DNA of 60,210 nucleotides, filler included, from Sphacelaria rigidula (taxonomy: Eukaryota), in assembly GCA_964200075.2 (NCBI GenBank). It is 6 parts of 6 records of this genome, joined end to end, with 100 filler letters (N's around TTAATTAATTAA, not from the genome) between each part and the next. Parts side by side here need not be neighbours in the genome. Positions count along the whole stretch, not along the records: positions 40,211 to 50,161 come from CAXNAA020007431.1; 5 more parts are not named here. One strand, written 5' to 3'. The notes beneath the pieces were generated by a model that saw only the letters and a program-made list of their open reading frames with translations, had not been told where the DNA came from and ran no database searches. A program made the position numbers and the translations under genes. This document shows, piece by piece, positions 1-60,210 of the stretch; within the stretch, counting starts at the first letter, position 1; each line of letters starts with the position of its first letter.

Positions 1-73
1 AGTGTGGGGAAAGCACTGTTTTAGGCTTGAGCATAATCTCGAAGTTAAACCTCAATTCTCACAATTTGTTGTT
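1..73 (-). repeat. Terminus of an unclassified high-copy interspersed repeat (copy 1, at contig end)
   Basis: Reverse complement AACAACAAATTGTGAGAATTGAGGTTTAACTTCGAGATTATGCTCAAGCCTAAAACAGTGCTTTCC matches 29994-30059 and 60159-60210; similarity stops at the same base in all three. Confidence 0.85.
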
Positions 74-1167
74 ATGTGTGTGGTTGTTTCTCACGATGTA
101 TGTGGTAATACTCATCCCTTTTTATTATCGTGCGATTTTCTTCTCTTTGAAAAATTGAACGTCTGTCGTATGTGGAGACCGCCGCGGCAGAAACGAAATG
201 GGGAGAGAGAGATGGAAGCGGGGGGTTTCTGATTGGCTAAAACCAAGAAAGGGGAAGAGAGAGAGAGAGAGAGAGATGAAAGTGGCCCACAAGTTTCTGA
301 TTGGCCAAAACCAATAACTTTCATTGGCCAACATTCCTTTGAATATTTGACGCCATCCGCGGCCCTTTGGAGAGGTGCATGCCAGGAATGATGGTGCGCG
401 CTTGACTCGTCAAGTTTTTGCCTCTGGCGGTGTGATGGAGTCCGCCGCCAGTTGTTCTATTGATAATGAATTATTGATCGAAGGTGATATATCTCCCTTG
501 CATTCATCCAGACCCCAGAGTGCAATTCACACCCCGAGACCACCTTCAACAAAAGGTACTGTGTCCGCCTATATGTATATGACACCCCGCTGATTGCAGT
601 ACGAGTAGTACCCCCCACTTCCTCCCCTCGAATTAAGGAATTTCTTCCACATATACAGATGCACTCACTGGGTTCGGTTGCTCGGCAAAAACCCACGCCA
701 CGCAGCCGTGGGCGGGGCTGTCATCACTAATTTTCATCTATAATATATGTTCTATCACCACACATGAGCAAATTCACTGACGTACTCCTATTGAAAGCTG
801 AATGCTCGACACACGGATCTTGCAAGTCCGCTCTGCTCGCAGGATTCAGTTTACTCGACATACTGAACAGTTTGAACTTCAGACGTAGGGCAAGGAAGTG
901 GAAGTGGAAGTACAAAACAGTCACACACACAGGAAGCAGCGGGTAGGGAATTGTCAACTCCATGTCACGAATTTCAATCCAACCTCCGCGGTCATGTATT
1001 TTTACTGTACACACTGGAGAAGAAAAATAAATAAATATCAGCGGTCCAGACAAACACGAGCAGTACACGAAAGTCACATGAGCACGCAGCAGCAGGTGCG
1101 GGAAATATCAAACGCGTGTCGCGAATTTTTACCCAGCCTCTTCCGCTATTTCACAACTTGTACATGA

Positions 1168-1203
1168 CGGCGTCCAGAATAGATGGGACGACGACACACA
1201 CAT
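1168..1203 (+). mobile_element. 3' tail fragment of tRNA-derived SINE family
   Basis: CGGCGTCCAGAATAGATGGGACGACGACACACACAT is the reverse complement of the SINE end at 7619-7652. Confidence 0.7.
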
Positions 1204-3642
1204 GAAAAAATATCCATGTTCTTGGAGTTCTGTCACCGTGGCAAGCATTACCCTGATGCTACATGACTACCATGAACGCATTGATCATCTCAGTTGCAGA
1301 GACCTCCTTCTACTATCGTCAGTCTACGACACAGATACCCGAGACAGTCAGAATGTTCACAAGCCTTCGACGATTTCGTACAAACAGGAAAATTACGGGC
1401 ACCGTTTTACTCTCCATACGGTGCTTTCATTCACCTCACCAGGTCAAGAACCAACTGTTCCCATATATGGGGAAGATTCAGCAAACCGACACCCGTTGTG
1501 ACCACATACTGTTCATACCTACAACGACAGAGGCAACATTCCTTCGTATATGTAACCAATTGTCTAATTCCCGCTTCTCATGCGATATGCCCTCTCCCCT
1601 CTCTCATTTCAGCTTTGAGCCAGATAATTGAAAACCCACCAAAATCCACAAGGACTGGACAATAAGGCCGATGAAAGACACGTTTTCTTCACCAATATTA
1701 CGACGCGCACCACTCTTTGAGATGTTTGACTGTATAACGTATGCCCTAGACGCACACGCGCGGCGGCAGGGAACAAACCCTACCCCTTGAAACGGACACA
1801 TGGGCAAAACCGCGAAGATACGTAAATGTAATGAGTGCATGAGCGACTGCAGTCATACTGAAAGCGAACGAGGAAGGTTGTCGCGTTACTCGACGACTGT
1901 AAGAGGCGCAGATGATGAAATAAATCATAACACACGCATCTACATCGGAAGGTAGAACAATCAATCACTTCACACGATGGCTAAGTACCCGACGGAAATC
2001 TATGTAGAACTCACATAACAATCAGGACTTCGAGCTTGGATATGGGCGTACGCAAAAATAATGACGCAAATTTCTCCCGAAAAACACATGGGGAATCTCG
2101 ATCCAACCTCACTCGTACTCAACTCTATCCCTCACTCCCCGCACGGACGTGCCACTCATCCGTAAACGATTCCAGTACCCTTGCTCCCTAATCCATGCTG
2201 GAACAAAGCGCGTCCCCACACGCTGCATTGGCTTGCCGGCCCTCACTTTGTCGACTCGGCCACTTGGTGCACTGCTAACAACAGCCACACACCCATGTTC
2301 TGCTGAGAAACAATGTTGCGTTGACAATACTCCCTCGAAGACTTCTTGCTGCGTACCAAGTACGATACCCCGCTGAACTCAGTAGTAGTCGTTGGTATGG
2401 CCATTCATCTCTCCGCGAAACTGTGTGCCAGCCACTTTCTCCCGTTGGAAACTCAAGTTGGACGGGCACGGTATATGTTGCGGAGCGCAGCCCTCGATCA
2501 CGCAGGCCGCGGGGGTGGCTCCCCAAGGGCCCCATGCAGTCGCCACGTTGCCGGGGGGAACTTGCTCGTAGCGTGGGAGGTGGAACGGAGCTGGAACCAC
2601 CTGGGACAACAAAGGAGACTCGACAAATCCTAGCACGCCGTCGCTTGGGAGGGCCCTGGTTTGCTGATTCGATACTATTGCAAGGTTTTGGTGTTGTGAC
2701 GGTCCTCCAAAGGCAAATCCACCTCCCAATCCCTTCAGCCGCTGAGCCGACACCGGGATGGTGCCGATATCAACCATGCTGGGAAGACTAATTTCTTGAG
2801 GCTTGACTTGCACGCGATGCTGTTGTTGGAAACAATCGAACAGAAAAGATGCAAACAGGGACAGTTGGCAGTTGGGGGGGGGGGGGGGAGATATGTATAT
2901 ATCCGTATAACGTCATGTCGAGAATTCCACATTTCAATACACGTGCACCCAGTCATGGCCCCCCGCCCCAGATGTGACGGCTTCCAAGAGGAAGCAAGGA
3001 ACAGTACCATCAAACTGATGCTAAGGCACATCGTCATCTACACCACCCTGCGTGCGATACAGGCCCGACGCTTGCTTCGTCAGGTCCAGTTGAAATGAGC
3101 CCCGGTTACACCGGATTGTAGGCACTCTGTTTCCGAGTGCTACAAAAGGTGCTGATTTTCGACTGAAGAGATCGTCAAAAGCGGTCATCAAATGTGACAC
3201 TGACTCAACCATACGACAAACGAAGTTAGGATATGAACAGGACTCCGGGCTTGACGCATCTTGGAAGGGTGACGTGAATCGGAGGACGGCCTTCTCGGAC
3301 GTTGTCGACAAGATGGTAGCGGGTCGGTTGCAATGACAACACCGACAACGGCACTGTATGGGGAAAAACGAAATTGTTGATTTTTCAACGGGTATCACTT
3401 TTCAATCACGGGAAGTGAAAAGCAAACATGAGGACGTCGTTTGTGACCTGGAAGCAATCGGAAAGAGAAATCGAAAGTAGGTGAGATGCTGTGATTGGGC
3501 GCCGCCCGCATGTGAACCGTTTGGATCGACTGCTTGGCAAGCGTTTGGGTAGGGGGGCGTACTCATTTGTTGCTTGCCTTAGTCATTTGACCATTGACCA
3601 CGCATCCCTTTCGAGACGGAGCANNNNNNNNNNGTGCTCGGG

Positions 3643-3675
<33 letters not shown>

Positions 3676-6600
3676 GTTGCTTTTCCTATTCCGTTTTCGC
3701 CGTCCATCAGCCTCTTGGTGGAAAACCCGGGGTCTGCAGGCTGAAAGTGTGATACCCTAGTGCCTGCCTGGATTGTTTGGGGTGAAATTGACGCCAGCAT
3801 ACTCTTCCGGGCACTCTTTTTCGGCAGGTAGAAAGTCATCCTGGGTAAATACGCATCAATGACATTTGCACCACGGAAACACGAAATCGGATCGATTTCA
3901 ATTTTCGATTCCAAATCTGCTTGAAATTTGGGCGAAGCATTCCCAACAGGCCCTTCTCCAGGGTACTCCACGAAAACCGTGTGGCAAGCGCATAATCCCT
4001 ACCCTCTCAAGACTTCGTGTGCATCTGATGCAGATGTCATCGCTGCCGTGGACAGTCCTAATAACTCGGAATGTTGGTATAGTAGTCTACTGCGGCGCAC
4101 CCTACTTCCAAGATCATCACTAGACGATCGCCCACGTGCAGAGTATGGGCTTGGCCGCGGGTAGCCCATCACATATTTGCACTGTCTTGCACGCCTCCTG
4201 TCAGCATTTCATACAAGGATTCCCCGCTCCCCGTCTTCGAGCGAAGTATGTTCGTGCCATGGTCGACATCACTGTATGCACACATCAGGCAGCTCTTGAA
4301 GAGCTGGTGTCGTTGTCTGAAGTAGGAAATGATCAAGCTGGAACCACCATGAATGCGATTCACATGGAATAGTACACACTAACGCCGTGTGCTGGCCCTT
4401 GGACAGCGACCCCACCGCAGGTGGACTGGGGAATTATGCCACATTTGGGGTTCAGAACAGCCGCTTTCTTGCTACACAAGATGCATTTTTCCATGACCAT
4501 GTGAATACTGCACCTCTATATTGAAACCAGTTCCGGAGAACCCCTGACAGGTTTTGATAATGCAGTCAATAGCGTGCAGGGGCAGTATGTGTGCGGTATG
4601 TCTTTGCTGGATACACCGGCAAGAAACAGTCAGCGTGCCATCGTTCTCCACTCAACACAATTTACTGCATGCTGTCGATGCATCTGCTTAGTGTTCAATA
4701 ACACTACTCGTATAGACAGAGTGAAGCAAGCTATGCTGGCAACACATGAGGCGTCAGAAAGGCGGCACAGACCTCGAGTAGAGTAAGAAGTAAGTTATTT
4801 GTACCCGTGTGATTTCAGGTTCGGATTGCCGTGACGAAAACGAGGTATATCGGTAGACAGCGAAGTAGTCCACCAGTAGTCCATCTGTAGGGGAACTATA
4901 TGCTCATTTTGACGACCGTGATTGGTCGGAATAGTCATTCCGCGCCTCTTGGGGCCTCGTTCCTGGCTTCGAATCTTCCGCGGGAAAATTCCACACACAC
5001 AAGGTTGGCTCGGTGAGCTTTTCGACTGCTCTGCAGACAGACACTCCCCCCTCCTCAAAAACACCCCCCCCCCCCCCCCGGCCACTGGAAACCACCGAAT
5101 GTCCAGCGGACTGTCAGCCTGTGAAACTGTCCCGAGGCGACGTTCATTGTCCAAGGGTTGAGCACAATACTCTTCGATCGAAACGATGCGGCGGAAAGGG
5201 AAAATTCAGATCTGGCAGGTCAGGACAGGCCGCCACTCATGTCAATAGCATTTATGTTGGAAATGACGAACCCATCAGATTGGAATCTTTCTTTTTTCCA
5301 CCACACGATTTAGATAAAAAAAGAATGTGCGAAGACACACGCCCTGAAAGCGTAAATACGATAGCAAACCACGCTGTATACCTAGTAAATGCCGACAGTA
5401 CGGCAGCGGCCCACCACTTGCGTCGGAGTAACTTCGAAACTTGGGGTGGGTATACAAGAGGGGCCCAGAAATAGCCCGCATACTCTCACCGTAACCAAAA
5501 CTCCGTATGTACCGGCCATAGCTACTTACTCCGTGGGGGTTCACAGGACGTCTGTCATGTCTCCTGGATAGGAGTTGAACGGACGCTGCTGGAAACGAAC
5601 ACAGCAATGTGGTGTGAACGGAGCCTCGCTCTATCCGAGCTCGAAGGATGACAAAAAGCCGGGTGGGGTGGGCAATAACAACAGTGCGAAACGGACCGAC
5701 TCTTGCTGGAGTGGTGAGCGCGTGTAGGATGTACAGAGGAGGCGACCAAGAGTTCTGGTCGCATATCTATGGTTGATTCTTTGGAACAACCCAACAATAA
5801 CCCTATAACCCCCGACCCAAGGCGTACGAGACCCTGGGACAAGGTGGGTACATACATTCCCCTCGACAAAAACACGTTATGGACGAGCAGGGTCCACTGT
5901 CCACCTGCCCCAAACCATGAATTTTCTCAGAACTTTCTCGATTCTAAAATCAAGTAGTCATGTTGTGAACCATAGATATACTGTACGACCAAAGCTTTAG
6001 GTCTACTGGTACACAGGGGTACGAACCGAAAGCTTGTGATTTTTCGGGACAACAAATTTGCCCTGGGACACGACGCGCAGTCGATTTCCCGTTGAGCGGA
6101 GTACGAAACCATAGGTTGTAGCTCATCATCTCCATCATCAAGAGGTATTCAAGGGCGAGCCCAATTTCATATTCCTTCACAGCGGGAAGAGTGTAGTACG
6201 AGCGGTCGCCGTCGACAATGCGTTCGAGCGGACAATTTACCGGCGCCCGAGTCCGGCATTTCTTCCTGTGGTGCACCTTTACAAGCCCCTGTATGTTCTT
6301 GGATGCGTACAAATTTCACGAGTTTTGGGGCTGGAAGATGCACACTAGTCCCTATTTTGTCATAGCAAAGTAGTTCCCTTTCCAGGCTACCCTCGTGGTG
6401 ACGATGACCGTTGTGGGGTACATCCGTACCGATTCTAGTCCAGAAGGGCCATAACCTACAGGCACCACACTTCAACCGAACCATTCGCGCCCGCAGAATC
6501 AAAACTCTCCCCGCTTGTTTGTGCCGTTCACAAGCACAACGACCAACCCAGCCGTTCCTTTCCGAAACGTTACACGAGTATTTTCCGACTCTCCAAGCGC

Positions 6601-7399
6601 CCGCCCCGACAACCTTCTGCATCAAACATATCGACAACTTACTCCCGATACCCATACTGACGGTCGAAGGGTTGATGGAACACGGAAAGTATGAAAAGGA
6701 GTTGCGCGAGTTCATCAAAAATTTATAGTTGACGCATTCAGATTATTAAAACCCCACATAACCCTAATCCTAGCCATAACCACAACCCAAAGCACACCGT
6801 TACCACGTGGATGCGAGAGGTGCACTCAAGATAGGTCGAGTGTGCACTTACAGAGCTCAAGTTGGCCCTGCACGCGCCAATTCTCTTCAAAAATGCGTGT
6901 GCGTGCTCGGGACTGTCACACTTCTCGAAGATCCGCATCTGATGGCCTCAGGCTTCGATCAAACACTACTGTGCGCGTGATTCAGAGTGTATTCACGATC
7001 TTGCACGCCGTAGTCATTGAAGACCATTGACCTCGCATCCCTGCAGAGCCGGGACGGAGCACGCCGGGTTTTCGTCGAACCAGGCTCGAGTTTCATGGGG
7101 GGGAATTCGACGAACGTGAGCCAACTCTGCTGGAAACCTGGCATCGGCATTTTTTGTGTCGTATGTTCCCTTTCCCCTTTTTTCAATATTTTGCTGTGTT
7201 GCCGCCTCACACCTGCAGAGCTCATGCGTAACGGTTCGGCCCAAATAGCGTGATTCCTCAAAAGATTCCACGATATATGTATATTGTTTTCCCACGGCTG
7301 TATTAGGGGGCCGGCGTTTCTTCTTCATTATTAATTTTGACTGCACTACGTTCTACTTTCGATCATCACCATCGAGACCGGCAATTCGTGCCTTCTTCC

Positions 7400-7622
7400 T
7401 TGTCCCTGATCCATTCCATTCACTTCCTTCCTTCCCCCTCTCCTCTCTTCTTGTGTTTTTTCTTGTTTTTCTCTACATCTCTCTTTTTTGTTTGGTCAAC
7501 TCTGCCTCTTCAATATCTCCTCTGTGTTCAGCTTTTCTCTACTTCCCTACAGCTAGTATTTCCGTTCCGCTTACCCTGGGTACAACTATGCCGCAACCAC
7601 GGCTAGATACATCAGTTCATGT
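7400..7622 (+). mobile_element. Probable LINE 3' UTR remnant
   Basis: Pyrimidine-rich tract ending in ACCACGGCTAGAT..ATCAGTTCATGTG, similar to the GACCACGG(G)CTGG..ATCAG 3' motif of the LINEs at 12018-14228 and 44778-45845. Confidence 0.4.
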
Positions 7623-7970
7623 GTTGTCGTCCCATCTATTCTGGACGCCGGTCTACACTTTTCGGCATATGTAGGCGCATCGGCCAGGGTCACACAGGAG
7701 GAAGGTCAACACAGGATTTTTTTCGTCTTGTATGTTTTAGTACTCCACCTTCCTTCTGCGGTGCTTGCCTTTTTTTCTTTTATCGCGAGACGGTTCTGCA
7801 GTCCCTTTCCCTCGTCGATCGTGAAGCCGAATTTTGTGTACCCACGACATGATGGTAGCTCTCCACTGTTGACATGAGACATAATCCCAGGTCGCTCCGA
7901 GATTCGAACCCACGACCCAACTGTCAGAAGTTTTAGAGGTTACCAACAACTGAGCCACCGGGGCGACCGG
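7619..7970 (-). mobile_element. tRNA-derived SINE, full length (~350 nt)
   Basis: Minus strand starts CCGGTCGCCCCGGTGGCTCAGTTG (Pol III A box) followed by GGGTTCGAATCTC (B box); colinear with the copy at 14235-14582. Confidence 0.85.
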
Positions 7971-8760
7971 TCAACGTACACCACGATCATAATGGTCAGG
8001 CACAAGGGGGCTGGCTTGCGGCTTTCCTCCTAGAAGCCATATCCCCCCGCCCCCCGCCCCCCGCCCCCCGCCGATTTTTTCACAAACACGAACTTTAACG
8101 CAACCAGAAGCACGGAATGCCAACGGCTGTTCCCAGGCCTGGTACACATTACCCAAATATTCCCACTCTTTTCAAGGCAAATACGGATTTCTCACAGTCC
8201 ACGCAGCGCCCAGGCATGCTGTATCATATTTCCGGCCAGGATACGGAGCTTTCAAAAGTGACTTCCAAGCGAAATACGGATATTTCACGGACCAAGAAGT
8301 ACTCAGGCACCATCCAGTCTCCTTTTTTTTCCCCTTGGGTAATAAGGCAGAACAACTGCGATATGGTGGGAGAATATTACAATAAAATTTTCGAAGTGAG
8401 CCCCCCCTCCTCCTCTACCCTCCCCTCCCCATGTTACGCCGACTTGGAGTTTTTTCCGGGGGTATCGCTGGCTCCTGAGAAGTAGATACGTGCCTACTCG
8501 TCCACCATCGAGAGCCTCGTCATGATTGAGCTGCCAACTGCAAGAACGGATGGTCATCTTCCAAGCCTGTTCAAAGTTGGAGAGTATTCACCACGATGAC
8601 AACATTTCCCCTCTCAAACACTAAAATTTGTCTCTCCAGCCTTTCACCGCAAGGGAGGACCGTTTGCGTCTCACCTAGATTACTCAAGTGAGAAGTGATG
8701 CCTTCCCAAAACATAAGTCATCCTCGAGGTAAAAAAAATGGGGGGTTGGCAGGACCAACA

Positions 8761-9044
8761 TCGACATGACACTTTCCACGATAAACCGCCCCTCCTCCCC
8801 CCCCCCCAAAAAGTGGCTGGTACACGGAGGCAAAATCTCCACGTAAATCCACTCGAAAAAAGCCGAGCACAACGCGAGCATCTGGGTCCCACGCATGGGT
8901 TCGTTTTCGCCAATGTCGCCCATATGAGGTGCTCCATGCAGCCTAAAACCAAACATCACGAGCTGTGTAGCCATTTTTTTCGTGACAGTTGGGCTGGTTT
9001 TGGGGAGGGGGGGGAGGGGGCTATCGTAGAAAGTGTCATATCGA
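8761..9044. mobile_element. MITE with ~45-bp terminal inverted repeats
   Basis: TCGACATGACACTTTCCACGATA plus C-run at the left; G-run plus TATCGTAGAAAGTGTCATATCGA at the right. Confidence 0.7.
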
Positions 9045-9954
9045 AATCGATTTCTGACTTCGATGTTCGACATTGGGTCCGCGGAGGACCGTGACATGCG
9101 TTGACCGAATCCTTGAAACCAACGGGCCTGATCCTGCACAGAACAAGGAGGAACTAAACTCGTAGGACAATATCTGCTTCATTTTTCTCCGTTGTCCTTC
9201 TGATGCCGCATTTCGATGATTGAAACGATCTGGGATTCAGTGCACACAATTCTGAACTCTGATAGTCCCGCGAATGTTTGGAGGTCGGTTTTCGTAGACG
9301 TAGCTCAACCCTAAAAAGAAATAGAGCGCGGGGCAGTATTGGTACATTTCTTTATCTTTTTCACAAATAGGCACGCAGCAGCGTTTTGCTACGGTTGAGC
9401 GAGGCGTGTGTACCTTCATCGCCGTCCGTTAGATCATAGAGCCATATTCTGTCAGGATCAATAGCACTGGTACAATGAATACACCCGGCACAACTGTGCT
9501 ACCCACCAAAGAGGTTGGGTGGTGATGGCGACAGGCTCACCTCCGCGGTGTTACGCGTGTTTCTCGTGTGTGTCAACTCATACTCATCCTGCTCAGTTGG
9601 CCGTCGGAAATCGGGAATTGGGAGATATTTCCGGCGAATCGCAGGCAAAAGCACGGAAACACCACTCAACCATACCAGCACAAGCCGCGCTCACAGCACT
9701 CCCCCGCCCCCGGGGGGATGAAATATGAGGAGGTTGTCATGTAATTATGGAAGAACGGTCATGAGCGCCCAAATGTTGAAAGTTCATATATTATCATTGG
9801 AGTAGGGACGGTGCTCGGTCTTGAAAGAGATGCGTGGCCAATGGCCAAATGACTTAGGCAAGCAACAGATGAGTACCCCCCCCCCCCCCCCCCCCAACCA
9901 AAAAACAACACAACACATCCACCAGCTATCCCGCCACCGCTCTTTGTGCCACCG

Positions 9955-10054
9955 NNNNNNNNNNNNNNNNNNNNNNNNNNNNNNNNNNNNNNNNNNNNTT
10001 AATTAATTAANNNNNNNNNNNNNNNNNNNNNNNNNNNNNNNNNNNNNNNNNNNN
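9955..10054. other. Artificial contig linker (N44-TTAATTAATTAA-N44)
   Basis: Identical 100-nt cassette recurs five times; its core has stop codons in all six frames; flanking contigs are 9954, 9953, 9952, 9951, 9951 and 9949 nt (length-sorted). Confidence 0.97.
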
Positions 10055-12017
10055 ACTCACTTCAAGCGAATGATCAAAGCCACTCTCAATCGTATCATCT
10101 ACTCTCAATCTCACGAACATACTGTTTGTAGTGACACCCTGAGCCGTAGTGTAGAGTCAAAAGTACCGTGGGTTGGCGGTGTCAATATGCTTCGACGGTG
10201 AGTGCGTCGGGAGCGGTGATTGAGCTGCTGGGGTCGAGCACGGTGGTCGTTGTTTTCGGACATGTGCAATTCCGAAGCGACGAGCAGAAACACTCCAGTC
10301 GTGACCTACTAGCCTACTTTCCTGATACAAGTGTACTCTACCGCACCGCATGCACTGTCTATGGTTGGTGCTTTGGTGAGTGTATCTGCGCGTACAAATG
10401 ACGAAAAGCAAGCATGCTACGATCTTTGCACGGAGCTTTTTACAGTCGGTATTCCAATTTGTGCGTGCTGATGCTGCATTCCGCGAGGACCGGTGGATCA
10501 TGACCTCACCTTCATGATCGCCTCCCCGTTTCACGGAGAGGTTGAGAGAAAGAGTTTCACCGCAATTTCGAGCACATTACACGGCGAGGCAGCATCCTCT
10601 CGTCCTTCATACTCGGACGAGGGCAAGCGAACGACGACATCAGCACTATGTTCGCGATGAGATACCTACCAGCAGCAGCAGAACTCGAAAGTACTGGGCC
10701 GATCTTCTAAGTTTGAGAACTTCTCTGGGTTACATTTCTTCGATCAACAATAAGCTTTATCAGGCTTGTACCGACTGGTCGGAGGCTTTGCCGAGACCTC
10801 AAAGAGAAGAAATGCTGGGCGTAAGAACCGCGCCCTTTATTTTGGAGCAATGTCTAGTCGGTGGTACGTACCAAATTATCACGTACAACCACCGAGAGGT
10901 CATACTCTAAGTGGGTACCGGGAGGAGAACACCAAACCACTACTCCCCTCCGACGCTCCCGGATTGTCAGCACGCTCATCACGGAATATTGTTCTGTCTG
11001 TCAGGGGACAATGCCCCCGTGCTAGGTACGCCGATAGAGGTCATTGGCTGACCGCACTGTCCGCGTGGGAGGAGAATAACCCGGACCAGTCGGGCGATTT
11101 GGAGTGAGAACATCCGGCCTTCAGCCCTCAAAGACATGACGGGGACTGAAAAAAGCTCCTTAGCCGTGTTTTTCGAGGGTTCACCCAAGGGTCTGTCGGG
11201 AGAAACATTCTGGACACCTAAATCAAATGCAATCAACCAAAATATTACCAAAATAGAAATAAGCAGAGTGACGCGAAGAAAGCGTGTGAGAAGTAGATCC
11301 ACCGAGTTGAACGAGATGAAGAGGAAGAAGCAAACGAACAAACTTCATATCTGCTAAAAAGCACACCGAAAAGAGAAGGGAAGCAAAGGAAGGATGAGAT
11401 ATGACAGATGACACAAGCAGATAAGCATAACCACCAAGCGAGTGGGAACTTGAAACAGCCACCCTCATCGACAACTACCACTGCTGTTCGGAAAGGTGGC
11501 AGGTGTCCTAGCGAGTGTACTACCCGATGGCCTATTTGTTACTTTCCGGACGTCCTCGGTTGGCCCTAGTGGAGCTCCAGTGGTAGCACAGCAAACAATA
11601 TCTTAGCATGCCGTGCGTTGGTCCAGGCTGTCATGCTCATGTTAGCCCCCTCATCTACACCTCGGGACCATTTTTTCACATCTTGGGGAACCTACGTCCA
11701 CGGTGTCGCGTTTATTCCGAAGTACGAAGAGTAGTCCGTGATACAGTATTGTACTTATGCGCCTTGCTGGTCGGCCTGCCCTCGTCTTCCCTCCAACCAC
11801 CACTCCACGCATGGCGATGTTGGGGAAGCATTCAGCTTGCATGCGCACAATGCGGCCGGCGTGTAGGAGGGTTCCTTTGATCACGGTGGCTCCAATGCAC
11901 TCGCAGCTAGTTCTTTCGAGGACTTCGTGGTATCGCAGTATGAAATAATCATGGGCGCTGCGGCTATAGGTATGCTTATCGAGGCACCTCAGCAGGAATG
12001 CTCGATGGGCCTCCCGT

Positions 12018-14228
12018 ATTGATCTGATTGATCTGATTGATCTGATTGATCTGATTGATTGATGATCGATTGAGTGCTTGTCGCACTTTAACTGATCCCC
12101 CACAGATCCAGCCGTGGTCACATGATATACGTACCGGAGAAAACCAAACAGACCTGAAACACTCGCTAAAGGAAAAGAAGAAACAGAGAAGGTCGAACAG
12201 AACGACATGCTAGACTAAGACCTGAAACAAAATTAAAAGTCAACGAGGCAAAGCACACACAAGAAAGGCTGATCTAAAACAAAAATGAAAAGAAAAGAGC
12301 AATAAACAAAGAAACAAAAGGGAAACAGAAAGGCCCTGGAGGTTGTGGCAGCAGAGTAGATACAAACACACTCCAGTGAACACCGCAGAACCATCGACTA
12401 AGGGCATGATCAACAACCGATACAAGCAGACAGAGCTCTTGGATTAGCGATTCTCAACGCGGCAGCCTCTCCTTTGCGACGGCGGTCTGATTTTGTTTTG
12501 TCCGCGCGTCCCCACGTGTCCTCAAACCCTTTCGCTCTTTTTCCGACTCCAGTATGCCATTTACCCATGTGTTTCGCCGTAGTGACCCAATCGTATGCAT
12601 CGCTAAGCTCTACACCGTAGATGAACCATTTCCGTCGGGCTATGTACGAAAGAGTCTTGCAATCAGTTCGACTCTTGCCGCGGAATCAAGCCACTTGCAG
12701 CAAGAGCTTGTGATGGGCAGTCCGCAGGCTGTCGAAATCCTCAGAACATGGCGCCCATGTGGCACATCCATACAACAGAGCCTCTATCACCTCCGCTTGA
12801 GGCAGTCGAATTCTGAAGGATAGCTCGGCGTTGGGTCGGTCGTAAAGTTGGGAGCTAAATTTTTGGATACGTGCTCACACCGCGCTAGTACGGCGTTTGA
12901 TTTCGATGGACATTTTCGTACCCGTGCTGATAGCTCCACCAAGGTAGATGAACGTCCCTGTCTGCTTATACTGTTGATCGGCAGCTCTGATATTCAAGGC
13001 GGCCACCCTGGGGCTGGGTACTGACCAAAGGCGCATTGGACACTACCTTGCTCTCGGAGACCATCAGGCCGATTCTTGGCAGGTCATTACTATCACGGCC
13101 ATCAGTCGAGCAAGGCTGTCTGAGGTCCCCGAGGCTATGCCGGCGTCGTACGCATGAAGCATTGCCCACACCGCGCGTCGAACGTTTTCTAGCGATGTCT
13201 CTTCCACGGCTTTATCACGGTCGCCTTTTGGCGCATCATCTAGAAAGACCGAGTGTAAGACGATAGCTGGGTTCGCCGCAAACTGCTGAACGATCATCCC
13301 CACCAATCTTGCTCCGAAAATGTTGATCATCAGACGGGGCGAAACGCAACCTTGTCTGAGTCTGTGGCAGATATGCAACCAAGCGGATAGTTCGCCACTA
13401 TCTAGCTGTACCCGAGCTCCCATGCTGTCGTAAAACATCTGGATGATCGTGATCATTCGCGACGGGATTCTGGACCAAGCAAGCATTATCCACAAGAGCG
13501 TGCGGTCTACGGAATCGTATGCTTTGTGCAGATCGATAAAACACATGTTAACTGGGACGTTGCTCGCCCGTTCCAACTCCTAAGGTCGGCATTCTACGAA
13601 CATCATGTCTGTGGTCGATCTTTGACGCCGAAGTCCGCATTGTTTTTCGGGAAAGACATCGTTTCCCTCACAAACATTACTGAGCCTGTCGGCCACGATT
13701 ATGACGGGAACTTTAGCAGTATATCACACAAGGGAAATGCCTATGCAGTGACCACACTCGGTTCTATTCTGTGTTTGTGTAGCACTCTGATGATGATATG
13801 TTTCCATTCTTGCGGCACCTCGCCAGGTCTCCAAACCGCTGAGACGATGCTGTGGAAGTGGTACAGAATCTCCGACGCCCCCTCGTTCAGTCCAAGCTTT
13901 AGGGGTTCAGCAGGAATACCATCCGGACCGGTTGCTTTGCCGTTCGACATAGCTATCAAAGCCTCCTCAGTTTCAATTGGGCTTGGCGGGTCTCCTATTG
14001 ATAGCGCTATTGGTCGTTAAGCAATTATCTTGATGGCGGTTTAGTCGATAGTCACCGATATGGCGTTCAGCACTGTAGAGAGGTACCGCTCCCACCTTCC
14101 ACTGATCCAAACTTTGTACCGCAGTGAATTGCCACCCCCATCTCGAATATACTGCTCAATCTCGATTGGTCGTCCGGACAGTCTCTACCCTCTGTTGATA
14201 TCTCTGTACCATTCCCTCATACCCCCCC
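12018..14228 (-). mobile_element. Degenerate RTE-type non-LTR retrotransposon (RT to 3' tail)
   Basis: Broken ORFs 13741-13959 (KATGPDGIPAE, GEVPQEWK) and 13064-13576 (CFIDLHKAYDSVDR, LRQGC, WAMLHAYDAG = decayed YADD); T-rich 3' UTR; (ATCAATCAG)n tail at 12018-12068. Confidence 0.92.
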
Positions 14229-14234
14229 TCGAGC

Positions 14235-14582
14235 ATGTGTGCTGCCGTCCTATCTATTGTAGACGGCGGTCTACATCTTTCGGTGGAATGTGTGAGCGCA
14301 CCAGCCGGGGTCACACAGAAGGCAGGTCAACACAGGAATTGCTCTCTTATCTGATACGCCGCCCTCCTTCTACGGTGCTTGCCTTATGTTTTATCGCAAG
14401 GGAGGTTCAGCGGTCCCTTTCCCTCGTCGACCGTGAAGTAGCTTTTGTGTACCCACGGCATAATCGCTCTTCACTGTTGGGCATTGTGTGAGAAACAATC
14501 CCGGACCGCGCCGAGATTCGAAATCACGACTCAACCGTCACAATGTTTAGACATTATCAACTGAGCCACCGGAGCGATCGGC
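14235..14582 (-). mobile_element. tRNA-derived SINE, second full-length copy
   Basis: Aligns by eye end to end with 7619-7970; A box GTGGCTCAGTTG and B-box-like TTCGAATCTC; abuts the 5'-most LINE sequence. Confidence 0.85.
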
Positions 14583-15289
14583 GAGCGACATGTAGCGGGT
14601 AGACCCATCTAGTTCTTCAGCATACACATCCAAAAATATATCCAACTAAACTTGGATCACCTCTTTGATTCTTTCTCATGCTGCTCGTCATGTGTGCCAT
14701 GCGGGTTTCTCTCGAGATGATCCCAGTCTCACCGTTGATCTCGCCCATTTTGCTCTGCATCCAGGCCTGTTCGAGTTCGGTTCTGATTTTAGCATCCTCG
14801 AATCACCCCGGTAAACATGGCTGTCGGGTCGAAGGGCGTTCGGTGGAGTCTAGAGTTATATGGCTTGAGCACTCACTGCTCAACCAAAAACGTGCAAGGC
14901 AATCTCGCACAGCGTCTGCTGTCGAAGATGAAGTCACATAAGCAGAAGTGTATAGTTGTCTTTCATTGTCTCATTTATATCCAACGGCTCATGGGTAGGA
15001 AGGCACATACACACTGAATACGGTGGGGCGAGAGATGCGAAGGCGCATCTCCGCCTACTCTTTCTCGAACTACGGCAAACATCTCCTGCTTCATCCCGCA
15101 AAAACGTACAGTATACCACAAGACAACTCCCCGTCGTGTCCGGATCATTCGAGAACAAAAGATCAACGAACACTTTGAAGAACATTGCGATAATGGATCC
15201 GGACCGTCATTCCCACCGGTTAGTCCGCCATATTTTCCTCCGATAGTCTCGTCAGAGTATCCTGGATCTTGCATTTTCCATGAGTGAAA

Positions 15290-15318
15290 TCACACCATTA
15301 ACACCCTCCCTGATTTTT
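15290..15318 (-). other. Polypurine tract and start of Copia 3' LTR
   Basis: Minus strand reads AAAAATCAGGGAGGG|TGTTAATGG about 310 nt downstream of the RNase H stop; the far LTR end was not determined. Confidence 0.55.
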
Positions 15319-15628
15319 CACACTGGGAAATCAAACGCATGTCGAAAGTTCAAATCAACACACAGAAGAATTTTTCAGACCACTTCGACCAAAAACCGTT
15401 TTCTGTTCCCGAGGAAACACAAATCACACGAAAGCCATGACCGAAATATAGTTTGTCCTTGACTATGACACGAGTCTCGCGAGAATGCGCTTTGCTCCTA
15501 ATGAGGCCTACCCAGCTACAACCTCGCAGCTGCACCTCACTCCAACCGTTCATAGCTGGACGTAAAAACAAAAGGTCCAAGACTAATATAAACCGGTCTC
15601 ACTTCATTTTTCAAGAGTGTCAAAGTCA

Positions 15629-15844
15629 CTAGATGTTCATCAGAACATTCCTGTACCTGAAGCTTCCAACAGGCAAAGGTTTTGTCAAATCGTCTGCGTG
15701 CTGCTGAGGAAACTTGACATACGCCACTCGAATAATTTGTTCAGACACCAACTCTCTCAGAAAATGATGACGCATATCAATCTGCTTGTTGTTGTGGGAG
15801 CTTCGTGGATTTTTCGCGAGTTGAATCGCCTCAGTTATCCTTAT
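15629..15844 (-). pseudogene. Ty1/Copia RNase H C-terminus
   Basis: Manual translation: KDN..AIQLAKNPRSSHNNKQIDMRHHFLRELVSEQIIRVAYVKFPQQHADDLTKPL, matching the Copia DNxGAI / KHIDxRHHF / ADxLTK motifs. Confidence 0.88.
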
Positions 15845-15848
15845 TTAA

Positions 15849-16009
15849 CCCTTTTGGGACCGTACTCCCGGAAACATGGTGTTTACACGCAAGGGCCTTC
15901 GAGTGAATCGGCATCATTTTTACTTGAAAACAACGGACGATGATACCGAGTAACACCCCCCTCCCCTGGGTGCAAACACCATGTTCCCGGGAGTACGGTC
16001 CCAAAAGGG
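15849..16009. mobile_element. piggyBac-type MITE (161 bp)
   Basis: TTAA|CCCTTTTGGGACCGTACTCCCGGAAACATGGTGTTT ... AAACACCATGTTCCCGGGAGTACGGTCCCAAAAGGG|TTAA; CCC/GGG ends with TTAA flanks. Confidence 0.9.
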
Positions 16010-16972
16010 TTAATATCCATGATTTTGAACATCACCCTTGGCCTGGCTCGGAATAAACGTTTGAACGAGTACTTTACTGTAGAAATGATCAGTTTTGACC
16101 GGAATATAACAACCGATGGCTTGAAAGAACCGTAAGGATACGGGTGTCACGCAGGAGAAACCAAAAAAGGGGGGGAAAGGAATCGTCATGAGTTATGCCT
16201 TTATGTTCATGGTTTTGGACGTTACCCTTGGGCTGGCTCGGGGTACACTTTTGAACGAATATTTTACTGTAAAATGATCAATTTTGATTGAAATATAACA
16301 AACGATGGCTCAAAGGAATCGCATAAATGAGGACGTCACGCAGAAGGAAACAAAAAGGGGGGGGGGGGGGACGTTATGAGTTATGCCGTAATATCCATGA
16401 ATTTGGACGGCACCCTTGGGCTGGCTCGGGGTGAAATGTCGAACGAATATTTCACCGAAACATCACCAACTATGATTGGATTATAACATCGATAGCTTGA
16501 GAAAATTGCCCTCAAAAATGGTTTCACGTGGAAGAAAAAAAAGTTTTATTTTTTTCGTAATGAGTTATGCCTTAATGTCCATGATTTTGGACATTACCGT
16601 TGGGCTGGCTCGGGGTGAACTTTGGAACGAATATTTTACTGTGGACTCGTCAATTTTGATTCGAATATAACAAACGATGGCTTGAAACATCCATATGGAG
16701 GAGGGTGCCACGCAGGAGAAAACAAAACGGAAAACAAATATTTTCGTAATGAGTTATGCCTTTATGTTCATGATTTTGGACGGCACCCTTGGGCTGGCTC
16801 GGGGTAAAATATCGAACGAATATTTTCGTGCATAATCTTCAAATTTGATTGGACTATAACACCCGATGGCTGAAACGAATCACATGGATGAGGGCGTCAC
16901 GCAGGAGAAAACAGAATATATATATATATATATTGCGATAAGTTATGCCTCAATGTCCATATAACCCTTGGG
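16010..16972. repeat. Tandem satellite, ~188-bp unit, about 5 copies
   Basis: ATGAGTTATGCC..CATGATTTTGGAC..CCCTTGGGCTGGCTCGGGGT recurs at 16188, 16376, 16560, 16749 and 16938 (spacing 184-189). Confidence 0.92.
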
Positions 16973-17421
16973 CCGAATGAAGTCCTCGTTCACCCACGGT
17001 GCCCCTCTTCAAATATCCACATCTCGAGACTGCGGACGCTGATTCAAAATCAAAATGAATCATTCGAACCGCCTGAGTCATGGCTGTTCATTTGAACTGG
17101 TTCTACGGTTTGATGCTATAAATTGGGTTCGATTCACGTATTCCCCCGTGAAAACGTAGTGCTCGTTTTCGACGTGCGCTACCGCAACTTGTGTTTGCTT
17201 CCTGCATATGCGACCGGCACCTGACCAAAGCTACACTCTTCAAGTTCTATTTGATGTATCCAAGTTACGCATGTGTTGCGGTGATGTAAACATAATAGTG
17301 TCTACAGCGGGCTTGAAGCTTTTGGCAGCGCTGCAAAACAGGTTTTTGTTGAGGGGGGCCCAATTGTGTGCAGATTTGATTTCCTATACATTTACTTCTA
17401 TTAACTATACGCCACCGTAAT

Positions 17422-19945
17422 ACCGCTGCAGCTACTCGGTTAGTCGTAGTGGGTGGGGTTGGTGAGACATCGGAATGTCGTCAATTTCTTGTCGATCACC
17501 CCTAAAACCCAGTCAAGCCTTAGCCTTCATCACGTAACCATGTTCATCGGTTTTCCACTGGAAAAGCCACTTCGAATCGGCTGCTTTCTCTCCAGGTGGG
17601 TCAATTACGGTCCACGTGTTATTATGTTCTAGCCCCTCTACTTCCTTCTTCATCGCGTCCAACCACACACTCTTGTACTTCAAACTGTACACATCCTTCA
17701 CCGCCTTGGGGGCTGACTCAATATCATCAAGAGTCATGTATGAGACCAGCTCCAACCCAGACTCCCCTGAGTGTCTTGGGTCCTCCGTGCTTGCCAGCTG
17801 AGCTAGGATCCCACAAATCCCCCGTGGCTGTCCACAACGCACTATGACCACCCTCATGCTCCCGCAGGTCTGGAACTTGCTGTTAAAGTAGCTGCTCCTG
17901 ACACTGCTTCAGCAAGGCACGTGTCTATTGCCTTGTCCGGCCAAGTGTCGGCTGAAGCAATTCAGGTTGGTTCGCGGCATCCCCGCCGCCGCCGACAGAC
18001 GATGTCTCCGAAAGATCTTCATCAGAGGATGAAGACGAAGCAGACGGCTGCTGCCCAGACTCTTCGCCGTTGTTGCCGCCTAGCTCCTCCTCAGGTTCCA
18101 CCATCTCATCAGGTACCACCACCCCATCTACCACACGTTTAGTTTCCTCTCACGAAGCACCACCAGGGATGCCCCCACCAATGCCGAGATCCGACTCGTC
18201 AGAGTCGGAACCAGAACTCTTGACATCGCCCTCCCCGCTCTCCACATCCTGTGAGTTTCCCCCTTCCTGATATAGAAAACGGAACCGCTTGCTGCGAGTT
18301 TTTGGGGGAGTGAGTGCTGCCAAGTAACATCGCGAGTAGTGATTACATATCTGCCATTCGTCTGCATTCTCATGGTTTCACGGGGGTAGTTGTAGCCAGG
18401 CCCTAAGTAAAAACACTCCTGTCGTTTCGGCATACACTTCGACGTCCTCTTATACCTACAGTACCCTGGCTTGAAGAAAGGGAGAAGCTTGACTTCAGGC
18501 ACTTTACCGTAAAACGTCTCATCTGGGAATTTCTTCCCAGGGTTAGCAGTGGTACCAGAATAGTTTAACGCATCCGCTGTCCGCAATACGACTCAGCCCA
18601 CATCCTTGCCGGAACATCCACGACATACAGTACCTTTGCCTGAATCCTGGCTGCAATAGCGGCTTTCTCAATCATCGCGATTGCCCGTTCGGTACCACCA
18701 TTGTACTCGGGACTATCTACTGGGGTATATTCTTGCCTTATGCCACGCTCACGACACAGATCACTGAAAGAACCTGAAAACTCTCCACCACCGTCAGATC
18801 TTACTGTCTCTACAACTGAGGGAATGCACTGTGCTCCTACGCCAGCCAGGTATTGCTTAAACGCCCTCGTGGTGTCAAACTTATGTCGACCGAAATACGT
18901 CCAGATTTTCAGGGTGAAATCATCCCGGATGAGAAAAGAGTAGTACTTCATGCCACCCGCACTCTCGACCAATTTCGGGCTAGACGCATCCATGAACACA
19001 CGCTCAAAAGGTTTAGCTGCACGCGTAGTGGTGGAGGTAGGGACGGGTTTCCGCAACCCCTTCGCCATTGAGCAGCCTTTGCATTCGTGCAACTTGCCCA
19101 CCAGTGTCACCCCCAGCTGTTTCGTTGTTACTCGCGACAAACACTCGTGCAGGTGCCCGTGTGACTGGTGAAACAAATTTGTGTCCACCTGATTACGGTC
19201 AACAGGTATCTTGCCCGGGGCAAGGACAGCTTGCGCGGATTCATCGGGATCAGACTGATGGGGTTTCGACGACCGACTGGATGGCAGGCTACGGCGCGTT
19301 ACGGTCACGACATCGTTTCTGCCATCCTTCTCAAAAAGCAGTTTCCTCCCACCGGGCAACGTGATTCAGTGCCCTCTCTCGTAAGATTAATCGGCAAACC
19401 ATGGTCCAACACTACACTCTGCAGGGAGGAAAGGTTTACGTCCAAATCAGGCACACGTGCCACGCGCTTGATACCGAATGTTAACTTGTCGTCGCCACTA
19501 CCTGTCGACACCAAGATATTTCCAAAGCCCAAAATCGGCGCCGTTTGATTGTTAGCCACGTTACCGAACGACCAGAGCAAGGCTCATAGTTATACATGCA
19601 GTCACGCGATCCAAACCTCTCGTCCCCCCTCATCAAGAACTGGGCAGTCCCCTCGTGTACTATCTGCTGCAGACGTGGATTCGTCAGTCTGGACTACTTT
19701 GAAACCAAAGTCTACTGAGTCCTTAAAAGAGTCAGACGTGCACATTGCGACCATCTTGTAGAACCCTCTTGCATGTCCTTTTCCTCCGCACACCTCGCAA
19801 ACACTTTCTGGGAACTCAGACTTAGAATGGCCAGTTTTGCCACACTCGTAACAGGGGAGTTTTGTTTTCTGTCTACGGCTTTTGTCTCACACGAGGAACT
19901 ACCGTCACTCCCTGCTTTTTTATCCGACTGTGCATTCCATCAAAC
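17422..19945 (-). mobile_element. Degenerate Ty1/Copia gag-pol (Zn knuckle, protease, integrase, RT N-terminus)
   Basis: CEVCGGKGH knuckle (~19770-19800); decayed VWIA protease motif; ORF 18565-19359 with H..HGH..CKGC, VFMD, VRSDGGGEF and PEYNGGTERA; ORF 17513-17857 with WLDAMKKEVEGLEHNNTW..SKWLFQWK..KAKA. Integrase precedes RT, as in Copia. Confidence 0.93.
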
Positions 19946-19962
19946 AGCCAATCATCTATGTT

Positions 19963-20007
19963 GAGGATGGTGCTTTTGATTGAGGATGAGAACCCGGAGG
20001 ATTAAAA
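19963..20007. mobile_element. Fragment of the foldback MITE family seen at 51569-52011
   Basis: GATGGTGCTTTTGATTGAGGATGAGAACCCGGAGGATTAAAA resembles 51590-51632; the contig breaks inside it. Confidence 0.7.
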
Positions 20008-20107
20008 NNNNNNNNNNNNNNNNNNNNNNNNNNNNNNNNNNNNNNNNNNNNTTAATTAATTAANNNNNNNNNNNNNNNNNNNNNNNNNNNNNNNNNNNNN
20101 NNNNNNN
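20008..20107. other. Artificial contig linker
   Basis: Same N44-TTAATTAATTAA-N44 cassette. Confidence 0.97.
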
Positions 20108-20229
20108 ACTATAGCCCGACATGACAAATCGTGCCGAGTGTTCTCGGGCCAGTTCACGAGCTGCTGCGCCTTTTCGCATAGACCTATATCGTTTGTTCAA
20201 CGGGCGGTGTTGGACGACATCTCCGACCC

Positions 20230-20400
20230 AATATAAAAGTACCTCTCTTCGAAAATGACGCAAATCCTCCTCCCGTTCCCACGTAACACGCATGAGGCCT
20301 TTCTAGTGAGTCTGATACATAACCGCAATTTTACCGCCTCGACCTCGGACAAATTGATGGTCCAAGATGCCATCTACCACTACACGTTCAAGAGGACCGT
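20230..20400 (-). pseudogene. Chromodomain-like C-terminus of integrase
   Basis: Manual translation VVVDGILDHQFVRGRGGKIAVMYQTH*KGLMRVTWEREEDL fits the V..I.DH...Y...WKG...TWE..E.L chromodomain pattern. Confidence 0.75.
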
Positions 20401-20415
20401 CAGCGTCTTCAACCG

Positions 20416-22783
20416 TCATGTGGTACGGTGGGGTTTTCGCCGCATACCTGGTGAGGACTTACTGACTGAGCCCCATAGGCAAATCCTTGGGCATATCACT
20501 AGCGTCGTGAGGGGGCACGGCTTGCACCGAAGCATCGAGACCCGGTTTTTGGGTTTGACGCCAGGTTTATCCGTGGGGAAATCCCAATACAAAAGCTTCT
20601 CACCTACTACTGGTTCATCGTCAGGTGCGGTATCACAGGGCCCAACTGCTAAAATCTTCCAAGGACCTGTCCAATTCAAGCAAAGCTTCGACTTCAACAC
20701 CTTATCCGACGACGACTTAGCAGAGCTTGCACCTTGGGTTACAGTTCGCACATCGTTATACACCCATGCCCAGTCACCTACTTTGTAGACCGGACGGTTG
20801 TTCACTGCATCATCCAACACGCGGTTTGCCTTAGCTACCTTTGCTGTGTTGATCAAGTTCTGCTCCCGTACCACTTCATATGCAAGATGACGACGATTAC
20901 TAACAGACATATGATACTCCACAATATCCCTATCCAAACTCTGATGACCACCAGGGGGTTTCCCGTCGAACACTGTCAATGGCAGCCTGGGCATACGGCC
21001 AATATGAACTTCATTGCGAGCCAAGTCGGTGGCGGCTTTGACGGAGTTGTTGTAGTTTATTTGGACAAGGGGTAAGTGCAGGTCCCAGTCCGTTTGTCGT
21101 TCATTGGTCACTGTGACAACCATTTGCGCCGTGATTAACTCGTTCGGTCCCACCGTTTGTGGACGGATGGTATGAACTAGTAAAAATACGATGGGCACCC
21201 AGGAGATTACTGATCGCGGCAGAAAGTTTGCCGGCAAAATGTGGGCCGTTATCGGATAACAAACGTATGGGGACACCCCACTGAGGGATGTATGTGTACA
21301 CAAGGACGTTGGCAGTCCCTTCTGCACTATAGTTGGCCTCCGAAACAGCATTCATCACAGCATGTCGACTGAACCGATCCGTAAACAACAAAACGTACTT
21401 GTTACCACCATCAGTGAGGGGCAGGGGGCCAAAGTAGCCCCATGAAACTATTTCACCAGGCCCATTGGGGAGGGGCATAGAGATTACCGGCCATCTAACG
21501 GTTTGACGCGAAGTTTTGCGTGCTTGGCGAAGAAGATACCGCCGAACCCACCAACGCACACATTGGTCCATACGAATCCACAAAAAAAAACGTTGAAACA
21601 TCTGGGAGGTCCTAGCGACGCCCAGATGTGTGGATGCTTGTGAGTGACATTCATTGAGAACCCATGGACGCAGAAGCATCGGAACATAAATACGTACGGG
21701 GGCATCACCCAACAAATAGGCGTGACTATTTGTAGGTTTCCCTTTAGGAGGTTTCGTGGGGGGGCGGTGAACTAAAGGAACAATGCCATCATCATTCGTA
21801 TAAAGCATGCTTTTACGCGATAATTCAGTAACTTCATCCTGTGTCGGGGCTCGGTGGGGCCCTACTGGCAAAAAAAACTCAGTTTCTGGAAAGGGGGAGG
21901 GGCCTCCTTTGGACAAATAATGTATAGCTGCTCTACAAGCAGGTTCAGATTGCTGTTCCCGGGCCCAATCAGCGTGAGAAAAGAGGGTCAGTTCCTTGAA
22001 TACACTGTCGGAGGGGTTGTCCAAAACGCAGGGGATCGAATCGCTGTGGGATGGACACGAGGCGTTATTTGGATCAAGGTCACAAGGGGTGGTCAGTGTA
22101 TTCTCAAACGGAACGTTCACCTTTATTCCTACGTTGTGGAGGGTGTCGGATGGTGTGGTACCGGGGGTGGTACCATCACGGGGTGGAGGAGGCACAGTCG
22201 AGGTCTCGACTATGGTGGGCAGAGGTGGTTTGGGAGGTGTCGATTCTCTGGGGGCTTTGCGCCGTGGAGGTAGCGGGGGCGCAAGGAGGCCATCGGGGAC
22301 TGGAATGGGGTTGAGGATTGGCAGGTCTGGGCCGGCTGTTGCCAGGGCGGCAGCCGTTTCCGCGGCCCGGCGTCCTCTGGTCCGGTTCGAGATGAGGTCT
22401 CGGACTTGAACCGGGGGGACGCAGTCAGTAGAAACCGGCTCTACAGTGCAAACCATCCGATGACCAGACGCACGAAATTGATCATGCCCGCCGGTAGTTG
22501 CACGAATTTCACTCCTAACTGAACACAACGATCGTGGGGCCAAACTGCCCGACACAGAAGCGTGAGCCGAAGGCGTCAGCTTATTTTTAACAAGTGCCGA
22601 GTTGTGGTTCAGTGAGAGTGGAGTATAGAGCCCGCCATGACCATTCGTGCTTATGAAATATGCAATGTCTTCGGTGGGGTCTGTGATGCGACCCAAGGCG
22701 GAGTTGTCGATGGGTTGGGCTGGTAAGGGCAAGCGTGACAGGAAGTCGGTGTTTGCGTTTTGGGGACCTGTGCGGTACTTCAA
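20416..22783 (-). pseudogene. Gypsy integrase with GPY/F region (frameshifted)
   Basis: H..HLGVART zinc-binding part, FTDRFSRH, LLSDNGPHF and YHPSTNGGTERVNH; next frame has DWDLHLP, YNNSV and NWTGPWKILAVGP. Confidence 0.92.
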
Positions 22784-23107
22784 CGTGAAGCTGTAGGAAG
22801 ACAGGATTTCAAACCAGCGTTAAACCCGGGCGTTGTGTTCCACCATTTTCGCGAGGTTTTCCAAAGACTGATGATCTGTATAAATCACAAACGGGAGATC
22901 ATACAAATATTGCCGGCGCCGGAGCACTCCCCGAACAATTGCACCGCTTCTTGTTCCATAACAGACCAGTTCTGTTCGTTTGGGTAGGTGGTTCAGCTCA
23001 GATATACAATGGGGCGAACACTAGCATCGTCTTGTTCCTGTTCCAGTGTGCAGCCAAACCCAATTTTTGAAGAATCCGTGTGCAGTCCGAACGGACGGGA
23101 GCCATTT
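22784..23107 (-). pseudogene. Gypsy RNase H (stops and frameshifts)
   Basis: Manual translation gives LHTDSSKIGFGCTLEQ..RPIVYLS, EQNWSVMEQEA and FVIYTDHQSL. Confidence 0.85.
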
Positions 23108-23983
23108 TTAGCAGCTGGCCAGCCTGGAAAAACCAGAATTGGTGGCTTTGACAATGTGTCGAGCTACTCTCGTACAATTGTTTTTCATTGCCGACGTGAA
23201 CACGAATTTCACCCCCTTTTTGAGGAGGGTGGTGAGAGGTTTTAGAGCTTGGGCTATATTTGGCAAATACTGACGGTAGTAGCTCAAACCATCGAGTAAA
23301 GAGCGTACTTGAGAGACATCGCGTGGCATGGGCATCTCTCTAAGTGCGGCAACTTTGTCGAGGTTGGGGCTACGACCTTCAGGGCTGATAAAATGGCCTA
23401 GGAACTCGATGCGCGTGGCTCCAATGCGGGATTTAGATGGGGCGAGCTTCAAATTGTGTTGTTCAAAACAGGCAAAGAAGGATGCCAAATGTTCGACGTC
23501 TTCAGCAGGTGTACTGCCGTGAACCACCGCATCGTCGAGGTACATGCGGCATTTGGACAGTCCATCAGTGACGCGAAACATCACACGTTGAAACGCTCCT
23601 GGGGCGCCGGCGGCACCTTGTGGAGTGACCAGCCACTCATATAGACCTGACGGGGTGTAAAACGCCGTCAGCTCGATAGAGTGCGGATCCATCACCAGTT
23701 GGTGGTAACTGGACTGTATGTCGAAGTTCGAAACAACTTTGCCCCCGCCGAGGGAGTCGATGATTTCATCTATCCGGGGAAGAGGTAGACGTGCGATTTT
23801 GGTGACTGCGTTCAATCGTTGATAATTGACGGTCAGTCGGATCTTACCATTCTTCTTCCGAACCACTACCAAAGGCGAGGCCCACGGAGACGTTGAGTGC
23901 TGCATTAACCCGGCGGACAAGTATTCGTCGAGAATTACTTGAATTTTACCCGCTAGAAGAGGGTTTGTACGGTACGGACGCAT
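23108..23983 (-). CDS. Gypsy reverse transcriptase (fragment)
   Basis: SPWASPLVVVRKKNGKIRLTVNYQRLN, PLPRIDEI, GLYEWLVTPQG, MYLDD and IEFLGH motifs. Confidence 0.95.
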   Translation of the reverse strand: MRPYRTNPLLAGKIQVILDEYLSAGLMQHSTSPWASPLVVVRKKNGKIRLTVNYQRLNAVTKIARLPLPRIDEIIDSLGGGKVVSNFDIQSSYHQLVMDPHSIELTAFYTPSGLYEWLVTPQGAAGAPGAFQRVMFRVTDGLSKCRMYLDDAVVHGSTPAEDVEHLASFFACFEQHNLKLAPSKSRIGATRIEFLGHFISPEGRSPNLDKVAALREMPMPRDVSQVRSLLDGLSYYRQYLPNIAQALKPLTTLLKKGVKFVFTSAMKNNCTRVARHIVKATNSGFSRLASC

Positions 23984-24731
23984 GGCGATAGGTGTCGTAC
24001 CATCAGGAATGTCTATTTTGAACGGTATAGTGTTGCAGCGGCCAAAATCTGTTGACGATTTGGAAACCTGTTAAGAGTATCGTATCAAGATGGAGCGTAA
24101 CCGATCAATTACCGTGGGTGTCCAACCCTCACCAGATGAATCAAACGCAATGTGTCTCAAATGGGGGGAAATTTCATCCCATAATCGTTGAAAACTAACA
24201 CGTTGCTCTGGCGAGAATGTATCTAGTAACGCAGTCGGGGGGTTTGTGTCAGGCGTATCAGTCGATTCGTCTACAACCGTGGGTGTCTGATGATGTTTGC
24301 GGTGGCACCTTCAGACATACATTCGACAAGGCTGCGCGTAGGAGGGGCGCTTGAGGAAAACCCAACAACTGACCAGGGAGGACATCGAGACATGCCGAGG
24401 ACGTGAGGGGAATGGATTGCCGACCCTCATGGACAAATACATCGGTCTGCTCAAAGGGGGGAAGACTGTCTGGGGTTTGGTTGGGATTGGTTAAGTCGAC
24501 CAAGTACTGTCCAGTGAGGGCGGGGGATCCGTTCCGTCTCACAATATTCACATGGATGTGTTGAGGTTCACGGGACAGAGAGACGACGTGGTCTCCAACA
24601 TAATTCAGTCGAAAAGCATCACCTGTTTGTGTTGGGTCATCGACATAGGCCTGAACCCCTGGATCAGCGTCGTGATGTCCCAATTTCAATCTGCCTGTCA
24701 GTGGTCGGTTCAAAACAGGTGAGTTTGTCGT

Positions 24732-26528
24732 TTATGTATGTGTGGAAAAACGTAGCCAGCTATCACGTCCCAAGAGAACATCAACCGACATGGAACCATC
24801 AGGCACGATGAGTGCCCACACAGCTAATCGTGCAGTGGGACCCATGTCATCGAAGAATTGTACACTGAGTCGTACTGATTGATCAACCGTAAGGGGAGTG
24901 GAGGCACCAAACCCGCCAAAAGGCGGAATAGCAGAAAGGCAATGTTTGTCTGCTGCTCCAGCGTTCATCATGTGTTGCCAGCAGCTGGCTGTAATGAAAG
25001 TTTGTGGCGAGCCAGTGTCGGGCAGGGCAACGGCCATCAAAGAGCGTGTTGCATGCACTCCACTATGTATACCTATTCGGGTTGTGAAGGAGGCGTCATC
25101 CATGAGTGCAGTTCCACTTACCAAGTCCGGTCCGTATTCCGACAAGTGATCTGCAGCCACATCGCTCTTGTGTTGTTGGGCAATGGTACTAAAATAGACT
25201 CGAGATTGATCCTCTGGAACGAATGTGTTTTCCGAAGAGCCGTCGTGGCACGGGGGGTTTTGCAGGGCATGTGGTGCAGTAGACGAAAGTTGGATTTCGT
25301 ACACAGTCAGGGATGGACGACGCCTAGGAAAGGAAGTGGATGTGGATGTTTGCAATAGTTGTTTGAAGCTATGAGAAACAGGGGAGAAACAGTCCTGATC
25401 GGACTGCAATTTGGACGGCACAGCCGGCGTTTGTCCGGCACCATGAGACATACATGCAGGACGTAGCGGTTTTACTGTCCCAACAGTTGTCAACGCTACT
25501 TTATTCTTCAACATAGACTCCGAGGGGTCGGCAGGAAGCGATGCTGATCTGTTCGGGATCTGGGAAACACCGACCTGTTCTACGACAAGGCCTTCATCCA
25601 CTGTGCCCGGCACCCGGGAACCTTCTTGGTGGGCGGATGCAGCGGCAACTACAGGTTTATTTACAGTGCCATCCGAAAGAGCCTTCTCCTGGTCTCGCGT
25701 ATAGCGCACTCTAGAGCCGGCTGTTCCAGAGGCTGTTGGGAAGTTGGCAAGGTCAGTCCGTTCGTGTCTACACACGTGGCGCTTGGTCGGCACTGTCGCT
25801 TGGGGTTCTTTCCCAACCCGCTGAGCTACAGAAAGCAAGGGTTCGGCACTGGCGCGCGTAGTGCACGAAAAATTACGCTTACCAAATAAAAAGGTACCGG
25901 GCACACGCGGAATTTCGCACGCATGTGTTACCGGGTTCGACTGGACTCCTGAGTCTTTCGCGGGGCTGGGGGGTCTCTGTAAACGTTTCATCCTACGATG
26001 AACGGTCGTAGGGGTAACAGCTACCGTATCAGAAGATGTTCCTGCTTCTAAGGCGGTAGGCGCTACGCTACATGACTGCCGATTCCGCGGGGCGATTGGG
26101 TCCAACTGGCATTGACTACTACCACTCGGAAACACAACTGGGTGATCAGATCCAGTATGAAAAAACTGGGGTTGGTCATTGCGCATTTGGGAGTCATGCA
26201 ATGTTGCACGGGACTGTGCTGTCATTGGACCCGTCATGACAGAGCGGTCAACGCTAGCGTATCCACACCACAAACGAGAACCCACGCTGGCCGACGACGG
26301 TTTTGTTAAGTGGTGATGGTGCACTGGCTGAGTGAAAGAAAATGTATTGCCGCGGTTTGTTGTTGAAGGTTGTTGGGGCCCGACTGTGGACCTGTGGTCG
26401 ACAATGGGGTTTGAAGTAGAAGTGTTATCAAAATGTAAAGAGGGTGACGGCGACGTGTTACAAGCGGTCACACACGCAGAGGTACCCCGTCGGTGATTTG
26501 GAAACGCGGGGTGTTGTGCGTTTCCCAA
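24732..26528 (-). CDS. Gypsy pol N-terminal region with aspartic protease
   Basis: 598-aa ORF containing ALPDTGSPQTFI and DVLLGRDSW retropepsin motifs after a long S/T/P-rich leader. Confidence 0.85.
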   Translation of the reverse strand: MGNAQHPAFPNHRRGTSACVTACNTSPSPSLHFDNTSTSNPIVDHRSTVGPQQPSTTNRGNTFSFTQPVHHHHLTKPSSASVGSRLWCGYASVDRSVMTGPMTAQSRATLHDSQMRNDQPQFFHTGSDHPVVFPSGSSQCQLDPIAPRNRQSCSVAPTALEAGTSSDTVAVTPTTVHRRMKRLQRPPSPAKDSGVQSNPVTHACEIPRVPGTFLFGKRNFSCTTRASAEPLLSVAQRVGKEPQATVPTKRHVCRHERTDLANFPTASGTAGSRVRYTRDQEKALSDGTVNKPVVAAASAHQEGSRVPGTVDEGLVVEQVGVSQIPNRSASLPADPSESMLKNKVALTTVGTVKPLRPACMSHGAGQTPAVPSKLQSDQDCFSPVSHSFKQLLQTSTSTSFPRRRPSLTVYEIQLSSTAPHALQNPPCHDGSSENTFVPEDQSRVYFSTIAQQHKSDVAADHLSEYGPDLVSGTALMDDASFTTRIGIHSGVHATRSLMAVALPDTGSPQTFITASCWQHMMNAGAADKHCLSAIPPFGGFGASTPLTVDQSVRLSVQFFDDMGPTARLAVWALIVPDGSMSVDVLLGRDSWLRFSTHT

Positions 26529-26625
26529 ACACCGTCAGGTGGTACGTTTGGCATCGATAGAGTCGTGGGTCCCATTCTGGCGGGCTGTGTTCGGGGCAGT
26601 AGATGTGTTTGTGGAGGGGCTAGGA

Positions 26626-29600
26626 TTACTTGGGTGTTGAGCCTGGTTTGGCGGTTGAAAAGCGCCAGAATGGGCGAGGGGGTACGTGAGAGGGGGCCGC
26701 GTTAGCGGGCTGAGCGTGATAATAGGAATGTTGGTATTGAGGGGGGGCGCGAGTGTCACCATTATAGTGGCGATTGCCGCGCCGGGGGCGTTGGTATGAA
26801 TTGCGGGCGCCGCTGGGTTGAGGGCGACGGTAAGACCGCATACGTGCTTGCCAAGTTGGCCAAAAGTGCGCAAACTGGGGCTCGAAGAACATGGGGTTGA
26901 GTACGCCAAATGCGTTTGTGAACGGGGCTTCGCATTGGCGCATCGAGTGCGTTGGAACTTGACCATTTGCGGAGTACCCCGTCTGAGGATTGAACCAAGT
27001 ACCACAGTTCAGGCAGTGATCTTCGCAGCGGCGAATTACATCTGATCGAAGATTAGGGTCTCCGTTACTGGCCCAGAGGGGGGGGTCTGTTGTGTTCATC
27101 GAAGTGCTTACCTAAAATACTTCCGGCCAAATTTCCGTCGCGAAGGGCCAGCTTGGAAAACGACTGTTGAATGCGTCTGGGGTGTGTGCTAACAGGAACT
27201 CCCCAGTAGAGGCCATAGACGCAGGATTCCAGGGGCGTTGGTTTGTTTTAGAAGGTGGTGGTTGGGAGTGAGACGCAGGGGGGGCGGAAAACGGGTGAGG
27301 CAAAAGGGTGGCGGAAGCATCGTGGCTGTGCCGTACAGAGGGGCTGTTGTGAATTGCGGAGGAGCCACTCTGTTTTGCATCCGTCACATCTAATGCCGGA
27401 GTGCGTTTGGACCGGAGTTCATCTAATTTCGTCCACATAGCGTCCAAGGTTTGAAGCGGGACCGATGAAGTAGCTGCGGTACCGACAAAGACGGTTGGCA
27501 TGAGGCTAGGGTATTGGCGTCCCATATTGGAACGGAAAAGACTCATCACCATTTCTTGTGATGGGACAGATTCGCTGCCACCGTTTACCGTAACTGAAAT
27601 TATAGTGCGAAATTCTTGAGGTAGTGGTCGAAGAAGGTGTCGACGGGTACCTTAAACGATAGCAGGCGTTCGAGTGACTCGCCTTCGTGGGTGGTGTCCA
27701 GGGATGAAGTGATGAGTCTGAGAAGGGGGGTGAAAGCAGCGTAACCGCCATTACCGAGGGTGAGGGAGCGTGCGGCTTGTGCGAAGTGGTGATCGAGCAT
27801 ATTGGACAATTTAGATGCCTCGGGAGAGCTGAAATCGATGGCATCCTCCAAAGTCTTTTGTAAAGGTCGAAGCCAGCCATTTACCCAATCACTGGCCTCA
27901 AGGTCAACGAATGTATCGTCGCAGTGTGAGAGGATATCAGTAACTACAGTAGTGAGGGGTTGTCGTAACTGGCTGCAGGAAAGGCTCACAACAGATCCCG
28001 CAGGAAAGGGTAGTGAAGGCTTGACTTTGCCTACAAATTTCGGGTCCAAGTTCTTGTACTGGTGGCGTACAACCTGAATCTGTGCCTGTCGGTCCGTAGA
28101 AGAGAGGGAAGGGTCACTAGTTTGAGGGGTGGGAGCCGAAGGAGCAAACTGTACGCGGCGGGTAGCAGGTTTGGTGTCTTCCTTCGCTTGCTTGACTTTG
28201 ATCTGAGAGTGACGCTGTTTGGCGAGAGTGGATGATAGCGGAAGGAAATCGCTCAAAGTGGGGGGCGCCGGACGTGAAGCGGCCGTACCCGTATCATTAT
28301 GAGACCCGTCAGTGCTGTCCGACTCACTATTGAATGAAGGGCGAGGATGACGGCGAGATCGTGACTGCTGCGAAATGTGAGATTTACCACTATCCTTGAG
28401 ACGGTTTTTCCCTTTCCCTTGAACAATCCAACTGCCGCCACTTTCCGTTGAATTGTGCCCTACGTGACCTGTCTGAATGATTAGTGGTAGTAGGGGATGA
28501 ACGGTTCGTACCATCAGCAGGGCCGTGTACTGTCATGCGTACCTGCTCTATTTCCGTGAATAGCCCGATGAGGGGCCCGACGACTCATGCCGCAGCGCGA
28601 GGCTAATTTCGGAACGAGGGTTGGAACGTATGCTTTGAACGACGCCTGCTAACGTTACGGTCTCGGTGTGTTTCGGAAACCAATTGAGGATCTTGATCGA
28701 ACTGTCAGTAACGGGAACAGTGAGGCGCTGTGCCTGACACGCGTAGGTAAGGAGGGTGTCAGGGTCGTGGACAAAATCGTAGAGGGGAACAGCTGCCAAA
28801 GTTTCTACACCAGAAAGATTACGACCGTCGGCACGAGTAGCCTTAGGAACCAGCGTTGAGTGAGTGGGTTTAGTGGAGAGTGATTTGTCCGTTGTGGAGA
28901 CAAATGTAGGGGGCGTTTTGCAGCGGTGAACTTGGGGGGGCGCACCAAACGTGGTTGAAACGCCGGGTGCGATCGTCTCAAGTGGCATGGGAGGTAGTCC
29001 CGTGGCTAGAGGGGCGACATTCGGAGTGGCATTGGAAAGTGCGGATGAGCCAGTGGATGAGTGATCAGAATCGGATTCAATGTCGATGGGATCGCGGGTG
29101 AGCGGACGTAACTGTTTCATCTGCTCGTCCAGTGAAGATTGAGTGACGGAAATGCGATAGGTGGATTGTTCCGCTGTCGTATTGTGTTGTTGTAAAGCTT
29201 GTTCATATTGGGCTTTAGCCGCCTGCAAAGGCTTGGCGGTTTGCCGGAGGAGGCGGGCTTCTTTGTTCTGCCCCTCCGCCAAGGCTTTGCGTTTGGCTTC
29301 GACCTCACGACGGACGCGCTGGATTTCTTGAGCGTGCTCGGAAGCTTCACGATTCTTACGTTCTACTTGCGCTTGCACGGTCTGGGCCAACAACTCATCC
29401 CAGTACGCGGCTTGTTCCTCGCGGGAACATTTGTCCCACGCATGGGCTGGAATAGCAGCGGGACGGCTATGTTTAAACTGGGTCTTAGCTTTGTCGCGTG
29501 CTTTCTTTGGTAGGCGCGAAGACGGGTTTTTTCCCGACTCACGACCACTCGTCGAGGCTACGATATCAGAAGCGTAGGGCTCAGCAGAGGAATGATCACG

Positions 29601-29915
29601 AACCGAATGGTCACCACTAGCAGTGGGGTCGACGTGCTTAGTGTCACTGGTGAGAGTTTGAGCGGTGGCGGCATACAGTGGGAAATCAAGTCCCGGCTGT
29701 ACGTCGGGCACCTTAGAGAGGGGAATTCCTCCCGACTGAGATTGGGCATCATCATCATCCTCTACACTTTCAATGACTGGATCATGCAAGACTGTGTCCG
29801 ACGCACGCAGTGGTTCACCGGATTCGGAAGAGGATGTGCCTTCTTCATCGACACGTAGCTCTAGCGAAGCCGGGGAATTAGACATTGCTTTTGTATCTGC
29901 GCGGGTGCGCGTCAC
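26626..29915 (-). pseudogene. Long gag-like region of the Gypsy element, broken by frameshifts
   Basis: Consecutive ORFs 28548-29915 (coiled-coil-like, EQAAYWDELLAQ..), 27600-28514, 27112-27552 and 26626-27099 (CLNC..H....C knuckle-like); bridging open frames are visible at the junctions near 28530 and 27580. Confidence 0.7.
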
Positions 29916-29993
29916 AGTCAGTGTAGAAAGAAGGAGGGTAATGAATGACCGGGGTGTTGCATTGGAAATGGAAGAGGAAAATCATCTACTGTA

Positions 29994-30059
29994 AACAACA
30001 AATTGTGCGAATTGAGGTTTAACTCCGAGATGAGGTTCAAGCCTAAAGCAGTGATTTCC
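29994..30059 (+). repeat. Terminus of unclassified high-copy repeat (copy 2)
   Basis: AACAACAAATTGTGCGAATTGAGGTTTAACTCCGAGATGAGGTTCAAGCCTAAAGCAGTGATTTCC; matches 1-73 (reverse complement) and 60159-60210. Confidence 0.85.
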
Positions 30060-30159
30060 NNNNNNNNNNNNNNNNNNNNNNNNNNNNNNNNNNNNNNNNN
30101 NNNTTAATTAATTAANNNNNNNNNNNNNNNNNNNNNNNNNNNNNNNNNNNNNNNNNNNN
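30060..30159. other. Artificial contig linker
   Basis: Same cassette. Confidence 0.97.
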
Positions 30160-31404
30160 GGATTTACATAACGCCTCACCCCTGACTGCGGTACTACCCA
30201 GTCCCGCAATCAGCCCTCCGGGCGCGTAAGTCGTTTCGAATCGACGGCCCATCATCGTACTACCCTTATCCACCACGCCACGCCGCGATCCGTAACATGT
30301 GAACACACTGTTTAAACAAAGAAGTCCAAACATTTGGCCCAACCGCCGTTCGAAGTTTTTCGTCACCGTTAAGGACCGCCATCCAATTTCCGATTGCCGT
30401 TGTTCCCCTCTTGGAAAGTTGTTCAGAAATCGATTTTGCGGCGAATTCGCCGGCAACGGTGACATTGCATTCGCAGAAACCGTTTGTATCGTCCTGAAAG
30501 ATATGAAAGAGCACGTCACCAAGGCCTTCGGTGCTGGAGGGTTTCTGAACAGGCTAAACTGCGTCTCGTAGCCGATCCAAACTCGAGCTTTCTGCCGCTG
30601 TCACCATTTTCCCTTTCAGAAGCTTGAGCTGGCTCTTCTCAAAGACTGCTCTAGCCACACCTCCCACATCACGAAAAGCATCCTGCACGTCGGAACATCG
30701 TGCACGAGGAAAAATAGCTCGCTGACATTCCAACAGCTCACCCAGGCTCCACACTCCCATCAAAAACCGAATGGACTTGACCTGTTTCATAAACTCGTTG
30801 ACCCTGATCGCCCTGGGCGACACCAACACAACCGTTGTACCCCTGAACATTCCTGCGACCGGTCCTTCGGATCACTCAAATACCAAGCCATTGGATCTTC
30901 TGTCAAACACCCCGCCGTCTTGGAACTAGAAAACTCTCCCTCCGCCACTCCTTCATCACTAAAACGGTACCAGAAGCCCTTCCGTTCGAACACAACAGTT
31001 CTCCCTTGGCACCGAAGCAGGTACAGCAGATACAAGCCGAACACTGATTTCCCGATTCCGGGTGTGCCTGTCACTACAATATTCCGCAAAGCACCACTGC
31101 TGGCACCGTTCGCGATCAAGGGCATAAGGCCGATAAAAAAGTCATTGGGGACCATCGCTGAAAGTGTGAAAGAAGCACTGTTTTGGGCTTGAATCTCATT
31201 TTGGTGTATAACCTCATGAAAATATCTGTCTGTCATCACCTTTTGACACTGGCGACACCATGAAATGCTTCTATATACCCCCCGTGTACTCGTAGGAAGT
31301 GCGCGATTCAAATACCTACCTGCTCCGGTCAAAGCGCCGAAAATATCCCTTGAACTCAACCCTTTTTTGCCACCTCGCCTTTCTCATGGATCATAGATGG
31401 ACAC
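30160..31404 (-). pseudogene. Crinkler (CRN)/RHS-family CR-NTPase-like pseudogene
   Basis: IVVTGTPGIGKSVFGLYLLYLL..TVVFER (Walker A), then WYLSD, TVVLVSP, FLMGVWSLGELLEC, VQDAFRDVGGVARAVF, LFHI and LFKQCVH. Frameshift near 30850, in-frame TAG at 30554-30556, second frameshift near 30295; possible TTTTCAG| acceptor at 31405; truncated by contig end. Confidence 0.75.
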
Positions 31405-34400
31405 CTGAAAATACGGCATCTTGCTCGAATTGAAGACGTCATATGACGCAAGTTAGTTGAGAGGGTGCCATCAAGAGCAAGTGGGTGATATGGAAGTACA
31501 CTAAAAACAAGATGATCACAGATGGACATTCAACGTGCTACTCTACTTGAATGGGCCAGATAGACAAACCGGCGGCGAAGGCCAAATAAAGCAAAAGGTT
31601 TATAACGTACGCCCAGCACTACATTTGCCCAGTACGGGCTTGCGTGCGAGTGCTTCATGACAAGAGTGCTGTGCAACTTAGACGGAAGGAAAGCAATAGC
31701 GGGCCACAGTACTATACTGTACTGCACTGTATGCAGTTATCCACGTCCTGTACATAGACAGTTGTGCGGGATTCCAAACATTGGACCATCACAACATGAT
31801 GTGCACTTCTTCGCGAGACTGTCAGCCGAAAACGTTGTACCGAAACGAGACCCGGCGCTCAAAGGTTTAAGCCGGCAACGACAAAGTCGCAACGTTAGTG
31901 GGGGACCAGAAAATTGGAGGATGACTGGCACGCAACATTCAGTGTTCACGGAAAAATCTTCTGCGGAGACTATTGACTTGGCAATCCAACGCACGAAAGG
32001 GACATGTGACAGGAGGTGCACTACAATAGTATCTCGCATAACCGGCGAAAAAGTTTACCTCCAACGTTTTCCTGTCAAAGACGCACGAAGAGGCTCAACG
32101 AGTGACGTGGAATCCACCCAAAATGAAGGGGTATCAATCAATCTAATTATCACAAGTGTCCATGACTCATCACCTCATCACCTCATCACCACTCTACACA
32201 TGTACCGGTATGTTTACCCAATACAAGATCAAAAGTTTTGATCTGCTTCAAAAGCGGTGTTTTCGTAAGGAGCTTGGCCGGGCGAAACGCGGCACCGTGG
32301 ATGACGATTTCTAGTTCATCAACAATTTTCCTCAACAGCCGACCCCTTCTCAGAGAATATTGGTCAATCAGGAAACTGTAGGCACCGTCTAGCTAGCAAG
32401 AGACAAGAACCCACGCCGTTACTTTCTCCCTCGGAACAGTCAAGTGCCGGGCTCAACCTGCGCATGAGCTACGCATTAATTAATTAGTACGAACGACTGT
32501 AGTTCTTTATCTCCTTCAGAATCGCCGATGTGGAGACAAGATCTTTGCTGAAGGGGGGAGGCCGTCGCCAGCTCTTCCGAATTATTTCCTGAAATCTCGT
32601 GTAGTACAGGAGGAGCTGAGTCAACACCTGTTGTGAAAAGGCAACGTCCGAGGGGGGGCATTTGCGAAGTGTCATGGACGGTGCGGGTTCCAGGGCCCAC
32701 ATTATATCAACGCATTCGATCCGTTCATGAATTCGTGTGTCCATCAGCAGAGCAAATTGCGTGGGCTTTCATTCCTCAGTGCCGTCGAACCTTGGCGTCG
32801 CTACTGCATTCGGTGTTTTCTGGTAGACGATAGCGGGGTATTTTCAACCAGCGTTTGAACATGGAGAAGAGGGTACGGATTGCCCCACTACACAACTGCG
32901 CACAGTGGAATGTATAGGTACCACGGTTCCCATATATGCGGTAGCATAGCCAGGCAACCGTCAATATTTGATCAAGCTTTTTGCAGACGGTTAATTTGCC
33001 ATCATCGCGGCCGACGAAAGTGTAGTGTCAAAGCCACGTTCGTCACGAATTTACAGGGGCCATGCATTGGAATCAACACGAGCTCGGCATTCGAAATATT
33101 GGCTCAATACGCAACGGAAACTACAAACCCCGAAACAGTGGGGTGCCCTACATGAATAATTTGTATTCCAAAAGTCGCGGTATACTCATAGGCTGGCTCA
33201 GGGTGAATGAGCAGAATTTACTCCCCAGCGATTGCTCACGCCATTTTGTTTTAGTTAGACCCTGAAATATTGCATTCGGGTACTCTGAAATATGTAGAAG
33301 GGCTTTATGAATGGGCCTGACCCCCCCCTCCTGGGACCCCGGATATCTGGCAGAATATCTCAGAGCACCCGTGTGTGAAATTTCACGGTCTGACTCCGAA
33401 AAATGGCGTGATCAATCGGCCGCTTGTGCATTAGAGTACACAGATGTACGCGCAACCCCCCTAATTACTTCATAACAAAATGCCATCAATGTTTTCCTTG
33501 TGCGCTGGAGCTCAGGTCGACTGTTTGGGACCAGATTTTCGAGTCACGCAACGAAACTTTGTACAAACCTTTCATGGACTAGGTCGGGACGAGTCGATTT
33601 GGAATTTTCATCTTCGAGATAATTTGTACCAGCTTTTGGGGATCTTTACGCTGGGACCCCTAGAAGCGGGTAGAGAGCGGACAAACTTTAAGATATTATT
33701 TAACGATTTTTCTTTCCATTAGTAGCACCCAAATCTACCAATTTGCCGAGTTTGAGGATGATCGAAGCCTTCCGACGAAAATTACAAGGGAAGACGCCGA
33801 GAGGCTTTCCGGGTCTCCGATGCACACTATCCATCAGTGGAATTCCGACGACGCCAAACCCCACATCACCGAATACCACGTTTTTGGGGTATAACTCGAT
33901 CCCACACAAACCGTTTTCAAACAAACAAACATGTCCCATGCCTTAGATATCCTAGCTGATGGCGGTTCCTAAGGTTTGATTCGTAATGAGATTGGGTGCA
34001 AATTGAGTCGGGAATTCGCATTTTTTCATTTAGAACAGTTCGAAGGCCCCTGACAGATCGAAACACATGTTCGCGTCTAGCAATATATGAAAAACTCGAA
34101 ATGCCACGCCCTGCTCGAGGCGGTCACTACGATCCCAAATTTATGTGAATTGGACCACTATTGCGTTCTGTATCTAGTACGGAATGAATTTTGGGCTTTC
34201 ACCCTGAACTAGCCTCAACACAGGAAGGAGGACACCATACTGTCATACGAGCGGGTCCAGCCTAGACGCGAATTTGTCGATTGCATGCCCCGCCTCACCC
34301 GGATTCCGAGAGTTGACTTGAAAATTTGGTACGGAGAATGAATAGGCCATAATATATATATATGGACATTCGGTCTTTTTAATTGAGTTGACGGCATTTT

Positions 34401-34718
34401 GCTGAAAACTGAAAACTGATTATCGCCTCCAACTCATTTCCATCACTCTGCCCTATTCATCCTCCGTAATATACTTCAAAGTCCAACTGTCAAAATTGAG
34501 GAGAAGCGGGGCGATTTAGAAACCGGGCCGGTCGAAACTCGGGGCAGTTTCTTGCACGCAACTTATCGGCCCAGGTGTTGTACGTGCGTGTTGAAATTTC
34601 GTGTGGGACCTCGCGAGTGCATAATGAACCAAAAAAAGTGGGACAGTTATTTTCTTCACTAGTTTTAGAACGTTTTAGTGAATGACTATTTTCTCACGAG
34701 AACGTCTTTAGCTCTTGA

Positions 34719-36235
34719 CCCTTTTGGAACCCCCCCCTCCTGTCCCTTGGCCAAACGCATTATTATGAGAAGCCCTGACGAAGAGGAAATCATGGAAACA
34801 GAATAGGCCGACAGCAATCATTTTTATAATGGAAGACTGAAGAAAAATGTCCTCACTGGAAAATTTGGGTAAGGCTCGATCAATCATACCACGCAACGGA
34901 TGAAGTGTGTCCAATTATATCCATCGACAGTAATCAGCAAAACCACTATGACACTTTCCATTAAAAAAACAGCAGAGGGGCCCAGGGTCCAGGCACGTCG
35001 GCATATTAGCATTTGTAGATAAGGGAAGCACCGCTTTGACGGACTGCAGCATCGGGTGGCGAGTTTGCCTAGCCACACCGTACATACAGCATAGTATGGC
35101 TGAACGCAGCAAAATCCCGTCACCACATGTGGAAAGCACCGTGGGTCGTGCGGGCGGTACATGGCGGGCGTAATCGCAGGCGTCCGCACAGGCGATATAC
35201 ATGCACACGGGAGGGAGCCAACGGGCACCGCCTACCGTGATCAGGCCAGAAAAAAAACAGTATAGCCAGTAAGTACAGTAGGTTACAGTATTGACTTGCG
35301 CTTACACTCCGTGCAAGATAAATATGGACATGTCGTGAAAAGTCGGCCACGAGAGTAGACGGCACGAGACAAGAGCGGTAGCCGGCGTCATGAATCTCAT
35401 GCAGCATGAAGTATGTCTATGCAACGGTCGGGAACGATCAACCCGCGGTATGGATGTGGTGGGGCAACTGTGCCTTTCGCTGCGCCGTTGTGTAATAGTC
35501 AGCCCGCAGTATGATGTTGTCGGCACGTACTTGGCAGAGCGCAGTTCTGTGCATGCCCCGCGTTCCACAGAGATATTTTCAAAATACAATACAGACATGA
35601 CACGAAGCAGTGAGGTATCACCCCTGGGGCGACGGCACTTGGCAGGCTCTACACCACAGTGACGGTGCATAACTTCAGGGCACATGGCGTCTGCGTCGAC
35701 TTTACCCATTTTTCAAAGGGTGGGATGGTGCTGTCGGAACGTGCATGAGCGCGATGTTGTGCATGACGTGAGTCTGCGGTCGAGATTACCCCAAACTGCT
35801 GTAAACACACCCAGTACTGTTGTACAGGGCAATGTCGCAGCATCCCCCGCGGCACGGAAAGATGACTGCCTGGGATTATATACCGCCAGTTCATACATTT
35901 AGCGAATGTGCCATCGGCGTTGCCCTTGTTGCTATGACACTGCAGATAGTATAAACTGCAGCGGGCAGGGCGTGCAGGTCAGGCGGGAAGCATGCTTCAC
36001 AGAGGCCTGCCGCGCACTGTGACCGGGGAAAGAGCTCATGAGTGTAGAAAAAAACGCCGACGGGTCGCAGCAAGAAAATAGGAAACCTTCTCTTCTTCCA
36101 CTTGTCACTCGTACGGGTCTGGAAAATACGCGTTTGGCCAAAATTGTTGCGTCTAAGCTGTGAACTATCAACCATTTCTTGCACAACAACCGTCAATTGC
36201 AAATGATCAATTTTCCATTGTGAGGTCCAAAAGGG
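34719..36235. mobile_element. Probable non-autonomous piggyBac-like element (~1.5 kb)
   Basis: TTGA|CCCTTTTGGAACC ... GGTCCAAAAGGG|TTAA, the same terminal motif as the MITE at 15849-16009; the left TTAA is imperfect and no transposase is seen. Confidence 0.5.
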
Positions 36236-37553
36236 TTAAGCTCAGGATTCGCGTGTCAACGTTCCTGTTCGCATCTTGGGCGGACCAGCTCGTATATGTA
36301 TATATCCACTGTATACCTGTAAAAAGGTGATTGATAAAGAAGTCGCCTGTGGAAATTTTTTACTTCCGTGGTACCGTAGTATCCAAACCTCCCCCCGCCC
36401 TCATGAGCCTCGTTTTTTTTCTTCTTCCCTTGAAGGAAGGGAGACACCTGACCCAACACCTACCCTGCAAGCGGATTTGTGTGCCGATTACTCGGAGGTT
36501 TGGCTAGACTTCCTCGAAGCGGTCATGTGGGATAGGCGCCTCGAGCGTTAGCAAGCTTTGCTCAAGGCGATGTGTGTGGGTCTGGCTCACTTAACCCCTT
36601 CGTCAACTTGGCGCAGTGCACGCGCCGCCCTACCCTCGAGGGCATCGGCCCTTTGTACCTTGTACCTTGTACGTGCTTTGATGGGACGAGGCATGTGGGG
36701 GGGCTATAAACTATATACCGTTTCGCCGGCCAGCTGTGATGATATTTTTGCACCTGTTCTTTTCACGTGCCTCTTCAGTAAATTGGGTCGTAAGCCAAAG
36801 CCAACACTTCCCGAAGTAAGATTCGTCCGTAATTTTGTGAAGTAGTCACTAAGGTGGGGGAAGCCATTTCTCCGATAAACCGTACACCCCTATAAATGTA
36901 TAGTATCGAAAAGGTACGAAACAAAAACTATTTGCATATCTATGGTCCTCGCTCCAAAAATCAATTTTCAGGGTTACCGCCGGTCTGAATCTTTTAGTTC
37001 ATGCGGGAAAAAAGGTTCGAGGGACAAGAACGTATGCTGTTATACCTGTGAATGAGGGCCTTAGCGATCGAAAATCCCTCGGCAACAAATAAAAAAACAA
37101 AAGCGGAGGGGTATTGAAGACGTATTGAAGACGTCATAGACTGGTCGAACCTGTGCCGAACCTGTGCCGAACAGAACACACGCTCCATCCCAACTTACCC
37201 AGGTTTAGTATGTGACAGCTGTAATTTTTCATCGCGTCTTTCTCGAGATAGGAAGCAAACCGGCCTGTGGCACTTCAAACACACCCCGCACACACACCCT
37301 ACACCTAGTCGGTGTAGCGGCGGATTTGCTCAACTCGTCACAGCGGATCTGAAAAGCTTCATAACGATGTAGGAAACGCGTTTTCAAGTACATTTTGGCG
37401 GTTTGATGCAGCGGCTTGCAAGTGCTGCGGCCTCTGGGGCATGCGTTACGGAAATCCGCCGCCGCACTGACTAGTTATGGTGTGTGGGAAGCGCACGCAT
37501 CAAACCGCAGTCCAATCCTCTGCTTCGTTGCCGACAAAACTGCGGTGCAAGAT

Positions 37554-38174
37554 CCGAGGTCGTGTTCTGTAGGGTACGGATTTCTGCAAACCCAGGGTAT
37601 TTTCCCGGGTATTTACCGTACTTTCAGTTCTGTGACTTCTGGGAGACTTTCATACTGATACCCGACAGTTTTGTAAACTCTTCAAGACTTTCATGCCGGT
37701 ACCCGATAGTTCTGTAATCTCTTCAAGACTCTCATACCGTTACCCGATAGTTATGTGAGTTCCGTAAGCCCCGCGTACCGTTACCGGGGGGCGCGGGTGT
37801 GCTCTTGACAAGATACTCGGTTGCGGGTACGGGTTTTTGTGCAACCTCCGTACCCTACCGGACAGTTTCTGTGAGTTCTGTAAGCCTCCCATACCCTTAC
37901 TCAACAGTTCCATGAGTTCTGTACAGAATGTTTACCCGTACCCGGAGAGCGGGTATGCTCTTGAACAAATACCCGATTGCCGGTACGGTTTTTCTGTAAG
38001 CCTCCCATACCGTACCCGATAAGTTCCGTACTTTCTGTCAGACTTTCAAAGCGGTACCCGACAGTTTTGTAATTTCTCGGAGACTTTCATACGGGTACCC
38101 GATATTTCTGCAAGTTCTATAAGGAATCTCATACCCTACAGAACATACCCGTACCCTAGAGAATATAACCTTGG
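37554..38174. mobile_element. TIR element with internal ~41-nt tandem repeats
   Basis: CCGAGGTCGTGTTCTGTAGGGTACGG at left versus CCGTACCCTAGAGAATATAACCTTGG at right; AAGAT in both flanks; TACC-initiated units at 37659, 37700, 37741 and 37782. Confidence 0.75.
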
Positions 38175-40110
38175 AAAGATCGACACAACAACATACTGCA
38201 TGAAGAGGGGCACAACAACAACACGAGCGGCAGTTTCTATCCTCCTGTTGTTGTAACCCTATGTACAGGTGTACAGCAACGTCAGTCACAGGTTTGTTGT
38301 AGAATGAACGACAATAATGGTACATTTCGTTTGAACGTGGTCGTCATTGCGAGGTGACGCGTGTACTTGTGATTGCTACTGATTGGCTCTTGTGAGTTTT
38401 ATTTCTTCTGGATACAACTGACTGTAGAGTTGGTCGGTCGATTTTCCCGATATATAATGCCCAAAGTCGGGCCCCATTCACGGACGTGTGGTGTCGAGGG
38501 AAAACATGAGCATACGCTTGGTGTAATCGATGATGATGTGGTATGCTGCACACTGATGAACTCTAGACAGCTTTTTTTTTCCGCGGCACACGGCCGAACT
38601 ACATTATACGCGACTCCTTCGCCGATTCGAGATTATGATGTACACCAGCAGGGACATGGCTTAAACCCGCATTTCGTTGTACGAACACACTCCAACCCAC
38701 CGCACTTTGAAGCAATTGGAACATCCCGCAAGAAGACAAAGCAAGTCAGTGTGTGTACCTGGTTGCGGCAGTGGCTACCGTAGAATTCTCGATTGGTTGA
38801 GAGCTGATGGCCAGCCAAGCGCAAGGACAGCAGGCGAACAAAAAAAACACCGTACCCACCAGAATCACTCTCTTTATCACGGCACGTTGTCCCTTTCCTT
38901 TTCTCGTTTAACCGCGGCCTTAGACCTTAGGCTAGTTTTTATAGCAGTCACCAATCTCGATCTCTACGCAGATCAGGGGACCTAAAATAGGGAAATGCAT
39001 TGTGCGGACCCCAATCTAAGCCAGATCAAGGAAGCGAAGATCGGGATGTCACGATTTAAAAATGACTGTTCAGGCCCCCCCAATTTTGAGGAAGGTGACG
39101 TACGTGTATTGACGTAAGATGATGAGGTAAGAGGCATTTGATATATATTTGCAACCGCAGCGGCAGATAGTCTCGCGACAGCGCAGGGCGTGCCTGCCCG
39201 TGCCAGTTGCTGGAGCAGCTTGGCACGGGGTTTGACAAGCGAATAATAAGTGTCGACGCCGTACCCTGCGACGATGGCCATACTTTATGCTGCACTGCGC
39301 TGCCGTATGTATCACCACAACGAACGGTACTGTACTCTCCTAGTCTGCTGTCGCTGTAGCTGCAGGGTAATGTACGGCACTGCACTACTGAACTCTTTTC
39401 GCGCACTGTTTGTTCACTGCTCTCGCAATACCGACTGTGCCATCATGTATTACCGCACGGCAAAACCATGTAATGTAATTATGAAGTGCTCTGCACTGTA
39501 TTACCCTAGGGTACCAGGGTACAACACTGTACTCGAAGGATTATTCACCACCTGCCTGCCCGTCGGCTTCACTAGTACGCGATACCACACTCATGCAGAA
39601 AATGACCACCCGTGTACAGAACCATTTCACAAATCTGTGAGACTATAAAAAAAAAAACGGTCCCAACGGATCTGAGTTTCGCAAATATGAGTCCCCCCGA
39701 TTTTGCACAGATTGGAGTCTCTACAGAATCGAGATTCGTTCCCATGAAATTTGATGTTAGCAGCAGGTGCATCATATGATAAGCAAACCTGCTAATTACG
39801 CACTACAGTCTGCGCGGTGGAACCGCAGTGGATTATGACCGCTGCCTGTATCCTGCAAATTCGGACGAGTAACTTAGTACGTCGCCTCTGTAGGATTCAT
39901 GGATGACAGCTACATACCCAAAATAGCGAGGTCGAAATAGCTGAGCCACCATCTGTTCCCACGGCTTTATGTATTTTACGATTGGGTATGACTGTGGTTT
40001 TTGCGCAAGACTTTTCTACCGAAGCCCTGTGGCGGAGATCGGCCATTTATAGTTTTTTTTTTTTTTCTTGCTTTGTTCTGATCTTCCTTCTTTTCTTTCC
40101 CCCGTTTTTT

Positions 40111-40210
40111 NNNNNNNNNNNNNNNNNNNNNNNNNNNNNNNNNNNNNNNNNNNNTTAATTAATTAANNNNNNNNNNNNNNNNNNNNNNNNNNNNNNNNNN
40201 NNNNNNNNNN
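40111..40210. other. Artificial contig linker
   Basis: Same cassette. Confidence 0.97.
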
Positions 40211-40534
40211 GACGACCGCTGTGTACCGCTTATACGGCCTGTGCTGCACGTTCTGCTCTCTGCATGCTTAGCAGCCGATCGACCAAAAAGCTGATTTTGG
40301 AGGATGACACATACGCGCTTACTCGCAGTGCTGTAAGACTACGTAATCGGATGCTTGAGACACATATAATAGCTCAAGCAAAGCGCCGTGCTCTTGTGCA
40401 CACGCAGAAAAATACAGAACGGAAAACGGTTCATATTTCGCGGAGATATGAACGATTGAAAAAACTTGTATCTTAATTGGCTCTGTATCTTAATTGGTAC
40501 ATTTCCCTCTATATTTATATATATATATATATAT

Positions 40535-40584
40535 ATACCGAAAAGCGTGGACCGGCGTCCAGAATTGATGGGACAATAACACAT
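40535..40584 (+). mobile_element. SINE 3' fragment next to a (TA)n tract
   Basis: CCGAAAAGCGTGGACCGGCGTCCAGAATTGATGGGACAATAACACAT matches the SINE 3' end. Confidence 0.7.
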
Positions 40585-41645
40585 ATCCTGTGAAATCAAC
40601 GAATCGAACATCGTTCCCAAAACATATCATCTCGCAACTTGCTACTTGACGCGAGAGTTAAACCATAGAGGTCACTGCATGCATTTCTGTTTTGTGCAGC
40701 ACATGTCCCTGAAATTTTGTATAGCATATCATACGTATGCTTTCAATGAAAATCAAAGCAAAATAAATCATGTACAGTAAATGTTTTGCGCAACACATAC
40801 GGTTTAATGTACTGTCCTACAATACACGACAATCATGCTGTGTGCACTGGCATTTTTCACCTGATTACCTAGAATCAATCATGCTTACCAACATCTACGT
40901 AAAGTAGCAAGCATAACAAAAACATAATACACCCTTTACTGGTGTGTTACATTTTCCTGCCCCAACGCTTATGAGCGGAACTGTTATAGCTGCTTCATGC
41001 CTGACTTCAAAGCATATGGGGGTAGTGCGGGATCAAAAACTTCTGTACAAAGGTTGATGAACAATTCCACCCGTGTACGGTACAATACTCGCGGTAGACT
41101 ATTTTCAAATAAAGTAAGGTCCTGCATACAGACCAATTCAGTAATATAAACACAGTACCGAAACTTCAAATCAATTACCACGCTTGCCAACGATGCGCTA
41201 CTCTGTACAGTTCAACCGATCAATTCCTCCTTGAACAACTTTCTCGGAGAATTCCTGGTATTGCGTACAGGCAAATGAAGGATATACGCACCAAATACCA
41301 TGTTTTCCTGCGCTACGTTGAACATTCAGTAGTAAACGGTGAGTAGTGGCGTTCGTTGATGTCGCTGGGTCCGTACTCGATAAAAGCGCTGTAGTTGTAG
41401 TGGCGTTCGTTGATCTTGTTCGGTTCGTTCGCGGCGGTGTTGTAGTACAATATAGCTGCTCGCCTTATTCCGTGCTCTCACTCGATCGTGGTTGCTGCTC
41501 TAGTGATGGTGTAAAATATTCCGAACAGTGAAGGACACCTGATAGCACTGACAAACAAGTGTTCCGTTTCAACTGAAACGCGAAGAGTCAGAAAGTTTAA
41601 GTGACATAATGGTGTAGCACGTCCTGTGCTTCGAGGAGAGCGATG

Positions 41646-42590
41646 TTACTGCTGATGCGCGAGTGTGCTGAAGATGTGCTCCTGGATGTTGGCTCCTCGA
41701 TAGTGGATGCTTCCCTCGGGCTTGCTCGTGGAGTCGCTTGGAGAGGTCGCTTCTTGGTTAAGCAGGTGATGGCCTTTCGTTTGTTGTGCTGATTGCCCTC
41801 GCTGATGATGATATCCTGTACCGCGTCTCCTGCGCTGGATTTTCCTGGGGTGTTTAATCGCCCCGCTTTTCACGTAGGCAGGTGAGGGGACTAGCCCCTG
41901 CTGCGGTACTGCAGCACCGCTTTTCTTGATGTCAAGCACTTCTGTGATGTACCCTTTTTCCTCTCGTGTCTTTGTAACTTCGATGTCAGAGCTGCCCGAG
42001 TGGATTATCTTGGGCTGCCGCTGCTGTTGTTGCTGCTTCTGCTGTTGGTGGTTCGGCTGCTGCTCATGCTGGTGATGGCGCTGATGGGACTGCGACTGCT
42101 CCTGATGCCGATGATGGCGACGATGGGGCTGCGGCTGCTGCTGATGTTGATTACGGGCCTTCTGCCGTGAAGTTGTCAGTCTTTCCGTTGTAGAAGACGG
42201 AATAACGTTCGTTCCTGTACCCCTCTTGTAATTTCCGCGCCTGCTGGTTTCTGCCGCTGTAGAGTTGACCGGCCTGTTATTTTCATGGGATTTTCAATTT
42301 TCTTTATTATACGTACGGATGCATGCAGTTGTAGGCTTGGCCAATGAAGATCTAGATCTACTACTGTAGTTACGACTCTTGTTCATTTTCCCAGCTGAAT
42401 AGCACACAGTTTTGTCTTTTCTGCCGGCTGCTGTCGGAGGTGGTTCTACAATCTTGACGGTTCCTGTCTTGTTCGGCGGAAACACTGCGGCTGATAGTGA
42501 TGTGCCCATCCCAATACATTCTCCGGATAATACCTTAGTTGTGATTGCTGACTCGATCCTTTTGTTCAAGGTGTTCGAATCTTGAGCAAC
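41646..42590 (-). pseudogene. Low-complexity Q/H-rich host-like exon with one premature stop
   Basis: ORFs 42294-42596 and 41646-41939 are in the same frame and the intervening part is open (QHQQQPQPHRRHHRHQEQ..); candidate TGCAG|G acceptor at 42590; no recognisable domain. Confidence 0.4.
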
Positions 42591-42607
42591 CTGCATGCTA
42601 ATGTAGT

Positions 42608-42911
42608 CTAACCAACCATCTCACGTTCGATATTCGGCAATAGCTGGTTATCCAGAAAATGCCCGCTGGAGCCACTGTCAACGGCCATCTTGAAGAAAAT
42701 TTCGTCGGGTGTACAATAATTGGCAGTGACATGCGAACCTGAAAGGAAGGAAAACCCGATACCGTTTGATGGTTGACATGAGTCAAGCACAGTTTCGGCT
42801 GAAGGTGTCGAAATATGTTGGCCTTGGTGATTCGATGGTACTGTCGCGGAAGCTGGATCGGCGATGGTAGTGTTGGCTTGATGTTGATGTCCATTGAAGT
42901 TGTTGCTGCCG

Positions 42912-42966
<55 letters not shown>

Positions 42967-44119
42967 CGTCGTCGTTGCTGTTGTCGCGGTTGTTGTTGTT
43001 GCGTTGACTTCTACACTCGGAGTCGTCATGTTTGTCTGTATGGTGAACACTGCACCATTTAACAGACCTGTTCTGGTGGTTTGACTGGCCACTAGAACGG
43101 CCGTCACGGGCGTGGTGACCTCTTCTTCCGCACAAAAAGCATTTTCCGCGAAATTTCGCGGCTTGATTCAAGGAATGCGACATTGCCGCCGCCAGCATAG
43201 AAGAATCACGGCCATGTGATCTGCTCGCGGTTACTTTCCTCGCCAGTCTATTGGCATACATGTAACATAGGGTAGTTTCAATGTCCCCGATGCTCAAGTC
43301 TGGATCTCGTTCTGCGTTGTATTTCACTTGGTCACCCTCGCTGGTTAGACCCTCGACTACGATATCAGTGAGTCTTTCGTCGGAGATGGACTCGCCAATG
43401 TGTCCGAGCTCGTCTCGGAGCTGAAATAGTTTTACCAAAAAAACATCCGGGTCTTGTCCCGGTGAAATGGTCATGGTGTCCAGCTGTCGCATCAGTAAGC
43501 GGCGTCTTTGCTTTGATGAATTTTGGTACTTGGCTACCAATCCTTCCCACGCACTTTTGACGTTTGGTTTCTCTGAACCCTTCGGCTGGAAACGCGAAAG
43601 ATAACTTGCCGCTGAACCAGTTATCGATAAGTACAAAACGTTGAACGACTGTTCGTTATACCGGTCCCAGTTTTGTATCTCACGCGTGTTCAAAATTTGT
43701 CTCACATTTGACTCCATGCTGGGATGACCAGACACTTCTCGAACAGGAGGTTGGGCTTGATCACCAGCAGTTTCAGCATCACCAGCCGCTGCTGACCTCT
43801 CGTTCCCCGCGGTTGCCTCCACCGATGGCAACGGCGAACGAGCGGGCGGCTGCTGATGGCTTCTGGAACGGGTCGCAATGGGGCTTGTTCTTGATGTCGA
43901 TCTGGCAGCTGGCTGTGGGTGATCTACCTCAGAAAAATCTTCACGAATTTCCGGGGGGCGTTCAACCCCGTTGAGGATATCAGATACCTCCGGATGAATC
44001 AAGGAAATCATCGCACGCGTAGAGCGCGCCCACTCGGCGAATTTCGTACCGTCGAACTTGTTTATACTCCTGGTGAATTGAGTTATAGATGGCTCTCCCG
44101 ATGTATTCATCTGCCTCAA
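42608..44119 (-). CDS. Ty1/Copia gag-protease fragment (503 aa, 3'-truncated element)
   Basis: KFDGTKFAEW, AWEGLVAKY..LMRQL..PGQDPDVF (UBN2-like gag), CFLCGRRGH and WCSVHHTDKHDDSEC knuckles, in-frame (AAC)n poly-Asn, MAVDSGSSGHF protease. Confidence 0.9.
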
Positions 44120-44777
44120 ATGTTATTTGTCAAAGACGTTCTCTTCACACCTGCAGATCCTGTGAAAGGATCTGATTTCTTGGTCTACTGATTGATACTA
44201 CTGAGACGACCTTGCAGTGACGCCCCCTCGCTCGTGCTGACCTTTGTAGTCTCGATTCGAAGGCCGATGACCTGAAGAACTACGTGGTCGCGAATCGAAG
44301 GCTCAAAACCTGTTGGAAATATTTGTGGCTCGTGGCGTTTTCTACTGTTCTCGAAACAGACCGACTACTGTCCCGAAGACGGTAGTTTAGCAGAGGTTGC
44401 ACAGTAGTAGTCAAACTGCTTGCTTGTGCAGCAGACAGAAAGTCCAAATACAAAAATAGTGTTCGGGGCTCTTCACTTCGGCCACTTCGGCCGAACAATT
44501 AGGCAGCCTCTTTTGCAAGCAGAGTGCTGAGGAAATGAAGAAGAGCTGGGTAAGCTTGGTAAGCTTGGGAGAGTGATTGCGAGGGCGATAGACCACCGAA
44601 TACAGCCATACTCAATCCTGGAAGAAGAATCCAACACTCTACACGTACGTAAGGTCTAATCGTATCACTCAATTCAACCTCGCTATTGCTGACGCGGTAG
44701 CCTCGCTAGCTTAGATTAACTGCAAAGTTGCACACAAGATATCCTATAGCTTACGTGGCCTAAATACTCTGCTAGAG

Positions 44778-44972
44778 TTGATTGATTGATAGATTGATTA
44801 TCTCACATTAGCTGATTGCAACAACCCAGCCCGTGGTCAGGAGCAGCAAAAATTGAACAGAATAACAAAACAAATACAATAAAAAAGAAAATTACAGAAA
44901 AACGACAGAATCAACGGCCTCAAAAAGGAAAGAAAAGGGACCGCGATAACAACAAAAAACACCACTATCACC

Positions 44973-45031
<59 letters not shown>

Positions 45032-45845
45032 ACAACAGCATTAACAACAAAATAACAACAAACACAAACACAAACACAAGCACGAACAGAAACAAAAAGG
45101 ATGATGATCGTGCATTACGTAGCTGATTGTAACACTCCAGCTCGTAATCAGAAACAAAAAGGAGAAACATGAAAAAAATGGGAGAAAAATGAAAGAAAAT
45201 AATAATAGAACGTAAAAAAAAAGGAATACAGTAGACAAGAAGACAGAGCCAGGCTTGTTCCGGCAGCGGGGGGGGGAAGGGGGTGGGAACACAGACGAAA
45301 CAAAAAGCAAACAAAAAAAGAAGAAACCATCAGGAACAAAAGATGAAACAAAGTAGAGATGGGGACCAAATACATGCCCTGCGTATCTGGCGTAGGCTAT
45401 GGTGAGTTGTTGTTGATACTGTTGGTCCCAGGTGCTGTCGGGGCACCTTGGCCTGCAGCTTTCGCGTGCCGTATCGCTGCCTCCGCGTCATCCTTTTGGC
45501 ACCAGTCCGCCATAAACCTTCCTGCTCCCTGTTCAACACAGCTGCGCCACTCTACTGCATTCAAGGCTCTGGTAGTCCACCCCTGCCATTCGATACCGAA
45601 CGCCTTCATGTCTTCCGCTAGGCAGCGGATCCAGTCCTCGTGCCTGCCGTTATCCTCTCTTTTTTGCCCCTTCATTACTATAATTTCAACGAACATGACG
45701 TGTTTCGGTATCCGTCCGGGTGACATGCGCGTGACGAAACTGGCAAAATGGAGTCTCCTCTTTCTCACCGTCGTCTCGATGCTTTCGCACCCTGTCCTCG
45801 CGAGGGTCTCTCGGTATGACAGAACGTGGTCTGGTATCTTTCATT
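44778..45845 (-). mobile_element. 5'-truncated RTE-type LINE (C-terminus, 3' UTR, (ATCA)n tail)
   Basis: DHVLSYRETLARTGCESIETTVRKRRLHFA..RIPKHVMF..WIRCLAEDMKAFGI; ends GACCACGGGCTGG..ATCAGCTAATGTGAGATAATCAATCTATCAATCAATCAA; (CAC)n(CAA)n tract in the UTR. Confidence 0.88.
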
Positions 45846-46271
45846 GACAAATCATGGCAACACGCCTACTGTAGCAGTATCCTACCTGAAATGTCATTCA
45901 CACAGGTAGACTTTAAATCAACACAAAAGAGTTACTCTCCGTGAAAAGGATACTTATGAAACGGTCTTACGTGGTCCATTGTTTTGTTGAAACGCACCAG
46001 ATTGTACCGTTATCGTTTGCTGCAACAGCTTCATTCAAACATCATGAATATAGACGGCATCGTCTAGATTTTTGCAAGAATTGAATATACTCACGCTTTG
46101 TCATGAACAAGAATGATGCAGGATATAGTGCGGCACAAGTAGCATTAACCATGTTGCGGTTGCGGAGGATTAGGTAATCCATCAGATGAATAGTGTCTAA
46201 TGACGTAGGTTCTGCGAGTACAATATACTTCACGCGCAGACAAACGAACTAGACATCGCCCCCGTCAGACA

Positions 46272-46570
46272 GTCAGGTCGGGTTCTGGGTGCCATCTGTC
46301 TGCCTTGCTCTGGGGGTTTGCATAAGTGTATGTGGTGAGTCCGTGTGTGTGGTATTGAGTGGGAGAGATCGAGGGTAAGTTATCGAATAACAGTGTGTGA
46401 GTGATTGAGGTGAATTGGCTGAATAAGTAGAATGTGACGACGAGATAATCAACACGCTATATACAGTACTACTGATATTTGCCTGAACCGGGCTACTGAC
46501 TACTGTTCACGCACTTGATTCGTGTGGACGCTTGCACCCGCATCAGAGCGGTTTATCACGCCAGCGGGAG
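46272..46570 (+). mobile_element. Probable 5' LTR and PBS-like region of a Copia element
   Basis: Non-coding block directly upstream of the gag ATG at 46703, followed by GGTTTATCACGCCAGC; boundaries approximate and no second LTR for comparison. Confidence 0.35.
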
Positions 46571-47140
46571 AGATTTACCGCCTTTGCAGTAGGGTTTGAG
46601 ATCGGAGAGAGTTTGAGTAAAAGAGTTCTTGAGAGAGTGGTGTGGCGGTTTTCAGGTTTGAGTAAAGGTTTTGCAAGGTTGACAATTTCACTAGGTTTTA
46701 ATATGGAAGAGTATCAGCACCCCACGACCGTGGGAGAACAAGTGAGACATCTAACTGAACCGATAAAGAGAATGCAGCAGACAATGAAAAGTTCACCGGT
46801 GATGCCTGCTAATACAGCACCGCAAGCACCGTTCCACAACCTCAATTCCCACCGTGTTCGCAACAACAAAAGCACTCCACCTTGGGATGTAAAAGCTGCA
46901 ACATCCACTAATGCCAAGGAAAGATTCGATGTGTTTTACATCCAGATGTGTGCGAATTTCAAGGATGAAAACTGCTATGACGCTTTGTCAGTTGATAAAC
47001 CCATCAGAGCACATCGTGAAAACGAGGAGGATTTGCGAGCACATTTCGGAAATGTAGCTGTCGACAAAGCCAAAAAGGCCATGAAGATAATTCTCGATAA
47101 GGAAACCTATCCCCCCCTCGTAAGGCACACCGATATGCTT

Positions 47141-47626
47141 CACATCCTGGACAATACAATATCTTTCCAATATATATTAGGCGATCATATTGGAATTTTG
47201 CGATGTATTGCCGGCGTAATATATATTGGTACCCTTGGACTGCAAACGTATTGCGCGCCCAATATATATTGATGTCGTGGGACTGCATACATATTGCCCG
47301 CCAATATATATATTGGTACTGTGGGGTTGAACACATATTGTACCATCAATATATATTGGGGTAGCGTGGGCGACAGCACATTGGACGACCAATATATATT
47401 AGGGTCGCACTGATGAAAACATATTGACCGGTCAATATATATTGTGTCTGCGTGGGTGCTAATGTATTGGCCGGTCAATATATATTGGATATTATAATCA
47501 TGGTGTGTGCTTTAAGAAAGGTCCACACGCGATGGATGCCAGAGTCAGTCCAGATTGAGAAAAGCTTTAAAGGGAGCCGCAAAAGTCCGCGTGCATTACT
47601 ACGGAGAGTTGTTGAATGCGGTGACG

Positions 47627-47666
<40 letters not shown>

Positions 47667-48824
47667 TTGATCAGAAAGTATGGTGACAGAATAGGCGACC
47701 CGGTATACACGCCTTCTGATACCTATCTGGCCACCGGTGCGAGACCGCCCATCCCCTTCACAGCATGTGATTCATATATATATATATATATATATGCTAA
47801 GCATCACGATGACAGAAAACGCGGGTCGATATGCGCCTTTTGGTACCTCTGTGGTCACCGGGTCTGTGTTGCTTGTACCCTGGAGAATACAATATGTTCC
47901 AATATGATACCAATACTGTGTATTGGAGCAAGCTCAAATATTGACCTTTCAATATATATCGTGTTGAGATGTCCTCGGAGACATTGAAGCAATAGTATAT
48001 ATTGCCCCTGTCATGATCATGAAGTAATGTATATGACAATATATATTGGGCATGCATTTGCTCTGGGAATAAAACATTCAACATATGTTGTGCATGCCGG
48101 CCGTGTACGTATTGAAGTGTCAATATACATTGAGTTGAAGCGATGCGTAGCATATTGTTACCACAATATATATATTGAACGCAAGTCATGCAAAAGTATT
48201 GTTTCTCCAATATATATTGCGCACGTTCATCGCATAGCTATTGTGTAGCCAATATGTATTGAACACGCTTGCGGAGGAATATATCGAGCGTTTTCGGCAT
48301 GTGGTGACACATCTTTCGTTGGCGCCCGCGAACATAAAGTTGCCCAACATACTAATTCCAATACACTTTCCAATCTACATGTTGAAAATCAAAATGTATT
48401 GCTACATCAATATGTATTGTGACCGTCGATTCCCTAGTGTATCGTCCGCCCAATATATATTGGACGCATTGCACGACATAATGGGGCGGCAATATATATA
48501 TATTGACGCCTCGGGTGTTGAGTATATTGAATCGTCAATATATATTGACCTCGTGTGGCAGCCAATATATTGCTCGACAAATATATATCGGTGCTTCCTC
48601 GCACCGATATATTACTCGGCAAATATTTATTGAGGTGGCGCGTGTCGTGATATATTGTTCGGTCGATATATATTGGATGTTGCAGGCCTTGACATATTGA
48701 TGGCACAGTATATATTGACCCTCTCTCGTGCCATCATATTGCTCGCCCAATATATATTGACCACCCAACGCGTCGACATATTGTGCGGGCAATATATATT
48801 ACATATTGTATTGTCCAGGGTGTG
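47141..48824. mobile_element. Non-autonomous TIR DNA transposon with 8-bp TSD (hAT/P-like signature)
   Basis: 22-bp TIR CACATCCTGGACAATACAATAT / ATATTGTATTGTCCAGGGTGTG (1 mismatch); TSD ATATGCTT (47133-47140) / ATATACTT (48825-48832). Confidence 0.9.
47168..48801. repeat. Interspaced dual-motif array, 42-43-nt period: RTATTG-N6-CAATATATATTG-N18/19, in three blocks
   Basis: Palindromic 12-mer or close variants at 47168, 47217, 47260, 47302, 47347, 47390, 47433, 47476; 48079, 48121, 48164, 48208, 48250; 48408, 48451, 48490, 48536, 48579, 48621, 48664, 48706, 48748, 48790. Intervening segments are all different. Confidence 0.92.
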
Positions 48825-49284
48825 ATATACTTGCGAACCCAAGCGAAGCATGGGATTATATCATAAAGTATTACAGGATTCCAGCAGCCACGGAAACAGC
48901 CAAGTTGGAGTACGAGTGGCAAACTTCACAGATGGCTGACGGTGAATTGCCGATGAATTTTCTCTGGCGGGCAGAGTTCATTTGCACGGAGCGCGCAGAA
49001 TTTAATGTAGTTATCTCGGACTCTGAGACAAACAGGCATATTGTTCGATGCCTTTCGTCAGAGTACGAGCACGAACGTAGTAATGTATTAGCACTACGTG
49101 AGATAGGCATAGAAGAGTTCACCCGCCAACTGGAAAATGCGTATGCTGAAGCACAGTTGACAAGAGAGAGGAAGGAAGGATCGAGGAGGAAAGCTATAGC
49201 TCAAGGTCAGGTATATCATCTACGAAATACGCGACAAACACAACACAGTGGAACTACGGAAACCATACCCCGTACACGTGGCCA

Positions 49285-49504
49285 CACACGCGGCCGTTTG
49301 GCTACCTCCAAAATTCCTCGAGGTGGGCAAACGTTTCGAGCTTCCAGAGGAATCAAACGCCTCCGGAGGGGTGCACGGCCCTCCAGAGGAAATTTCTTGG
49401 TTTTCTCCAGAGGGATCAAATGCCTCCGGGGGCTTATTTTTGCCCCTGGAGGGCCGCGCATCCCTCCGGAGGCATTTTGGGGTGTAGCCAAATGGCCGCG
49501 TGTG
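49285..49504. mobile_element. CAC..GTG-ended MITE with 2-bp TSD (CMC/EnSpm-like)
   Basis: CA|CACACGCGGCCGTTTGGCTACCTCCAAAAT ... ATTTTGGGGTGTAGCCAAATGGCCGCGTGTG|CA; about 8 internal CCTCC(A/G)GAGG-like palindromes. Confidence 0.82.
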
Positions 49505-50161
49505 CACTCGGAACAGAGTCTTCTTTGAGGGGTGATAACAAATCCTGTGCGCCGAAAGGCGAAATCTCCCCCATCATCAACCGCAAGATAGGCACTTCGG
49601 AAAACGGGTACGAGCTGGGTCACCAATAAACATGTGCATTTCGGTTAGGGTTATGCGGTGCCCAATGTTTGCAGTTACGAGGTGAAATTTCGTGACGACA
49701 TTCGTACCATCAATACGCAGAAATTCAGAGGAGCAGCTAATGAAAAGTGAAACAAAATGAACACCTGCATATGCAAAGTCTTACTCCAGTTGCGGCTCCT
49801 CACTCATAGAAGTAGGCACCGCATCACACTTTTCGTGACTATTGTGCCAAAATTGTGCCGTCTTCAAATCTTCACCAAATATGCTGAGTGCAGTTTTCCG
49901 GGCATTACTTCCCAACGAAAATGAATCACAGAACGAGATTCTGACCGTGTTTTTCTTTGGAGTCATCCTACGATAGGGAGGGGGGGGGTATTTGGTTGCA
50001 CGAAAAAAGAGGCTCATAATTGTATCAGACATCCTTCCACACTTGCGTTGCACTTATACTCGGTTCCAAACGGTGTCAGGCAGAATAGATGAGCGTTATT
50101 GATCCACAACAAGCGTGTTCGAACAACCATTGCTGCTTTCAACGACGATCTGACTCGAAAT

Positions 50162-50261
50162 NNNNNNNNNNNNNNNNNNNNNNNNNNNNNNNNNNNNNNN
50201 NNNNNTTAATTAATTAANNNNNNNNNNNNNNNNNNNNNNNNNNNNNNNNNNNNNNNNNNNN
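50162..50261. other. Artificial contig linker
   Basis: Same cassette. Confidence 0.97.
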
Positions 50262-50332
50262 CGGGAATCGAACCCCACTACTCAACCGTCAGAAGGTTAC
50301 GAGGTTACTAACTGAGCCACCGGGGCGACCGG
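50262..50332 (-). mobile_element. tRNA-derived head of SINE (contig-truncated)
   Basis: Minus strand CCGGTCGCCCCGGTGGCTCAGTTAGTAACCTCG..GGTTCGATTCCCG with A and B boxes; matches 7900-7970. Confidence 0.82.
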
Positions 50333-50829
50333 TACTCTCTCTATGCATGAAAATCGCAGTAGCATTCCGTCATGCTGGCCTGATCATCCACTCCAAGCAA
50401 TATCCTCCCAGGTTTCATACATCGCTATGTATGCACGAAGCTAGAAAGTCTCAATCCAAACGACCCTGAAAACCACGGGAAAAGTTCGGCCACCAAGTCA
50501 AAACCGTCCGTAGAACATCAAACAAACTGGGATACATAGCATGCTATTCTACCGAATTGTTCAAACCATACAGCGCATCAACACGTACAAACATACCACA
50601 CGTCGGACGGATCACTTCCCATAGGATGCGGGTAATACAGCTCAAGTGTGAACACACATGTGTACCCGATTTGGATGATACAGTTCAACTAGTTATGGAG
50701 CGGTCCTCGTGATCCGGATATCATCGATCAGGAGGCAAGTATCTTGTACGGGTTATAAGGATACACAGGTTCTTCTTGACGTTTCGTGTACACCTAATTC
50801 GGATTACATAGGTGTGCCCAAGGAGATCA

Positions 50830-51000
50830 TGTACGGATACTCGAGTCATACAGATCATCATCAGACATATATGTACGAATCACACGGATCATATAGATCA
50901 TCATCAGACAGACATGCACGAATCGCACGGGTAGTACAGGTCATCATCAGACAGACATAACGAACCGCACGGGTCATACAGGTCATCATCGGACAAATAT
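50830..51000. repeat. Minisatellite, ~43-nt unit, about 4 copies
   Basis: TCATACAGRTCATCATCAGACA..ACGAATCGCACGGG units at 50846, 50889, 50932 and 50974. Confidence 0.85.
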
Positions 51001-51129
51001 CTACCATGCGAGCAAGTCAAATCAGGGCTCCCCACGTGGACCTCCACGGCAGTACTAGCCTGGCTTAACTTTGGGCGTGTTCATGTTGATTGTTGAAAGA
51101 TGTTACGGCAAGCGCCAATGAATGCAGAC

Positions 51130-52062
51130 ACAGCCAGCATACGGACTTGTGAACATGCGCGTTGTACAAGGGCCATACGGGTTACCAGGAATACTGAATA
51201 CTGTTCATTGTATACTTCATTCGCATGCGCCGACAGTGCACATCTTCAGAAATAGTATGCAGCCTTACAGTGGAACCACCCGGAATAAAACATACACATA
51301 CGTATTTCATATTCCATATGCCCGGGTTCCTACAGCCAACATACGGACTTGTGAACAAGCACATTGTACCAGGACCAGGGTACCAGGTGAGGATTACTGA
51401 ACAGTGTTTATTGTATACTTCATTCGGATGCGCCGACAGTGCACATCTTTGGTAAAAATATGCAGCCCTGCCATAGGACCACTTGAATAAAATATACGCA
51501 CTTCATGTTCCAAATGCCGGCGTTGCTACAGCCAACATACGGACTTATGAGCATGCACATTGTACCAGAACACGGGATCGTACAAATGGGGATGGATCTT
51601 TTGTTGAGGATGAGAAACTTGGAGGATTAAAATCTCCGTATCCACACGAAATCTTCGAAATATGGTTCCATTTTTTCACCTACTGATATCTTTTGACAAC
51701 TGCTAAACGCCATAGAAATTTAGATCTCGATAACCGAAATGTTGGGGTGCTAGGTGAAAAAACAATTTCGGGGAATTTGAGGTGTCCAAACGGACGCCAA
51801 AATGGTTCCGAAATTGGTTTTTCACCTAGGACCCCATCATTTAGGTGATCGAGATCCAGATTTCTATGGCGTTTAGCAATTGTCAATAGATATCAGTAGG
51901 TGAAAAAATGGAACCATATTTCGAAGATTTCGTGTGGATACGAAGAGTTTAATTAACCGGTATTCTCATCCCCAATAAAAGATCCTTCCCCAATTTGTAA
52001 GATCCCGTGTTCCAGGGCCATCCGAGTTAGCAGGTGAGGATTATTGAATACTGTTTATTGTA
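51130..52062. repeat. Tandem ~200-bp repeat (2.5 units; third interrupted by a MITE)
   Basis: ACAGCCARCATACGGACTTRTGA at 51130, 51332 and 51528; further fragments at ~54140-54220 and ~58460-58560. Confidence 0.85.
51569..52011. mobile_element. Foldback MITE (443 bp, arms ~200 bp), 4-bp TSD CCAG
   Basis: CCAG|AACACGGGATC ... GATCCCGTGTT|CCAG; the arms are reverse-complementary almost to the centre; neighbouring repeat units lack the insert. Confidence 0.92.
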
Positions 52063-52825
52063 TAGAGATTGCAATGTGTCCAGGGCGCTTCCAATTCAAT
52101 TTATTTCGGTGTTTTTGGGACGTTGCCGTCTCGGGTTTCGGCGGTAAACGCGGAGTGGTCTCGGCTGGGCCCTTTACTCTAAAATGAAGACCTGCCCGTA
52201 TTTATTTTGTACTCAGACGTGGTATCGATCTCCTTACGGTAGGTAGTGGAAGGACTGGTGGACTCGCCCAGTTTTCATCATCTTAATGCTTTGTTTTGTG
52301 TCTCGTTCGAATCACGTGTTGTATGAAAAACTACCTGGGCTGCAGTATGGTTGCGCCCTCGCATTCCTTGCCAAAAACTACGATCCCCGCGCCTCGGACA
52401 CAGTACAGTTCATGATAACCAGAGCATGTCGGTGGCGTCTATTTCACGCATATCCGTTTTTGAACTGGCACGGTATACTAGTTCGTACAGCACGGAGCAT
52501 GCGGCAGTACCACGAGTAGATCGAAAAACTGGTACACCACATCTCCAAGTGCAACAACGATGGACTCGCTGGCATTTCTTCTGCGTGCTTTCGAATAAAG
52601 CGTCATGAAAACATGAGGAGTAATACCGTGACGGGCTGCCACAGGAGGGTACAACGCTGTAGTGCACAAGTGCGCTAGCACGGTGTTGGCAAGACGGAAA
52701 CGCTAGCGCGCGTGCTACTCGAAAATAACGCTCTCCGTCCGTTAATTTAATTCAATGCGTTTTATTGAATTTCAATGCAGAGGTTACCCTACGGGTGTGG
52801 AGTCAATACTACTGTGTACCAACCG
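52060..52825. repeat. Direct duplication A (very similar copy at 54220-54995)
   Basis: Near-identical sequence and ORF translations (52286-52519 vs 54451-54684; 52410-52667 vs 54575-54832). Confidence 0.93.
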
Positions 52826-54140
52826 CGGTGTGACGCCTTAGGCGGTACTACCTGATCACTGCACAGCGGCAGGGTGCAGGGTGACAAACCATACTGCAGA
52901 ACGTCGCATCCTCAGTCCATCCCTCTTCCGCATTGATTTCGTGTTGTCCTATGCGGGTCGCCACATCATGAGTGCAGCCGTTGTATCGCAACCAAGGTGT
53001 ACGCAAAATATGAACCTCCTCGCTAATTTCTATATTGCCACGTCACATTTTGTAGAGCTATCCTTGTTGCAGCTGCAGCGTGCGTTTGCCCCAACTGGTG
53101 CACGCAGGAATGAAAGGCCGCCTTCGCCGCTGTAATGGCTGCTTGTATCTTGGACGAAGCTGTATGGTAACTGCAATGCGTGAGAGGACCGCGCGCTTAG
53201 AGGACCACATCCGAATTTGAACATCCCCAAGGGTAGGGTTAGGGTTAGGGTTAGGGTTGGGGTTATGGTCAGGGGCGCGGTACCTGCAGGGACTGACCCG
53301 ATTGGTTTTGAAAGAGATCGATTCTACGGTGTTTTGAACTACGGCGCGGTCCTCTAAGCACGCGGTCCTCTCACGCATTACAGTAACAGCCGCGGCTGGT
53401 GCGCCCACATAAACCGAAAGGCGGAGACCGGCGTCCAGAATTCATGGGACGACAACACACACAGCACACTCGACGTTGCGCAGTACACTTTCCACATCGT
53501 GTTCGTACTGTCTGTATAATTGTTTTGTCCACGGTTTGGTACATTTTCCATATATAATGCAGCGGCAACATCTGGGCGAATTGCCCGTGAGGCAATCGCC
53601 AAAATATTCACCTGCAAGCTCTGCTCCAGTGTACTAAAAGTTGACATTGCTAGAAGGACACTACCATAACCACCTTGCTGGCTACCAGTCTGGCACAGAC
53701 TATCAGGACGTAGGATCCGCTAGCATTGCCACTGTCAGGTACGTTTTGGAGCATGATACTCGATGTAGATCATCCTTGTACATGGGCACCAAACGCTGGG
53801 GATTCTTAGTCAAGACTTTAATTTGGAGGGTGATACTAGGTGGACAGCGGCAACTGCTGTGTGTCCAGGCCCCCCTTGGAGCAGGATGCGTTTGGTGTCC
53901 GTTTGACAAAGTTATCCCCAAAAACTCGAAATCGATAGGGGTTTTAGAGTGGAAAAATCTAGCAAAAAGAGTATCGCAAGGATCCGATCGCAAGAATCAC
54001 GACGCAAAAGGGGTATCGCAAGAACTCGGTCGCAAGAATTAGGTCGCAAGGATCCTGACGCAAAAACTGAGTCGCAAAAATCCAGTTAATCGATTGTTTA
54101 CCCGCAGCAAACCAACTTCACTTCGTGGAATTGCAACTTC
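52785..54140. repeat. Direct duplication B (more diverged copy at 57305-58455); includes a SINE tail fragment
   Basis: Colinear similarity by eye; SINE 3' piece at ~53394-53461 and ~57703-57770; CGCAAG(G/A)ATC-type short repeats at the right end of both copies. Confidence 0.88.
53172..53382. mobile_element. TG..CA-ended MITE (211 bp, 5-bp TSD GTAAC) carrying (TTAGGG)n
   Basis: GTAAC|TGCAATGCGTGAGAGGACCGCGCGCTTAGAGGACC ... GGTCCTCTAAGCACGCGGTCCTCTCACGCATTACA|GTAAC; the paralogous site near 57690 has a single GTAAC and no insert; telomere-type repeats at ~53231-53264. Confidence 0.92.
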
Positions 54141-54219
54141 AGTCGGATGCGCCGACAGTGCACATCTTCGGGGAAAATATGCAGATCTATACCGTGAAAC
54201 CATTCGGAATGAAATATAC

Positions 54220-54995
54220 GTATAGATTGCCCTCTGTCCAGGGCGCTTCCAATTTCAATTTATTTCGGTGTTTGGAACGTTGCCGTCTCGGATTTCGGCG
54301 GTGAACCCGAAGTGGCCCTCTACTCTAAAATGAAGATCTGCCCGTAACTTATTTTGTACTCAGACGTGGTATCGATCTCCTTACGGTAGGTAGTGGAAGG
54401 ACTGGTGGACTCGTTTCAGTACCAAAACGCTGCCAGGTACCATCATGTAAATGCTTTGTTTTGTGTCTCGTTCGAATCACGTGTTGTATGAAAAACTACC
54501 TGTGCTGCAGTATGGTTGCGCCCTCGCATTCCTTGCCAAAAACTACGATCCCCGCGCCTCGGACACAGTACAGTTCATGATAACCAGAGCATGTCGGTGG
54601 CGTCTATTTCACGCATATCCGTTTTTGAACTGGTACGGTATACTAGTTCGTACAGCACGGAGCATACGGCAGTACCACGAGTAGATCGAAAAACTGGTAC
54701 ACCACATCTCCAAGTGCAACAACGATGGACTCGCTGGCATTTCTTCTGCGTGCTTTCGAATAAAGCGTCATGAAAACATGAGGAGTAATACCGTGACGGG
54801 CTGCCACAGGAGGGTACAACGCTGTAGTGCACAAGTGCGCTAGCACGGTGTTGGCAAGACGGAAACGCTAGCGCGCGTGCTACTCGAAAATAACGCTCTC
54901 CGTCCGTTAATTTAATTCAGTGCGTTTTATTGAATTTCAATGCAGAGGTTAGTTACCCTACGGGTGTTGAGTCAATACTACTGTGTACCAACCGC
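54220..54995. repeat. Second copy of duplication A
   Basis: Matches 52060-52825; identity ends abruptly after GTGTACCAACCGC. Confidence 0.93.
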
Positions 54996-55230
54996 CGTCG
55001 AAAGGGTGAGGACATGAGCGGGAGATGGCTTGATACCTTGAGACCACGGACTCGCCCCGAGGAAGGGGAGGGGTTCAAAGTGCGACAAAAAAATAAGGTA
55101 GTGGGCCTGTGTTATCGAATCCAAGAATGTGGGAGAGCAACGTGATAGCGATAGATAGTGATTGTGGCGGTTGGGGATTTTTATTCTTTTCTCATGATTT
55201 CGATCGGATGTATTTGATGCCATATTCTCA

Positions 55231-56035
55231 GGGTCCTTCTTAACGAAGGGGATAATCCCTTTTGATCAAATCCCTTTTTTGAAAAACGCCCGGTGATTGG
55301 TCGCTGCGATACCACCCCCCCCAAAAAAAACAAATCCCCTTAACGTGCACGGAAATCCCCTTTTCAAAAGGGGAAGTCCGGAAACATCGAAGAGGAACAT
55401 ACGTGTCCGGTTGACAGGGGCACATGCAAAGGCCTACCACAAGATCCAACACAATCAGAGCTGAACCTGAGGAACTTGGTGGCCCCGCGAACCAAAAATA
55501 CACAGCTCGAGACCTAGCTGCTCATCAGCTGTGCACGTCGTGCGTGACCTTGCTCAAACCTCTTCAAAATTCATTGAGAACTGATGATTTGTGTGAGACG
55601 CGTGCGTAGCACACGCTTACAAAACGGTCAGCAACGACACGTTTTGGGTTGTGTTTGACACGCATGCGGCCGCCATTCGTCCAATACAGAACGGATTTCC
55701 GTCACACAAAGACTGCCGTGTGTAGATTAGCAAGGGCTAGCAGTAAAATTAATGCGCGTGAGTGGTAGGTGCCTGTGCGTGTTTTTGAGGGGCTGGGTGT
55801 GTAGCTGTTGTGTTGCCTTGTTGTGCATTGCCTGCAGCATTACACAGACCTTGGACCTGCTAGGACTAACGACCACTTCTAAACCCGCCGCGTTTCTCAA
55901 TCTGCGTGCAGATCTGGGTTCCAATCTGTACAAATCTGCTTGTCGATATGACTCGGGACTCGTCGTTTTGGTGCCAATCCCCCGTCAAAAGGGGATTGTG
56001 AAAAAGGGGTTAATCCCCTTCGTTAAGGAGGGCCC
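55231..56035. mobile_element. PIF/Harbinger-type non-autonomous element (805 bp, 3-bp TSD TCA)
   Basis: TCA|GGGTCCTTCTTAACGAAGGGGATAATCCC ... GGGGTTAATCCCCTTCGTTAAGGAGGGCCC|TCA. Confidence 0.85.
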
Positions 56036-56223
56036 TCATCTCCCCCAAAATCACTCTCACGAAAAATAATATTTCAGGAATTGATTTTCGTGAGAGCGGA
56101 TGGACATTTGCGTGAGAATGCGAAGAGCAACGTCACATGGTTGCAAGGCGCGGGCTCTTGGGCTCTTCATGGGACAGACCGTTGGCTTCCCGTCACTAGC
56201 AGCATTAGCCAGGCTGGCTTCAA

Positions 56224-57155
56224 TCCCATCACCAGCAGTGGCCACGTGTGGGGGACACACTCCACGTGCACAGCTCCCACAGGGAGATGCGCACAGCTAT
56301 ATCTCCCAAAACTTCGCCGAGTGAGCAAGCACAAACCCATCGGCGGGTAAAACGTACTAGCGCTGTCCAACACGGTGGCGATCACTCGCAAGGTGCGTGG
56401 GTATTGTCGCACGGTCGAAACACGGACCGTCTACAATCAAGAGCAGCAGCAGCAGCGGTAGCAGCATTGGCTGCGGCTGATTCAGACCCACCCCCAGCTG
56501 TACACATTTACTGGCAATGAAGATGCTGCTGCTGCTGCTGCTGCTTCTCGTGCGGGAGGCGGTCCGCGTTTCGACGTGCGACAATATCCATGCACCTGTC
56601 GCGTTATTGCCCCCTCCTATTTAAAATCGACTATGATCTGTTCGCGAGTTGTTACCCCCATACAGTAGCATTTTCAGCACGAGTACAAATCACTTATTTC
56701 CCCCTGTATTGGACGCTGACTTCATTCCCATCACCAGCGGCAGCCACGCGTGCGAGACACACCCGACGTGCACAGCTCGCAAAAATACGCGCAACTATAT
56801 CTCCCAACACTTAGCCTAGTGAGGAAGCATAGACCCATCGGCGGGTAGTACGGGACAGCGCTTTCCAGCACGGTGGCTTCACGTGCAAGGTGCGTGATGG
56901 GCGTTGTAGTGATAGCACGATGGAAACGTGGACTATCTTTTCCATGAGTAAGGACGGCAGCAGCAGCAGCAGTATCGGCACCGGCGCATTTAGACCCACA
57001 CCCAGCCGCGTACATCTACTGGCAAAAACGATGCTGCTGATACTGCTGCTCTTGCTTCTTCTCGTGCGGAAGGCAGTCCCCGTTTCGATCTGCGACAATA
57101 CCCATACCCCCTTGCGCGTGATTGCCGCTCTTCTTGAAGTCGCAGGTCTGTTCGC
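56224..57155. repeat. Two diverged ~500-bp tandem copies; the first contains a long hairpin
   Basis: TCCCATCACCAGC..GCCACG.GTG starts at ~56224 and ~56725; inverted arms GGTGCGTGGGTATTGTCGCACG / CGTGCGACAATATCCATGCACC enclose (CAG)n and (CTG)n tracts. Confidence 0.75.
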
Positions 57156-57304
57156 GTGCTGTTTTACCGTCTTTGTATCACCTGTTGCCTATCCTAGCTT
57201 GCTCGATTAGAACAGCGCGTGGTTTCTCGTGATAATGAAGCTGTTGTCACTTCACTATCACTATCACGAAATAATTATCATGTTCCTTGTTTCGTTCGAA
57301 CATC

Positions 57305-58455
57305 GCCTACCCTTTGGGTGTAGAGCCGATACTGTGTATCGGCCGCGGCATGACGCCTGCGGCGGTACTACCTGCTCACTGCACAGCGGCAGGGTGCAGG
57401 GTGACAGAGCACACCGCAGAACGTCGGATCCTTAGTCTATCCCTGTCCTGCATTGATTTCGCGTTGTCCTATGCAGTTCGCCACATCATGAGAGCAGACG
57501 TTGTACCGCAGCCAAGGTGTACGTAGATGGGATATAAACCTCCTCGCTAATCGCTATATTGCTAGATCACATGTTTTTGAGATGTCCTTGTTGCAGCTGC
57601 AGCGTGCGTTTGCGCCAACTGGCGCACCCGGGAGTGAAAGGCCGCCTCCGCCGCTGTAATGGCTGCCTGCAAATGCGGCGAAGCTGTATGGTAACAGCCG
57701 CGGCTGGTGCGCCCACATATACCGAAAGGTGGAGACCGGCGTCCAGAATTCATGGGACGACAACACACACAGCACACTCGGCGTCGCGCAGTACACTTTC
57801 CACATTCATCGTGTTCGTACTGTCTGCACAATTGTTTTGTCCACGGTTGGGTACATTTTCCATATGTAATGCAGGGGCAACATCTGGGCGAATTGCTGGT
57901 GAGGCAATCGCCGAAATATTCACCTGCAACCTCTGCTCCAGTGTACTGTAAGTTAATATCGCTAGAAGACACCACCATAAACACCTTGCCGGCTGCCAGA
58001 GTGTCACAGACTGTCAGGACGTAGGATCCGCTAGCAGTACGGGGGTGTTGCCCCCTTGTCAGGTGAGTTTTGGAGCATGATACTCGATGTAGATCATTCT
58101 TGTACATGGGCACCAAACGCTTGGGGTTCTTTGTCAAGACTCCGATTTGGAAGATCATACTACGTAGGCAGCGGCAACTTCTGTGTGTCCAGGTGCCCCT
58201 CGAAGCAGGATGCGTTTGGTGTCCGTTTGACAAAGATATCCCCAAAAATACAAAAATCGATAAGGATTTTAAAGTGGAAAAATCTAGCAAAAACCTATCG
58301 CAAGGATATGGTCGCAAGAATCACGACGCACAACAAATACCGCAAGAATCAGGACGCAACGATCACGACGCAAAAACGGACTCGCAAAAACCTCTTCGTC
58401 AAATTTTCACCCGCACCAGAAACCGACTTCACTTTGTGAAATTGGAATTGGAACT
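57305..58455. repeat. Second copy of duplication B (lacks the TTAGGG MITE)
   Basis: Colinear with 52785-54140. Confidence 0.88.
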
Positions 58456-59479
58456 TCGTTTTCCTTATGCCCAGGTTGCTACAGCAAACGTCCGGACTTG
58501 TGAACATGCTTTGTACCCGGGCCATACACGTCAACACGCGAGGGAGCCGAATACTGTTTTCTTGCATACTTGATCCGGATCTCGCATTCTTGGTCCAGAT
58601 CTTCCGGGTGCGGGAAAGAGTTTTTTGTACACTAGATTCGGATTCCACAGGTAAGGGGTGGCCTTTGGTCTACATGACTTCGAATCGCACGGGTCGACGA
58701 CAAGCTACTGCGCTTGCCTATAAATTACAGCTATGTGATGTTGTACAGATGACACGAGTCTGCATATCAGTTGTACACGAAAGTGTGTGTGTGAACTGGG
58801 TCGTACAGCTCGTCGCTCGGCAAAGATGTACGGGTCAAGCGGGTCCTACGGATCAGCATCGGACAAACGTGTCCGGGTGACAGCTCATCTCGGACGGATC
58901 ATGATCTATGCCTCAAATGAGCTGACCTGGATCTGTCACGAGCTGATCCGTCCGACGACGTGTGAAACATACACTACATCTCGACTACTCGGGCATACTA
59001 GTCAAAGCCGGTGATTTCTACTTTAGCAGTCCCTGTCTCTACTCAAGCAGCCCCCTCCATCTAGCGGTTCAGTGTTTTCCTACCACAGCGGCAGCCCCCC
59101 CCTGGCTTCCAGTACAAGGGCTTGACTCACATACCTCCATACCTTTCGCGAACCACCACAATTCAACAGAGTGAGTCGTCGTTACTCTAGCAGATCGTAT
59201 GCAACATGCTCGCATTATCGAAATGCATCTAGCTAGCCTCGACGTTGGCAAAGGAAGTGGGAGGGGAACGCTCGAACAGTGAACAGCAGGTCGCGAGCGT
59301 ATCCAGCAAGTTTGTACACCAGTAATCAATTGTGCAATGTCATGTTCCTACGCTAGTTGTGCGTACCAAATCACTCCCACCGCTACTCCTTTTCAAGTAA
59401 CCTCCTTGTAGCCTCTCAAACTCCTCCTTCTCGATCAGCTGTCACTACCGAAGGCGTAAGCCACCCTGCTATTATTGAT

Positions 59480-59700
59480 ACATTTCGCCGTTCCACTTTC
59501 AGGATGCGAAATCAGAGGGCAGGACAACTAATAACAAGAAGGAGTGCCCTTTGTACCTGGCTCTCAAACGTTGTGCACATGAATGCCCTGTGAACCGCGT
59601 AGATGACCGGAAAGGGACATTTCTTCGTAGAGGTCAAACCGTCCCTGGGATGCTGTTGCTCGCAAAACTCGGTAACATCAACTGGCAGTACCAGGGGGGT
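59480..59700 (-). pseudogene. Possible decayed hAT transposase C-terminal dimerisation region
   Basis: Manual translation DVTEFCEQQ..FPVIYAVHRAFMCTTFESQVQR..*FRILKVER loosely fits D.L.FW...FP.L...AR..L....TS...ER; weak. Confidence 0.25.
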
Positions 59701-60158
59701 CTGCCAGCCACCCAGCCCAAATATTCATATGATGTTGGCAACAAGCGCACATTACCTCACCGGACAATACTGGTGAAAGATCATACTCTGGCGTTTCCAT
59801 CCTTGTTTTTTCAGGGCTTCCGGGATCCCTCGGCGATACGACCATGTCGTCGGCGAAACCATCACGACCAATCCTTCAGGGGTCGACGTCCCTCAAATAT
59901 GACATATAAACTTGGTATTGGCCGCTGTAAACATGCTCTACTTACTTAACGTCGGCTCGCCAGTGCCCACTCGATGGCACCTCTGAGCTGGGGGGCAAGG
60001 AAACAAAGCGACTCCTTTCAGTACCGCATAGAAGAGTGCTATTCGGGCAGCCACGCCAATATTGATTAGCTGTACAGGGCTTGACCCGCCTTTGCAACCG
60101 ACTGCAGTGAAGCAAAGAATCACTGTTGCTCGGGCCGTAGTTCCGAACATATGCTATT

Positions 60159-60210
60159 AACAACAAATTGTGCGAATTGAGGTTTAAGTTCGAGATGAGG
60201 CTCAAGCCCA
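60159..60210 (+). repeat. Terminus of unclassified high-copy repeat (copy 3)
   Basis: AACAACAAATTGTGCGAATTGAGGTTTAAGTTCGAGATGAGGCTCAAGCC matches copies 1 and 2. Confidence 0.85.

Follow-up and report, generated by a model that had tools for sequence, protein, structure and literature searches.

What function might a directional, regularly spaced array of short palindromic motifs serve inside a eukaryotic transposon? Such an array lies at positions 47141–48824 of the window, the whole 60,210-base stretch of DNA that was analysed, and the initial annotation offered two readings of it: a CRISPR/TIGR-like guide array, which was its headline, or a lattice in which sites for protein binding recur about every four helical turns.

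The array is carried by a mobile element. Positions 47141–48824 hold a single copy of a class II (cut-and-paste) TIR transposon that is abundant and non-autonomous and that belongs to a eukaryote, probably an alga. This 1684-bp element is bounded by terminal inverted repeats (TIRs) whose 22-nt arms are complementary at 21 of 22 positions, with the inverted identity stopping after 22–23 nt, and the TIR pattern matches the window twice (47141–47162 on the plus strand and 48803–48824 on the minus strand), where none was expected from 100 shuffles. The tips read CACAT and CACAC, that is, CACA...TGTG. The ends, their flanks, and the host reading frame around them are laid out as follows:

46487–47140, plus strand: upstream half of the interrupted host open reading frame (same frame on both sides)
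47133–47140, no strand: left target-site duplication ATATGCTT, matching 48825–48832 at 7 of 8 positions
47141–47162, plus strand: left terminal inverted repeat CACATCCTGGACAATACAATAT, located by the TIR pattern, with contig depth climbing at the 47149 bin edge
48803–48824, minus strand: right terminal inverted repeat, CACACCCTGGACAATACAATAT on the minus strand, located by the TIR pattern
48825–48832, no strand: right target-site duplication ATATACTT, from the flank comparison and the empty-site contig
48833–49528, plus strand: second half of the host reading frame, downstream of the insertion (same frame on both sides)

The element is mobile and is present in high copy number. An empty paralogous site is represented by a 318-nt contig (public run X6, record 26) that is contiguous across 47137/48830 and skips 1692 nt, and since it lacks exactly 1684 + 8 bp, the target-site duplication is 8 bp long. 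Contigs of run X6 also cover parts of the element. Summed contig depth, which is not a copy number, lies 15- to 100-fold above the flanks exactly between the TIRs, rising from the left flank to the first element bin from 3,855 to 133,873 in run X1, from 1,953 to 69,720 in run X3, and from 756 to 30,794 in run X4, and dropping again past 48860. Moreover, 56 contigs of run X3 continue beyond 48824 into unrelated flanks (agreement 0.4). The TIRs, the duplication with its empty site, and the occupation of many sites without an internal transposase gene are the hallmarks of a class II TIR transposon. The four ORFs within the element (108–146 aa) belong to no Pfam family, and a Pfam scan of 30 unspliced window ORFs of at least 90 aa returned retroelement domains only, with no transposase, Nop, or nuclease. 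To this extent the initial annotation, which placed a eukaryotic TIR transposon here and noted no effector gene in it, was correct. The window also carries LTR-retrotransposon genes.

The insertion itself sits in frame within an ORF of another repeat. The host frame is identical to the left and right of the element, 1692 being divisible by 3, and the interrupted ORF is part of a repeated sequence. The frame at 46532–47140 belongs to no Pfam family, and an Atlas search with 46487–47140 gave only matches below 0.9, none of them usable.

The array occupies the element in blocks. When variants are allowed, 26 long (L) motifs are counted within 47141–48824. Two interruptions, at 47488–47949 and 48262–48407, have to be added to the description in the initial annotation. 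The internal layout is as follows:

47168–47487, plus strand: array block 1, eight L motifs with upstream ATATTG half-sites and interrelated 19-nt spacers
47488–47873, no strand: non-array middle, with contig depth about 3–8 times below that of the arrays
47874–47895, plus strand: internal second left-TIR-like sequence (47879–47895 with 1 mismatch in 17)
47896–48261, plus strand: array block 2, eight L motifs (47950–48261), their positions collinear with block 1 and their spacers unrelated to it
48262–48407, no strand: degenerate gap of about 3.7 unit lengths, with weak motif remnants only
48408–48801, plus strand: array block 3, ten L motifs, the most regular block (periods 39–46), reaching the right TIR

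The motifs are concentrated in the element: all nine exact copies of CAATATATATTG in the window fall within 47141–48824, as do 17 of 18 copies of CAATATAT and 40 of 72 copies of RTATTG. Neighboring L motifs are spaced 43.0 ± 1.5 nt from center to center (23 intervals), a period of about four helical turns. An ATATTG-like half-site (at most one mismatch) stands 5–7 nt upstream of 22 of the 26 L motifs, whereas the mirrored arrangement, with the half-site downstream, is found for none of them, so that the array is indeed unidirectional, as had been proposed. The unit can be written ATATTG–N6–CAATAT.ATATTG–N18-19, in which one 6-bp half-site occurs three times every 43 bp. Its long variable segment measures 18–19 nt in 20 of 22 complete units and 15 and 20 nt in the remaining two. 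The six segments between 47229 and 47463 are each 19 nt under the parse used in the initial annotation; under a parse with a fixed 12-nt offset one of them becomes 18 nt, because its unit has a 5-nt loop. Counting in the gap at 48262–48407, the regular lattice makes up about 70% of the element (320 + 852 of 1684 nt). The inner part of the left TIR already holds CAATA/CAATAT half-sites, and the half-site runs on into the TIRs (...CAATACAATAT).

Within the lattice, motif and phase are constrained and the spacers are free. Across 22 units the information content per column is 1.70 bits in the L motif and 1.21 bits in the short motif versus 0.20 bits in the loop and 0.23 bits in the spacer; motif columns are about 94% conserved, the spacers near random. 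As the initial annotation had it, the units have not decayed uniformly. Composition alternates just as strictly, with a G+C content of 18–23% in the motifs and 56–57% in the loops and spacers. The left-block spacers are nevertheless more alike than chance would have it (mutual similarity 9.0 versus a shuffle mean of 5.5, sd 1.7), and spacers are held in common with many other copies of the element; the description of them as unique therefore cannot be upheld. To judge from the likeness that the left-block spacers still retain, the array originated by tandem duplication followed by divergence. The outer and the internal left ends are collinear over eight units, with motif columns 84% identical (141 positions) and non-motif columns 41% (175 positions), and given its internal left-TIR-like copy the element is therefore composite. 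Its non-array middle contains (TA)n runs at 47629–47667 and 47774–47795, and behind each run stands a diverged version of a ~75-nt segment. In addition, stretches of 42, 44, 171, and 208 nt are skipped in contigs of other copies. Each comes to roughly a whole number of units, and most run from L motif to L motif, which suggests variation in unit number; these within-array joints are represented by one contig per run, often with short sides, and are taken as a hint alone.

Could such an array supply guides? In this reading, the transposon would carry a guide or small-RNA array with a transcript processed into ~43-nt units, and the 18–19-nt segments of these units would direct an effector encoded elsewhere. 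Two conserved motifs do alternate with two variable segments of fixed length, every unit has the same orientation, and ATATTG–N6–CAATAT is able to pair, 15 of 25 stems being free of mismatches. We nonetheless regard the idea as extremely improbable. A comparison of spacers across copies, made here through contigs, shows that copies of at least 90% identity carry identical loops and spacers: in run X1, C is shared by 86 contigs at position 47342, in a loop, and by 64 at position 47460, in a spacer, and the contigs of 132–161 nt among those listed are only 10–15 letters off the array, although about 57% of it is spacer or loop. Individual spacer acquisition as in CRISPR is thus at odds with the element, in which spacers are inherited unchanged among copies and those of the left block are duplicates of their neighbors. 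None of the 22 spacers matched the rest of the window at two or fewer mismatches (one matched at three), which leaves the guide reading with no target there. Nor is there covariation. The palindrome at 48079, described as preserved by paired changes, does exist, but it is just 1 of 14 variant L motifs, and the other 13 are uncompensated and break the palindrome; no change in an ATATTG–N6–CAATAT stem is compensated on both sides, and the minimum-energy fold is without unit hairpins. The geometry is off as well. According to the cited portions of PMC12045711, TIGR arrays have 8–12-nt repeats, two ~9-nt (8–12) spacers, a 36-nt unit, and box C/D motifs (UG/CCA), lie adjacent to a Nop-domain Tas gene, and occur in prokaryotes and their viruses. 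The element instead has repeats of 6 and 12–16 nt, variable segments of 6 and 18–19 nt, and a period of 43; ATATTG, CAATATATATTG, and their complements lack both the TG start of a box D (UG) and the CCA end of a box C. No Nop, RuvC, HNH, or cas-like ORF occurs among the 30 window ORFs scanned, and Rfam at gathering thresholds gave no matches in the window. Array relatives were absent from the viral, metagenome, and prokaryote collections searched. There, the array pattern had no match in viral_contigs, the full 22-mer TIR none in metagenome_contigs, and a TIR 17-mer eight single matches in viral_contigs, about the chance level by estimate and none with an L motif. Array-pattern matches in metagenome_contigs (six) and genome_contigs (one) hold one L motif each, two in L014, and were rejected as chance; L014, which holds a different TGCAATAT-type cluster, was likewise rejected as a relative. 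The likeness to TIGR and CRISPR is therefore superficial, consisting of two alternating conserved elements, two variable segments, and one orientation.

Two other accounts dispense with a transposase as the binder. The element may be a tandem-repeat-containing MITE, in which slippage or unequal exchange has enlarged a 43-bp internal minisatellite that is carried along between the TIRs and plays no role in transposition, the AT palindrome persisting for mutational or structural reasons (it has no CpG, or it is a recombination hotspot seeding the gain and loss of units). TRF reports a 43-nt tandem periodicity with 66–76% matches, the left-block spacers are related through duplication, the contig skips suggest a variable number of units, and a class of MITEs with a tandem array at the center has been described, as the cited part of PMC3879986 illustrates with DTC84 of Donax trunculus. 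Decay is not uniform, however: the motif columns stay conserved beside near-random spacers, motif positions are retained between the two left ends despite the 41% identity of their spacers, and the half-site belongs to the TIR itself. A minisatellite would need a more than about 10-fold difference in rate between motif and spacer, a figure that is an estimate rather than a computed value, and we judge this account unlikely. Alternatively, the lattice may serve a host or other non-transposase protein or act as an intrinsic DNA-structure element, with flexible AT-rich palindromes every four turns producing curvature or cruciforms, excluding nucleosomes, or recruiting a silencing or chromatin factor, and with the family selected at the host level, or tolerated, for such an effect. 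The strict alternation of composition and the regular 43-nt spacing would suit this proposal. Single strands also fold far better than shuffles (z = −3.3 and −6.6), but these scores follow automatically from repeated self-complementary motifs, which pair with one another by construction, and were rejected as evidence. There is no evidence for any host factor, and since the family is present in high copy number and inserts into other repeats, host-level selection for it is implausible; we consider the proposal improbable. A bolder idea, which we rate as quite improbable, is that the element represents a new architectural type of DNA transposon. Its TIRs would mark the cut sites only, and its whole body, with triple half-sites phased at four helical turns, would be a directional scaffold on which a long cooperative filament or a multi-ring assembly of protein nucleates, formed by a transposase or by a separate DNA-binding protein of an undescribed CAC...GTG/8-bp superfamily. 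The one-way orientation would then tell left from right and give non-autonomous copies an edge in protein capture; in a still bolder version, phased cutting of a transcript of the array would yield small RNAs.

A protein-binding lattice phased at about four helical turns, the other reading of the initial annotation, fits all of the evidence, and the array is probably a set of phased subterminal repeats bound by a transposase, like those of Hermes, Ac/Ds, and Muta1. The constraint on motif and phase but not on spacers supports this reading, as does the continuation of the half-site into the TIRs, and we infer that a transposase is what binds the lattice. The lattice would constitute an extended set of subterminal repeats, bound by the DNA-binding domain of a transposase or of an accessory protein that would be supplied in trans by an autonomous partner elsewhere; no such partner copy was found in the public collections searched. 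The palindromic L site and the IR-6 pair might each take a dimer, or two domains cooperatively, and the ~43-bp phasing would have each site face nearly the same side of the helix as the one before it. Copies keeping motif and spacing would be preferentially mobilized, because many sites would raise local transposase occupancy and help to pair the ends. Precedents exist: the cited parts of PMC10368747 describe BED domains of Hermes binding short subterminal repeats cooperatively at a quasi-palindrome, with exact phasing that matters and two asymmetric ends, and those of PMC5499845 describe stronger transposase binding and more excision with more subterminal tandem repeats in Muta1. Several observations weigh against the binding lattice. 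No transposase turned up among the 30 window ORFs scanned; a regular lattice over about 70% of the element also has the look of a minisatellite inside it; unlike foldback-type subterminal arrays, this one has no mirror symmetry; and conservation of the motif could stem partly from a lower mutability of AT-only sequence beside CpG-rich spacers. In known elements, binding repeats span about 100–300 bp per end, usually with irregular spacing.

Collectively, these analyses remove a tempting false lead, a eukaryotic CRISPR/TIGR-like array, and replace it with a well-supported, very abundant family of non-autonomous DNA transposons. The element is ordinary in kind and unusually regular in form. For specialists, the interest lies in a putative binding-site lattice that is unusually regular, directional, and extensive, in the clean natural contrast within one copy between constrained motif and phase and free spacers, and in the occurrence of CAC...GTG tips together with an 8-bp duplication. 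Should the cognate transposase be found, the element would be a convenient system in which to study what part the number, phase, and orientation of subterminal sites play in assembling the transpososome. Insertion polymorphisms of the family may also serve as useful markers in its host. A full-text literature search for the 12-mer motif gave no match.

Among known transposons, the element fits no superfamily cleanly, because its CAC...GTG tips combine with an 8-bp duplication. A hAT-like affiliation is tentatively favored, at slightly less than even chances; a MULE is unlikely, P and Zisupton/KDZ-like elements taken together are just as unlikely, and other superfamilies take the remainder. The tips of hAT elements follow a YARNG-type or CAG/TAG-type consensus, from which the CACAY tips of the element (CACAT/CACAC) depart. 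The 8-bp duplication itself agrees with the length usual for hAT elements in the cited parts of PMC12730594 and PMC5499845, the former giving 8 bp as typical of hAT or Zisupton and CAC...GTG tips with 3-bp duplications as those of EnSpm. CACTA/EnSpm (CMC) elements resemble this one in their 5′-CAC...GTG-3′ termini and in having subterminal repeats as a family trait (PMC12730594 and PMC2613891, in part), but their duplication is 3 bp rather than 8, and the 3-nt flanks here are CTT versus ATA. Muta1 and "type 2 foldback" MULE/P elements likewise carry tandem arrays of one repeat beside the terminal motif, which in Muta1 is a binding repeat, and the duplication of 8–10 bp given for MULEs in the cited part of PMC5499845 accommodates that of the element. 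Foldback arrays, however, make up long TIRs (over 100 bp) from tandem subterminal repeats in inverted orientation, whereas the element has a 22-nt TIR and one-way units. DTC84 of D. trunculus is similarly a high-copy, non-autonomous element with a central tandem array (PMC3879986, in part), yet the units described here, unlike those of tandem-repeat MITEs, are not homogeneous monomers, conservation being confined to an 18-nt motif core and to unit length. The hAT elements, with the subterminal repeats of Hermes and the hexamers of Ac/Ds, share with the element an 8-bp duplication, short TIRs, and a short motif repeated many times inside the ends, and TIRs and subterminal repeats are what hAT non-autonomous derivatives have in common in the cited part of PMC3260210; no hAT transposase domain, whether BED finger, DDE core, or hAT dimerization domain, occurs among the 30 window ORFs scanned. 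In Hermes, according to the cited parts of PMC10368747, the motifs are 4–5 bp long, irregularly spaced, and densest at the tips, with 5 of 17 copies at the left end and 5 of 14 at the right end within the first 55 bp, whereas the element has a 6-bp half-site in triplets every 43 bp over most of its length. Hermes nevertheless also has a palindromic pair, which is bound cooperatively and for which phasing is important, and, like the element, a left and a right end that differ in arrangement (PMC10368747, in part).

The 1684-bp element at 47141-48824 is a mobile, high-copy DNA transposon, built as follows.

47141-47162, + strand: left terminal inverted repeat (TIR), CACATCCTGGACAATACAATAT, from a sequence reading of 46800-49200
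48803-48824, - strand: right TIR, the inverted copy of CACATCCTGGACAATACAATAT, from an inverted-repeat search
47133-47140: left copy of the target-site duplication, ATATGCTT
48825-48832: right copy of the target-site duplication, ATATACTT
47168-47487, 47950-48261 and 48408-48801: array blocks, from matches to the long palindromic (L) motif with variants

The 22-mer TIR pattern has two matches in the window, at the two element ends, and none in 100 dinucleotide-preserving shuffles. Six public sequencing runs from three studies, some of them labelled algae metagenome, carry parts of 46400-49600, and contigs of four of them (X1, X3, X4 and X6) were aligned to this region at at least 90% likeness. 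A 318-nt contig, record 26 of X6, shows a paralogous site that lacks the element: its letters 9-175 align to 46971-47137 and its letters 176-318 to 48830-48972, with 13 and 17 differences from the window, respectively. Because it lacks exactly 1692 nt, that is, 1684 + 8, the ATATGCTT/ATATACTT flanks are the two copies of an 8-bp target-site duplication, one letter of which changed afterwards. In all four runs summed contig depth steps up at the TIRs and falls after 48860; such depth is not copy number and serves only as a sign of many element copies. Past 48824, 56 X3 contigs continue into unlike sequence (median 170 letters, agreement 0.4), representing other insertion sites. The TIR pair, the duplication, the empty paralogous site and the many copies thus bear out the eukaryotic TIR transposon proposed in the initial annotation.

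Summed contig depth at the left end of the element (flank bin 47042-47148; element bin 47149-47255)
X1: flank 3,855; element 133,873
X3: flank 1,953; element 69,720
X4: flank 756; element 30,794
X6: flank 9.9; element 153

The surroundings are themselves repetitive.

46487-47140 and 48833-49528, + strand: host reading frame split by the element, about 450 aa once rejoined
49285-49504: second, unrelated MITE-like element of 220 bp, inside the same interrupted host ORF
20400-30000, - strand: large LTR retrotransposon (RVT_1, Integrase_H2C2, rve)
42608-44119, - strand: copia-type gag, in the LTR-retrotransposon region 42600-44120
13064-13576 and 18565-19359: weaker RVT_1 and rve remnants

The two host open frames share a phase, and 1692 is a multiple of 3. 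This frame is repeated in the genome, with flank depths tens of times single-contig depths and an empty paralogue about 90% identical; neither a Pfam family nor a usable Atlas match is assigned to it, and it may encode an uncharacterised transposon or retroelement protein. The 220-bp element has imperfect TIRs of about 30 nt that start with an 11-nt exact match, CACACGCGGCC, and possibly a 2-bp CA target-site duplication. It has a still higher summed contig depth than the main element (145,158-341,648 in X1), and behind 49504, 128-150 contigs per run go on into diverse flanks. Across the rest of the window Pfam finds many LTR-retrotransposon genes (RVT_1, rve, Integrase_H2C2 and copia-type gag), which fits a eukaryotic repeat-rich region; the 20400-30000 element also carries long ORFs of 598, 455 and 304 aa without a Pfam family. 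Runs of N at 3624-3633 and as 44-nt pairs near 9955, 20008, 30060, 40111 and 50162, spaced about 10 kb, look like masking or assembly joins rather than biology, and none touches the element.

Each array unit comprises an ATATTG half-site (the short motif), a 6-nt loop, the L motif and a spacer. All nine exact occurrences of CAATATATATTG in the 60,210-base window lie inside the element, as do 17 of 18 occurrences of CAATATAT and 40 of 72 of RTATTG. With variants allowed there are 26 L motifs in three blocks, and neighbouring centres are 43.0 +/- 1.5 nt apart (23 intervals); Tandem Repeats Finder reports a 42-43-nt period with 66-76% matches. An ATATTG-like half-site lies 5-7 nt upstream of 22 of the 26 L motifs, its mirror image downstream of none, and in 20 of the 22 units that are complete the long variable segment measures 18-19 nt. 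The array as initially described, in motif, period, one-way units and segment length, thus stands and far exceeds chance expectation, as does its opposition of conserved motifs to variable spacers. Loop and spacer make up about 57% of the array.

Conservation and composition of the array unit (22 units)
L motif: 1.70 bits per column; G+C 18%
Short motif: 1.21 bits per column; G+C 23%
Loop: 0.20 bits per column; G+C 57%
Spacer: 0.23 bits per column; G+C 56%

Paired changes, said to preserve the palindrome, do so in the L motif at 48079, but the palindrome is broken in the other 13 of 14 off-consensus L motifs. The ATATTG/CAATAT "stem" has no mismatch in 15 of 25 cases, one in 7 and four or five in 3, and all changes are one-sided. 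At 48579-48626 a 12-bp perfect hairpin with a 6-nt loop (arms ATATATCGGTGC and GCACCGATATAT) arises from the L motif and spacer of one unit together with the following half-site; this spacer is itself palindromic, and the hairpin is absent from other units. A separate tandem repeat at 50828-50995 (4 copies, 82-84% matches, consensus starting CATGTACGAATCACACGG) also has a 43-nt period, which may agree with that of the array by coincidence, and contains no CAATAT motif.

The element is of composite build: a further sequence resembling the left TIR occurs at 47879-47895 (1 mismatch in 17), and 47141-47490 can be aligned with 47874-48265 as two left ends, collinear over eight units, with identities of 84% in motif columns (141 columns), 77% in the TIR and 41% in non-motif columns (175 columns). 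Between them, a non-array stretch holds two (TA)n runs (39 and 22 nt, within 47629-47876), and behind each run lies a diverged copy of the same segment of about 75 nt (48 identical columns in a 106-column alignment); this arrangement suggests an old duplication within the element. The gap between array blocks is 474 nt, or 11.0 unit lengths. Spacers of the left block are mutually related (alignment score 9.0 versus 5.5 +/- 1.7 in shuffles), three pairs lying above the 99.5th percentile of the null; those of the other blocks score 6.0-6.7, barely over it.

The spacers are not unique to this copy. Because contigs from other copies align at at least 90% identity through several units, loops and spacers included, spacers belong to the family consensus, from which the window copy departs by private changes. 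X1 records of 132-161 nt differ from this array by only 10-15 letters; loop position 47342 is C in 86 X1 contigs and A here, and 64 X1 contigs agree on C at spacer position 47460. Contigs skipping 42, 44, 171 or 208 nt, one per run each and in most cases joining one L motif to another, weakly hint that unit number varies among copies. Spacers shared between copies are among the outcomes that the initial annotation had itself listed as refuting the guide hypothesis.

The array is not CRISPR- or TIGR-like. TIGR arrays alternate two 8-12-nt repeats with two spacers of about 9 nt in 36-nt processed units, carry UG and CCA boxes in each of their repeats, adjoin a Nop-domain Tas gene and occur in prokaryotes and their viruses (PMC12045711). 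In contrast, the element has conserved stretches of 6 and 12-16 nt, variable ones of 6 and 18-19 nt and a period of 43, and its repeats lack those box motifs. Among 30 unspliced ORFs of at least 90 aa (4 from within the element, 10 from 41-56 kb and the large ones of the window as a whole), Pfam detected no domain of the Nop, nuclease or transposase kind, and the absence of an effector gene noted earlier holds for the 4 element ORFs scanned. Rfam gave no match. No spacer of 22 matches elsewhere in the window at up to 2 mismatches, and one has a single 3-mismatch match. The array pattern has no match in viral contigs and chance-like ones, of 1-2 motifs each, in metagenome contigs (6) and prokaryote genomes (1); the TIR 22-mer has none in metagenome contigs. 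The arrays do fold much more stably than shuffled sequence (z = -3.3 and -6.6), in predicted folds that join distant palindromes and do not form unit hairpins; these scores were rejected as a sign of RNA because repeated self-complementary motifs produce them. A guide-RNA array is thus extremely improbable.

The array is probably a binding lattice for a protein. Motif and phase are conserved while spacers drift, both within this copy and between its two left ends, and the half-site continues into the TIR, which together argue for protein-binding sites. One 6-bp half-site builds both an inverted pair, spaced 6 nt, and an abutting palindrome, and this arrangement recurs every four helical turns; half-sites would be selected for transposition competence, and the array would act as subterminal repeats, bound by a transposase that is provided in trans. 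Motif conservation and the 43.0-nt phasing fit the lattice suggested initially; we infer both the transposase as binder and the superfamily of the element. In Hermes, BED domains bind short repeats in subterminal position, with cooperativity at a quasi-palindrome, critical phasing and ends that are asymmetric in arrangement (PMC10368747), and in the MULE Muta1 more tandem subterminal repeats bring stronger transposase binding and higher excision (PMC5499845). The tandem periodicity would also be expected of a functionless internal minisatellite, as in tandem-repeat-containing MITEs (PMC3879986); set beside motifs that stay while spacers drift, this origin is unlikely. Less likely still is a role for a host factor or for DNA structure.

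The array is notable for its regularity, one-way direction and extent. The element is a putatively new family of non-autonomous TIR transposon with subterminal-repeat arrays. A full-text literature search restricted to the 12-mer motif returned no paper. Tips of hAT elements follow the consensus YARNG, from which those of this element depart. Its 8-bp duplication is typical of hAT, and also of Zisupton and some MULEs (PMC12730594, PMC5499845). Its CAC...GTG tips resemble those typical of EnSpm, whose duplications, according to the same sources, are 3 bp, unlike the 8 bp of this element.
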